From contig NC_091992.1 in NCBI RefSeq assembly GCF_044704955.1, positions 125,488,001 through 125,552,000 of the forward strand: a stretch of DNA of 64,000 nt. The letters run 5' to 3'. The notes below the pieces were generated by a model. The model had not been told where the DNA came from, ran no database searches, and was given only the letters and a program-made list of their open reading frames with translations. Position 1 is the stretch's first letter, and each line of letters opens with the position of its first letter. Positions 1-64,000 of the stretch are shown here, piece after piece. Made by a program: the position numbers and the translations under genes. Origin of the DNA: Pristiophorus japonicus. Lineage: Eukaryota.

Positions 1-190
1 CTCTCCTGCCTCCCACCCTATCACAGACCTTCCCTTTTGTTCTTTCCTCCCCTCCCCCTGTCACTGCCTCTGAACTGCCTTAAGAACCTTTCCAGTTCTG
101 ACGAAGGGTCACAGACCCGAAGCGTTGACTCTGTTTCTCTCTCCACAGATGCTGCCTGACCTGCTGAGATTTCCAGCATTTTCTGCTTTT
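1..190 (+). mobile_element. Penelope-like terminal repeat fragment with minimal hammerhead motif (core GAAA mutated to GAAG)
   Basis: AGTT-CTGACGA-A-GGGTC-ACA-GACCC-GAAG-CGTT at 94-126 followed by ...CAGATGCTGCCTGACCTGCTGAG...TTCCAGCATTTTCTG; same family at 20138 and 49045 (minus). Confidence 0.65.
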
Positions 191-739
191 AGCTCCTAAC
201 CGAGATGGATTGCCTGTATGGACGTCAATGGGAGATTCATACATAATTAGTAATTGTGTGGTTGCTGGCCAAGATCACTCTGTTCGAAAACACTGCTGAC
301 GATAATTGGCCTGTTGCAGCACAAGGTAGATAGCGTGACCCCTGTATCTTTGTAAAGTATTGTTTGAACAATTAAGAGCTGCTGTGTGTGAATGCCCTTT
401 GTTCTGACAGCTCTTCCCGGGTTCCTCGGCTGGCCACTTAAGTTATCAGGCACAAATCGATGTATCAAAGCATCTTGTGGGGTAGTGGGTTTGATTGACG
501 GCTGTGTCTGGGTGGAGATGTGGACCAGAGCTGTGCGTGAGGACTATATCAATGATTGGCTGCAGTACTTTCACGGACAACTCTGCAGACAGGGGATTCC
601 AATTATGGCGATATATTGCGCCGCTGAACACAACTCATCAGTCAGTGTCTAGCCAGCAGAAAGACTCGGCTAATTTGACTCAAAGGAAACGTTTTGCCAT
701 GTGAGAAGAAAACAACCAGTTTCCACGAAGAAGATCTCT

Positions 740-2480
740 CAACAACAACAAGAACAAGTACTTATATAGCGCCTTTAACATAGTAAAACGTCCCAAGGTG
801 CTTCACAGGGGTGTTATCAAACAAAACTTGACACCAAGCCACATAAGGAGGCATTTGACAAGGTGCCACATAAAAGGTTACTGCACAAGATAAAAGTTCA
901 CGGGTTTGGGGGTAATATATTAGCATGGATAGAGGATTGGCTAACTAACAGAGAACAGAGAGTCGGGATTCATTCTCTGGTTGGCTACCAGTAACTAGTG
1001 GGGTGCCGCAGGGATCAGTGCTGGGACCTCAACTATTTACAATCTGTATTAACGACTTGGAAGAAGGGACTGAGTGTAACGTAGCCAAGTTTGCTGATGA
1101 TACAAAGCTGCGAGGAAAAGCATTGTAAGAGGAGGACACAAAAAATCTGCAAAAGGACATAGACAGGCTAAGTGAGTGGGCAAAAATTTGGCAGATGGAG
1201 TATAATGTTGGAAAGTGTGAGGTCATGCACTTTGGCAGAAAAAAAACAAAGAACAAGTTATTATTTAAATGGAGAAAGATTGCAAAGCGCCGCAGTACAG
1301 CGGGACCTGGGGGTACTTGTGCATGAAACACAAAAGGATAGTATGCAGGTACAGCAAGTGATCAGGAAGGCCAATGGTATATTGGCCTTTATTGCAAAGA
1401 GGATAGAATATAAAAGCAGGGAAGTCTTGCTACAGCTATACAAGGTATTGGTGAGGCCACACCTGGAATACTACATGCAGTTTTGGTTTCCATATTTACG
1501 AAAGGATATACTTGCTTTGGAGGCAGTTCAGAGAAGGTTCACTAGGTTGATCCCGGTGATGAGGGGGTTGACTTATGAGGAAAGGTTGAGTAGGTTGGGC
1601 CTCTACTCATTGGAATTCAGAAGAATGAGAGGTGATCTTATCGAAACATATAAGATTATGAGGGGACTTGACAAGGTGGATGCAGAGAGGATGTTTCCAC
1701 TGATGGGGGAGACTAGAACTAGAGGGCATGATCTTAGAATAAGGGGCTGACCATTTAAAACTGAGATGAGGAGAAATTTCTTCTCCAAAAGAGTTGTAAA
1801 CCTGTGGAATTCGCTGCCTCAGAGAGCTGTGGAAGCTGGGACATTGAATAAATTTAAGACAGAAATAGACAGTTTCTTAAATGATAAGGGGATAAGGGGT
1901 TAATGCGGAGCAGGCGGGGAAGTGGAGCTGAGTCCAGGATCAGATCAGCCATGATTTTATTGAATGACGGAGCAGGCTCGAAGGGCCGTATGGCCTACCC
2001 CTGCTCCTATTTCTTATGTTCTTATGTTCTTATTAAGGCAGATGACCAAAAGCTTGGCCAAAGAGGTAGGTTTTAAGGAGCGTCTTAAAGGAAGAGAGCG
2101 CCGTAGAGGTTCAGGGAGGGAGTTCCAGAGCTTGGGGCCTAGGCAACAGAATGTATGGCCACCAATGGTTGAGCGATTATAATCAGGGATGCTCAAGAGG
2201 GCAGAATTAGAGGAGCGCAGACATCTCGGGTGGGGGGGGGGGGGGGGGGGGTTGTGGCACTGGAGGAGATTACAGAGATAGGGAGGGGGCGAGGCCATGG
2301 AGGGATTTGAACACAAGGATGAGAATTTTAAAATTGAGGCGTTGCTTAACCTTGAGCCATCGGTTAGCGAGCACAGGGGTGATGGATGAACAGCGCTTGA
2401 TGCAAGTTAAGGCACAAGCAGCCGAGTTTTGCATGATGTCGAGTTTACGCAGGGTAGAATGTGGAAGGCCAGCCAGGAGT
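740..2480 (-). mobile_element. L2-like LINE 3' fragment split by a CR1 insertion (851-2030)
   Basis: (CAA)n tail and TATATAGCGCC at the left end; sequence resumes at TATTAAGGCAGATGACCAAAAGCTTGG after the CR1; similar to L2 pieces at 4799, 14497, 17270, 25160. Confidence 0.7.
851..2030 (+). mobile_element. CR1 LINE, 5'-truncated, degenerate ORF2 RT C-terminal half and 3' UTR
   Basis: [42 protein letters not shown] motifs; (TTCTTATG)n tail. Confidence 0.92.
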
Positions 2481-3595
2481 GTGCAGCGGCCTTCCCCTTT
2501 AAGCGAAGCATCGGCAGAGCTTCCCTCCCTGCCCCAGTAACGCCCCGGGACACACCCCCAAAGGAAGTGGAGCGGTGAGATTGCGCTCCGTTTCCTTTAA
2601 GGGGCGGGAAGTGCAATTCCGCGGCGGGGGCGGGACTTCAACGCCGGGCGCTAAAAGTCCCGGCCCAGATGGTTCCCGCCCCCAATCAGAACGCAGGAGC
2701 AATTTCGCCCCCGAGATCTGCTTACGGGATTGGTCAGTGACGTGCACACAAGTGGCTCAAAGCTCAAAAACGTGACAGCAATGTTTGATCAAAGCTAATG
2801 CTAAACTTTAATATAATTTTGTCCATCCTTTCTAACAAAAGAAAATCAATTGGATTAACTGTAAAAAAAAAAAAAATCATTAACTGAAATAATGCCTCCC
2901 TGCGTGAGTTATTCCTGCGACTCTGAATAATTTCATCATCCAAGACTATCAAAAGCACATTTTGTTTTGGTATAAAGTAATTCGGGTTTGATCTGCGAAG
3001 CTAGGCCGCAGCAATATCAGATGGGAGACAGGAGCAGTGGTGAGGGATAGAGGTTGGCACAGGCCCATTTGCCGAGGGCAGGGTGGGATTTTGTAAACAA
3101 AGGAACTGAACCCCAATATTAATCTCAGGACAACACAGAATATTTAAATCCTTGCAATTTTTTTTTTAAAACCAAAGAAACGCAGAGCACCGGGATTCTA
3201 AACCAATGAATATCCGGACAAAACATATAGTTGGTATTTATGCCTCATGGTAGTACAGCCCCACTTATCTCCCACTTGTACACTTGCTGTCTCAGGTGTC
3301 CTCCATCCACTATTTCTCTGATAGAAGCAGCCTGTGGCTTGCACTATCTTCTGCAACTTCTGGTACCATTGACATGAGTATTCACTGACACACGGAGCAA
3401 TCTATCTGTGACCATTAATTGAACAAGCTCCAAGTATTGTAGCTGCCTTTTCTCAATTCTGTCAGGCTCCATATTGATTTGTTACCTGATGCCCTCGCTC
3501 TGTATCCTTTGTAAACAGAACATTGCTGCTGTCACATACCTGCTAATAGATAGATCAAAGCAACGTCCACAGAGACTTGCGAGGCTTTCCTGAGT

Positions 3596-3940
3596 GTCAG
3601 CCTTGGCTCAGTGGGCAGTGCTCTCACATGAGTTGAAAGGTTTTGGGATTCAAGTCCCACTCCAGGAACTTGAGCACACAATCTAAGCTGACACGCCCGG
3701 TGCAGTGCTGCACTGTCGGAGGTGCCCTCTTTCGGATGAGACGTTAAACTGAGGCCCCGCCTGCTCTCTCAGTGGGCATAAATGCCCCATTGGTACCATT
3801 CGAAGAAGTGAAGGGGAGTTCTCTCAGTGTCCCGGCCAACATATATCACTCAACCAGAACAGATTATCTGCTCATTTAGCTCACTGCTGTGAAGAAATTG
3901 GTTACCGTGCTTTCCTACATTGTAAACGTGACAACACTTC
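3596..3940 (+). mobile_element. tRNA-headed Deu-domain SINE (SacSINE1-like), interrupted by a solo LTR
   Basis: A-box-like TGGCTCAGTGG, B-box-like GATTCAAGTCC, core GGAGGTGCC..TTTCGGATGAGACGTTAAAC. Confidence 0.8.
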
Positions 3941-4592
3941 TGTAATGTATTTGCTTCATGGGTTCTTTGCTTAAGAATTCATAGCAACACATCGCTATTA
4001 ATAAGAACATAAGAAATAGAAGCAGGAGTAGGCCATACGCCCCCTCGAGCCTGCTCCGCCATTTAATAAAATCATGGCTGATCATCATGGTCCACTTCCC
4101 CGCCCCTTATCGTTTAAGAAACTGTCTATTTTTGTCTCAAATTTATTTAATGTCCCAGCTTCCACAGCTCTCTGAGGCAGCAAATTCCACAGATTTACAA
4201 CCCTCTGAGAGAAGAAATTTCTCCTCATCTCTGTTTTAAATGGGCGGCCCCTTATTCTAAGATTATGCCCTCTAGTTCTAGTCTCCCCCATCAGTGGAAA
4301 CATCCTCTCTGCATCCACCTTGTCAAGCCCCCTCATAATCTTATACGTTTCAATAAGGTCACCTCTCATTCTTCTGAATTCCAATGGCTTATTAGCAAAG
4401 GTTTAACAATGAGCTGGTAACATGTTTCCAGCTCATGCACTAGGCTCACAACTGCATACCTCATCGTGGATGACCTAGACCCAACTGGCTGGGGTTTTAT
4501 TGAGTCTTGTGAACATCACGTGACTGGCTAAGCCACTCACAACTCAACAGCTCTACAAACCTGCAAATGTACTCACAGGTGCGTACATTACA
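3941..4592 (-). mobile_element. Solo LTR, family A, EMPTY at the Tx1 target site; contains a CR1 3' fragment (4001-4386)
   Basis: TGTAATGTA...TACATTACA termini; 5-bp TSD ACTTC/ACTTT; AATAAA on minus strand; homologous to 43401, 45821, 52908. Confidence 0.85.
4001..4386 (-). mobile_element. CR1 LINE 3' end nested in the LTR
   Basis: ORF 4085-4384 EFRRMRGDLIETYKIMRG...; tail ATAAGAACATAAGAA. Confidence 0.9.
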
Positions 4593-4798
4593 ACTTTAAA
4601 AGCGCTCCCGATCCCACTGTCCCCCTCCCCGACAACAGGCACGACCTACTGGTCAACTCCCTGCCGATACTTGGCCGCGATCAGTGCCCACCGCTCGCCA
4701 GTTAAATTCAAAACCAGGCCCGGAGCCGAAAATGATCCGGGCCTTCCTGACATTGGCGCCGGGCGGGCGCAGTGGACACACCACCCATTTCGCACCCG

Positions 4799-5083
4799 TT
4801 TCAGCTGCCTGGGCCCCAAGCTCTGGAACTCCCTGCCTAAACCACTCTGCCTCTCTTTCCTCCTTCAGCCATGATCGTATTAAATGGCGGAGCAGGCTTG
4901 AGGGGCCGTATGGCCTACTCCTGCTCCTATTTCTTATGTTCTGAAAACCTACCTCTTTGACCAAGCTTTTGGTCACCTTAATTTCTCCTTATGTGGCTCG
5001 GTGTTAAATGTTTTGTGCCATAACACTCCTGTGAAATGCTTTGGGACGTTGAAGGTGCTATATAAATACAAGTTGTTGTTGTT
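4799..5083 (+). mobile_element. L2-like LINE 3' end containing a short CR1 3' UTR piece (4866-4942)
   Basis: CTCTGGAACTCCCTGCCTAAACC...GACCAAGCTTTTGGTCA...GCTATATAAAT..(GTT)n. Confidence 0.7.
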
Positions 5084-5743
5084 GTGTCCTACCGAAGTTT
5101 AAAGACTACCCTCCCGTGCGTCTGTGCAAGGTAGAAACGTGGCAGGTGTATATATTTAAACGAAAGATGTGTTGGACTTTTGTTTTTAGCTTTTAAAGAA
5201 TTGCTAGAGGCTGAAATGACAGCCTGACTCCGTTAGCAAATCATTGTGAATGAACAGAGAGCGAGTCATTGGAAAACCTCCCCTGTGCACTTGTCACCCT
5301 GCAGGATATGCCGAATTACTCCCCAGATGGGAAGATTTTTCCTTTTTTCTCTCTGTCGGCAAAAACAGGACGGAAAAAAAAGAACAAAAGAAGCTGTAAC
5401 TTGGAGCTCAAAGGAATATTTTCAGTCCTTCGCCACACCGTAACACTTGCACAGTCGGCCTCTGCCGAAAACAAGCTGCCGCCTTTAAATATTCAACCAC
5501 AGGTCAATGCTGCCTATCTTAATGAGAACGTAATTGGATTATAAATAAAAATACCGAAGGACAAAGCTTGCCCAAAAAGCATTTTTCTGCTTGAGGTACG
5601 CGATCGGCTTCAAAGCCTCCAAACATTGCTTGGTGCATCAACAGATTCAGACAAAAGAAAAATCCTGAACCATTTTTAAACCAATTTAAAAAAAAGAATT
5701 AAACTTTAGCTTCAGGTTTTTATATAGCGTGTTAAGAACCAAC

Positions 5744-5955
5744 TATTGTGTTCCGAAAACACATGAGGCTGCACACAGGGAGGTTAAAGTAACAGTGACC
5801 TCAGTCTTTAATAAGACACTCCAGAGTGAGGAACAGGCCTTAGGGGCTTCCTTATATACTGTGCTCCCAGGGGATGTTGGGATCCCTTTGGGACTTCAGG
5901 GGATGCGCTCCATGGTGGCAGAACATGGGAGTGCATGCTTTACAGATACACAACA
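5744..5955 (-). repeat. 3' LTR of the Gypsy element
   Basis: TGTTGTG...CACAATA on minus; preceded by polypurine tract GGGGGAGTGA (5956-5965). Confidence 0.92.
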
Positions 5956-5988
5956 TCACTCCCCCTGCAAAGTCAAAGTGAAAACTAT

Positions 5989-7321
5989 TTACAAGGTGAG
6001 GCGGTCGGGAGCCTTTCTTTCCCTGGTGGACCGCCTCGGTACAAATGTCTGTTCTGGTGTGTTGGCTGTGCCCTCGCTGGGCTGGCGTGTTGTTGGCCCT
6101 GCAGGGCTGCTGGGTGAGTCTGGCCTTGCTGAGCTGTTGGGCGTGATGGGTTCGATTTCCTGGTCCGGCGTGGTGTCGTTGATCCTTTGGGTGTGTGTTG
6201 TGGGCTCGAAAAAGGTGGTGTCTGCTGTGGGTTGTTCAGGGCAGTCTGTGAACCGCAGCCTCGTTTGGTCCAGGTGCTTTCTGCAAATTTGTCCATTGTC
6301 TAGTTTGACTACAAACACCCTATTCCCTTCTTTAGCTATCACCGTGCCCGCGATCCACTTGGGACCATGTCCATAGTTTAGCACATACACAGGGTCATTC
6401 AGATCAATTTCCTGTGACACAGTGGCGCGACCATCGTTTACATTTTGTTGCTCTCTACCTGATCATGCAGGTTGGGGTGAACCAGCGAGAGTCTGGTTTT
6501 AAGTGTCCTTTTCATGAGTAGCTCAGCCGGGGGCACCCCTGTGAGCGAGTAGGATCTCGTGCGATAGCTGAGCAGGACTCGGGACAGGCGGGTTTGGAGT
6601 GAGCCTTCTGTGACTCGTTTAAGGCTCTGTTTGATTGTTTGTACTGCCCGCTCTGCCTGCCCATTGGAGGCTGGTTTAAATGGGGCCGAGGTGATATGTT
6701 TGGTCCCATTGCGAGTCATGAATTCTTTAAATTCGGCACTGGTGAAACATGGCCCGTTGTCACTGACCAGTATGTCAGGCAGGCCGTGGGTGGCAAACAT
6801 GGCCCTCAGGCTTTCAATGGGGCGGTGACGGTGCTTCCCGACATTATTTCACATTCAATCCATTTTGAAAAAGCATCCACCATCACCAGGAACATTTTAC
6901 CGAGAAACAGGCCCGCATAGTCGACATGGATCCTTGACCATGGTCTGGAGAGCCAGGACCACAAACTTAGTGGTGCCTCTCTGGGCGCGTTGCTCAACTG
7001 AGCACATACACTGCATTGCCGTACACAGGACTCTAAGTCAGAGTCGATACCAGGCCACCACACGTGGGATCTGGCTATCGCTTTCATCATTACTATGCCC
7101 GGGTGTGTGTTGTGGAGATCCGAGATGAACATCTCCCTGCCCTTTTTGGGTAGCACTACGCAGTTACCCCACAACAGGCAGTCTGCCTGAATGGACAGCT
7201 CGTCCTTTTGCTGCTGGAACGGCTTGATTGGCTCTTGCATTTCAACGGGGATGCTGGCCCAGCTCCCATGCAGTACACAGTTTTTTTTATTAGGGACAGC
7301 AGAGGATCTTGGCTGGTCCAA
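5989..7321 (-). pseudogene. pol: Gypsy integrase, frameshifted
   Basis: H..HPG, CSVC zinc-binding motif, WSRIHVDYAG, SDNGPCF, SNGQAERAVQT; C-terminal RRSTRERKAPDRL. Confidence 0.92.
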
Positions 7322-8685
7322 GTCCTAATCTGGCGGGCCGTGACAGGTGATTTATCATTTTCAAACGCTTCCATGACCATCAACAAGTCTGCGGGCTGCG
7401 CCACCATCAACAAGTTTGCAGGCTGCGCCATTTCCACCCCTGTGGTGGGCAATGGTAGCCGACTGAGAGCATCCGCACAGTTCTCGGTGCCTGGCCTGTG
7501 GCGGATGGTATAGTTATACGCTGATAGCGCGAGTGCCCACCTTTGTATGCGGGCTGAGGCATTAGTATTTATCCCCTTGTTTTGATCGAACAGGGATGTG
7601 AGGGGCTTGTGATCGCTTTCCAGCTCAAATTTGAGGCCAAACAGGTACTGATGCATTTTCTTTACCCCGAACACACACGCTAATGCCTCTTTCTCAATCA
7701 TGCTGTAGGCCCTCTAGACCTTAGACAAGCTCCTGGAAGCATAGGTGACAGGTTGTAACTTCCCTACAATGTTAGCTGGTTGTAATACACACCCGACTCT
7801 GTACGACGACACGTCACATGCTGGCACAAGTCTTTTACATGGGTTATACAATACAAGCAGCTTGTTGGAGCATAACATGTTTTTGGCTTTCTCAAAAGCA
7901 ATTACTTGTTTTTTTCCCCATACCCAGTTCTCACCTTTGCGCAATAACACATGTAGGGGCTCTAAAAAGGTGCTTAACCCCAGTAGGAAGTTACCAAAAT
8001 AGTTGAGGAGTCCCAGGAACGACCGCAGCTCCGTGACGTTCTGTGGCCTGGGCGCGTTCCTGGTAGCCTCTGTCTTGGCATCTGTGGGCCGAATGCCGTC
8101 CGCCGCGATCTTTCTCCCCAAAAACTCCACTTCTGTTGCCATGAAGACGCATTTTGACCTCTTCAGCCGCAGCCCTATGCGATCCAGTCGCTGGAGGACC
8201 TCCTCCAGGTTTTGTAGGTGCTCGGCAGTGTCCCGACCCGTGACCAATATGTCGTCCTGAAAGACCACCGTGTGTGGTACCGACTTGAGTAGGCTCTCCA
8301 TGTTTCTCTGGAAGATCGCTGCAGCCGACCGAATTCCAAACGGGCATCTGTTGTAGATGAACAGTCCCTTGTGCGTGTTGATGCAGGTGAGGCCCTTCGA
8401 AGACTCCTCCAGCTCCTGCGTCATGTAGGCCGAAGTCAGGTCGAGCTTGGTGAACATCTTGCCTCCTGCCAGCGTCGCAAATAGGTTGTCTGCCTTAGGT
8501 AGCGGGTATTGGTCCTGTAGCGAGAAATTATTAATAGTTACTTTATAATCGCCGCAAATCCTGACCGTGCCATCACTTTTGAGTACTGGAACAATCGGGC
8601 TGGCCCACTCGCTGAATTCCACTGGGGCGATGATGCCCTCGCATTGCAGCCTGTCCAGCTCGATTTCCACTCTCTCTCTCATCAT
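7156..8685 (-). pseudogene. pol: Gypsy reverse transcriptase and RNase H, frameshifted
   Basis: WASPIVPV, ICGDYK, KLDL..AY, CPFG, FQDD, FLGLLNYF, IEKEALAC, SDHKPL, ADALSRL. Confidence 0.93.
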
Positions 8686-9994
8686 GTGAGGTACCGCTCG
8701 CGCCTTGTGGTGAATGGGTCGTGCCTCTGGGACCTCGTCCCGGAAAAGTTTCCAATGCCTGGCTCAAAAAGGGAAGGAAATTTGTTAAGAACCTGGGTAC
8801 ATGAAGCCCTATCAACATGTGATAGCGCTCGGATGTCATCCCAGTTCCAGCGGATTTTGCCCAGCCAGCTCCTTCCAAGCAGTGTGGGGCCATCGCCCGG
8901 GACAATCCAGAGTGGCAGTTCGTGCACTGTGCCCTCGCAGGTGACCTTGACCATGACGCTGCCCAGGGCAGAGATAAGCTCTTTGGTGTACGTTCTCAGT
9001 TTCGTGTGGATGGGGCTCAGGGCTGGTCTGAGTGCCTTGTTGCACCACAGTCTCTCAAATATCTTTTTACTCATGATGGATTGGCTAGCACCAGTGTCCA
9101 ATTCCACAGCTACAGGTAAGCCATTCAATTTTACGTTTAGCATTATAGGTGGGCATTTCATCGAAAATGTGTGCACCCCGTGTACTTCAGCATCTGCCTC
9201 CTCTCTCTGAGGCTCGAAATTGCTTTGATCCACCATGGACCGATCTTCATCTGCCACGTGGTGGTTAGCAGGTTTTGCAGATCTTGCACCTCCACAGCGC
9301 CAACAAGGTGTGAATTGCCTTGCATTCATCCTTTGTTGCAGACTCTGAGTCATCTGGGTCACCTGAGGCCTGCTGACAGTTGCAGACTCGTGGATTCTGC
9401 CCTGTACATTTCTGCTCTCAAACACAGTTCCAGTTAATTTATGAACATTGCTAGCACTTGTGTGCTGAGAGATTTGTTTGGTGTTATCACTGGTGGACAT
9501 AAACGCCTGTGCTATCGCAATGGTCTTACTGAGGGTCGGTGTCTCTACAGTGAAAAGTTTTTGTAGGATGGTCTCGTGGCCAATGCCCAGTACAAAAAAG
9601 TATCTAAGCATTTGCTCCAGGTGGCCATCAAACTCACATTGTCCTGCAAGTCGCCTTAGCTCGGCGACGTAGCTCGCCACTTCCTGACCTTCAGATCGCT
9701 GGCACGTGTAGAACCGATACCTCGCCATCAGCATCTCCCTCGGGTTAAGATGCTCCCGAACCAGTGTACACAGCTCCTCATACGACTTATCTGTGGGTTT
9801 CACCAGAGCCAGAAGATTCTTCATGAGGCTGTAGGTCGGTGCCCTGCAGACTGTGAGGAGGACCACTCTCCTTTTTGAAGCGCTTCCTTCTGCGTCCAGT
9901 TCGTTGGCTACAAAGTAATGGTCTAGCCGTTCGACATAGGCTTCCCAGTCCTCACCCTCCGAGAACTTCTCCAGGATGCCCACAGTTTGCTGCA
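8682..9994 (-). pseudogene. gag: Gypsy gag-protease, degenerate
   Basis: GILEKF..EDWEAYVERL gag N-terminus; partial zinc knuckle CWRCGG; aspartic protease LDTGA. Confidence 0.88.
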
Positions 9995-10015
9995 TCTTTG
10001 CGTTGGATTCGTATT

Positions 10016-10025
10016 CTCGTCGCCA
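10016..10025 (-). promoter_or_regulatory. Primer-binding site TGGCGACGAG (complementary to the tRNA-Ser(GCU) 3' end)
   Basis: 2 nt downstream of the 5' LTR; tRNA identity recalled from the vertebrate tRNA-Ser 3' end CTCGTCGCCA. Confidence 0.8.
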
Positions 10026-10027
10026 GT

Positions 10028-10238
10028 TATTGTGTTCCTGACACAGATGAGGCTGCACACAGGGAGGTTAAAGTAACAGTGACCTCAGTCTTTAATAAGA
10101 CACTCCAGAGTGAGGAACAGGCCTTAGGGGCCGGCTTATATACAGTGCTCCCAAGGGATGCTGGGATCCCTTGGGACTTCAGGGGATGAGCTCCCTGGTG
10201 GCGGAACATGAGAGTGCATGCTTAACAGATACACAACA
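10028..10238 (-). repeat. 5' LTR of the Gypsy element
   Basis: Direct repeat of 5744-5955; followed on minus by the PBS. Confidence 0.92.
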
Positions 10239-10429
10239 CCAACTACAATATTTTAAAATAATGTTTAAAACTGCAGATGGTGCAGTCCAAAGTAATGCAA
10301 AAGCCTTTTTCTGCCACTCATTATCCCTCAGATTCCTTGTAAATACTTCTAATACAGGCACGTATTTCGAAAGCATCAACTTTTACTTTAACAGCCAGAA
10401 GGACCTGTGAAAATGGAGCAAATGATCAA

Positions 10430-11161
10430 GGGGCAGAAATTGCCCCGTGGTGTGTCCTATTAGCACCGCTTGGCAATTGCCTTTTTGCCCCAGGGAAGGG
10501 CGGTGGTTGCGCCGGGGGCAAAATTGCCCCCGAGATTTTGGAGGTAATTTGAAGTTAGTGCCACAAGCCCATGATTTGTACCGCGGGACGGCGAGCACCG
10601 CCATCGCTGTGCGCGTCGATCCCCTTACACCCCGCGGGGAGAAATTGCCCCAGGGAACGCGAGCATGGTGCGGGCCGAAGTCTGCGCCCTTTAAGGGGGC
10701 AGGCCGTGTCCGTCCAGGAACGCCATTTTTTGTTGTTGTCGACTGACTCTTCCGTTTGGCCTGACAATGGCGGCCCTCGTCTTGACTCTCCCGCCACCAA
10801 GCAGCCTGGCCCGGCACTCCTCTTTGGGTCGAGACTGTGTTCCCCTGGTGGCCCAGTGGTGGCCATCAAAGGGCCATGCAGAGCCCGCAGCGGCCCTCCC
10901 CTTTAGCTGAAGGGGGAGGGGCCTTGTGGCACTTTAGCGCTAGGCGGAGCTTCCATGTCGCGTTGACCTCTTCAACGCGGCACTGCACCCAGCCGCGGGA
11001 GCCCCCCTCCAACGAGGTGCAGCATCTGAGACAGAGTGCGCCTCGTTTGAGGGGCGCAAAGGGGCTATTCCACGCCAGGAGTGAGACTTCCTGCCGGGCG
11101 GTAACTGACCCGGCCCGGGGAGTTATCGCCCCCGGATGGGCCGCGGGGCAATTTTGGCCCC
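10430..11161. mobile_element. GC-rich non-autonomous DNA transposon (Harbinger/PIF-like MITE)
   Basis: TIRs GGGGCAGAAATTGCCCCGTGG / CCGCGGGGCAATTTTGGCCCC; 3-bp TSD CAA on both sides. Confidence 0.75.
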
Positions 11162-11488
11162 CAAGTCTATCTGGAGAGACACGGGGAGGAGTGGGGGGGG
11201 AGCGGGAGAGGGGAGAGAATGGGGGAGCTGTTGCACACCATCTCCTTTTATCAATATATCTTATGTAGACAGTTATAAGCGTTTATTATTTACTTGCAAT
11301 GTATTACCCGCTCCCGCAAATACTTTTAATCTCGGTTGAAACCTTAAACTTGCTGAGCATTTCACCTTTGACCTTGAAAAACAAGCATATGCTCACAGCT
11401 GATTTCCCAACTTTTCCACCCAAATTCAGGAAAAATGAAACCCAAAAATCAGTGGGTCTAAATACGATTTATAAATCAGGCACCATTT

Positions 11489-11960
11489 GTCAGCTGTGGC
11501 TCAGTGGGTCGCACTCTCGCCTCTGAGTCAGAAGGTTGTGGGTTCAAGTCCAGAGACTTGAGCACATAAATCCAGGCTGACACTCCAGTGCAGGGCTGAG
11601 GGAGTGCTGTACTGTCGGAGGTGTCGTCTTTCGATCATGGGCCCCGTCGGCTCTCTCAAGTAAGAAACTAAAAGATTCCATGGTGCCATTTCGAAAAAGA
11701 GCAGGGGAGTTATCAGCCCAATATTCAGCCCTCAATCCCTAGTGTCCTGGCCAATATTCAGCCCTCAACCAATTTCATTAAAACAGATTGGCTGGTCTGT
11801 GTCATGTTGCTGTTTGTGGGAGCTTGCTGTGCGCAAATTGGCTAACGCATTTCCTACATTACAACAGTGACTACACTCCAAAAAGTATCTCATTGGCTGT
11901 AAAGCACTTTCAGGTGTCAGGTGGTTGTGAAAGGCGCTATATAAATGCAAGTCTTTCTTT
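11489..11960 (+). mobile_element. Deu-domain SINE, full length
   Basis: GTCAGCTGTGGCTCAGTGG head, GGTTCAAGTCC B box, L2-like tail GGCGCTATATAAATGCAAGTCTTTCTTT. Confidence 0.85.
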
Positions 11961-12741
11961 ATTTAAAATTAACCCCCCAATAAATGTGCTCTCTTGTTAA
12001 CAAGTTTCGATCCACAATTTTGAGTTGCCCTGCATTTGTGCTGCGCTGTTTAATCACAGTCCACTAGTAAAATATGAAAACACTGCACTGGCAATAAAGC
12101 AACTTGGCAAACTGAAGCACCATCTCGACAAACAAGGCTGTAGAGGTTTACACTTCAATAGGTGCAATCTACAGCAAGAGACATGAAGGACAGCAAGATG
12201 TGAGCTGTCTGTTCCACTCAAGATCACACGCACAACTGTACTCCAATCAACAGCCACTACTTACCGTCCTGATACAACATCAAAATGCTACCTCACATAA
12301 TCACTCTTTGGCCAAAAGAAACAGTCATTTTAAATCCTGCGAGCCAAAGGAAATTAGATTGATTCCGCACTTATTCGCCACTGTAAATGGCTGTGGTAAA
12401 AGATGCATCAGTAAATTAATTTACAGGAAAACTCTCATCATAAAATAAGTCCTACATTCCATTAAAGCTGGTGGGCATGTTTAGCGTGCGCACAAAAATT
12501 AATTATAATTTGTTATCGTTTTCCATCCAAGTTTACGCTTGAGAAATCCCTCAGCATGCATAGTCGACTGTGAAAATATTCGAGGCTCTTTCAGTTTTAC
12601 TGATCAGCATTTCAACTGTTAGCAACAGACCTGAACGTGGTGACATTGCTAATTTGATATTTCAGGATGTTATTATTAAAAGGCAAAGGAAAATCGAATC
12701 ATATAAAAATGTACATTTTGTTTTGTTTCTGGAATGTATTT

Positions 12742-12866
12742 TACCCCCACCCCACTATTCTTCCCCCCCCCCACCCCACTATTCTCCCCCCCCCACCCCA
12801 CTATTCTCCCCCCCCCACCCCACCATCCTTTCCCACCCCACCCCACTTCCCCACCCCCAACCCAAC
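12742..12866 (+). repeat. C-rich minisatellite (CCCCACCCCACTATTCT-like units)
   Basis: At least three tandem units; G-runs on minus strand. Confidence 0.8.
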
Positions 12867-12881
12867 ATTCTTGTTTTATTT

Positions 12882-13256
12882 GGAGGAGGCTGAGGGGAGA
12901 CCTAATTGAGGTGAATAAAATTATGAGGGGCCTAGATAGAGTGAATAAGAAGGACCTATTCCCTCTTAGCAGAGGGATCAATAACCAGGGGGCATAGATG
13001 TCAAGTAATTGGTAGGTTTAGAGGGGAGTTGAGGAGAATTCTTTTCACCCAGAGGGTGGTGAGGGTCTAGAACTCACTGTTTGAAAGGGTGGTAGAGGCA
13101 GAAACCCTCATTGCATTCAACAAGTATTTAGATATGCCTACAAGGCTACGGACTAAGAGCTGGACTTGGGATTAGGCTGGGTAGCTCTTTGTCGGCCATC
13201 ACGGACATGATGGGCCAAATGGCCTCCTTCTGTGCTGTAAATTTCTATGATTGTAT
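12882..13256 (+). mobile_element. CR1-type LINE 3' end, older subfamily
   Basis: RRLRGDLIEVNKIMRGLDRV...LFP; CR1-like 3' UTR. Confidence 0.8.
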
Positions 13257-13350
13257 GAAATTACCCTAACTATAGATGCTACAAATACTTAGTGGCAATC
13301 GACTTGCATTTTGCAAATAACAGCAGCATTTTCTTGCTCCTGGTCTCCAT

Positions 13351-13990
13351 CATCATCAGAGGCAGTCCCTCAAAATAGAGGAAGACTCCAAAAGTGAGTT
13401 CTCAGGTGACTGAACACTCCAATACGGGAATTACAGTCTGTCACAGGTGGGACAGACAGTGGTTGAAGGAAAGGGGTGGGTGGGGAGTCTGGTTTGCCGC
13501 ACGCTCTTTCCGCTGCCTGCGCTTGTTTTCTGCACGCTCTCCGCGACAAGACTCGAGGTGCTCAGCGCCCTCCCGGATGCTCTTCCTCCAATTAGGGCGG
13601 TCTTGGGCCCGGAACTCCCAGGTGTCAGTGGGGATGTTGCACTTTATCAAGGAGGCTTTGAGGGTGTCCTTGAAACGTTTCCTCTGCCCACCCCGGGCTC
13701 GCTTACCGTGTAGGAGTTCCGAGTAGAGCGCTTGCTTTGGGAGTCTCGTGTCGGGCATATGGACGATGTGACCCGCCCAACGGAGCTGGTCTACAGGGCT
13801 GTAGTGATACCCGCCCTCCTGTGTGGCTCAGAGATGTGGACCATACACAGTAGACACCTCAAGTCGCTGGAGAAATACCACCAGCGATGCCTCCGCAAGA
13901 TCCTGCAAATCCCCTGGGAGGACAGACGCAGCAACATCAGTGTCCTCGATCAGGCCAACATCCCCAGCATCGAAGCACTGACCACACTCT
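13351..13990 (-). mobile_element. RTE-clade LINE 3' fragment with 5' inversion
   Basis: Minus part QLRWAGHIVHMPDTRLPKQALYSEL.. with (ATG)n tail; plus part VYRAVVIPALLCGSE..IPSIEALTTL; TSD TGGTCTCCAT at 13341-13350 and 13991-14000. Confidence 0.88.
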
Positions 13991-14496
13991 TGGTCTCCAT
14001 GGCTCTCACAATAAATAGTCCGAGCTATCTGCAGTGTTCCCAATATAGGAACATTTCTCACATACAATCAGAGGCTCACGACTAAGACCCACATCCCCAA
14101 CAAAATGAGCTTACCGTAACTTTACACGGCACCCGTGCATGCTGTTGCTTAGTAATGCACAGTTGCCATTCAAGGAATTAAGCCTTTAAAATGATTGCTT
14201 ATCTTGGAGGGTGTTTTATCCAGAGAGTTGTCAGGATGGTTTAATTTTAAAAAATGTAAGTGGGCTGGGGAGGTGCAATGTAAGTTTTTCTTCTGGTGAA
14301 GCTGCAATTTATTAAAGGGGTTCCTGAAGAAGGGGTAACCAGATGGCGGAGCACATGTGTAGGTTTAATTGCCGCCCCACTCTAGTCCCAATTTGAACCC
14401 TGGGGGAGACACCAAGACCCGATGGGAAGGCAACTCAGAAAAGGAAGCCACATTTGGGTAGATTCTTGTGCCTCCTGGTGGCCAACTTCAAGTGAC

Positions 14497-14975
14497 AACT
14501 TGCATTTATATAGCACCTTTAACGCAGTAAAACGTGCCATGGCGCTTCACAGCAGCATTATAAAACAAAATTTGACAGTGAGCCACATGAGCAATCCACC
14601 TGCATTTTGCAAATAACAGCAGCATTCTCTTGTTCCTGGTCTCCACAGTTCTCACAGTAAATGGCCTGAGCTATCTGCAGCGCTCCCAATATCGGAACAT
14701 TTCTCACATCCAATCAGAGGCTCGCAACTAAAACCCACATCCCAAACAAAACGAGCTTACCCTAACTTTACAAGGCACCCGTGCATGCTGTTGCTTAGTA
14801 ACGCACAATGATATTAGGGCAGATGACCAAAAGCTTGGTGAAAGAGGCAGGTTTTAAGGAGTGTCTTAAAAGGATGGAGAGAGAGAGAGAGAGAGAGAGG
14901 CGGAGTGGTTCAGGGAGGGAATTCGAGAGCTCGGGGCCTTGGTTGCTGAAGGCACGGCCACCGATGGTGGAGCGA
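14497..14975 (-). mobile_element. L2-like LINE 3' end interrupted by a duplicated local segment (14591-14807)
   Basis: CAACTTGCATTTATATAGCACC...AGCCACAT | GATATTAGGGCAGATGACCAAAAGCTTGG. Confidence 0.7.
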
Positions 14976-15194
14976 ATAGGGTCGAAGGAGCAGGAAGAGA
15001 CCCTGGCAAAGGTCTGTGACCAAGGTAACCACCAATCATCTCAAAGGCAGAGGCATTAGGACTAGGCAAACCACAGCTGAGGGATTAAAAACAAGGGAAA
15101 ATGACCGAAAAATAATATATATGGGTGACGGGGAGGGGAAACGACTTGGTGATGAGTATCTGACTTTTGCTGATTCCTTATTATTCTATACACA

Positions 15195-16510
15195 GAACAT
15201 GCTCAGGCAGAGTCAGCATGGATTTATGAAGGGGAAGTCATGTTTGACAAATTTGCTGGAATTCTTTGAGGATGTAACAAACATGGTGGATAAATGGGAA
15301 CCAGTGGATGTGGTGTATTTGGATTTCCAGAAGGCATTTGACAAGGTGCCACATAAAAGGTTACTGCACAAGATAAAAGTTCATGGGGTTGGGGGTAATA
15401 TATTAGCATGGATAGAGGATTGGCTAACTAACAGAAAACAGAGAGTCGGGATAAATGGGTCATTCTCTGGTTGGCAACCAGTAACTAGTGGGGTGCCGCA
15501 GGGATCAGTGCTGGGGCCTCAACTATTTACAATCTATATTAACGACTTGGAAAAAGGGACTGAGTGTAACGGAGCCAAGTTTGCTGACAATACAAAGATG
15601 GGAGGAAAAGCAATGTGTGAGGGGGACACAAAAAATCTGCAAAAGGACATAGACAGGCTAAGTGAGTGGGCAAAAATTTGGCAGATGGAGTATAATGTTG
15701 GAAAGTGTGAGATCATGCACTTTGGCAGAAAAAATCAAAGAGCAAGTTATTATTTAAATGGAGAAAGATTGCAAAGTGCCGCAATACAGCGGGACCTGGG
15801 GGTACTTGTGCATGAAACACAAAAGGTTAGTATGCAGATACATCAAGTGATCAGGAAAGCCAATGGTATCTTGGCCCTTATTGCAAAAGGGATGGAGTTA
15901 AAAGCAGGGAAGTCTTGCCACAGCTATATAAGGTATTGGTGAGGCCACATCTGGAATACTGCGTGCAGTTTTGGTTTTCATATTTCCGAAAGGGTATACT
16001 TGCTTAGGAGGCAGTTCAGAGAAGGTTCACTAGGTTTATTCCGGGGATGAGGGGGTTGACATGAGGAAAGGTTGAATAGGTTGGGCCTCTACTCATTGGA
16101 ATTCAGAAGAATGAGAGGTGATCTTATCGAAACGTATAAGATTATGAGGGGGCTTGACAAGGTGGATGCAGAGAGGATGTTTCCACTGATGGGGGAGACT
16201 AGAACTAGAGGGCATGATCTTAGAATAAGGGGCCGCCCATTTAAAACTGAGATGAGGAGAAATTTCTTCTCTCAGAGGATTGTAAATCTGTGGAATTCGC
16301 TGCCTCAGAGAGGTGTGGAAGCTGGGACATTGAATAAATTTAAGACAGAAATAGACAGTTTCTTAAACGATAAGGGGATATGGGGTTATGGGGAACGGGC
16401 GGGGAAGTGGAGCTGAGTCCAGGATCAGATCAGCCATGATCTTATTGAATGGCAGAGCAGGCTCGAGGGGCCGTATGGCCTACTCCTGTTCCTATTTCTT
16501 ATGTTCTTGT
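15195..16510 (+). mobile_element. CR1 LINE, 5'-truncated (RT domain to 3' UTR)
   Basis: [41 protein letters not shown]; (TTCTTATG) tail. Confidence 0.93.
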
Positions 16511-16873
16511 GTATGCTCAGCAAACTTCATTGCAAAATTGCACTCATTATATTTAACATACAGGACTGACAACCGCTCACTCTCAGCGATTTGAACAATT
16601 GAGTACAGTTAAAAACACTCACCACAGCACAACATTTACAAATAATCAATTTCCTGTCCCAAATGAATTTAGCGAGAACCTGATCCAAACACTGACTTTG
16701 TTCTTTGTCTTTTCCCCACTGAAATCCTATAACTTGATGCGCTGTACGCTGATGCAAAGCAGTCGATGGTAGAGACGGGGCATGAGTGCTCAGTGCCCCC
16801 AGCACTCAATATAATTTCAGATTCGCTTGGCTACCCATGTGATCCCCAGCTGTCGTCCACTTGATAACCTTTT

Positions 16874-17121
16874 TGTCATGTATTCAACAGTCATTGTAAC
16901 CCATGTATAAACTGACCTAAGTTGTACACCGTGAGAACACTGACCACTAGGTGGTGAACTTGTGGGAGACACTCCTAACCTGGACTTTCAGGTAAAAAAA
17001 GGGGAAGCTCCACCCACCTTCATCACTTCAATGCTGGCTAATAAAGGTCACTGGTCACAGAGTGACCTTCTCTCAAGTATGGGCCTCGTGTGCATTTATA
17101 CTGTATAGTAAGGACATATTA
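16874..17121 (+). mobile_element. Solo LTR (family B)
   Basis: TG...TA termini; 5-bp TSD CTTTT at 16869-16873 and 17122-17126; AATAAA near 17040. Confidence 0.75.
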
Positions 17122-17269
17122 CTTTTGAATACATGACGTAGAACGTACAGCACAGAAACAAGTCATTCGGCCCAACTGGTCTGTGCCGGTGTCGATGCTC
17201 TATACGTTCCTCCTCCCACCCTACTTCATCTAACCTCCATGTCTAACCCAATCTTCTATTCCTTTCTTA

Positions 17270-17832
17270 CCTCTAGACTTGACTATTCAAACGCACTCCT
17301 GGCCGGCCTCCCAAGTTCCACCCTCTGTAAACTTGAGGTCATCCAAAACTCGGCTGCCCGTGTCTTAACTTGCACCAAGTCCCGCTCACCCAACACCCCC
17401 TATGCTCGCTGACCTACATTGGCTCCCGATTAAGCAACGCCTCGATTTCAAAATTCTCATCCTTGTTTTCAAATCCCTCCATGGCCTCGCCCCTCCCTAT
17501 CTCTGTAATCTCCTTCAGACTCACCCCCCCCCCCCCCCCCCACCCCCGGGTTATCTGCGCTCCTCTAATTCTGCCCTCTTGAGCCACCATCAGTGGCCGT
17601 GCCTTCTATTGCCTGGGTCCTAACCTCTGGAATTCCCTCCCTAAACCTCTCCGCCTCTCTTTCCTCCTTTAAGACACTGCTTAAAGCCTACCTCTTTGAC
17701 CAAGCTTTTGGTCATCTGCCCTAATTTCTCCTTATTTGGCTCAGTGTCAATTTTTTAACTTATAATACACATGTGAAGGGTCTTGGGAGGTTTTACTACA
17801 TTAAAGGTGCTATATAAATTTGTTGTTGTTGT
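17270..17832 (+). mobile_element. L2-like LINE 3' fragment
   Basis: LADLHWLPIKQRLDFKILILVFKSLHGLAPPYL; (GTT)n tail. Confidence 0.85.
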
Positions 17833-18006
17833 TTCTCCCTCATGTACTTATCCAGCTTCACCTTTAAAGGCATCAGTGCTGTTCGCCTCAACGCCTTGTG
17901 GTAGCAAGTTCCACATTCTTACCACTCTGGGTAAAGAAGTTTCTCCTGAATTCATGACTGGATTTATTAGTGACTATCTTATATTTATGGCTCCTAGTTT
18001 TGGACT

Positions 18007-19203
18007 TGTTATGTTCAGAATAACTCAACAAAACTGTATATTGTAAGCTCAAACTATTGTGACCTTGGTCTCTTTAATGTAACTCCAGAGTGAGGAAGCA
18101 GCATGATAGACTGCCTTTTATACCTCCTTGCCCAGCTATTTACAATATACATTAATGATTTGGACGAAGGAATTGAATGTAATATCACCAAGTTTGCAGA
18201 TGACACTAAGCTGGGTGGCAGTGTGAGCTGCAAGAAGGATGCTAAGAGGCTGCAGGGTGACTTTGTCAGGTTAGGTGAGTGGGCAAGTGCATGGCAGATG
18301 CAGTGTAATGTGGATAAATGTGAGGTTATCCACTTTGGTGGTAAAAACAGGAAGACAGAATATTATCTGAATGGTGATAGATTAGGAAAAGGGGAGGTGC
18401 AACGAGACCTGGGTGTCATGGTACATCAGTCATTGAAAGCTGGCATGCAGGTACAGCAGGCGGTGAAGGCGGCAAATGGCATATTGGCCTTCATAGCGAG
18501 AGGATTTGAGTATAGGAGCAGAGAGGTCTTACTGCAATTGTACAGGGCCTTGGTGAGGCCTCACCTAGAATATTGTATACAGTTTTGGTCTCCTAATCTG
18601 AGGAAGGACATTCTTGCTATTGAGGGAGTGCAGTGAAGGTTCACCAGACTGATTCCCGGGATGGCAGGACTGACATAAGAAGAAAGACTGGATCGACTAG
18701 GCTTATATTCACTGGTATTTAGAAGAATGAGAGAGGATCGCATAAAAACATATAAAATTCTGACGGGATTGGACAGGTTAGATGCAGGAAGAATGTTCCC
18801 AATGTTGGGGAAGTCCAGAACCAGGGGTCACAGTCTAAGGATAAAGGGCAGGCCATATAGGACTGAGATGAGGAGAAACTTCTTCACTCAGAGAGTGGTT
18901 AATTTGTGGAATTCCCTGCCGCAGAGAGTTGTTGAGGCCAGTTCGTTAGATGTTCAAAAGGGAGTTAATGTGGTCCTTACAGCTAAAGGGATCAAGGGGT
19001 ATGGAGAGAAAGCAAGAATGGGGTACTGAAGTTGCATGATCAGCCATGATCATATTGAATGGTGGTGCAGGCTCGAAGGGCCGAATGGCCTGCTCCTGCA
19101 CCTATTTCCTATGTTTCTATGTGTGCAGGTGATCCTTGGGTCTCCCACAGGTGCGCCCCCTGGTGGCAAGTCTTACACATTGGTAATGTTTACATACATA
19201 ACA
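18007..19203 (-). mobile_element. Solo LTR (family C) split by a CR1 insertion
   Basis: TGTTATGT...ACATAACA termini; 5-bp TSD GGACT at 18002-18006 and 19204-19208. Confidence 0.82.
18130..19121 (+). mobile_element. CR1 LINE, 5'-truncated, nested in the LTR
   Basis: [30 protein letters not shown]; (TTTCTATG) tail. Confidence 0.92.
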
Positions 19204-19645
19204 GGACTCCCCACGCCTATCAATCCCCTTCATAATTTTTTTAATTCACAGTAGTGAGGATCTTCCTCTCCAGCATGACGTACCGTGTTTAAATGGCAGG
19301 GCAGGTTTTCCCCTGCCCAATGGACTCCAGTGAATGCCCCGAGGGTCAGCTAATGTTTGAGGCATATCCCAGTGATATTCCCACCTGCGGAGGGGGAGAT
19401 TGTTGCCGGTGCAGGATTCCGATACTTGCAGCATCACAACAGGCCCAGGCAACACAGCCACAGTTTAAAAAAATCTGACTGCCTCCAGCGGTGATGTGAA
19501 ATTTGTACCAATCAGAATATTTGTCCTCGAGCAATTAATACGTCTGCTGAAGTCAAAAACTGTTCTTCCAAATTTTTCATCGCCTATCTAAGCTGGGCTC
19601 CATTATGTACAAGCATGAAGAGCATCCATCAATATTGAGGCACAG

Positions 19646-20093
19646 AAAAGAAACATTTGCATTTATATAGCGCCTTTCACAACCACCGGACATCCTAAAG
19701 CGCTCAATAACCAATGAAGTACTGTTTGAAGTGTAGTCACTGTTGCAACGTAGGAAACACAGCAGCCAATTTGCACACAGCAAGTTGCTACAAACAGCAA
19801 TGTGATAATGACCAGATAATTTGTTTTTTGTTATGGCCAGGATACCGGGGATAACTCCTCCTGCTCTTCTTCAAACAGTGCCATGGGATCTTTTACATCC
19901 ACCAGAGAGAACAGACGGGGCCTCAGTTTAATGTCTCATCTGAAAGGCAGCACCTCCGACAGTGCAGCACTCCCTCAGCACTGCACTGGAGTATCAGCCT
20001 AGATTTTTGTGCTCAAGTCCTTGGAGTGGGACTTGAACCCACAACCTTCTGATGTGGAGGTGAGAGTGCTGCCCACTGAGCCACAGCTGACAC
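19646..20093 (-). mobile_element. Deu-domain SINE, full length
   Basis: Reverse complement of the 11489 family, head to tail. Confidence 0.85.
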
Positions 20094-20137
20094 TACTACT
20101 ATTATTAGTGACTGACTATTATTACTACTGACACTAC

Positions 20138-20270
20138 TTCTGACGCAGGGTCATCGACCCGAAACGTTAACTCTGTTTCTCTTTCCATAGATGCTGCCTG
20201 ACCCGCTGAGTATTTCCAGCATTTTCTGTTTTTATTCCAGATTCCAGCATCCGCAGCATTTTGCTTTTGT
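20138..20270 (+). mobile_element. Penelope-like terminal repeat fragment with hammerhead motif (CTGACGC variant)
   Basis: CTGACGC-A-GGGTC-ATC-GACCC-GAAAC-GTT-AACT, then the family tail. Confidence 0.65.
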
Positions 20271-20798
20271 GCTACTATTATTATTGCCTCATTTAATTCT
20301 AGAAGTAGTGATGCTAGACAACTGAGATAGACACAAAAATGTTCTTTGTGTCCGATCCCTGCCCCAGCCCAGTGCTGCTGGAAACCCACACACACACAGG
20401 AAAATCCTCCTCCTTGTCTATCTCAACAAAACAAGCTATGAGACAAATCACGGCTTTATTCTAATTACTGATTCAAATGCAAATCATGAATGTGTCTAGA
20501 ACTGAATTGAACTCTCCCAGCTATAAAGATCTGCTTCAAATCTGATCTTTTTATCTGAATAGTATTCCTCCACCCCGCCACACGTTTGCATTCTACTGCA
20601 GTTTGATTCTTTCCAGAGATAATTTTCCAGGTATGACCAGGGGGGGGAATCTCCCCTTTAACTGCCCCACTTGGTTCAGCAACTTTCCTTTGTGATTATT
20701 CTGCCCTTCTCATTTTTGGAATAATTCCCTTTAAAATAGCTTTTGCTGGTAGCTGTTTAGTTCTTGCCTTCTGACATCATGCCAGGTTACTGTCCTAG

Positions 20799-21424
20799 TG
20801 TCAGCTGTGGCTCAGTGGGCAGCACTCTCGCCTCTGAATCAGAAGGTTGTGGGTTCAAGTCTCACTCCAGGAATGTGAGCACATTAATCTAGGCTGATGC
20901 TCCAGTGCAGTGCTGAGGGAGCGCTGCACTGTCGGAGGGACAGTGTTGAGGGAGTGCTGCACTGTCGGAGGGACAGTACTGAGGGAGTGCTGCACTGTCG
21001 GAGGGACAGTACTGAGGGAGTGCTGCACTGTCGGAGGGACAGTGCTGAGGGAGCGCTGCACTGTCAAAGGGACAGTACTGAGGGAGTGCTGCACTGTTGG
21101 AGGTGCCATCTTTCAGATGAGACGTTAAACCCGAGGCCCTGTCTGTTCTCCCAGGTGGATGTAAAAGATCCCATGGCAATATTCTGAAGAAGAGCAGGGG
21201 AGTTACCCCCGGTGTCCTGGCCACTATTTATCCCTCAATCAACATAACAAAAACAGTTTATACGATCATTATTACATTGCTGTTTGTGGCAGCTTGCTGT
21301 GCGCAAAATTGGCTCCCACATTACAACAGTGACTACACTTCAAAAGTACTTCATTGGCTGTAAAGCACTTTGAGACGTCCAGTGGCCATGAAAGGTGCTA
21401 TATAAATGCAAGTCTTTCTTTCTT
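20799..21424 (+). mobile_element. Deu-domain SINE with an internal 33-bp tandem expansion (6 units, 20908-21103)
   Basis: Unit CAGTACTGAGGGAGTGCTGCACTGTCGGAGGGA, single-copy in the other SINEs. Confidence 0.88.
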
Positions 21425-22289
21425 TCCATTTCTTATTCCTTTATTGATCCCAATAAGTCTCTCCAAATCGTTGGGTATGGGTTTCTAATGGTAGCGCTCC
21501 TTCCCGTTCTCCCATTGGTCCTTCCTCAAGCTCCCTTCACAGAGCTGGCTGCGGATCTCATTGAAATGCTGGATGCGTCTCTCTGCACGCTGATCTACCC
21601 ACATCAGTACACTGCTTCACTTGTCTCTGATCACTGCTGCCTAATCGCTTTACACTCCAGTCATATTCTCGGCTGCAGCATACAGGCTTTTCATCCACCT
21701 CCTTTTTCATCTTCAATCCTTCTGGAGTTGTTCCCAACTGTGTTGCATCTTAACAGGATTTTCTCTGCATTTGTTGAAGGGCTCCTCCTAAAACATTAAC
21801 CTCTCTTTTCAGGTGCGGGAGAACCCATCGTGTCTTACTAGACTTTGTTCCTCTTTCGTCCCCCCTCCCATCTTCTGCTTTGGTTTGATTTGATAGCTAT
21901 TCTCCAACATTCACATCTCTTTACAACTTCCGTCTCTTCTTCTCACGTTCCCTCTTTCCACCAACTTTTAAACCGTCTTCGCTGCTGTCTCATTTTTGAA
22001 TTGATCCCCACTGATTTACAAAGCAAAGCCAACAGCCCCCTTCCTCATATTAATTTGAATTACCGGTCATGACTCAAGGGCTTGTCTGGTGAAGATGTCC
22101 ACTTGGTAACCCTGAAGTGTCAGATACCAGTCCCCTTCCAACTGCCCACAAATATCAGAATCATACAGCATGGAAGGCGACCCATTGTGCCTGTTCCAAC
22201 TCTCTGAAAGAGTGATCCAATCAGTCCCACTCTCCCTGCTCTTTCCCCATAGCCCTGCACGGCTTTTCCTTCCAAGTCCAATTCTCTTT

Positions 22290-22570
22290 TAGTCACCAAG
22301 AAATCCAATCGGGAATTCAGAAGAAACTTCTTTACCCAGAGAGTGGTGAGAATGTGGAACTCGCTGCCACAGGGAGTGGTTTAAGCGAATAGTATCGATG
22401 CATTTAAGGGGAGGCTAGACAAGCATGTGAGGGAGAAGGGAACAGAGGGTTATGCTGATAGATTTAGATGAGGAAAGACGTGAAGAGGCTCAAGTGGAGC
22501 ATAAACGCCGGCATGGACTGGTTGGGCCGAATGGCCTGTTTCTGTGCCGTATATCCGATGTTATCCTATG
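22290..22570 (+). mobile_element. CR1 3' end
   Basis: AGAAACTTCTTTACCCAGAGAGTGGTGAGAATGTGGAACTCGCT; same subfamily as 26305 and 32490. Confidence 0.8.
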
Positions 22571-23939
22571 AAAGTTACTACTGAATTTGTTTCCACCGCC
22601 CTTTCAGGCAGCGCATTTCAGATCACGCCAACTCGCTGAGTAAAACATTTCTCCTCATCTCCCCCGTAGGCGAAGTCATGCATGCACATCTGTCCATCGC
22701 TCCAGCTGAATGAAAGGCAAGTGAGGAATCTGCTCTGCATACATTGCAAAATCTTTGCCTAAACATTCCCTTATCACTGGCATAGAATGATCCCTGAAAC
22801 TGACCGAGATCCCGGTAATTGCACAATTGTACACTGTTGCCGTTTGATTAAATATGGTCCCACATTACACAGAAACAGCTGCAAGCAGGAATTAAAACGA
22901 CAGTTTAATTTGAACATGTACTGCAGTTAAATTGCAACAAATATTAGTACAGAGTACCCCCATCAAGAGCTCAATTAAATGATAGATTAGCGAAGCTATG
23001 CAGATGCTTAGAATTACTGTTCTGTCATTGAGCCACATTGTATCACAAAGTATGTGATATGCATTCGAAAAGTAAAATTGTGCCGGGAGTTGGAACAGAA
23101 ATGTCAAAGGAAACATTGATATAGCTCTTTAGCCTTCAGACATGCTAATATGAATAATTCACTGCACGAGGAAATGCTCAGTAAGTTAGTAATTGCAACG
23201 ATACATTTCCAAACAAAAAGCAAGTTCAAGAAGAGGTAGCCTAACACTTAGTTGAATAAAGATACGGTGCGAAAGAGGGTGTTCAATTGCAACAATGTTT
23301 ATGTTGTACAGTAAAACACACACTTTGCACTATTTACAACAGGCTTGTTGATATTTAATATGCCCCAAGCTGCTTATATAAACTGTGCCAGAAGAAATGA
23401 TTTTGTCAATAACATTGCTGTTCGCAAATCTTTAGCTTTTTGTGGTTTGCATGTTAAAAGCTGCCTGTGATGGAAAGGGGTCATCGTTCTCTCTCCGCAC
23501 TTCCAAATTATAGGACGAGGACATCGGAATGGAGCTCAATGACAGAACAGTAATTCTAAGCATCTGCGTAACTTCGTGTGTGACATACTGTTGCCACAGT
23601 GTGACATTTAATCAAATTATTACCTCCTTCTATTTAGCTCGTCTACCTCTACTTTTTCCTCTCACTCTCTCTCTATTTTTCTTTCTGTCAGTTTCCATAT
23701 GCAGCCCTTTCACTTTCCAGGTTTGGCCTATTTCGTCACATGTCCATCCATTTTGCTTTCAGTTCTCTTCATTACTCACTCACATTTTTGCACGTGCAAT
23801 TGGGGAAGTGAAGAACCTAGGCCCAAGCCAACATGCTCGTAGACTCCTTATCTTAGAGGAAAGTTCTGTGATTTCCTGCACATCAAGCAACACTGGTGTG
23901 GAGGACAATGGTCATCACCACAGTGGCGTTAAAGCTGGC

Positions 23940-24300
23940 TAGAAAGAGCAGAAAAGAATAAAGAAAGAATGAAAGAAAAAAGAGAGAATGAAAGAGAACG
24001 AAAGAGAAAAAGAAAAATAAAGAAAGGAAGAGAAAGACAGAGTTAGAGTGAGAGAGAAAGAAAAAGAGAGAAAGAGGGAAAGGAAGAGAAAGAAAGCGAA
24101 AGAAAGAAAAGAGAAAGAGTAAGGGAAAAAGAGAGAGCGAGAGAGAGATAAAGAGACAGAGAGAAAGCAAACAAAAAAAGAGAAAGAAAAGAGAGAAAGA
24201 TAAAAAGAGAAAGAGAGAAAGAAAGAGAAAGGAAAAGATAAAGAGAGACAGTAAGAGAAAGAAAGAGATGGAAAGTAAAAGAGACAGAATGACAGAAAGA
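23940..24300 (+). repeat. Purine-rich (GA) low-complexity tract
   Basis: Almost exclusively A/G. Confidence 0.9.
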
Positions 24301-25151
24301 TTATTTAAAGTGAAACGCACACACACTTTTGTGACAACTCCCAAGATGGCTGTGATGATTTTTGATTTTTGGTGTTGGAGCCAGCCCGAACAAGAACAGC
24401 AGGAAATGAAGCGAGTCAGAGGAAGATGCCAGTGAAATTTGACTGGAGTCAGTTATTTCCCCTTAGTGTTTCGATGTTATTTCTGGTTTCCCGGTATTTG
24501 TATCCATAATTCTCTGTGTGTTTACCACACCAGTACCCTGGTTTCTCATTCTCTCTTTCCGCTCCTCCCCCAAGCAATATAGCATTGTGCCCCAGTAGTA
24601 ATGAATACTTTATCCTGCAAAGGCATGCTGAATAATTAAAACGTTTGTAACAAAGTACTTTCCCCATTCTCCGACTGAGAGAAGCCCTTGTGCCAGAGAC
24701 ATGATCTCAGCTGTACTGGGAGCACTTGTTGTTGTGCACAAACCTACTGCAAGATATCCAGCCACACCAGAACCACACCAGGATGCAGCAAAGCCCCAGC
24801 TAGGCACCACTGGAGGGTTGTATATGTGGCGAGGTTCCGTGTTCCTTAACCCCCCCCAATTGCACATTCTTCGACCTACATTTCATGGATCCATGATGTC
24901 ATCCAGGTCCTGAAGGCAGAGTGTTTACACAATGGGCTGCAGCTGACTGAGGAATGACCTCCCCGAGCTCCTGCAATACCGAAGGTGGCTCCAGAATTTA
25001 TACTCCTGGTGTGGAGGGTACCGAAGAATCAGCCTGTATGGTGTACTGCAGGCCTCGTGTGAGGCTCGAACCCACAACCTCTAATACAAAGCAGGAGTGC
25101 TACCAAAGTGAGCCAAGCTGTCATCAATGAACCTGGTAAAGCCACAAGTAA

Positions 25152-25497
25152 GAACAACAACAACAACAACTTGCATTTATATAGCGCCGTTAATGTGAAA
25201 CGTCCCAAGGTGCTTCACAGGAGTACTATGTGATAGAAATTTGATACCGAGCCACATAAGTAGAAATTATTGCAGGGGCTTGGTCAAAGAGGTAGGTTTT
25301 AAGGAGCATCTTGAAGGAGGAAAGAGAGGCGGAGAGGTTTAGGCAGGGAGTTCCAGAGCTTGGGGCCCAGGCAACAGAAGGCACGGCCACCAATGGTTGA
25401 GTGATTATAATCAGGGATGCTCAGGAGGGCAGAATTAGAAGAGTGCAGGCATCTCGGGAGGTTGTGGGGCTGGAGGAGATTACAGAGGTAGGGAGGT
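25152..25497 (-). mobile_element. L2-like LINE 3' end
   Basis: (CAA)n tail; matches 740-2480. Confidence 0.75.
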
Positions 25498-25804
25498 TAA
25501 TCGGGAAGTAAAGTTAACGCAGGAAAGAATGGGTTTAGCGGTGCACTCTTATGGTTTGTTTCAAATGAAGCTGGAGTCAGTGGGGAGCTAACTGGCCTTT
25601 GGGACGGTGCAACGAAAAGGGCGATCCCACCATTCCACAGATCTACCTTATATTGCTGTTTTTATATTGCTCGAGTGACATGCAATTGATGGCAAGCTGC
25701 CAAGTCCTGTGTGCCAGCAGAGACACCAAAGTAAAGGCAAGCAGAATACCGCAGGTGCTGTAACACCTTCCAGTTCCTGTGACAGCTCATCGACCTGAAA
25801 CGTT

Positions 25805-26186
25805 CCAACGCTCTCCTGGCCGGCCTCCCACCTTCCACCCTCCGGAAAACTTGAGCTCTAAAGCTCTGCTGCCCGTGTCCTGAGGGGGCCAAGTCCCGCT
25901 CACCCATCAACCCTGTGCTCGCTGACTTACATTGCCTCCCACTCCAGCAGCTCCTCAATCTCATCCTCGTGTTCAAACCCTTCCGGGGCTCCGCCCCACC
26001 CTATCTGTGTAACCTCTCTGCTCCGTTAAGATACTCCTTAAAATCCACCTCCATGACCGGACTATTGGCCACTTTTCCTAATAGCTCCTTATCGTTGTCA
26101 AATTTTGTCTCACAATGCGCCTGTGAAGCACCTTGGGACTTTTTACTATATTAAAGGCGCTATATCAATTCAGGTTGTTGTTGTTG
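25805..26186 (+). mobile_element. L2-like LINE 3' fragment, degenerate
   Basis: LADLHCLP..LILVFKP..APPYL; (GTT)n tail. Confidence 0.7.
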
Positions 26187-26304
26187 AGCGTTTGCTGCAT
26201 TTTCTGTTTTTAAATAAGAAAGCAAACTTGCTGGATTTACTGGGGCTGGCAGCTGGGAAATACTATTCATTACCCAGTCTTTCTGCTCACCAACCTTGGC
26301 AATT

Positions 26305-26820
26305 ATATTATAGAAAGGATATCGAGGCATTGGAAAGGGTGCAGAGAAGATTTACAAGGATGATTCCCAAAATGCCAGGGTATACATATCAGAAAAGGAT
26401 GAACAGGCTGTGTCTCTTTTCTCATGAACAAAGAAGGCTGAGGGGTGACCTAATAGAGGTCTTTAAAATTATGAAAGATTTTGATAGAGTGGATACAGGA
26501 TTCCACTTGTAGGGAAGAGCATAACTAGAGGCCATCAATATAAGATAGTCACCAAGAAATCCAATGGGGAATTCAGAAGAAACTTCTTTACCCAGAGAGT
26601 GGTGAGAATGTGGAACTCGCTACCACAGGGAAGGGTTGAAGTAAATCGTATTGATGCATTTAAGGGGAGGCTAGACAAGCATATGAGGGAGAAGTGAACA
26701 GAGGGTTATGGTGATAGATTTAGATGAGGAAAGACGGGAGGAGGTTCGAGTGGAGCATAAACGCCGGCATGGACTGGTTGGGCTGAATGGCCTGTTTCTG
26801 TGCCGGATATCCCGTGTAAT
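26305..26820 (+). mobile_element. CR1 3' fragment
   Basis: YRKDIEALERVQRRFTRMIP..RRLRGDLIEVFKIMK. Confidence 0.85.
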
Positions 26821-27395
26821 GTAATTCCAGCAAGTTTACTTGGGTGTTGCCAATGACTATTTAAGACCCAGGTGTCAGAAGCTGGTGCCGCTGTAATATA
26901 AAGAGAGACTTTCAACCATTAGAAGCAACTCTGACCACTGCTGGTGTCTCTCACCTTAACTGAAACTTTGGTTAAGAACATAACAGGAAAAAAAAATCAA
27001 CTCAGAAATCTTCAATAACAGTAACGTATGCGGAAGATTTTTTTTCTAAAAATTTTCGAAATAATCTTGTTCCACACCCATCACGTTGTCTCCAAGGAAT
27101 GTGGGACATGAGAAAGCAGGAAAGTAAAAAAAAAACACACAGATAATGTGAAGGGGATTGACGGCAGATGCTGAGAGGTTGTTTTCCCCCTGGCTGGAAT
27201 GTCAAGTACTCGGGGTCACAGTCTCAGGATAAGGGGTCGGCCATTTAGGGCTGAGTTGAGGAGGAATTTCTTCACTCAGAGGGTTGTGAATCTTTGGAAT
27301 TCTCTGTCCCAGAGAGCTGTGGATACTGAGTCTCTGAATATATTCAAGGCTGCGATAAGAAGATTTTGGGAGTCTCGGGAAATCAAGGGAGTATG

Positions 27396-28114
27396 GGGCC
27401 TAAAATTCCGGCCTCGCCTCGTACGAAGTGCGCACGGACCCGGTGAGGCCTCGCAAAAGCCAGTTTTCGGGACGCGATGTGCATGCACCAATCCGTCAAA
27501 GATTTCTCCGTACAGATTCTCCGCATGCCCGGGAGAAGGACATCCGCGCGGGAGAGATTGGGCTTCATGCCCAGTGACTGTCCTTCAACGTTCACGCCTA
27601 GTGAAAGCAGGAGCATAGCCTACTTTTACCAGCGTAAGAGTTTCAAAACATATAAAAATTAAATTTAAATGTACATTTTTATAGTAAAAACCCTGTCTAT
27701 TAAGGTAAGTTTATTTTTAACACTATTAAAACATATTTTTTTTAAATTCCCAAAAAATTTTTTTTTCTAAAACATTTAATTTCAATTAATTTTAAATATG
27801 TGAGGTGTTTTATTGATTTATTTTGCTGTGTTTGGGTGTTTTAGGGGTTATTCTCATTGATAGTAATCGAACTCAAACAACTGGAGTTCCCATTTTTGTC
27901 AATGTGAATACTGCATCGTGATTGGTTGTCCAGGCCCACCCGACTCCAGCTTGGACTTACGTACCTGAAAGATCTCTCCCCGTACGCTGCACAGCGAATC
28001 TAGGCCTCCAACCGGGATCTTACGTTCCTCCGAGACCACCAGGTACTTTCACAGATTTTTTTGGCAGTCGGAGACGTTTGTACTAAAGAAGCCTCCGACC
28101 TCAATTTCAGGCCC
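27396..28114. mobile_element. Harbinger-like MITE with AT-rich core, inserted in a CR1 3' end (27150-28240)
   Basis: TIRs GGGCCTAAAATT / AATTTCAGGCCC; 3-bp TSD ATG; CR1 sequence contiguous across the site; related to 60363-61184. Confidence 0.78.
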
Positions 28115-28716
28115 ATGGAGATTGGGCAGGAAAGTGGAGTTGAGGTCGATGATCAGCCATGATCTTATTGAATGGCGGAGCAGGCTCGGGGGGGCCGTAA
28201 AACCTACTCCTGCTCATATTTCTTACATCTTATGTCTTATGAATAATTCTGTGATCTGTTCCCCAACAGGGGTAGGGGTACTGAAGTTGCATGTTCAGCC
28301 ATGAACTCATTGAATGGCGGAGCAGGCTCGGGGGGGCCGTAAAACCTACTCCTGCTCCTATTTCTTATGTCTTATCTCTTATGAATAATTCTGTGATCTG
28401 TTCCCCAACAAAAAAGCAGAACAAGGCTAAAAATCCTCAAGCGTGTCAGCATCTGTAGAAAGTAAAGACGGGTTGAGGCTTTGGGTACAGAGTCTTTGTT
28501 AAAACAAGTCCATGCCTGGAACATTAACCTGTCTTGTCTCTTTACAGATGCTGATGGACATTTCCAGCATTTTCTGGTTTTATTTAACATGTTCAGTATT
28601 TGCAGTTTTTTAAAGGTTGATTTGTTCCCTCGTTTATTGTGATGATGTTGGGGCCAACGAGCTCAAGTTGGGCCATCGGCCAAAAGTCAATGAAAGAAAT
28701 GAGGGGACACAGAGGA

Positions 28717-29540
28717 TATAAGAACATAAAAACATATGAATTAGGAGCAGGAGGAGGCCATTCGGCCCCTCGAGCCTGCTCCGCCATTCAATAAAATCAT
28801 GGCTGATCTTCGACCTCAACTCCACTTTCCTGCACTATCCCTTGATTCCCTCAATATCCAAAAATCTACTGACCTCTGTCTTGAATATACTCAAAGACTG
28901 AGCCTCCAAGCCCTCTGGGGTAGAGAATTCCAAGGATTCACCAACCTCTGAGTGAAGAGATTTCTCCTCATCTCAGTCCTAATCGGCTCACCCTTTATTC
29001 TGAGACTGTGACCCCTGGTTCTAGACTCCCCAGCCAGAGGAAACATCCTCCCTGCATCTACCCTGTCGAGCCCTGTCGGAATTTTGTATGTTTCAATAAG
29101 ATCACCTCTCATTCTTCGAAACTCTAGAGAATATAGGCCTAGTCTGCTCAATCTCTCCTCATAGGACAATCCCCCCATCCCAGGAATCAGTCTGGTGAAC
29201 CTTTGTTGCACTCCCTCTATGGCAAGTATATCCTTCCTTAGGTAAGGAGACCAAAACTGTACACAATACTCCAGGTGTGGTCTCACCAGGGCCCTATATA
29301 ATTTCAGGAAGATGTCTTTGCTCTTATACTCAAATCCTTTTGCAAAAAAGGCCAACATACCATTTGTTTTCTTAATTGCTTGCTGTACCTGCATGTTAAC
29401 TTTCAGTGATTCGTGTACAAGAGCACCCAGGTCCTTCTGAACACCAACATTTTCCAATCTCTCACCATTTAAAAAATACTCTGCTTTTCTATTTTTCCGA
29501 CCAAAGTGGATAACTTCACATTTCTCCACATTATATTCCA
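28717..29540 (-). mobile_element. CR1 LINE, 5'-truncated
   Basis: ORF 28891-29583 with [30 protein letters not shown]. Confidence 0.9.
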
Positions 29541-29732
29541 AGATATGGATCAAATCATGTACAACTTCAGTATTTGCCTTCAATATTTTCTTCCTTTATA
29601 ACTGATATCTTTTAACGACCAAGGCCATTGCGTAAAGAAATACCATAGGGGTCCAATATAACATGTCTTATTCAACAACTCACAGATGTGTCGGGCACTC
29701 AGCACTGGCAACTGCACTGGTCCAATGTGTGT

Positions 29733-30152
29733 GTCAGCTGTGGCTCAGTGGGTAGCACTTGCGCCTCCGAGTCAGAAGGTTGCGGGTTTAAGTCCCACTC
29801 CAGAGCACAAAAATCTAGGCTGACACTCCAGTGCCAGTACTGAGGGAGCGCTGCACTGTCGGAGGTGCCGTCTTTCAGATTAAACGTTAAACGTCTGCTC
29901 TCTCAGGTGGACGGAAGAGATCCCGCGGCACTATTTTGAAGAAGGGCAGAAGAGTTATCCCCGGTGTCCTGGCCAATATTTATCCCTCAATCAACATCAC
30001 TAAATTATCTGGTAATTGTCAAGTTGCTGTTTGTGGGAGCTTGCTGTGCGCATATTGGCTGCCGCGATTCCTACATTACAACAGTGACTACACATCAAAA
30101 AGTACTTCATTGACTGCAATGGGACATCCAGAGGTCGTGATATGCAAGTCTT
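29733..30152 (+). mobile_element. Deu-domain SINE
   Basis: Same head and core as 11489. Confidence 0.85.
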
Positions 30153-31586
30153 TCTATTGCACTACCGCAGAAACGCTATGTAATGTGTGATGTATTTTAA
30201 TAATGGACACTCTTTTCAAGCAAATGTTTAATGGAAAAGCAGCTGCAGTAAATAGAATGTGAAGTGCATCTCACCTTCATAGAGCATCCTATAAAAATAT
30301 TTCACCACTATAAGGTACGCTGCAATAGATGATCCCGGAATGAATCACATTGCAAGAAGCTTTTATCCCTGATTAATGTGATTTCATTAAAGACCTTCCC
30401 GCTAACCTTATGTGTCTTTTTATGGCTGCAAATAGTGGCTTTGTAAAAACAAAACTAGAAATAAAGGATTGATATTTTTTGCAAGAGCCTCAATACTCTG
30501 TAGAAAATTTCAATTTTTAAAGATTAAAAATAAACTGCGAGTGGTTGGGAGAGGTCAATCACAGGGGAATTTCGCAGTCGATTTGATGGCAAATGTCATT
30601 GAGCTGCTTTGAAGATCTAACCTTGGTAAGTCAGCCTAATGTATATTGTAATGAGGCTGGAATTTGTACAACTTGGGTCACTTCAATATATTCAATTATC
30701 GCGGTTTTAATCATTAATGCTTCAGACAGCAAGGTCCCATACAGCAAGTTGTCAATCTGAACAATGTGGACACGAGGCGGGGAGGGGGGATGACAGAGAG
30801 GAAAGGTACTTCCGCACAGTGAGCAAGGAACTGTCCTGCGGCAGTGTTAAGCTTCGAAGAATGGATGATTTGTCAAAGTCACGACCTCTGCTTCCGTGCT
30901 GGTAATATCTCGGTGACAGTGATAAGGCCTGAACACCTGCCATTAAGTTATTAAATGCCCATCACAGTGCACGGTGTCAATAAATAGCTCTTCTGGCGAT
31001 ACAGTTACATACATAAAGCTTTTTACATTTCTGATTTGGTGCAGAAATAAGACTGTAATGCCGAAGGGGTTCATTTACATAGCTGGGACAATGTCACTCA
31101 GACAACCCATAAAGATGAATGATGCAGCAGTCAAAGTCCTACAGAGCAAGGTGCTGTGGAGGTTGGCTGCGATGCACCGTGTTCTGGGCAGTGCAAAGGA
31201 ATAGAGCTAGACACACTCAATACCTGACAAGTGGCGAGCTTGATCATGTCACTGAGACGCAATAAGGAAAAATGTCTCATTCCCCAGACACTGTGATCTC
31301 GCATCTTGTGATCTGCAGCAGACACAGAGAATCAAACAGCATATCAGAGTGACTCGCCCACATGCATTTAAAATGCAAATGGTTTGTTCCTCACGAAGAT
31401 CAGCTGCAGCAATGGCTGCAACGGAACGGCCCGCCAACACTGCTGCAGCAATGCCGCAAGAAAGAAAGAGAGAGATAGGAGAGAAAGAAAGATAGAAAGG
31501 AGAGAAAAATGGAAAGGAGAAAGAAAGATAGGATAGGAGAGAAAGAAAGAAAGAAAGGAGAGAAAGAAAGATAGAAAGAAGAGATA

Positions 31587-31985
31587 GTGCCTTTCACAAC
31601 CACTGGACGTCCCAAAGTGCTTTACAGTACGTCTTTAGATGTATTCACTGTTGTAATGTGGGAAACACAGCAGTCAATTTGCGCACAGCAAGCTCCCACA
31701 AACAGCAATGTGATAATGACCAGATAATCTGTTTTTTTATTATGTTGATTCAGGGATAAATATTGGCCCAGGACACCGGGGATAACTCCCCTGCTCTTCT
31801 TCGAAATAGTGCCGTGGGATCTTTTACATCCACCTGAGAGAGCAGAGGGGGCCTCGGTTTAACGTCTCATCCGAAAGACAGCACCTCCGACAGTGCAGCA
31901 CTCCCTCAGCACTGCAGTGGGACTGTCAGCCTAGATTTATGTGCCCAAGTCCCTGGAGTGGGACTTGAACCCACAATCTTCTGAG
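31587..31985 (-). mobile_element. Deu-domain SINE next to a GA-rich tract (31458-31586)
   Basis: Reverse complement of the family core. Confidence 0.82.
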
Positions 31986-32489
31986 CAGACAGTGCAACAG
32001 TATTCAAATCCTGAGAGCCCTTTAACAAAAAATAACAGTAGCCTTCTGGCCGGTTAAGATTTATTGCTTTGCTGATGCACTTTTCAACATTACTGCTGCC
32101 ACCAATGACCGTTGATATTATTTAATGCGGGGCAAATCATTGCGCCATGTTCCACATGCAGAATAAAAGAGTAAAGTATCCATCGGGGTCATTGAACTCT
32201 GCCAGCAAGGGCATGTCTTGAATTTGACACATTCAAGATACAGTTCTTGGGCTTTTCTTCTCTTATTGCCAAACCACTTACAGAAGAAGCATGATTGACA
32301 AGATAAAAAAAATGCCATGAGAAAAGTTACAATTTATTGCTGTTTCTCCCCCTGGAAATAGCCAACAACTGCCCTGGCTTCACAATACTGGTAAAAACAT
32401 TAGTGGCTGCAAAACTAAAAGCTCTATTGGATTTCTTCCTCCCGTGCCATTGTGCTATTGTTTGGCCGGGAGAGGAGAGGGACAAATTA

Positions 32490-35250
32490 CATAGGAGTAC
32501 ACAGGATATACAGCACAGAAACAGGCCAGTCCGCCCAACCTGTCCATGCTGCCGTTTATGCTCCACTCAAGCCTCCTCCTGTCTTTCCTCATCTAAATCT
32601 ATCAGCAAACCCTCTATTCCCTTCTCCCTCATATGCTTGTCTAAACTCCCCTTAAATGCATCGATACTATTCGCTTCAACCACTCCCTGCGGTAGTGAGT
32701 TCCACATTCTCACCACTCTCTGGGTAAAGACGTTTCTTCTTAATTCCCTATTGGATTTCTTGGTGACTATCTTATATTGATGGCCTCTAGTTATGCTCTT
32801 CCCCACAAGCGGAAACATTTTCTCTCTATCCACTCTATCAAAACTTTTCATAATTTTAAAGACCTCTATTAGGTCACCCCTCAGCCTTCTTTTTTCTACA
32901 GAAAAGAGACCAGCCTGTTCATCCTTTCCTGATATGTATACCCTGGCATTTCTGGTATCATCCTTGTAAATCTTCTCTGCGCCCTCTCCATCTGCCACAA
33001 CATCCTTTGACTGTGGATGGGTAATGGCAGACATTTAGAGACCGCATGGATGAACTACAACAATTGTACATCCCGGTCTGGCGTAAAAATAAAAAAGGGA
33101 AGGTGGCTCAACCGTGGCTATCAAGGGAAATCAGGGATAGTATTAAAGCCAAGGAAGTGGCATACAAATTGGCCAGAAATAGCAGCGAACCCGGGGACTG
33201 GGAGGAATTTAGAACTCAGCAGAGGAGGACAAAGGGTTTGATTTGGGCAGAGAAAATAGAGTACGAGAAGAAGCTTGCAGGGAATATTAAAATGGACTGC
33301 AAAAGCTTCTATAGATATGTAAAGAAAAAAAGGTTAGTAAAGACAAACGTAGGTCCCCTGCAGTCAGAATCAGGGGAAGTCATAACAGGGAACAAAGAAA
33401 TGGCAGACCAATTGAACAAGTACTTTGGTTCGGTATTCACTAAGGAGGACACAAACAATCTTCCGGATATAAAAGAAGTCAGAGGGTCTAGTAAGAAGGA
33501 GGAACTGGGGGAAATCCTTATTAGTCGGGAAATTGTGTTGGGGAAATTGATGGGATTGAAGGCCGATAAATCCCCAGGGCCTGATGGTCTACATCCCAGA
33601 GTACTTAAGGAGGTGGCCTTGGAAATAGCGGATGCATTGACAGTCATTTTCCAACATTCCATAGACTCTGGATCAGTTCCTATGGAGTGGAGGGTAGCCA
33701 ATGTAACCCCACTTTTTAAACAAGGAGGGAGAGAGAAAACAAGGAATTATAGACCGGTCAGCCTGACATCGGTAGTGGGTAAAATGATGGAATCAATTGT
33801 TAAGGATGTCATAGCAGCGCATTTGGAAAGAGGTGACATGATAGGTCCAAGTCAGCATGAATTTGTGAAAGGGAAATCATGCTTGACAAATCTTCTGGAA
33901 TTTTTTGAGGATGTTTCCAGTAGAGTGGACAAAGGAGAACCAGTTGATGTGGTGTATTTGGACTTTCAGAAGGCATTCGACAAGGTACCACACAAGGGAT
34001 TAATGTGCAAAGTTAAAGCACATGGGATTGGGGGTAGTGTGCTGACGTGGATTGAGAACTGGTTGGCAGACAGGAAGCAAAGAGTAGGAGTAAATGGATA
34101 CTTTTCAGAATGGCAGGCAGTGACTAGTGGGGTACCGCAAGGTTCTGTGCTGGGGCCCCAGCTGTTTACTTTGTACATTAATGATTTAGACGAGGGGATT
34201 AAATGTAGTATCTCCAAATTTGCGGATGACGCTAAATTGGGTGGCAGTGTGAGCTGCGAGGAGGATGCTATGAGGCTGCAGAGTGACTTGGATAGGTTAG
34301 GTGAGTGGGCAAATGCATGGCAGATGAAGTATAATATGGATAAATGTGAGGTTATCCACTTTGGTGGTTAAAAACAGAGACAGACTATTATCTGAATGGT
34401 GACAGATTAGGAAAAGGGGAGGTGCAACGAGACCTGGGTGTCATGGTATATCAGTCATTGAAGGTTGGCATGCAGGTACAGCAGGCGGTTAAGAAAGCAA
34501 ATGGCATGTTGGCCTTCATAGCGAGGGGATTTGAGTACAGGGGCAGGGAGGTGTTGCTACAGTTGTACAGGGCCTTGGTGAGGCCACACCTGGAGTATTG
34601 TGTACAGTTTTGGTCTCCTAACTTGAGGAAGGACATTCTTGCTATTGAGGGAATGCAGCGAAAGTTCACCAGACTGATTCCCAGGATGGCGGGACTGACA
34701 TTTCAAGAAAGACTGGATCAACTGGGCTTGTATTCACTGGAGTTCAGATGAATGAGAGGGGATCTCATAGAAACGTTTAAAATTCTGACGGGTTTAGACA
34801 GGTTAGATGCAGGAAGAATGTTCCCAATGTTGGGGAAGTCCAGAACCAGGGGTCACAGTCTAAGGATAAGGGGTAAGCCATTTAGGACCGAGATGAGGAG
34901 AAACTTCTTCACCCAGAGAGTGGTGAACCTGTGAATTCGCTACCACAGAAAGTTGCTGAGGCCAATTCACTAAATATATTCAAAAAGGAGTTAGATGTAG
35001 TCCTTACTACTAGGGGGAATCAAGGGGTATGGCGAGAAAGCAGGAATGGGGTACTGAAGTTGCATGTTCAGCCATGAACTCATTGAATGGCGGTGCAGGC
35101 TCGAAGGGCCGAATGGCCTACTCCTGCACCTATTTTCTATGTTTCTATGTTTATAATATGGCGACCAGAACTGCACGCCGTACTCTAAGTGTGGTGTAAA
35201 CCAAGGTTCGATACAGGTTTAGCATAGCTTCCCTACTTTTCAATTCTATG
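32490..35250 (-). mobile_element. CR1 3' fragment (32490-33005 and 35153-35250) split by a younger plus-strand CR1
   Basis: RRLRGDLIEVFKIMK on minus; sequence continues after 35152 (GACCAGAACTGCACGCCGTACTC). Confidence 0.75.
33008..35152 (+). mobile_element. CR1 LINE ORF2 (linker plus RT) and 3' UTR, 5'-truncated, with stops and frameshifts
   Basis: 441-aa ORF: KSPGPDGLHPRVLKE, NYRPVSLTSV, YLDFQKAFD, KFADD; (TTTCTATG)n tail. Confidence 0.95.
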
Positions 35251-35399
35251 GGCTAGGATTTCCTATCAGTCCGCCAGTGCCTGATTGCCGCCTAAAAGAC
35301 CGCTAAGATTGGGAAGATTATCGTTGGCGAAAACTTCCACCGAAAAAATTTAAAAATCGACTGAGCGAAAAACATGGGTGCTGCACCCCCATTCTGGGC

Positions 35400-35540
35400 C
35401 CACCCTTTCCTCCAACCACTGTCTGCCCCACCTGTGACAGAGACTGTAATTCCCATATTGGATTGTTCAATCACCTGAGAACTCACTTTGAGAGTGGAAG
35501 CAAGTCTTCCTCAATTCCGAGGGACTGCCTCTGATGATGA
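35400..35540 (+). mobile_element. RTE LINE 3' terminus
   Basis: Matches the reverse complement of 13351-13480; ends GGGACTGCCTCTGATGATGA. Confidence 0.75.
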
Positions 35541-36195
35541 AACACTAGCAGTTAACTACTTTTGCACATTTTTCTGAGCTACTCGCCATTGTCTACGCAT
35601 ACGTCAGTCTTCTCAACATCCACCAGATGACTTTTCCCCAATAAACGTCGTTTGCCCGAAGACGTATATGTGTTGTGCAAAAGAGCAAGCACGGAAGTGT
35701 ATCGCACTGAAGCATCAAGGTGTCACGCATTTAAGAGAATGCAAGATTCACTCCCTCGCCGCTGCGCTGCCAATCTCAATCACGCTGCATTGAGAAGAGA
35801 TGGAGGGTGTGGGGTGGGGCAGGGTAGGTGGGGTGGGGGGGAAACTCTGATCCATTCCCAGGGTGCCTTCACAGAGCTCCCAGCTCTGGTCTCAGAATGA
35901 CACTGGCAAGGGGCCTTGGGAAGATACCATGTTAGCGTACCAATCCATCCTCATTGCCTTTATTTCTGCAAAGTCCAGGGAACCCAGAGCGTTGCAAAGG
36001 AGTTGCAGCACAGACACAGGCCATGCGGACAAACGGGTCTATGCCGGGTGTTTATGCTCCACACTGGCCTCCTCCTGCCCCTCTTCATCTAACTCCATGG
36101 TGCAGAGGATACAGGACGAATGATTATCCTCAGAAACAAAAAAGTTGCAACATAATAAAAGTGAGCAGAAAAGTACCAGGAACTAGTTAGGTTCC

Positions 36196-36873
36196 ATAAG
36201 AACATAAGAACATAAGAATTAGGAACAGGAGTAGGCCATCTAGCCCCTCGAGCCTGCTCCGCCATTCAATAAGATCATGGCTGATCTGGCCGTGGACTCA
36301 GCTCCACTTACCCGCCCCGCTCCCCATAACCCTTAATTCACTTATTGGTTAAAAATCTATCTATCTGTGACTTGAATACATTCAATGAGCTAGCCTCAAC
36401 TGCTTCCTTGGGCAGAGAATTCCACAGATTCACAACCCTCTGGGAGAAGAAATTCCTTCTCAACTCGGTTTTAAATTGGCTCCCCCGTATTTTGAGGCTG
36501 TGCCCCCTAGTTCTAGTCTCCCCTACAAGTGGAAACAACCTCTCTGCCTCTATCTTGTCTATCCCTTTCATGATTTTAAATGTTTCTATAAGATCATCCC
36601 TCATCCTTCTGAACTCCAACGAGTAAAGACCCAGTCTACTCAATCTATCAACATAAGGTAACCCCCTCATCTCCGGAATCAGCCTAGTGAATCGTCTCTG
36701 TACCCCCTCCAAAGCCACTATATCCTTCCTTAAGTAAGCTGACCAAAACTGCACGCAGTACTCCATGTGCGGCCTTACCAATACCGTGTACAGTTGCAGC
36801 AGGACCTCCCTGCTTTTGTACTCCATCCCTCTCGCAATGAAGGCCAACATTCCATTCGCCTTCCTGATTACCT
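36196..36873 (-). mobile_element. CR1 3' fragment
   Basis: ORF 36338-36907; (CATAAGAA)n tail; nearly identical to 39860-40530. Confidence 0.9.
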
Positions 36874-36924
36874 GAAATGTTGTGAAATGTTGCAGCTGAA
36901 AAGCCAACTTTATGAAAGTAAAAA

Positions 36925-37376
36925 AAGAAAGACTTGTATTTCAGATCACCGGATGTCCCAAAGCGCTTTACAGCCAATGAGGTACTTTTTGAAGTGTAGT
37001 CACTGTTGTAATGTGGGAAACGCGGCAGTCAATTTGCGCACAGCAAACTTCCACACACAGCAATGTGACAATGACCAGATCATCTGTTTTTGTTATGTTG
37101 ATTACGGGATAAGTATTGACCAGGACACTGGGGATAACTCCCCTGCTCTTCTTCAAAATAGTGTCATGGGATATTTTACGTCCACCTGAGAGAGCAGACG
37201 GGGCCTCGGTTTAATGTCTCGTCTAGAAGACAGCACCTCCGACAGTGCAGCACTCCCTCAGCCCTGCACTGGAGGTTCAGCCTAGATTTTTGTGCTCAAG
37301 TCCCGAGAATGGGACTTAAACCCACAACCTTCTAATTCAGAGGCCAGGATGCTACCAACTGATCCAGGGCTGACAC
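36925..37376 (-). mobile_element. Deu-domain SINE
   Basis: Reverse complement of the family. Confidence 0.83.
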
Positions 37377-37819
37377 CCCTGCATAAATATGTACAATATT
37401 CACTTCCTGATCATGGTAATGCATGAAAAGTTTATGACAATTATGCATAATTTTCATTGGTTACTTAAGTAAAACAGACAGTAATGCATTTTCAGTATAC
37501 GTAAAATTCATGGCAAATATTGGCATTATTTATTACTTTGGTCTATGGCATTGCCGAAACAAATCCGTTGTCATTCATCATGAAATACTGTTTCCTTAAG
37601 TGCTTTAAGAATACAAAATCTGTAAACAACATTTGTCAGCATACTGATGGTTTGAGTTACATGATTTATCCCATCACAGTAGGAGTGTAATTAAGTCTGG
37701 ATACTTTGAGGTTTCACTATGTGTATTCCACCAGTGTTCAACAATGGAATTCTATCCATTCCATACCACATCCTCTTCCAAAACTAACTACCCTCGCCAC
37801 AGTTGCAATTCTTCCTACA

Positions 37820-38137
37820 GCTGGGGAAATCGAGAACTAGGGGTCACAGTCTCAGAAGAAGAGGTTGATCATTTCGGACAGAGATGAGGAGAAATTTCTT
37901 CACTCAGAGGGTGGTGAATCTTTGGGGTTCTCTACCTCAGAGGTCTGTGGATTCTAAGTCATTAAGTATATTCAAGGAAGAGATCGATAGATTTTTGGAT
38001 ATTAAGGGAATCAAGGGATATGGGGATGATGCAGGGAAGATGGAGTTGAGGTAGAAGATCAGCCATGATCTTATTGAACAGCGGAGCAGGCTCGAGGGGC
38101 CGAACAGCCTACTCCTGCTCCTATTTCTTATCTTCTT
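37820..38137 (+). mobile_element. CR1 3' end
   Basis: GAGATGAGGAGAAATTTCTTCACTCAGAGGG; CR1 3' UTR. Confidence 0.8.
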
Positions 38138-38504
38138 ATAATATCCTGTGGCTGCCAAATTAATCCAAAATTGCAGCAAATGCCTCAATAATTAATTAAA
38201 GATTGGAAAAAAATCAGTGTACGATGGATTTTCCAGGCACCTGATTTTCGAAAGGGTGATTTGGGAGCAACATTCACAGCCTTTCTTTCAATATTGAAAT
38301 CACCTGTTCAAAGATCCCACATCAAAGATCACATTGTCTGGTGAGGCTCCATCTACAGCACAACTTCACCCATGTAAAGTGGGGATAGGATGAGTACCAG
38401 GACCTAGCCTGCTCGAGTAGGTTTGTTTTAAAAAGGCAAAGGGTGGTTTCTGTTGCAAGTTTAAAAGAAAAACGGATCCACACATTATCTTGGTTGTATA
38501 TATC

Positions 38505-39270
38505 CAAAAGTCGATCTCTGTCTGGAATATACTCAACGACGGAGCTTCCACTGCTCTCTGGGGTAGAGAGTTCCAAAGATTCACCATCCTCTGAGCGAAG
38601 ATGTTTCTCCTTATCTCAGTCCTAAATGGCCGACCCCTTACTCTGAGACTGTGCCCCCGAGTTCTAGACTCCCCAGCCCGGGGAAACATCCTCCCTGCAT
38701 CCTCCCTGTCAGGTCCCTTAAGAATTTTATACATTTCAATGAGATCACCTCTCATTATTCTAAACTCTAGGGAATATAGGCCTAGTCTACTCAAACTCTC
38801 CTTCTCGGACAATCCTCCCATCCCAGAAATCAGTCTCGTGAACCTTTGTTGTACTCCATCTGTGGCTAGTATCCTTCCTTAGGTAAGGAGACCCAAACTA
38901 GACACACTACTCCAGGTGTGGTCTCAGCAAGGCCTGAAATAATTACAATATGATATTTTTACTCTTGTATTCAAATCCTTTTGTAATAAAGGCCAACATA
39001 CCATTTGTTTTCCTAATTGCTTGCTGAACCTGCATGTTAACTTTGAGTAATTTGTGTACAAGGACACCCAGGTCCCTCTGAACACCAACATTTCCCAATC
39101 TCTCTCACTGTTTAAAAAAATATTCCGCTTTTCTATTTTTCCTACCAAAATGTGGATAACTTCACATTTCTCCACATTATATTCCACCTGCCATGTTCTT
39201 GCCCACTCACTTAACCTGTCTATATCCCTTTCTTTACATCCTCCTTGCAACCGAACTTTCCCACCTAGCA
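38505..39270 (-). mobile_element. CR1 fragment
   Basis: LGLYSLEFRIMRGDLIEMYK; DIDRLSEWARTWQVEYNVEKC. Confidence 0.85.
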
Positions 39271-39521
39271 TTTGTATCACGGTAGCTCAGGGCAGAGCGT
39301 GATCTGATTGGTCATTTGTATCATGCCCGTCAACACCAAGCGCAGGAGAAAGCACATGACTCAGGTAGGTCAGGTTAGGTTGTAGCAATTTCTCATCACC
39401 CATCCTCAACCCCTGGTCTGATGGAACCCCACTCCAACAGCAAAGCACAAATCTTTCATCTCAATAGATAGCATCGACTGCCGCAGAACTCATAAACCTT
39501 CTGTTAGGTAAATGTGAGTAT

Positions 39522-41995
39522 TGGCCGTGGCTCAGTGGGCAGCACTCTCGCTTCTGCGTCAGAAGGTTGTGGGCTTGAGTCCCACTCCAGGGACTTGAGC
39601 ACCTAAAGTTCGGCTGACACTCCAGTGCAGTACTGAGGGAGTGCTGCACTGTCAGAGGTGCTGTCTTTCAGATGAGAAATTAAACTGAGGGCCCATTTGC
39701 TCTCTCGGGTGGACGTAAAAGATCCCATGGCACTATTTCGAAGAAGAGCAGGGGAGTTATTCCCGGTGTCCTGGCCAATATTTAACCCTCAATCAACACA
39801 ACAAAAAAAACAGATTATCTGGTCATTATCACACTGCTGTTTGTGGGAGCTTGCTGTGCATAAGAACATAAGAATTAGGAACAGGAGTAGGCCATCTAGC
39901 CCCTCGAGCCTGCTCCGCCATTCAACAAGATCATGGCTGATCTGGCCGTGGACTCAGCTCCACTTACCCGCCCCGCTCCCCATAACCCTTAATTCACTTA
40001 TTGGTTAAAAATCTATCTATCTGTGACTTGAATACATTCAATGAGCTAGCCTCAACTGCTTCCTTGGGCAGAGAATTCCACAGATTCACAACCCTCTGGG
40101 AGAAGAAATTCCTTCTCAACTCGGTTTTAAATAGGCTCCCCCGTATTTTGAGGCTGTGTCCCCTAGTTCTAGTCTCCCCTACAAGTGGAAACAACCTCTC
40201 TGCCTCTATCTTGTCTATCCCTTTCATTATTTTAAATGTTTCTATAAGATCACCCCTCATCCTTCTGAACTCCAACGAGTAAAGACCCAGTCTACTCAAT
40301 CTATCATCATAAGATAACCCCCTCATCTCCGGAATCAGCCTAGTGAATTGTCTCTGTACCCCCTCCAAAGCTAGTATATCTTTCCTTAAGTAGGGTGACC
40401 AAAACTGCACGCAGTACTCCAGGTGCAGCCTCACTAATACCCTATACAGTTGCAGAAGGACCTCCCTGCTTTTGTACTCCATCCCTCTCGCAATGAAGGC
40501 CAACATTCCATTCGCCTTCCTGATTACCTGCTGCACCTGCAAACTAACTTTTTGGAATTCATGCACAAGGACCCCCAGGTCCCTCTGCACTGCAGCATGT
40601 TGTAATTTCTCCCCATTCAAATAATATTCCCTTTTACTGTTTTTTTTCCCAAGCTGGATGACCTCACACTTTCCGACATTGTATTCCATCTGCCAAACCT
40701 TAGCCCATTCGCTTAACCTATCTAAATCTCATTGCAGCCTCTCTGTGTCCTCTACACAACCCGCTTTCCCACTAATCTTTGTGTCATCTGCAAATTTTGT
40801 TACACTACACTCTGTCCCCTCTTCCAGGTCATCCATGTATATTGTAAACAGTTGTGGTCCCAGCACCGATCCCTGTGGCACACCACTAACCACCGATTTC
40901 CAACCCGAAAAGGACCCATTTATCCCGACTCTCTGCTTTCTGTTAGCCAGCCAATTCTCTATCCATGCTAATACATTTCCACTACTCCGTGTACCTTTAT
41001 CTTCTGCAGTAACCTTTTGTGTGGCACCTTATCGAATGCCTTTTGGAAATCTAAATACACCATATCCATCGGTACACCTCTATCCATCATGCTCGTTATA
41101 TCCTCAAAGAATTCCAGTAAATTAGTTAAACATGATTTCCCCTTCATGAATCCATGCTGCGTCTGCTTGATTGCACTATTCCTATCTAGATGTCCCGCTA
41201 TTTCTTCCTTAATGATAGTTTCAAGCATTTTCCCCACTACAGATGTTAAACTAACCGGCCTATAGTTACCTGCCTTTTGTCTGCCCCCTTTTTTAAACAG
41301 AGGCGTTACATTAGCTGCTTTCCAATCCGCTGGTACCTCCCCAGAGTCCAGAGAATTTTGGTAGATTATAACGAATGCATCTGCTATAACTTTCGCCATC
41401 TCTTTTAATACCCTGGGATGCATTTCATCAGGACCAGGGGACTTGTCTACCTTGAGTCCTATTAGCCTGTCCAGCACTACCCCCTTAGTGATAGTAATTG
41501 TCTCAAGGTCCTCCCTTCCCACATTCCTGTGACCAGCAATTTCTGGCATGGTTTTTGTGTCTTCCACTGTGAAGACCGAAGCAAAATAATTGTTTAAAGT
41601 CTCAGCCATTTCCACATTTCCCATTATTAAACCCCCCTTCTCATCTTCTAAGGGACCAACATTTACTTTAGTCACTCTTTTCCGTTTTATATATCTGTAA
41701 AAGCTTTTACTATCCGTTTTTATGTTTTGCGCAAGTTTACCTTTGTAATCTATCTTTCCTTTCTTTATTGCTTTCTTAGTCATTCTTTGCTGTCGTTTAA
41801 AATTCTCCCAATCTTCTATTTTCCCACTAACCTTGGTCACCTTATACGCATTGGTTTTTAATTTGCCCAAATTGGCTGCCATGTTTCCCACATTACAACA
41901 GTGACTACACTCCAATAGTACTTCATTGGCTGTAAAGCATTTTGAGACGTCCGGTGGTTGTGAAAGGCGCTATATAAATCCAAATCTTTCTTTTC
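39522..41995 (+). mobile_element. Deu-domain SINE (39522-39860 and 41866-41995) split by a CR1
   Basis: GCTTGCTGTGC | ..CAAATTGGCTGCC contiguous across the insert. Confidence 0.8.
39860..41865 (-). mobile_element. CR1 LINE ORF2, 5'-truncated, frameshifted
   Basis: ORFs 40968-41915 and 39994-40689 with RT motifs. Confidence 0.94.
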
Positions 41996-42671
41996 TTTAT
42001 TCTCAAGGCCAGATACAGCAAGGGATTGAATTTTCCTCTCAGCTGTTTCATTACATTTTGGTAAGCAGTGATATCCAGTTCACTGCGCAATAACGTATAA
42101 TACCTGTACATGGTTATTGCATAGATCTCATTTTATTATTTCACAACCACAAGTAGAGTATGGATTCCAGCAACCCATCACAACACATCACATTCCTCAC
42201 CCACTCTTCGTGGATTGAAGTAGAAATCTGCCTAATTTGTTTAGGATTACGTCGCAGGCACAGAAAGCTCGGAGATTAATTCCATTTCATTATCCCCTCA
42301 AGGTCATGGAAAAGAAAGTGAATCACTCCAGCGGCATTATATGGATATAATCTAATGTTTTTCATTAAATGCACGCGCTTCCAATTTCACTATCTGTTGC
42401 CCTTGATATTACAGGTCCCGACAACCCCTCTAGCCCCCGCTTCCCAAATCCTGTTAGACAGCAGATACTTTACAAGTCAGTCACAATCTCAGACTTACCT
42501 GTACCTCAACAGTCTCCACAGGTACAAACCTGACGTGGGTTTGAACACATAACACTGTGGGCAAAACTTACCCAGACCTCCTCCTGCAACTGAGCAGTGG
42601 TTTGTGGATTAAACAGGTACAATTCAATAAATATTTTACCCAATTAAAAATTAGCACTACTGACACTCAGA

Positions 42672-43098
42672 GATAAGAATATAAGAATTAAGAGCAGGAG
42701 TCGACCATTCGGCCCCTCGAGCCTGCTCCGCCATTCAATGAGATCATGGCTGATCTTCTACCTCAACTCCACTTTCCTGCACTATCCCCATATCCCTTGA
42801 TTCCCTTAATATCCAAAAATCTATCGATCTCTGTCTTGAATATACTCAATGACTCAGCCTCCACAGCTCTCCAGGGTAGAGAATTCCAAAGATTCTCCAC
42901 CCTCAGAGAGAAGAAATTTCTCCTCATCTCAGTCCTAAATGGCCGACCCCTTATTCTGAGATTGAGACCACTGGTTCTAGACTTCCTAGCCAGGGGGGAA
43001 ACATCCTCCCTGCATTTGTCCTGTCGAGCCCTGTTTCAATGAGATCACCTCTCATTCTTCTAAGCTCAAGAGAATATAGGCCCATTCTACTCAATCTT
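42672..43098 (-). mobile_element. CR1 3' end
   Basis: LYSLELRRMRGDLIET; CR1 3' UTR. Confidence 0.82.
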
Positions 43099-43400
43099 GA
43101 GGAAGGTTTGCTAGATTTGATGGAAATCACAAAAATACTGTGAATACTGCAACATTGAGAAAACAATTTCCTCCCTTTGCCAAAGTTTTACTGTTTTCCC
43201 CTTATCAGAATCATTCAGCCTCCACCGTGAGCACAGAGCACCCCAGTGCAAAGGATGCCAGTGTACCAGCAGTGTGCTAGGTTCATTCGCTGCCTCCGAG
43301 TTGCATTTAAATGATGCATCTACCCAATAACACAGCTGGAGTAGCAAGGCAGCAATTCAACCGTCCAATGCCCACATGGGACGACACCGAAGGAGACCGC

Positions 43401-43890
43401 ACTAATGCAATTGCTTCATGGGTTATTTGCTTAAGAATTCATAGCAACACATTGCTATTAAGAACAAAGGTTTAACAATCACACTACACATTACCAGTTC
43501 ATCCACCAGGCTCACAACTGCATACCTCATCGTGGATGACATACACCCAACTGACTGGGGTTTTATTGAGTCTTGTGGACATCACATGACTGGCTAAGCC
43601 ATTCACAATGCAACAGCTCTACAACTATTTTAAAGTAAGGTTAATACAAGAGCCCCCTTAATAAAGGGCACCAGAATCAACAAATTAACAAGTAAAACTT
43701 TTTGAAACTACGGTCAAATTAAAATTTGGTTGCCAGGGGTGATGATGCACTCCAGTCCCTCCGGCGTCTACCTCTCGCGGAAGGCCGCGAGCACACCGCT
43801 GGACACCGTGTGCTCCATCTCCAGGGACACCCTGGCGCAATGCAACAGCTCTACAAACCTGTGAGCATACCAACAGGTACATACATTACA
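43401..43890 (-). mobile_element. Solo LTR family A carrying a Tx1-clade insertion
   Basis: Homologous to 3941-4592; ends TACATTACA at 43890; left terminus decayed. Confidence 0.82.
43625..43837 (-). mobile_element. Tx1-clade LINE 3' fragment
   Basis: ARVSLEMEHTVSSG..AAFRER; 19-bp TSD CAATGCAACAGCTCTACAA at 43606-43624 and 43838-43856. Confidence 0.85.
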
Positions 43891-44004
43891 GCCATCTTTA
43901 AATTCAAGGAATGAAATCGGAGAGCTCTGCACTGTGTCCCTCCTCCCCAGTACTCCTGACACCGATGCCATGCAGTGCTCCTTGCCTCTTCCCAGACTTC
44001 AAGG

Positions 44005-44440
44005 GTTAAGTTACCAGGAGGGATTGTGCAAATTAGGGATGTTTTCCCTAGAAATTAGAAGGTGAAGGGGTGATCTGATCAAAGTTTTCAGGATATTAAA
44101 GGGAACAGATTGGGTAGATAGAGAGAAGCTATTCCCGCTGGTTGGGGAGTCTAGGACTAGGGGGGCATAGTCTAAATATTAGAGCCAGACCTTTCAGGAG
44201 TGAAATTAGGAAACACTTCTACACACAAAGGGTGGTAGAAGTTTGGAACTCTCTTCTGTAAACAGCTATTGATACTCGATCAATTATTCCTTTTAAATCG
44301 GAGATTGATAGCCTTTTATTAAAAAAAGACATTAAGGGATATGGGGCAAAGGCGGGTATATGGAGTTAGGTCACAGATCAGCCACGATCTCATTGAATGG
44401 CGGAACAGGCTCGAGGGGCCGAATGGCCTCTTCCTGTTCC
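44005..44440 (+). mobile_element. CR1 3' end, older subfamily
   Basis: GGGTGATCTGATCAAAGTTTTCAGGAT; CR1-type 3' UTR. Confidence 0.75.
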
Positions 44441-44689
44441 TTCCCTCTCCCTCCCCATGTCAGGAAAGTGCTTGCAGCGTAACAGGTACCCAACTGGCCT
44501 TCACCGGTTGTTGGTAATACAACCCTGGGGCTCCCAGTGTGTGGTGAGAGACAAAGAGGGAGCACTTGCAAACTCTGCCAATGAGCGGCCCTTGTATTAT
44601 TGGTGAAGTCAGCGCATTTGTGCACCAGTGCATGTAGCACCCGAGTGCAGTAATGGTGCAGCACTCAGCCGCAGTAGGTGCTGCTACAT

Positions 44690-45062
44690 CAAGTGGGGGT
44701 ATGGTCGTGTGTTGGTCATGTTACTAGACTAGTTATTCAGAGCCCTGGTCTAATAATCTGGAGAACGCGAGCTCAAAATCCACCATGGCAAATTGAGGAT
44801 TTGATTTTTTTTAAATCTGGAATTAAACAGCTGGTACCAATAAAAGTGACCATGAAACTATAGGATTGTTGTTAAAAACCCAACCGGTTCACTAATGTCC
44901 TTTAGGGAAGGAAATCGGCCGTCCTTACCCAGTCTGGCCTATATGTCACTCCGGACCCACAGCAACGTAACTTCCCTGTGAAGTGGGCATGACCCTCAGT
45001 CGACTCAGGGCAGCTGGGGATGGGACAATAAATGCCAGCCTGCCCAGCGATGCCAAAGAAAA
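44690..45062 (+). mobile_element. SINE of a second family, sharing its 3' tail with the LINE at 57028-57370
   Basis: Degenerate tRNA-like head; tail ATAAATGCCAGCCTGCCCAGCGATGCC. Confidence 0.55.
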
Positions 45063-45820
45063 GAAAAAGAAGGGGCAACAAAACTTGTCTGGACTGTTCC
45101 ACAACTTGCCCATCAGCAAGACCATGTGTTTACGTGGACAGAATACTGCGGCTACAGAGCTGGCATCTGCTGGCTAAATCTGGTCAAAAATTATTTTAAC
45201 TAAGTATGTTCCAACCAGCAGCCAACAGTGGGAATTAACCCGATTCGCCACACAGGCCACAGCCTGGGGGAAAAAAATATACATCAACAAGCTCACTTCA
45301 AAACATAGTGGACCGTACTGGAGCAAAATCGCAGACCTCGGGACACAGCAGGAGACACAGTGTGCCATCAATGCCCTGTCAGCTCCCCTGCTACATAATG
45401 GAGGTGGAGAATGAGAGATAAGGCAGAGTTTTTTTTAAATTTAACGTCTGCATTCAACATTACAACTAATTCAAACCATTTCGGCGAAGATATTAGTCGG
45501 GAATTTTTGCACGGGGCACATCGAAATGCAGCCGTTATCACAACACTGTTCAGGCCCCAGAAACTGCTTTGCCTGGCACCATTTTCCTTTCAGCTTGCCT
45601 TGTTGCCACAATTCACGCAGCCAATCCAGTTTCAATATGAAATACATTCTGCACTCACCTCCTCGCTGCCCTGAGGTCCAGTGGCCTGTTCCAGTCACAA
45701 GTGCAGAAAGACAAACAAAAAAAGAGAGAGATAAATATTAGTATTTTTCTTCTTGAACCCGTTTTTGACTTTTCTGGAATTAACGAAAATGTTGTGAATT
45801 TTGCTCATTTTAATCATCGA

Positions 45821-46552
45821 TGTAATGTATTTGCTTCATGGGTTCTGTGTTTAAGAATTCACAGCAACACATTGCTATTAAGAACTAGTTGGTTTATTAA
45901 CAAATATTTAACAATAACGCAACACATTACCAGTTCATCCACTAGGCTCACAACTGCATACCTCATCATGGATGACCAAGACCCAACTGACTGGGGTTTT
46001 ATTGAGTCTTGTGAACATCACGTGACTGGCTCAGCCACTCACAATGCAACAGCTCTACAACTATTTTGAGTTGTATCAGTAATCAGGTGCCTTCTGATTA
46101 AAGGGGGGGGGTCACACTCCAAAAACTGTTCAAGTGTCCCCTCGTTTTTTGAGGGCACTAAAAACACAAATTATACACGTGCCCCTGGCTAAAGGGGGGG
46201 TGGGGGGGAATTAAAACCGACAAACTTAAACAAATTAAACGTTGGACAAGGTTCAAATTAAAATTTGGTTGCCGGGGGTGATGATGCGCTCCAGTCCCTC
46301 CGGCGCCCACCTCTGGCGGAAGGCCATGAGCGTACCGGTGGGCACCGCGTGCTCCATCTCCAGGGACACCCTGGCTCGGATGTAACCGCGGAAGAGAGGC
46401 AGGCAGTTGGGCTGAACGACCCCCTCGACCACCCGCTGCCTGGACCGGCTGATGGCCCCCTTGGCCATGCCCAGGAGCAGTCCTTCGAGGAGGCCCTCGG
46501 ACCTCAACAGCTCCACAAACCTGTGAGCATACTCACAGGTGCATAGATTACA
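45821..46552 (-). mobile_element. Solo LTR family A carrying a Tx1-clade insertion
   Basis: TGTAATGTA...GATTACA; homologous to the other three copies. Confidence 0.85.
46061..46504 (-). mobile_element. Tx1-clade LINE 3' fragment
   Basis: SEGLLEGLLLGMAKGAISRSRQR...PGNQILI*; 14-bp TSD CAACAGCTC(T/C)ACAA at 46047-46060 and 46505-46518. Confidence 0.88.
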
Positions 46553-47403
46553 ATTGTGATTTCATTCAAATAGAATAACTCCCCAGGAGCTCTTAAAGCA
46601 GATTTTTCTGCAACACAGTAATTTAGCATGTCATTCTTTAAAATATTTTAGATTTAATTACCCAACCCCCAGCCCCTCACCACCCCATTTCATTAAGCAT
46701 AAAGTATTAAAAGCCCATCTGCCAATAAACACATTTAGTTAGGTTCTTTAAAACAGCTTATCGATGAGGGACTGCTGGCAACGCAACGGGTACAATTCCT
46801 GCTGCCAATGCACTACAGCACGATGGGAAGTAGTTATGTCCCTGCAATTCTCCGCAAAAGTCCCTCGTCCCAGTCAAATAGTCAGGAGGAGGTCAGTCTT
46901 GCACACCTCATGGCAATGGGTTACAGCTCACTGGCAAATCTTCATGAGCAACTCAGCTGCCAGGAAGTGGTGTGTGGGACTCAAATAAGAGAACACTTAA
47001 ATGATAAGTGAAGTGGAGAAATAAGTTTTAATATGTAGCAAATAAAATAGAAAGTAAACCTGGTACCAACAATTGTGTTTGAAGCGGGAGTAGCCTTTTA
47101 GATATTCAAAAAACAGTGGCCTTATAAGTTACGGAGACCACAATCTCAACTATCTCTGAGACATTAGATCGAGTGACCAACAGAGAGATTTGTAATTCAT
47201 CCCCTTTCTATTATCTTATACAATACAGTGAAATCTCTTTATACTACTGTTATGTTTTCGGTACTACCTCACAAACACACAGCTTTTAAAATGGATGATA
47301 ACTTCAGGAGCCAATCAGGTGACCTGACCTGTTTATTCTTGCAAACAGCAACGGTTGCAATGCTACAGTAGTTCACTGGGTGGAGCTATATATATTGCAA
47401 CTA

Positions 47404-47840
47404 CAGGTTGGACCTCTGTGGTCCGGCACCCTAGGGAGCTGACCGGTGCCGAACCGGAGAATTTTCCGAACCACGGGAGGTCAGTATATGACGGTACCGA
47501 TACATCCGACATATGAATACGCCTAGTCTAGGCTTACCGGTACCTGTAGAGTGCTGCTCACTGCTCTCCCGGACTAACTTTAACATTCTTTTGTTTGTAT
47601 CTGTCCGCTTGTGTTTTGCTCTTTGGGCACTTTTCTTTATAAAAGTGACTGCTGATAATAGCAGAGAACCTGTCTGTTAATGAGGCCCACTGTCTCCAGA
47701 CATAAAATGGCACGATCACTGAAACACCTCGGGATGGACAGGCGTGGGAGAAGATGGCCGAAAGCGGCAGCTCCGCAAACTAATGCCGAAGCACGGATGT
47801 TTCCAGACCAGAGAGTCCTGGACCAGAGAGGTTCAACCTG
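47404..47840. mobile_element. Tc1/mariner (pogo/Tigger-like) MITE
   Basis: TA TSD on both sides; TIRs CAGGTTGGACCTCTGTGGTCC / GGACCAGAGAGGTTCAACCTG. Confidence 0.8.
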
Positions 47841-48627
47841 TACTCCATATTGAAAGCTATCTATCCTGTAAAATACTGTAAGGGGCACATGACTTTCTGG
47901 GGTGTTACAGAATGGTGCATGCAGACAGAATGCAATAGCATTGTTTCCTTAGATGGCCCCTTTCCCCTCTCCAAGAAAGTCCTCCGAATTACAAAATGGT
48001 GTCCATACCGCTGGGTTAAGGCCAGTTGAGTGCAGCATTTCTTGAGCATCTTTATGGGCGAGCGATCATTTCTGTGGTATATGGGCGAGATGCCGAAAGT
48101 AATACTCGGCGATAATCTGGGCGGTATTCGGGCATTGGTTTCCATTATAAACAGTCTTCTGGGCAGTGCACGAGTGATGACGTCAGAATTCAAAAAAAAA
48201 AAAATGTGGGCGGATGGTTCAGCTAATCCTCGACGTTAACTGTATGCCGAAAGTTACCACGGCGATAAGTAGGCAATAATTGGGCATTAGTTCCCATTTA
48301 TAATCAAATATGACCGTTAAACTCAATCTCGGCGGTTAAATGGGCGGTAACTGGGCGATCCCAATGGAAAGTCTAGCCCACGGTCTTTTTTAGCCCCACC
48401 ATTCTCACTGACTTCTCTGGAAGACACTCCTCAATCTACTTTGCACAGCGAGTTGTGAATATATCTAACTGACTACCCGGGGGTGAGACCGTGTGAGTGG
48501 ATGATGCTGGCAAATTCAAAAAGTTGCAGGTAATGTGACTGAGGGGTACGACAGATAGTATGATGAATGGCAATTTACAAAGTTTAATCTGGTCAGCTAC
48601 ACTGGTAAGGTCTCTTCTGGTTCTGTC

Positions 48628-48892
48628 TCATCATCATAGACAGTCCCTCGAACGAGGGTGACTTGCTTCCACAAGAGTTCACAGATGTTTCAATGAGGGA
48701 CCCGATGTTCCAGTCCCTGAGCTCCAATCGAGGGGGTGGAAGATGCCTGTGCGTGGGTTTTTTTTAACGTGTGGTGGCCGTTGCACACCAGCCACCACAC
48801 GGGCTTGACAGAGCTTGGCCTTTATCCAGTGGCAAGGGTTAACCAGGACGACTGGAGACCAGCTCTGCTGAACGGACCTTGTGCACACACAT
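48628..48892 (-). mobile_element. Short non-autonomous element with an RTE-type 3' tail
   Basis: Tail (minus) GGAAGCAAGTCACCCTCGTTCGAGGGACTGTCTATGATGATG matches the RTE ends at 13351 and 35500; internal hairpin CGTGTGGTGGC...GCCACCACACG. Confidence 0.6.
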
Positions 48893-49044
48893 AGGCAGCA
48901 ATCAAACAACAGGCACGTCTGAAGCTGTTTACAGCCCCATTCTGAAAGGCCAAATCAAGTCACTTCTCTGGTCTATTACTATCTTCTAATCAGCATTTTA
49001 CAGCCAGGCTGAAATAAAGACACCTGATGGTATACAACAGTAAA

Positions 49045-49390
49045 ACACCGCGGACGCTGGAATCTGAAATAAAAACAGAAAATGCTGGAAATACTCAGCG
49101 GGTCAGGCAGCATCTGTGGAGAGAGAAACAGAGTTAACGTTTCAGGTCTGTGACCCTTCGTCAGAACTGGAAACAGTTAAGAGATGTAGCGGGTTTTTAA
49201 GCAAGTGTAGGAGCGGGGAAAGTGGGGAGGGGAGGAAGGGACAAAAGGGGAAGGTCTGTGATAGGATGGAAGGCAGGAGAGATTAAGAGACAAACGAGAT
49301 GATGGTGCGAGGCAAAAGGAGATGGTAATGGGAAACAATAGATGAGTCTAGGTAGGGTGCAAATGGAGATGGCAGAGTCATCAACAGCTG
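49045..49390 (-). mobile_element. Penelope-like terminal repeat
   Basis: Reverse complement of 1-190, extending further. Confidence 0.7.
49132..49168 (-). ncRNA. Minimal type I hammerhead ribozyme motif with intact core
   Basis: AGUU-CUGACGA-A-GGGUC-ACA-GACCU-GAAAC-GUU-AACU; stem I AGUU/AACU; palindromic AACGUU stem III. Confidence 0.7.
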
Positions 49391-49782
49391 CCGTGAGAAA
49401 GAGGAAAAAAAACTGATGGTATAATGTCTTTTTTCTCTCCCGATTGATGTGTCAGGAACATAATGTCCTAAAATGTATCTCTCAGTTTTTCTAATTTTAC
49501 TGCAACCTCTGTGAAATTGATCTAAAAATGCCTTCACAAGATGTTTTCAACTCCAGTGTAACAACTCTCAACATTTCTCCCCAATTGCACTCTTCCACTT
49601 GTCACAGCACCTTTTAACTGAGGTGTTAAATTTAATATCAAATGCTTCTTTCTGCAAAACTCTCAAATGTTTTGCAAAAACTTCAAGAACTCTCCAGCAC
49701 AAAGGACAGCGCCAAGCTCACGGCAAAGTGCTATAGGCACGTGTAACAAGCATTACCTGAAAGTCGCTATGGCCATCATCCC

Positions 49783-49987
49783 TGTTGTGTATGCAATAAC
49801 TGTTAGACTGAGTACTGTTTAACTCCAAGAGGTATGACCTTGGCTCTGCTTTACTAAGGCCCAAAGTGACTAATATACAAAATGGCTGGCCTTTTATACT
49901 TGGGCTGCACACACGTGCGTGCAGCCCAATGGCCTCCAACATGGACGCCATCTAGTGGCTAGTGATGCCAGAAGTACACGCATGACA
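49783..49987 (-). mobile_element. Solo LTR (family D)
   Basis: TG...CA termini; 5-bp TSD ATCCC at 49778-49782 and 49988-49992; TATAAAA on minus. Confidence 0.8.
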
Positions 49988-50820
49988 ATCCCCAAGGCAT
50001 GCAGTATGTGAGCGTTACCAGTCATTTAGCGAATGCTGAAGAGCCCTCACGTGAGTGTCGGCTGTAGCTCAATGACATATAACTGAAAGGTTGCAGCAAA
50101 GAGCAAGTTCTTTCTGCCAGTGTCTGCATCCCCCATAGCTTTCCTAGAATCCATTTATATACCCTAAAGCTTAGATCCTCCTCACTGACAAAAACCCACT
50201 GCTCTCCCAATACTAGCTATCAATTAACAATTTTAAAAGTTAACATTTTTTGGTAAATTTTTGTTATCTAGTCTCAGGACCAAGCACTCCGAAGTTAAGT
50301 GTAGAATAGCCAGATTTGCTGCAAAGCTCCCTCGAGCCTGCCTCAGTTATGCGCATTAAAGTCTACTTCAAACGAGCACCCCACCCCTCTCCATTGCACC
50401 TTAATGTCAATTTTTCTGTTTCCCATTTTCTAATTTCTTTAAGCAATAGTCAATTTAGTGTAAAACTTTTGGGCAGTGCGTTAACGGTCTGTTCAAATCG
50501 TTGAACCTGCCCAAACTCATTTCACAGCAAGAGAGCAGACTTTCGTTCAAGCAGTATGTTTTTCAAACACAGGGATCTTTCTCTTCAGCAAGCCTTTCTT
50601 TTATTTCACTTGACGCACGTTTCCAGAATGCTCGAAAACTGCTGTAGAATGAGGTTGCATATAAGAACATCTCTGCCGTACATTCAATAACCCATTCCTG
50701 CCATGACAGCTTATTAAGATCACAGCGCAACATATTCTAATGCGAACGTATATCCATGTACGACTTGTTGCCAACCCTCACCTTGAACAGGTGTTGCTCG
50801 AGGCCGCTGGTTAACCCCAC

Positions 50821-50895
50821 CCACCTCCATGGCACGAACCTGGTATTGCAGTACTTCCAGGAACGGTGCAGTGGCTCTCGGCCTTTTGGCTAAGA
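50821..50895 (+). ncRNA. Circularly permuted U2 snRNA fragment (3' end joined to 5' end); not an intact U2 gene
   Basis: ACCTGGTATTGCAGTACTTCCAGGAACGGTGCA (50838-50870, U2 stem-loop IV) then TCTCGGCCTTTTGGCTAAGA (50876-50895, U2 nt 7-26), compared with the recalled vertebrate U2 sequence. Confidence 0.88.
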
Positions 50896-52156
50896 GCATT
50901 GGCGCAGAGTGATCCTTGATGTGTGCAAGGTGACCTTTGGCGTTTGTGATTTGACAAAGAATTGGAAAGATTGGCTACGAATAAAGGGGTCCCCACTGCA
51001 CACTTTAGCACAGAATTATTATTTTTCTTTCCGCGCAGTATGGGATGGTACTCGTTATTCCACGAGCGTTGGACATCACAGGAGGAGGGCCAGCAGAAGG
51101 AGGAAGTGGTTGCCCTTGATGTCAGGTGGCACACAAAGGCATACCCTCGCGTCCCATTTTTATGCAACAAAACCAGCCCACCATACCAGGAACAGCTACC
51201 TGGAAATTGCAGAGGAGATGCGCCCAAGGTTGTCACGGAGGTTTGTAATCCTCTTGAGGAAGCCTCCAGAGAAGAGCCATCATCTTTATGGAACAATTAG
51301 TGGCCAAAGTCACCTTGGCCATCAATTGTTGTGTCAGATCCTTCCAGGCAAGCGCTGGCAACATCTGCAGAGTTGGCTAGTTTGTTATCCACAGATCTAT
51401 CAGGGCAATCATTACAGAATTATAATGTCAACGCTTTCTGTATTGAACAACAGGATCAATGTGATAGGGCAGGGCATGTCTACAAAACATTGCCCAGGAT
51501 CTCGGGGGTCAGCATTTGCGCCCATGTTGCCATTTCAGGCCCCTGCTAACCATGCTGTGCCGTAACCCGAAACAAAAAGGGGATTTTATTCTCTCAATGT
51601 CAACGTGGTATGCAACCACCAACACACAATCATGCCTCCTCCTCTGGAATCCCTCACAATACTTTCATCTTAAGGCGTTTTCCTGTTCCATCTTTGCTTG
51701 AAGGGGGATGGAACAGTGGTAGAATGGTTCCCAAGAGACTAAGGCTACCTGCTGTAGTCATAGCTGGAGACACCTCTGTGACAACTATAGCAGGAGCAAA
51801 GAGCAGAGGCAACAAAGTTCCGGTTCTAGAATCAAATATACCAGAGGGATTTTGAAGCAGCCAGGTGGTGGGGAGATGTTACCTTCCAGTACAAGCCCTT
51901 CCACCCTAACCATGCCTTCAAGAATAATTAGGGTCTGGTGCTTGATCCTTAACCATGTCCTGCATATCGCTGAAGTCATGGAAGACCAAGAGGGTGAACA
52001 TTAAAATGAGAAGTTAGCAATGCAGCAAGAATAACTGGTGCATCAGACATTAATTCAAGATACAGAAGAACATAAGAACATAAGAATTAGGAGCAGGAGT
52101 AGGCCATTTGGCCCCTCGAGCCTGCTCCGCCATTCAACAAGATCATGGCTGATCTG

Positions 52157-52290
52157 TAATACTATTTATGTGTTATTATAGAATATATTTAATATATAAA
52201 TCATATGTTAATATATAATATATTATATTAATATATTATAGTATAAGTTCACTGTAGTAATTTATTATAAATTTATGCATTTGATATATA
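52157..52290. repeat. AT-rich low-complexity tract
   Basis: TA-rich degenerate repeat. Confidence 0.75.
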
Positions 52291-52956
52291 TGCACCGCTC
52301 TAACCCCGCCCACCTGAATATGGCTCAGGGAGGGAAAATCACCCGCCCGCGGCGGCCGATCGATTTTTGCCGATCGGCCGCCCAAACCCCGCGGTAGCCG
52401 TCCCTTTGGGGACGGTGACTTTCGGCCCCTATATATTTGCAGGGCTACAAGGAAAGAACAGTGGGGTGGGACTAATTGCATCGCTCTTTCAAACAGCCGA
52501 CACAGTCACGGTGGGCTGAATGGTCTCCTTCTGTGCTGTACAATTCTAAGAATGGAAATTCTAGCCACATGGCAACCTCGATCAGACAGTATACTGGTGC
52601 TTTATGGACAAGGGAAATACTTCTGCTTGGTGAGAACGAAAGATCAACACTCTCAAATATCATGTGCATCTTGTTCTACCGTGTGATCTTAATGTAACAT
52701 ATGAAGAGTGGGGTTAATCACATTGGGGGCGGGGGCGGAGGGGGATCTAATTAATAGGAAGCCTTGCCCTTCTTCACTTCATAAGAACATAAGAGATAGC
52801 AGGAGTAGGCCATTTGGGCCTGCTCCGCCATGTAATAAGATCATGGCTGAAATGATCTTGGCCTCAACTCCACTTTCTTGCCTGTTCCCCATAATCCCTT
52901 ATCCCCTAGTAATGTATGCACCTGTGAGTATACTCACAGGTTTGTAGAACTGTTGA

Positions 52957-53773
52957 TCTGCGCGGAGGGGTTTCCTGTACAGGCTGCGCCTGCACAATCT
53001 CAACCTTGCCATCCTCGTCTACGCGGGAGTCCTCCCACTATTCATCGGGGACTTGGCCTGGAGGGTGGTGCACGGAGCAGTCCCGTGCAACAAATTTTTG
53101 AGCCGGTTCACGGGCTCCCAGGCCGCCTGCAATTTCTGCGGTCTGGAAAAGTCCGTGTTCCACGTTTTTATCGAATGTACGAGGTTGCAGCCCCTGTTCC
53201 ATTATTTAAAGGGGCTGCTCCTCAATTTCTGGTTGCACTTCAGTCCCACACTCCTGATCTTTGGGCACCCCTGTGCGGAGGGGAGTGGGTAGGTCCGAGG
53301 GCCTCCTCGTAGGACTGCTCCTGGGCACGGCCAAGGGTGCCATCAGCCGGTCCAGGCAGCGGGCGGTCGAGGGGGTCGTTCAGCCTGACTGCCTGCCTCT
53401 CTTCTGCACCTACATCCGGGCCAGGGTGTCCCTGGAGATGGAGCATGCGGTGTCCACCGGTACGCTCGCTGCCTTCGGCGAGAGGTGGGCACCGGAGGGA
53501 CTGGAGTGCATCGTTACCCCCGGCAACCAAATTTTAATTTGATTTTATGTTTTAAAATGTAATTTGTTATTGCCGGATTTTTAGTGTCCCCCTCCCCTTT
53601 TATAGGGGGCACTTGTAAAATATGTAATTTTAATGCCCTAAAAAAAAACACAAAAAAAACCCCTACAAAAATACAAAAAAAAACAACAAAAAAAAGGGGC
53701 CTTTGGAAATGTTTGGAGTGTCCCCCAGATCGGGGGGCACTTGATCTAATGTATTTTGTTTACTCTAAAAGAG
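52957..53773 (+). mobile_element. Tx1-clade LINE 3' fragment, copy 1 (ORF2 C-terminal CCHC finger)
   Basis: WRVVHGAVPCNKFLSRFTGSQAACNFCGLEKSVFHVFIECTRLQPLF, resembling the Xenopus Tx1 ORF2 C-terminus; flanked by TTGTAGAACTGTTGA (52942-52956, 53774-53788). Confidence 0.9.
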
Positions 53774-53788
53774 TTGTAGAACTGTTGA

Positions 53789-54694
53789 TCTGCGCGGAGG
53801 GGTTTCCTGTACGGGCTGCTCCTGCACACTCTCCACCTTGCCATCCTCATCTGCCGTCCGGACACGCCATGGCGCACCATCTTGCCGTCCGGAGGAGGCA
53901 GGGGTCCCCGATGAAGGGCACTCTACACGGGAGTCCTCCCATTATTCATCGGGGACTTGGCCTGGAGGGTGGTGCACGGAGCAGTCCCGTGCAACAAATT
54001 TTTAAGCCAGTTCACGGGCTCCCAGGCCGCCTGCAATTTCTGCGATCTGGAAAAGTCCGTGTTCCACGTTTTTATCGAATGTACGAGGTTGCAGCCCCTG
54101 TTCCATTATTTAAAGGGGCTGCTCCTCAATTTCTGGTTGCACTTCAGTCCCACACTCCTGATCTTTGGGCACCCTGTGCGGAGGGGAGCGGGTAGGTCCG
54201 AGGGCCTCCTCGTTGGACTGCTCCTGGGCACGGCCAAGGGTGCCATCAGCCGGTCCAGGCAGCGAGGGGGTCGTTCAGCCTGACTGCCTGCCTCTCTTCC
54301 GCGCTTACATCCGAGCCAGGGTGTCCTTGGAGATGGAGCACGTGGTGTCCACCGGTACGCTCGCGGCCATCCGCGAGAGGTGGGCGCCGGAGGGACTGGA
54401 GTGCATTATCACCCCCGGCAACCAAATTTTAATTTGATTTTACATGTTTTAAAGTTTAATTTGTTTTAATTGCCGGGGTTTTAGTGTCCCCCTCCCCTTT
54501 TATAGGGGGCACTTGTAAAATATGTAATTTTAATGCCCCCCAAAAATTTAAAAAACCCAAAATAACCCAAAAAAAACAAACAAAAAAAAAAGAAAAAAGA
54601 GGGCAGTTAAAAGTGTCTGGAGTGTCCCCCCAGATCAGGGGGTGGGGGGGCACTTGATCTAATGTTTATTTTGTTCCTCCCTCCCCCAAAAGAG
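53789..54694 (+). mobile_element. Tx1-clade LINE 3' fragment, copy 2
   Basis: Same CCHC finger; ORF ends PGNQILI* at 54437; followed by GTGTAGAACTGTTGA (54695-54709). Confidence 0.9.
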
Positions 54695-55062
54695 GTGTAG
54701 AACTGTTGAGCTGTGAGTGGCTTAGCCAGTCACGTGATGTTCACAAGACTCAATAAAACCCCGGCCAGTTGGGTTCGGGAGATCCACGATTAGGCAGGTG
54801 GTTGTGAGCCTGGTGGATGAACTGGTAATGTGTCGTGTGATTGTTAGACCGTTACTAATAAACCAACTCGTTCTTAATAGCAATGTGTTGTTCTGAATTC
54901 TTAAGCAAAGAACCCATGAAGCAAATACATTACACCCCTGTAGTTCAAAAATCTGTCTATCTCAGCCTTGAATATATTCAATGATCCAGCTTCCACAGCT
55001 CTCTGGGGTAGAAAATTCTGAAGGTTTACGACCCTCAGAGAAGAAATTCCTCCTCATCTTCG

Positions 55063-56113
55063 TCAGACAGGAAGCAAAGAGTAGGAATAAACGGGTCCTT
55101 TTCAGAATGGCAGGCAGTGACTAGTGGGGTACCGCAAGGTTCAGTGCTGGGACCCCAGCTATTTACAATATACATTAATGATTTAGATGAAGGAATTCAA
55201 TGTAATATCTCCAAGTTTGCAGATGACACTAAGCTGGGTGGCAGTGTGAGTTGTGAGGAGGATGCTAAGAGGCTGCAGGGTGACTTGAACAGGTTAGGTG
55301 AGTGGGCAAATGCATGGCAGATGCAGTATAATGTGGATAAATGTGAGGTTATCCACTTTGGTGGTAAAAACAGGAAGGCAGAATATTATCTGAATGGTGA
55401 CAGATTAGGAAAAGGGGAGGTGCAACGAGACCTGGGTGTCATGGTACATTAGTCATTGAAAATTTACATGCAGGTACAGCAGGCGGTGAAGAAGGCAAAT
55501 GGCATGTTGGCCTTCATAGCGAGAGGATTTGAGTATAGGAGCAGGGAGGTCTTACTGCAGTTGTACAGGGCCTTGGTGAGGCCACACCTTGAATATTGTG
55601 TACAGTTTTGGTCTCCTAATCTGAGGAAGGACATTCTTGCTATTGAGGGAGTGCAGCAAAGGTTCACCAGACTGATTCCTGGGATGGCAGGACTGACATA
55701 TGAAGAAAGACTGGATCGACTAAGCTTATATTCAATGGAATTTAGAAGAATGAGAGGGGATCTCATAGAAACATATAAAATTCTGACAGGATTGGACAGG
55801 ATAGATGCAGGAAGAATGTTCCCGATGTTGGGGAAGTCCAGAACCAGGGGTCACAGTCTAAGGATAAGGGGTAAGCCATTTGGGACCGGGATGAGGAGAA
55901 ACTTCTTCACTCAGAGAATTGTGAACTTGTGGAATTCTCTACCACAGAAAGTTGTTGAGGCCAGTTCGTTAAAGGGATCAAGGGGTATGGAGAGAAAGCA
56001 GGAATGGGGTACTGACGTTGCATGATCAGCCACGATCATATTGAATGGTGGTGCAGGCTGAAGGGCCGAATAGCCTACTTCTGCACCTATTTTCTATGTT
56101 TCTATGTTTCTAT
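55063..56113 (+). mobile_element. CR1 LINE, 5'-truncated
   Basis: [27 protein letters not shown]; (TTTCTATG)n tail. Confidence 0.92.
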
Positions 56114-56770
56114 GTTAAATGGGCGACCCCTTATTCTGAAACTATGCCCCCAAGTTCTAGATTACCCCATGAGGGGAAACATCCTCTCAGCATCTACCCT
56201 GTCAAGCCCCCTCAGAATCTTATATGTTTCAATGAGATCACCTCTCATTCTTCCAAACTCCAATGAGTATAGACCCAACCTGCTCAACCTTTCCTCACAA
56301 GACAATCCTTTCATCTCAGGAATTAACCTAGTGAACCTTCTCTGAACACCCTGCAATGCAAGTATATCCCTCCTTAAATAGGGAAACCAAAACTGTACAC
56401 AGTACTCCAGGTGTGGACTCAGCAATGCCCTGTACAGTTGTAGCAAGACTTCCCTACCTTTATACTCCATCCCCCTTGCAATAAAGGCCAACATTCCATT
56501 TGCATCTTAATAACTTGCTGTACCTGCATGCTAACATTTTGTGTTTCCTGTACAAGATCCCCCAGATCCCTCTGTACCATGGCATTTGTGTCTCTCTATT
56601 TAAATAATATTCTGCTTTTCTATTCTTCCCACCAAAGTGGATAACCTCACATTTTCCCACATTATACTCCATCTGCCAATTTTTTGCTCTCTCACTTAAC
56701 CTATCTATATCCCTTTGCAGACTCTGTCCTCCTCGCAACTTGCTTTCCCACCTATCTTTGTATCGTCAGT
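56114..56770 (-). mobile_element. CR1 fragment
   Basis: [30 protein letters not shown]. Confidence 0.88.
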
Positions 56771-57027
56771 GTCAGATCAGGCTAGATTTACGCGACAGTT
56801 TCTCGGCTTCAGTACGAAGCAAAATAGCTTTGCTCCCCCCCCCACCACACCCCCCCTACCCACACCCCTGCTATTGTGTAAACACAACGCATGGCAGATG
56901 CAAGAGTAGCAAGGCAGACCAATGATGATTTGGGCATTTATAATGGGCAGGTTTAAAATTCTATTACACATAGCGCAACAAAGAAATCTGTACCCCGTTA
57001 CAATCCAGAGACTGGGGAAAGAGACAT

Positions 57028-57370
57028 TTTTTTATTCGTTCCTGGGATGTGGGCATCACTGACAAGGCCAGCATTTATTGCCCATCCCTAATTGAGAAGG
57101 TGGTGGTGAGCCGCCTTCTTGAACCGCTGCAGTCCTTGAGGTGAAGGTGCTCCCAAAGTGCTGTTAGGGCAGGAGTACTAGGATTATGACCCAGTGACGA
57201 TGAAGGAACGCCGATATATTTCCAAGTTAGCATGCTGTGTGACTTGGAGGGGAACTTGCAGGTGATGGTGTTCCCATGCGCCTGCTGCCCTTGTCCTTCT
57301 AGGGGGTAGAGGTCGCGGGTTTGGGAGGTGCTGTCGAAGAAGCCTTGGCGAGTTGCTGCAGTGCATCTTG
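57028..57370 (-). mobile_element. Non-LTR retrotransposon 3' end (CR1/L2 group, a separate family)
   Basis: KMHCSNSPRLLRQHLPNPRPLPPRRTRA..SF; A-rich tail. Confidence 0.6.
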
Positions 57371-58232
57371 AGAAAGAGAACAAGCAGATTCAATAGTAAC
57401 ATTCAACAGGAGAATTGGACTTGAAGTAAAAAAAAATGAAAGGAGTAAGGAGAAAGAGCGGGGGCGTGGGATTAATTAGATAGCTCTACCAAAGAACTGG
57501 TACAGACACGATGGGCCGAATGGTGTCCTTCATGCTGTATCATTCTATGGTCTATTGAAAAGCAAAGAGCTGTAATCAGAGCCATCCAGGACCTGTGCTG
57601 GATCAGAGTTTTACAAATGCCAACTATGTCATCAATTTGTATACCTTCAGTATGTAACAGCAATCTGGATTATTGTTGCTATTTATAGAAATTGTCTTCA
57701 ACAGCAGGATCAAAATCTGGACACACGAAACCCATTGTCACAATCACTGTGGTTTAAAGCTATCTTGTTGTACTGTAACAGAAACTGAACTAGAAACACC
57801 GAAATAAAAAGAAAAATACTGTTGAAAATCTATCAAAAACACACGGATCATTCAACTTCTGTAAAAAGAACAGACAAGCTCGTGTTTTGGGTATTTGGGA
57901 CCCTTTGTCAGAACTGAAAGACAAGCAAGCTTTTGGATAGAATCGAGGCCATTCGACTCGAAGGGCCGAATGGCCGACTAATGCTCCAATTTCCTATGTT
58001 TCTATGTTTCTAAGCTTTCGGACAGAATCGGGGAAGGGTGAAATAATCGGTACTGCAATGGGAGAGAGGAAGTTAATGGGTTGAGAAACCTGCCAACTGC
58101 TTAATAGAGTGCCAGATGATATCAAAGCTCATTTTAACGAGGCAATGGAAAGGCATTGAAATAATGTGGAAATAGTTAAGAGGGTGAAGACACGGGAGAG
58201 GATCAAACAAAGCTGTCAAGATAATTGGTCTT

Positions 58233-58379
58233 NNNNNNNNNNNNNNNNNNNNNNNNNNNNNNNNNNNNNNNNNNNNNNNNNNNNNNNNNNNNNNNNNNNN
58301 NNNNNNNNNNNNNNNNNNNNNNNNNNNNNNNNNNNNNNNNNNNNNNNNNNNNNNNNNNNNNNNNNNNNNNNNNNNNNNN
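58233..58379. other. Assembly gap (N run) followed by a purine-rich tract to ~58575
   Basis: Run of N in the sequence. Confidence 0.99.
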
Positions 58380-59772
58380 GAAAGAGGGTGAGAATGAGGG
58401 CGAGAACGAGGGCAAGAACGAGGACGCGAAAGAGGGAGGGAATGAGGAGAGAAAGAGAGAAAGAAGGCGAGAAAGAGAGGGAGGGAAGAGGGAGGGAACG
58501 GAGAAGAGAAAGAGGGCAAGAAAGAGGGTGAGAAATAATGAGAGAAAGAGAGAAAGAAAGAGTGAACAAAAGAAAATACCTGCAGCTGCAATTCTGAAAT
58601 GAAAAGCATGCAAGGAACACAAGGGTCTTTTAGCCGCAGAAGAGATAATAAACAGGGAAACACCCAGGCACAGACCAACCCCGCCAGGACTGTGTACCCA
58701 AAATGTCAACCTATCTCCTATCTAATCTCCCGAAATGCTGATAGGCCCACTCCACACCAAAACCACCCTCCACTGTGAAGAAAATTGGGAGGTTGGGGGT
58801 GGGGTGGAGGGGATATGGCTACAGTCTGACGTTACTAAAACCACTGTTGAAACCAGAGAGTTGCAGAGGCCGCAGGGAGAAAGTTGAGACACTCGGAGTA
58901 ATGGTGCAACTTTGCCCTCTTGGGAATCTTTCATCAGAAATTCCGGGGTGGCTCCCCTCTATTTTCCAGCCACTAACATGGTCACTCATGCGCAACTTGA
59001 ATTCCCAAAATGCGCTCCCAACAGGCACGTATCCACACCACACGCATGAAGTCAGAAAATGGCAGCTACTATTCTTCAAGCTTGCGCTGAGTCTGGTTAG
59101 AATAGCGCAGGGTTACTAAGATGGCGAGGTCACCGTGAGAATAGGAAGGGCAGTTCAAGTGGTGAGGCACAGGGAAGTCAAGGTCACGTTATCATTATCC
59201 AGGCACGCGCCGTCCACAATTTTCCAACTAGTGATGGGTGCAGAACTGAGAGTATCTGTAAAGAAGTCTATGAAGTATCTAGCATCTGGATCAAGAGAGC
59301 TCAGTCAAGAATGGGTGGGCCAAACAAGAAATGATTTATTAATAGTCAGAACATTATGGGTAGTGTACACCCAAATCACCGATACAAGGTGCTGGATGGC
59401 AGCTAGAACTTGTCAAGTTTCTCCTCGTATTCAATCCTTCCCTGCACCCAGCTGCCTGCCTGTACAACTAATGTAGTCACTGAAGATGCATTTACGGGTT
59501 ACCTAAACACTAGCTGTCTACACAAAAGAACAATCTGCAGAGTGTTCTTTGGAAATGTAGAATGTTGCAGAATTACTGCATCAAACATTACTGGAGCACT
59601 GGACTGAACTAGGAAATCCAGTAAGAGATGCGTTTGTCAGTTTCAGTTGTGTTGTATAAGGAGCAGGGGATTCCCCAGACGGAGAAATTCCCTTTCTACA
59701 GCATTTAAACGCACCCCTTGGTGAATGTATAAAGAAGCTGAATTTTCAGCATCAGCGGAGAAGTCTATAGAG

Positions 59773-61380
59773 CAGGGGTGGGCAACTATTTGGGCTGGAG
59801 GGCCACTTAACATGTTTTGGTGAGCTGTTGAGGGCCGCCCACCAATGTTCCACCAATCGTGCAGTCCCGCGCAGGCCATCCCCTGCTCCTGCTGCTGGAA
59901 GAGATCCTGCGCATGCGCGGCTGCATAGCGGACGGCCATGTAACAAATTTAGAGGGACCACGCGCGAAAAAAATGAGAGAGAACACATTGCATAAACATA
60001 AACAGATAGTAGTCAGATAATATTTTACATACACAACATGCATTCGATATTGCTTAGAAAGGAGTCAAGTTGAAAGTGTTGTGGTATTTTCTGGTCTCTG
60101 TAAATGAGTGCTGTGAAATAGAACTGTACCCTCTTTAGAGCCTGTGTCGGCATCAATTCCCCACCTCAGTCATCCTTATGTCCCTCTGCAAAGATTACTA
60201 ATGCCGGCTCAATTGATGCCAGATGAGAACTCCCCTGCCGTTGTACTCTGGATACCGAGAGAGGGAAGATGCAGTGTCGGTCACTTTCTTTGGTAAAAGA
60301 GTGCAAAATGTATAGGACATATTCAAGTACGCAGTGCATTCTGGGTATGGACGTCCGCCATTGGGGCCCAGAATCACAGGATGGGTCCTTTATGATCGGG
60401 CCAGGGAGAATCTCTTTTGCGAATTAATGGCATGGAAATCCCAGACCCCCCGGGTCCGTACGAAGTTTCTACAGATCCGGGAAGGCATCAGAAAAGTCCG
60501 TTTTCAGTGCGCAATGCGCATGCACTGAAAACTGGCTTTTCCGATCTGTCAAGTTTCTGGCTTGACAGATTTTGCGCATCTCGGGAGCGAGGACATTTGC
60601 ACTTGCAAGATTGCGGGATTTACGCATATCTTGCCCAGCATATGCCCTCAAAACTCTTGTGCCTGATAAAAGCAGCCGCATAGCCTACTTTTACAGGCGT
60701 AAGAATTTAAAAACATATCAAAAACATGATTAAAATAAAATTTTTAAAAACATATTTATGTTAAAACCCTGTCCACTCAGGTCATTTTATTTTAAACCAT
60801 AATTAAAACTTTTTAAAAAATCGGCAAATTGTTTTTCTTTAAAAAACATTTCTATCAACTTTAATTTCTATAGTGTACAGTGAGGTGTTTAAAATATTTT
60901 ATGTGATGTTTGGATGTTTGGGGGTGTTTCTCATTCATAGTAATAGGAGTTTCGGACTTATGAAACTCCTGTTACTATGAATGAGAAAATACTTTACCAT
61001 GATTGGGTGTCCAGGCCCACGTGACTCCTGCAGACGTCCCAACGTGAACGCGCTCCGTTGCGCAAGAAGAGGAGGCCTCGAATCCGCGATCTCCGGCGGG
61101 CATTCGACCAAAAGGTAGGTGCGCATCTTCTCTCCTATTTTTAGTCGAACGCCCACGGGAAGAAAAAACAGGGATTTCTGGGCCATTAATTTGAATGAAG
61201 TATTACTATGTTTTTTCCTTGGCTGCAGTTCGGGTCTGTCTGTGACCCATGAGAAGCGAAAGTGGAAAGACGATTGTGCAGCTCGAACTCCGGCTCGCGT
61301 TCTATTTCTGTCCCGTCCAGAGGGCCGGAATGACTTGGCCGGCCGGATATGGCCCGCGGGCTGTATTTTGCCCACTACTG
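59773..61380. mobile_element. Non-autonomous hAT (Charlie-like) DNA transposon
   Basis: TIRs CAGGGGTGGGCAA / TTGCCCACTACTG; perfect 8-bp TSD CTATAGAG at 59765-59772 and 61381-61388. Confidence 0.85.
60363..61184. mobile_element. Harbinger-like MITE nested in the hAT element
   Basis: GGCCCAGAATC / GATTTCTGGGCC termini; possible ATT TSD; shares CATAGCCTACTTTTAC..GCGTAAGA and the AT-rich core with 27396-28114. Confidence 0.7.
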
Positions 61381-61554
61381 CTATAGAGTACAGACCAATG
61401 GATCAAGAACAGTGGGGATGCTGAGGGCTAGCTCTATCTTGGAGAGCAAACAAAATCCCTAAATTCTGTGATCTTTGCCTTAGCTGTTGCGTCATAACAA
61501 TAGAGGAACAGTTTTTAAAAAAAGGGCAAGATTGCAGGAGTTTGCTCAATACTA

Positions 61555-62010
61555 ACATAACATTTATATTGCACCTTTAACATGGAAAAGTGTTCCAATG
61601 TGCTTCAGAGGTGAAAGGGGGAGCGGGGGTGGGGGCGGGGGGGAATGGATACCGAGCGAGTGACCAATAGCTTGGTCAGAGGTGGGTTGTAAAGGGAAGT
61701 GGCGAGGTAGTGGGGTTTAGGAAGGAAGTTCCAGAGCTGAAGGCATAGTTGCCAATAGTGGGGCAAAGGGAGAGGGGCCAGAGGGGGGGGGCCAGAGATA
61801 GAGGAGCGGAGAGCTTGGAGGGAGTTGTTGTGCAGGATGGGATACAGGCAGCAGAGCTCTGGATGAGTTGAAGTTTACGGAGGGTAGAGGATGGGAAACC
61901 AGCCAAGGAGAGCGATGGAATAGTCAAGTTTGGAGGTGAAAGGGGCGGGGGGGGAAGAGTGTTCAGCAGTTTATGGGGTGAAAGTAGAGGCAGAGGCAGG
62001 CGATGTTAGT
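61555..62010 (-). mobile_element. L2-like LINE 3' fragment, degenerate
   Basis: SLAGFPSSTLRKLQLIQSSAACI; CATTTATATTGCACC tail. Confidence 0.6.
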
Positions 62011-62369
62011 TAATGAAGTGCTCGGTTAACTTCATTCCTAGTACATCCCTGGAAGTTTACTTCAAACAGAGTCTACTCTCATTAGAGACCTTGGGGTGGA
62101 AATTCGGTCCATTGCCGCCTATGTTCACGCCCCAGAGGTGTGGTAATGGCGGTGGTAATGATTTCCGGGTGTGTGGCCAGCTTCCAACGCCCCCCTGGGA
62201 CATTTGGTGCCAGTTTTGCGGAGGTGCAGTGCAGTAACGCCCGGGAGAGTCGAGCCAGTGTGCAACACCCCCAGTTGCAACACCGTTCTGAAATTTGATT
62301 GCAGCAGGACCCATAGCGCACCATAGTGTGGAACTCCTACACGGCAAGCGAGCCCCAGGTGGACAGAGG

Positions 62370-64000
62370 AAACATTTGGGAAAATAGATTAAAGTGTAGG
62401 ACGGTTGATGAACAGTGGTGTACATTTAAGGAGATATTTCACAACTCTCAAGAAAAATATATTCCAGTGAGGAGGAAAGGGTATAAGAGAAAAGATAGCC
62501 ATCCATGGCTAACTAAAGAAATAAAGAACGGTCTCCAATTAAAAACAAGGGCATAGAAAGTGACCAAAACTAGTGGGAGGACAGAAGACTGGGAAGCTTT
62601 TAAAAGCCAGCAAAGAATGACTAAAAAAATGATTAAGAAAGGGAAGATAGACTATGAAAGTAAACTAGCACAAAATATAAAAACAGATAGCAAGAATTTC
62701 TATAGGTATATAAAAAGGAAAAGAATGGCTAAAGTAAATGTTGATCACTTAGAGGACGAGACCGGGGAATTAGTAATGGGGAACATGGAGATGGCAGAAA
62801 CCCTCAACACATATTTTGTATCAGCCTTTACAGTCGAGGGCACTAACAATATTCCAACAGTGGATAGTCAAGGAGCTATGGGGGTGGGGGGGGGGAAGGA
62901 ACTTAACACAATCACTAAGGAGGTGGTACTCAGTAAGATAATGGGACTAAAGGCAGATAAATCCCCTGGACCTGATGGCTTGCATCCTAGGGTCTTAAGA
63001 GAAGTAATGGCAGGGATAGTGGATGCATTGGTTGTAATTTACCAAAATTCCCTGGATTCTGGGGAGGTCCCAACAGATTGGAAAACTGCAAATGTAATGC
63101 CCCTATTTAAAAAAGGGGGCAGACAAAAAGCAGGAAATTATAGACCAGTTAGCCTAACATCTGTGGTTGGGAAAATGTTGGGAGTCCATTATTAAAGAAG
63201 CAGTAATAGGACATTTGGAAAAGCAAAATTGGGTCAGGCAGAGTCAGCATGGATTTATGAAGGGAAAGTCATGTTTGACAAATTTTCTGGAATTCTTTGA
63301 GGATGTAACAAACAGGGTGGATAAAGGGGAACCAGTGGATGTGGTATATTTGGACTTCCAGAAGATATTTGACAAGGTGCCACATAAAAGGTTACTGCAC
63401 GAGATAAAAGTTCACGGGGTTGGGAGTAATATATGGGCATGGACAGATGATTGGCTAACTAACAGAAAACAGAGAGTCGGGATAAATGGTTCATTCTCTG
63501 GTTGGCAACCATTAACTAGTGGGGTGCCACAGGGATCAGTGCTGGGACCCCAACTATTTACAATCTATATTAACGACTTGGAAGAAAGCACCGAGTGTAA
63601 CGTAGCCAAGTTTGCTGATGATACAAAGATGGGAGGAAAAGCAATGTGTGAGGAAGACACAAAAAATCTGCAAAAGGACATAGACAGGCTAAGTGAGTGG
63701 GCAAAAATTTGGCAGATGGAGTATAATGTTGGAAAGTGTGAGGTCATGCACTTTGGCAGAAAAAAAATCAAAGAGCAAGTTATTATTTAAATGGAGAAAA
63801 ATTGCAAAGTGCTGCAGTACAGCGGGACCTGGGGGTACTTGTGCATGAAACACAAAAGGATAGTATGCAGGTACAGCAAATGATCAGGAAGGCCAATGGA
63901 ATTTTGGCCTTTATTGCAAAGGGGATGGAGTATAAAAGCAGGGAAGTCTTGCTACAACTATACAGGGTATTGGTGAGGCCACACCTGGAATACTGCGTGC
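62370..64000 (+). mobile_element. CR1 LINE ORF2, frameshifted, running off the window end
   Basis: [42 protein letters not shown]. Confidence 0.94.

Follow-up and report, generated by a model that had tools for sequence, protein, structure and literature searches.

What directs a LINE to one exact site in the LTR of another element, and do its descendants keep to that site? The window analyzed here, a 64,000-nt stretch of Pristiophorus japonicus (NC_091992.1:125,488,001-125,552,000 of GCF_044704955.1, forward strand), holds four copies (A to D) of a ~275-bp TG...CA repeat. A sequence-only reading had placed Tx1 3′ fragments in these copies at one exact target, and the following features confirm it, with three copies filled and A empty:

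3941..4592, minus strand: LTR copy A, a solo Gypsy-type LTR with its Tx1 site empty
4005-4384: unrelated ~380-bp piece splitting LTR copy A
40534..40572, plus strand: empty CR1-A target of the younger Tx1 branch, with CACCTG at 40534-40539 and the cut near 40558
43401..43890, minus strand: LTR copy B, a solo LTR with one Tx1 insert
43625..43837, minus strand: Tx1 3′ fragment in copy B, the ORF2 end plus an 89-nt UTR, oldest tail class
43838-43856 and 43606-43624: TSD copies around the copy-B Tx1 insert
45821..46552, minus strand: LTR copy C, a solo LTR with one Tx1 insert
46061..46504, minus strand: Tx1 3′ fragment in copy C, 192-nt UTR, middle tail class
46505-46518 and 46047-46060: TSD copies around the copy-C Tx1 insert
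46536..46541, minus strand: CACCTG hexamer of copy C, ending 19 nt before the cut
52908..54934, plus strand: LTR copy D, a solo LTR with 5-bp TSD CCCCT and two stacked Tx1 units
52919..52924, plus strand: CACCTG hexamer of copy D, ending 19 nt before the cut
52957..53773, plus strand: Tx1 unit 1 of copy D, 231-nt UTR, youngest LTR-era class
52942-52956 and 53774-53788: TSD copies flanking unit 1 of copy D
53789..54694, plus strand: Tx1 unit 2 of copy D, 257-nt UTR, with the same 5′ break as unit 1
54695-54709: last TSD copy in copy D

The four Tx1 3′ pieces in copies B, C, and D all run in the LTR sense and all end at TTGTAGA(G/A)CTGTTG. Their TSDs measure 19 bp (possible microhomology included), 14 bp (one mismatch), and 15 bp. 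The host repeat's own 5-bp TSD, earlier called clear in two copies, is perfect only in copy D; copy A matches at only 4/5 positions, and B and C have no clear TSD. A full-length Tx1 query detected no Tx1 sequence elsewhere in the window (147 N bases are unreadable). The target shows no clear TATA box.

By its sequence features, this host belongs with the Gypsy-type LTR retrotransposons, BEL/Pao being the less probable class. It has paired TG...CA LTRs, a PBS after the 5′ LTR, a PPT before the 3′ LTR, 5-bp TSDs, and pol pieces matching Pfam RVT_1, RT_RNaseH, and rve, in the order gag-RT-RNase H-integrase (pol order read in six loci). The PBS, PPT, and pol pieces uphold the earlier identification as a true LTR and rule out a MITE or DNA transposon, for which a 9-bp terminal inverted repeat had spoken. 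The element is presumably Mag-like, a label drawn partly from sequence motifs.

The inserted element belongs to the Tx1 clade, as the reading had held. Its ORF2 (1306 residues in frame) has Xenopus Tx1 as nearest named element (49% identity over 99%), the sole named retroelement among the top matches. In an intact copy of the CR1-targeting branch described below, Pfam finds Exo_endo_phos at 13-234 and RVT_1 at 519-768, with zf-RVT below cut-off; ORF1 (702 aa) has no Pfam match. The element further agrees with Tx1 LINEs in having two ORFs, 5′-truncated copies, TSDs of 12-19 bp, and no LTRs of its own, and the APE endonuclease rules out membership of the R2 clade.

Exact 21-mer junctions tabulated genome-wide bear out insertion at one site, with 9,364 at LTR site 1 and none for the reversed-pattern control. 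A second LTR site accounts for 224, and two LINE families, CR1-B and CR1-A, for 622 and 15,691 (controls 0). Occupancy across the LTR family, which the reading had proposed to measure, is ~70% at site 1 (exact 31-mers, 2,981 filled vs 1,188 empty); with a query lacking the junction, 15/29 other LTR copies are filled. Kojima counts a family as target-specific when one sequence type makes up >20% of flanks. Here 23/29 other Tx1 tails lie at the LTR site; among 100 listed 3′ ends from a single LTR-era tail class, 60 fall on one of the two LTR sites, and for the CR1-A tail ~89/100 fall on the CR1-A target. The remaining 40/100 ends of the LTR-era class lie at neither LTR site.

Do Tx1 pieces reach so many LTRs by themselves, or were a few insertions amplified together with the Gypsy element, the LTR serving as vehicle? 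Five proviruses have both LTRs filled and three exact 5′ breaks recur at different loci, as amplification would predict. However, inserts differ in 4/5 of these doubly filled proviruses, and 49 truncated first units show 46 distinct breaks. The latter upholds the earlier claim of independent events, except that the two copy-D inserts start at the same base and are therefore not two independently truncated inserts. Among 35 PBS-bearing loci, 17 LTR pairs were scorable: 7 are discordant, 5 are empty in both LTRs, 4 are filled in both with different inserts, and 1 is filled in both with same or different not called. The pairs support Tx1 insertion after provirus integration, and a shared insert was found in 0/17, which leaves co-mobilization and the suggested gain of LTR mobility unsupported. 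We regard amplification with the host as scarcely credible, and the LTR as landing pad is the best explanation. LTR-derived 5′ heads lend indirect support to the use of LTR transcription by Tx1.

The landing-pad claim holds for thousands of exact junctions and is incomplete, since the youngest branch, the largest by exact count, inserts into CR1 LINEs. Here the target is a single codon position, in both CR1-B and CR1-A; the window's own CR1-A target is antisense to the CR1 ORF2 motif RDLGVLVH. RT homologues of these LINEs occur in sharks, rays, birds, and turtles, none named CR1 by its source; the LINEs themselves, which carry the RDLGVLV motif known from that clade, are probably CR1. A tree built from the ORF2 DNA of 32 copies unites those targeting CR1 in one clade (100/100) within LTR-era copies and nests the CR1-A copies (97/98) in a CR1-B grade; this tree and a poorly resolved 300-nt tree were rooted by age arguments rather than by an outgroup. 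Divergence by tail class is 15.7%, 8.8-10.7%, 7.0%, and 1.0%. Full-length CR1-targeting copies, some with intact ORFs, retain a remnant of the LTR site at their 5′ end. A pattern search for LTR sites joined directly to a CR1-type 5′ end gave 0 matches. The order of branches is LTR, then CR1-B, then CR1-A. LTR-era ORF2s are 88-98% identical to that of the intact CR1-branch copy, while ORF1 and the 5′ UTR diverge more between branches. Acquisition of a new ORF1 by the CR1 branch is weakened as an explanation by the youngest LTR-era copies, which are intermediate (84-95% in ORF1).

These targets have a hexamer in common: CACCTG ends 19 nt before the cut in LTR site 1, CR1-A, and CR1-B. CR1-A sites are ~20% filled (6,167 vs 23,972 empty), whereas the sister family CR1-C, which reads T/AACCTG, is filled in 22 copies vs 15,869 empty (0.14%). 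Among the 22 filled CR1-C rows, 11 have no visible 5′ flank and 2 are CR1-A copies; CACCTG is present in 8/9 scorable filled copies vs 0/20 empty ones. A one-base change in the motif thus separates filled from empty CR1-C copies. At off-target sites, CANNTG ends 17-21 nt upstream in 18/46 rows against a background of 2.1% (16/36 without the 2 rows that were on-target and the 8 that were tandem or mis-paired), and more than half of these sites have no exact E-box. Within the LTR family, intact CACCTG is equally common in empty (17/33) and filled (31/62) copies, which leaves motif loss unsupported as the cause of empty LTRs. Window copy B is filled although its hexamer reads TACCTG, the only such word at LTR site 2 is CAGGTG, at -18, and a self-insertion site in the Tx1 5′ UTR shows no clear motif. 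Dependence on a fixed-spacing upstream motif, as in R2, appears in the genomic comparison only, with no difference among LTR copies. Together, the sequences make it likely that a CACCTG or CAGCTG word ~19 nt before the cut and 3-4 bases at the cut form a two-part landing address.

One possibility is that a host factor with affinity for E-boxes, and not ORF2, recognizes the hexamer and tethers the Tx1 complex to it. Factors of the bHLH/E-protein and ZEB/Snail types bind CACCTG and CAGCTG, and one or the other word makes up 15/18 of the off-target motifs; the greater divergence of ORF1 and the 5′ UTR would also leave room for a tether. However, the distance to the cut varies little (18-21 nt), the motif is one-sided, and off-target rows lack its reverse, CAGGTG, at that distance, as would suit a single protein responsible for both binding and cutting. 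We consider a host tether unlikely.

Stacked units show a polarity of their own. The younger tail class lies upstream in 21/21 informative neighbors, so that stacks grow at the motif-side end, mostly reusing the resident's 5′ break, which is common to 34/43 neighbors vs 1.5% of 7,190 cross-locus pairs. Such shared breaks would also arise if stacks were plain tandem duplications of one insert that later diverged, and some arrays are indeed near-identical (3 differences in 3 kb). Against this stand the 21 neighbors that differ in tail class and age, always with the younger upstream, and duplication as a general origin is highly improbable, although it does account for part of the same-class pairs. 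One young pair has 1 difference in 3.6 kb and 13 in the final 1 kb. The members of one three-unit stack are no more alike than unrelated copies are, and where a switch occurred is not clear from them.

The second part of the proposed address varies between subfamilies. Their cut-site bases are TTGTA, TTGA, and TTCA, and the off-target junctions of each subfamily begin as its own target does. This is what would be expected if specificity lay in the endonuclease plus read-through RNA pairing, a model put forward for other site-specific LINEs, the hexamer being a passenger. The hairpin loop of the endonuclease also shows a V/R change, and I201V matches L1 I204 in position; a role of this loop is described in PMC1950540, and PMC6530143 reports that 3′ read-through pairing raises R2Ol insertion. 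Yet CR1-C has the same 12 bases after the cut, is ~150-fold less filled, and carries the motif where it is filled, and read-through pairing would favor the downstream TSD, opposite to the polarity observed in stacks. Moreover, the two LTR-site subfamilies show 0/116 fixed endonuclease differences among scored positions. The passenger reading is accordingly improbable. Long RNA read-through alone as the determinant was dropped on the stack polarity and the CR1-C motif data. An endonuclease-driven target switch was likewise rejected: the 6 fixed differences in 240 endonuclease positions are no excess over other domains, and R196V, in the loop, is variable already among LTR-era copies.

We suggest that insertion proceeds by target-primed reverse transcription, with a part of the ORF2 protein other than the endonuclease core recognizing the motif, much as R2 recognizes one upstream of its own cut. 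The cut bases may be set by pairing of the RNA 3′ end, by small endonuclease changes, or by both, and a change in them would let a lineage enter another abundant repeat in which the motif is suitably spaced. Every insertion would rebuild the TSD and leave only the motif-adjacent copy as a target, which would explain why stacks grow at the 5′ side; a new cDNA that is completed, as seems likely, on the 5′ joint of the resident unit as template would account for shared breaks with different tails. Overall, this Tx1-clade LINE has copies by the thousand at one LTR site and, in its younger branches, at a single codon position of CR1-B and CR1-A, with a two-part address the likely means of targeting. 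More tentatively, the address could be modular, a fixed protein-read E-box at -19 joined to a cut code only several bases long in the RNA 3′ end, such that each new site is inherited and the lineage hops from LTR to CR1-B to CR1-A as sites fill, with its endonuclease almost unchanged.

The sequence-only reading is partly supported overall. Its suggestion that the pairing was undescribed does not stand: Kojima (2015, PMC4494074) already described a preference of the crocodilian families Tx1-8_Crp and Tx1-4_AMi for particular LTR retrotransposons. LTR-Tx1 pairing itself is thus not new, and the choice of site is apparently unreported, in that we did not find it in print. In its available portions, PMC4494074 gives no site, motif, or occupancy for those families, whereas the shark site is base-exact, with an upstream motif and a series from LTR to CR1. 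The openly accessible literature searched contained no CR1-targeting Tx1, no Tx1 upstream motif, and no mention of this shark family. Tx1L of Xenopus laevis, whose ORF2 is listed in UniProt as 'Transposon TX1 uncharacterized 149 kDa protein', resembles shark Tx1 in APE endonuclease, RT, and ORF2 sequence (the match given above) and also inserts into another transposon, Tx1D of piggyBac type (PMC4494074); it differs in target class and sequence, its specificity being attributed to the endonuclease (PMC4494074, PMC1950540). The Tx1-Mar group and Tx1-9_AMi are similar in that closely related families target distinct transposons or separate regions, two in number, within a single one; their targets are Mariner and Harbinger elements, and the same portions of PMC4494074 give neither a LINE target nor a mechanism of shift. 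In that source, SINEU-3 insertions in tandem are also described as enclosing a TSD, and SINEU-2B as bearing a 5′ extension derived from its target. In R2Bm (PMC10499050), RUM and RASIN likewise combine a fixed-distance upstream motif with a short cut-site motif, both kept off-target, and 3′ RNA homology aids priming. R2 differs in its restriction-like endonuclease and N-terminal ZnF/Myb domains, whereas the endonuclease of shark Tx1 is of APE type and no N-terminal ZnF/Myb domains were detected in the element with Pfam.

For site-specific LINEs of the APE type, the endonuclease is usually deemed the main determinant of the target. This genome offers a dated series of switches in one lineage, a natural one-base target experiment, and intact young ORFs, which makes the mechanism of target switching directly testable. 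It also makes parasitism of transposon on transposon measurable, at ~70% of LTR family sites and ~20% of CR1 family sites in the coding region, and reveals a polarized route for building tandem arrays. If the modular address is true, a young intact copy would be a partly RNA-programmable gene-insertion enzyme.

The sequence-only reading had described four copies of a ~275-bp repeat carrying four Tx1 inserts, and the copies, inserts, target site duplication (TSD) lengths and 3′ UTR lengths it gave were all confirmed in the window sequence. It also claimed two clear 5-bp host TSDs, but a perfect one was found in copy D only, where both stacked Tx1 units begin at the identical base.

3941–4592 (-), copy A, empty
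43401–43890 (-), copy B
45821–46552 (-), copy C
52908–54934 (+), copy D, two stacked Tx1 units
52918–52940, 20-bp palindrome at the LTR start, also in other LTR copies, overlapping the CACCTG motif treated below and stopping just 5′ of the Tx1 site
20875–21136 and 23927–24315, 33-bp tandem repeat and low-complexity tandem array
58233–58379, 147 unread bases (N)

The host repeat is an LTR. Across the 5.9-Gb genome, the repeat end followed by TGG has 429 hits, many with a common spacer and PBS-like start and then gag; extended loci carry pol pieces in the order RT–RNase H–integrase and also have a purine tract and another LTR. Divergence within 10 LTR pairs is 6–11%, and the Tx1 site lies ~35–48 nt from the LTR start, 5′ of AATAAA. 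At three loci (L019, L021, L153) Tx1 pieces adjoin integrase or LTR ends of another Gypsy family and may be additional targets or recombinants. The inserted element is Tx1, and one nearly full-length copy was recovered at the exact site within a 3′ LTR. In an intact relative ORF1 encodes 702 aa, and the 1306-residue ORF2 frame contains APE and RT together with a weak match to zf-RVT; this ORF2 is 49% identical to Xenopus Tx1 ORF2 over 99%. Ranked by identity, the best protein matches come from sharks and rays, so the source is probably a cartilaginous fish.

Targeting of the LTR site is real and repeated. Exact 31-mers count 2,981 filled versus 1,188 empty sites genome-wide (exact-match counts here are lower bounds, biased toward young copies); with a junction-free LTR query, 15/29 other LTR copies are filled, and 23/29 other Tx1 tails join the site. 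The proposed independence of the insertions holds, with only three exact 5′ breaks recurring between loci among 49 truncated first units. Among 35 PBS-bearing loci, 17 LTR pairs were scorable: both LTRs were empty in 5 and filled in 5, and 7 pairs were discordant. Inserts differ in four of the both-filled pairs and could not be compared in the fifth, so the suggested co-mobilization of inserts in paired LTRs was not seen among the 17. The discordant pairs and the four with differing inserts therefore indicate that Tx1 arrives after the provirus. A third position of this LTR also holds a Tx1 insert, in antisense and with a CAGCTG lying 20 nt upstream (L090/L113).

The LTR as landing pad is borne out by abundant junctions, but it is not the exclusive target, since CR1 junctions also occur. 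The first 30 of 29,238 matches to the ORF2-end motif comprise 18 CR1 junctions (several of them segmental duplicates), 5 LTR junctions, 1 copy in an LTR whose end is missing, and 6 other cases. Exact 21-mer junctions, again lower bounds, number 9,364 at LTR site 1, 224 at LTR site 2, 622 in CR1-B and 15,691 in CR1-A. The sites in these two CR1 families are both antisense and fall at the same codon of RDLGVLVH; CR1-A occupancy is ~20% (6,167 filled versus 23,972 empty), and ~89 of the first 100 CR1-A tail ends are on target. For one LTR-era tail class (3′ UTR type), 100 ends were scored by eye: site 1 accounts for 32 and site 2 for 28, the other 40 lie elsewhere, and ~4 would be expected by chance. 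Near the beginning of contig C1, filled CR1 loci that are identical to one another (L133/L134/L141; L135/L137; L132/L138) are likely segmental duplications inflating counts there. Tx1 is also found inserted in its own 5′ UTR just 5′ of ORF1, with a seamless 5′ join (L183, L186, L191, L232, L234, L236); no E-box was found at -19 of that site in these six loci. The window itself contains many CR1-type 3′ fragments of several subfamilies and three empty sites resembling those of the sister family CR1-C.

1028–2030, 15200–16510, 18130–19120, 28700–29540, 33800–35150, 36200–36870, 39860–40980 and 55070–56500, CR1-type 3′ fragments
1327, 15816, 63849 (-), empty CR1-C-type sites with TACCTG

An ORF2 tree of 32 long copies, with CpG columns removed and the root placed on the most diverged classes, forms a ladder from old LTR-era copies through younger, copy D-like ones and a CR1-B grade to a CR1-A clade. 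Support for the CR1-A plus CR1-B group, which includes one off-target copy, is 100/100; a second tree, built from 138 rows over 300 nt, shows the same picture but is poorly resolved, and pairwise divergence decreases from 15.7% to 1.0% over the series. Full-length CR1-branch copies open with an LTR-site relic followed by the LTR-era 5′ end, and site-2 copies are headed by ~29 nt of LTR sequence. Both features are independent of rooting and therefore set the direction from LTR to CR1. Judging from these heads, ancestral Tx1 RNAs likely began within host sequence; a comparable target-derived start has been described for a SINE (PMC4494074). One full-length Tx1 (L240) is joined to CR1-B on its 5′ side and to CR1-A on its 3′ side; L225, L238, L239 and L240 have in common a single additional base in the CR1-B flank, which suggests flank sequence brought in by the RNA.

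Neighboring units in stacks have a common 5′ break in 34/43 cases, against 1.5% between loci. The shared breaks fall at many different positions, so hot spots do not account for them. The sharing suggests that new cDNA would switch onto the resident unit and copy its 5′ joint; one young pair has the chimeric profile expected under such a switch, and no clear switch point is visible in one three-unit stack. In mixed-class neighbors the younger tail class is upstream in 21/21 (a further 18 are same-class). The CACCTG motif accounts for this polarity, as only the first TSD copy carries it at -19. Plain duplication explains some arrays. Elsewhere (L242–L269), 5′ ends of several short inserts cluster to within a few bases at a single position close to the ORF2 end, a hot spot or an alignment effect. 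Loci on contig C1 (L161–L169; ~9.71–9.77, 10.64–10.66 and 22.64–22.66 Mb) hold head-to-tail arrays of full-length 7.1–7.2 kb units in single CR1 copies; some units have intact ORFs and are probably still active.

The sequence-only reading knew of no description of the pairing, but PMC4494074 already describes Tx1 families that prefer LTR retrotransposons, as well as tandem insertion about a TSD and heads derived from the target. We found no report of CR1-targeting Tx1 or of a Tx1 upstream motif in the open literature that was searched.

Endonuclease sequence differs little between targets. Old LTR-era and CR1-A copies differ at 6/240 positions, not above other domains; young LTR-era and CR1-B copies show two changes, one at the L1 I204 position; and none was found between the two LTR-site subfamilies. 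Off-target junctions start with each subfamily's own first target bases (GT for site 1, GA for site 2, TCA for CR1-A), and no G occurs among 796 CR1-A tail ends. Upstream, CACCTG ends 19 nt 5′ of the cut at LTR site 1, CR1-A and CR1-B. An E-box lies 17–21 nt upstream in 18/46 off-target rows versus 2.1% in background (16/36 once 10 on-target, tandem or mis-paired rows are removed). CR1-C matches the CR1 target in the 12 bases after the cut but has TACCTG or AACCTG at the motif, and 22 of its sites are filled versus 15,869 empty. Nine of these 22 rows are scorable (11 lack a visible 5′ flank and 2 are CR1-A copies); CACCTG is present in 8/9, versus 0/20 empty CR1-C copies. Three results speak against a role for the motif: among LTRs its state does not separate empty (17/33 with the motif) from filled copies (31/62), nothing closer than a CAGGTG (at -18) is present at LTR site 2, and the self-insertion site lacks it. 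Because a few bases on either side suffice for the L1 endonuclease (PMC1950540), we infer that the motif reader would lie outside the endonuclease core. Although R2 belongs to another enzyme class, the layout of motif and cut site in this Tx1 resembles R2's RUM and RASIN (PMC10499050).
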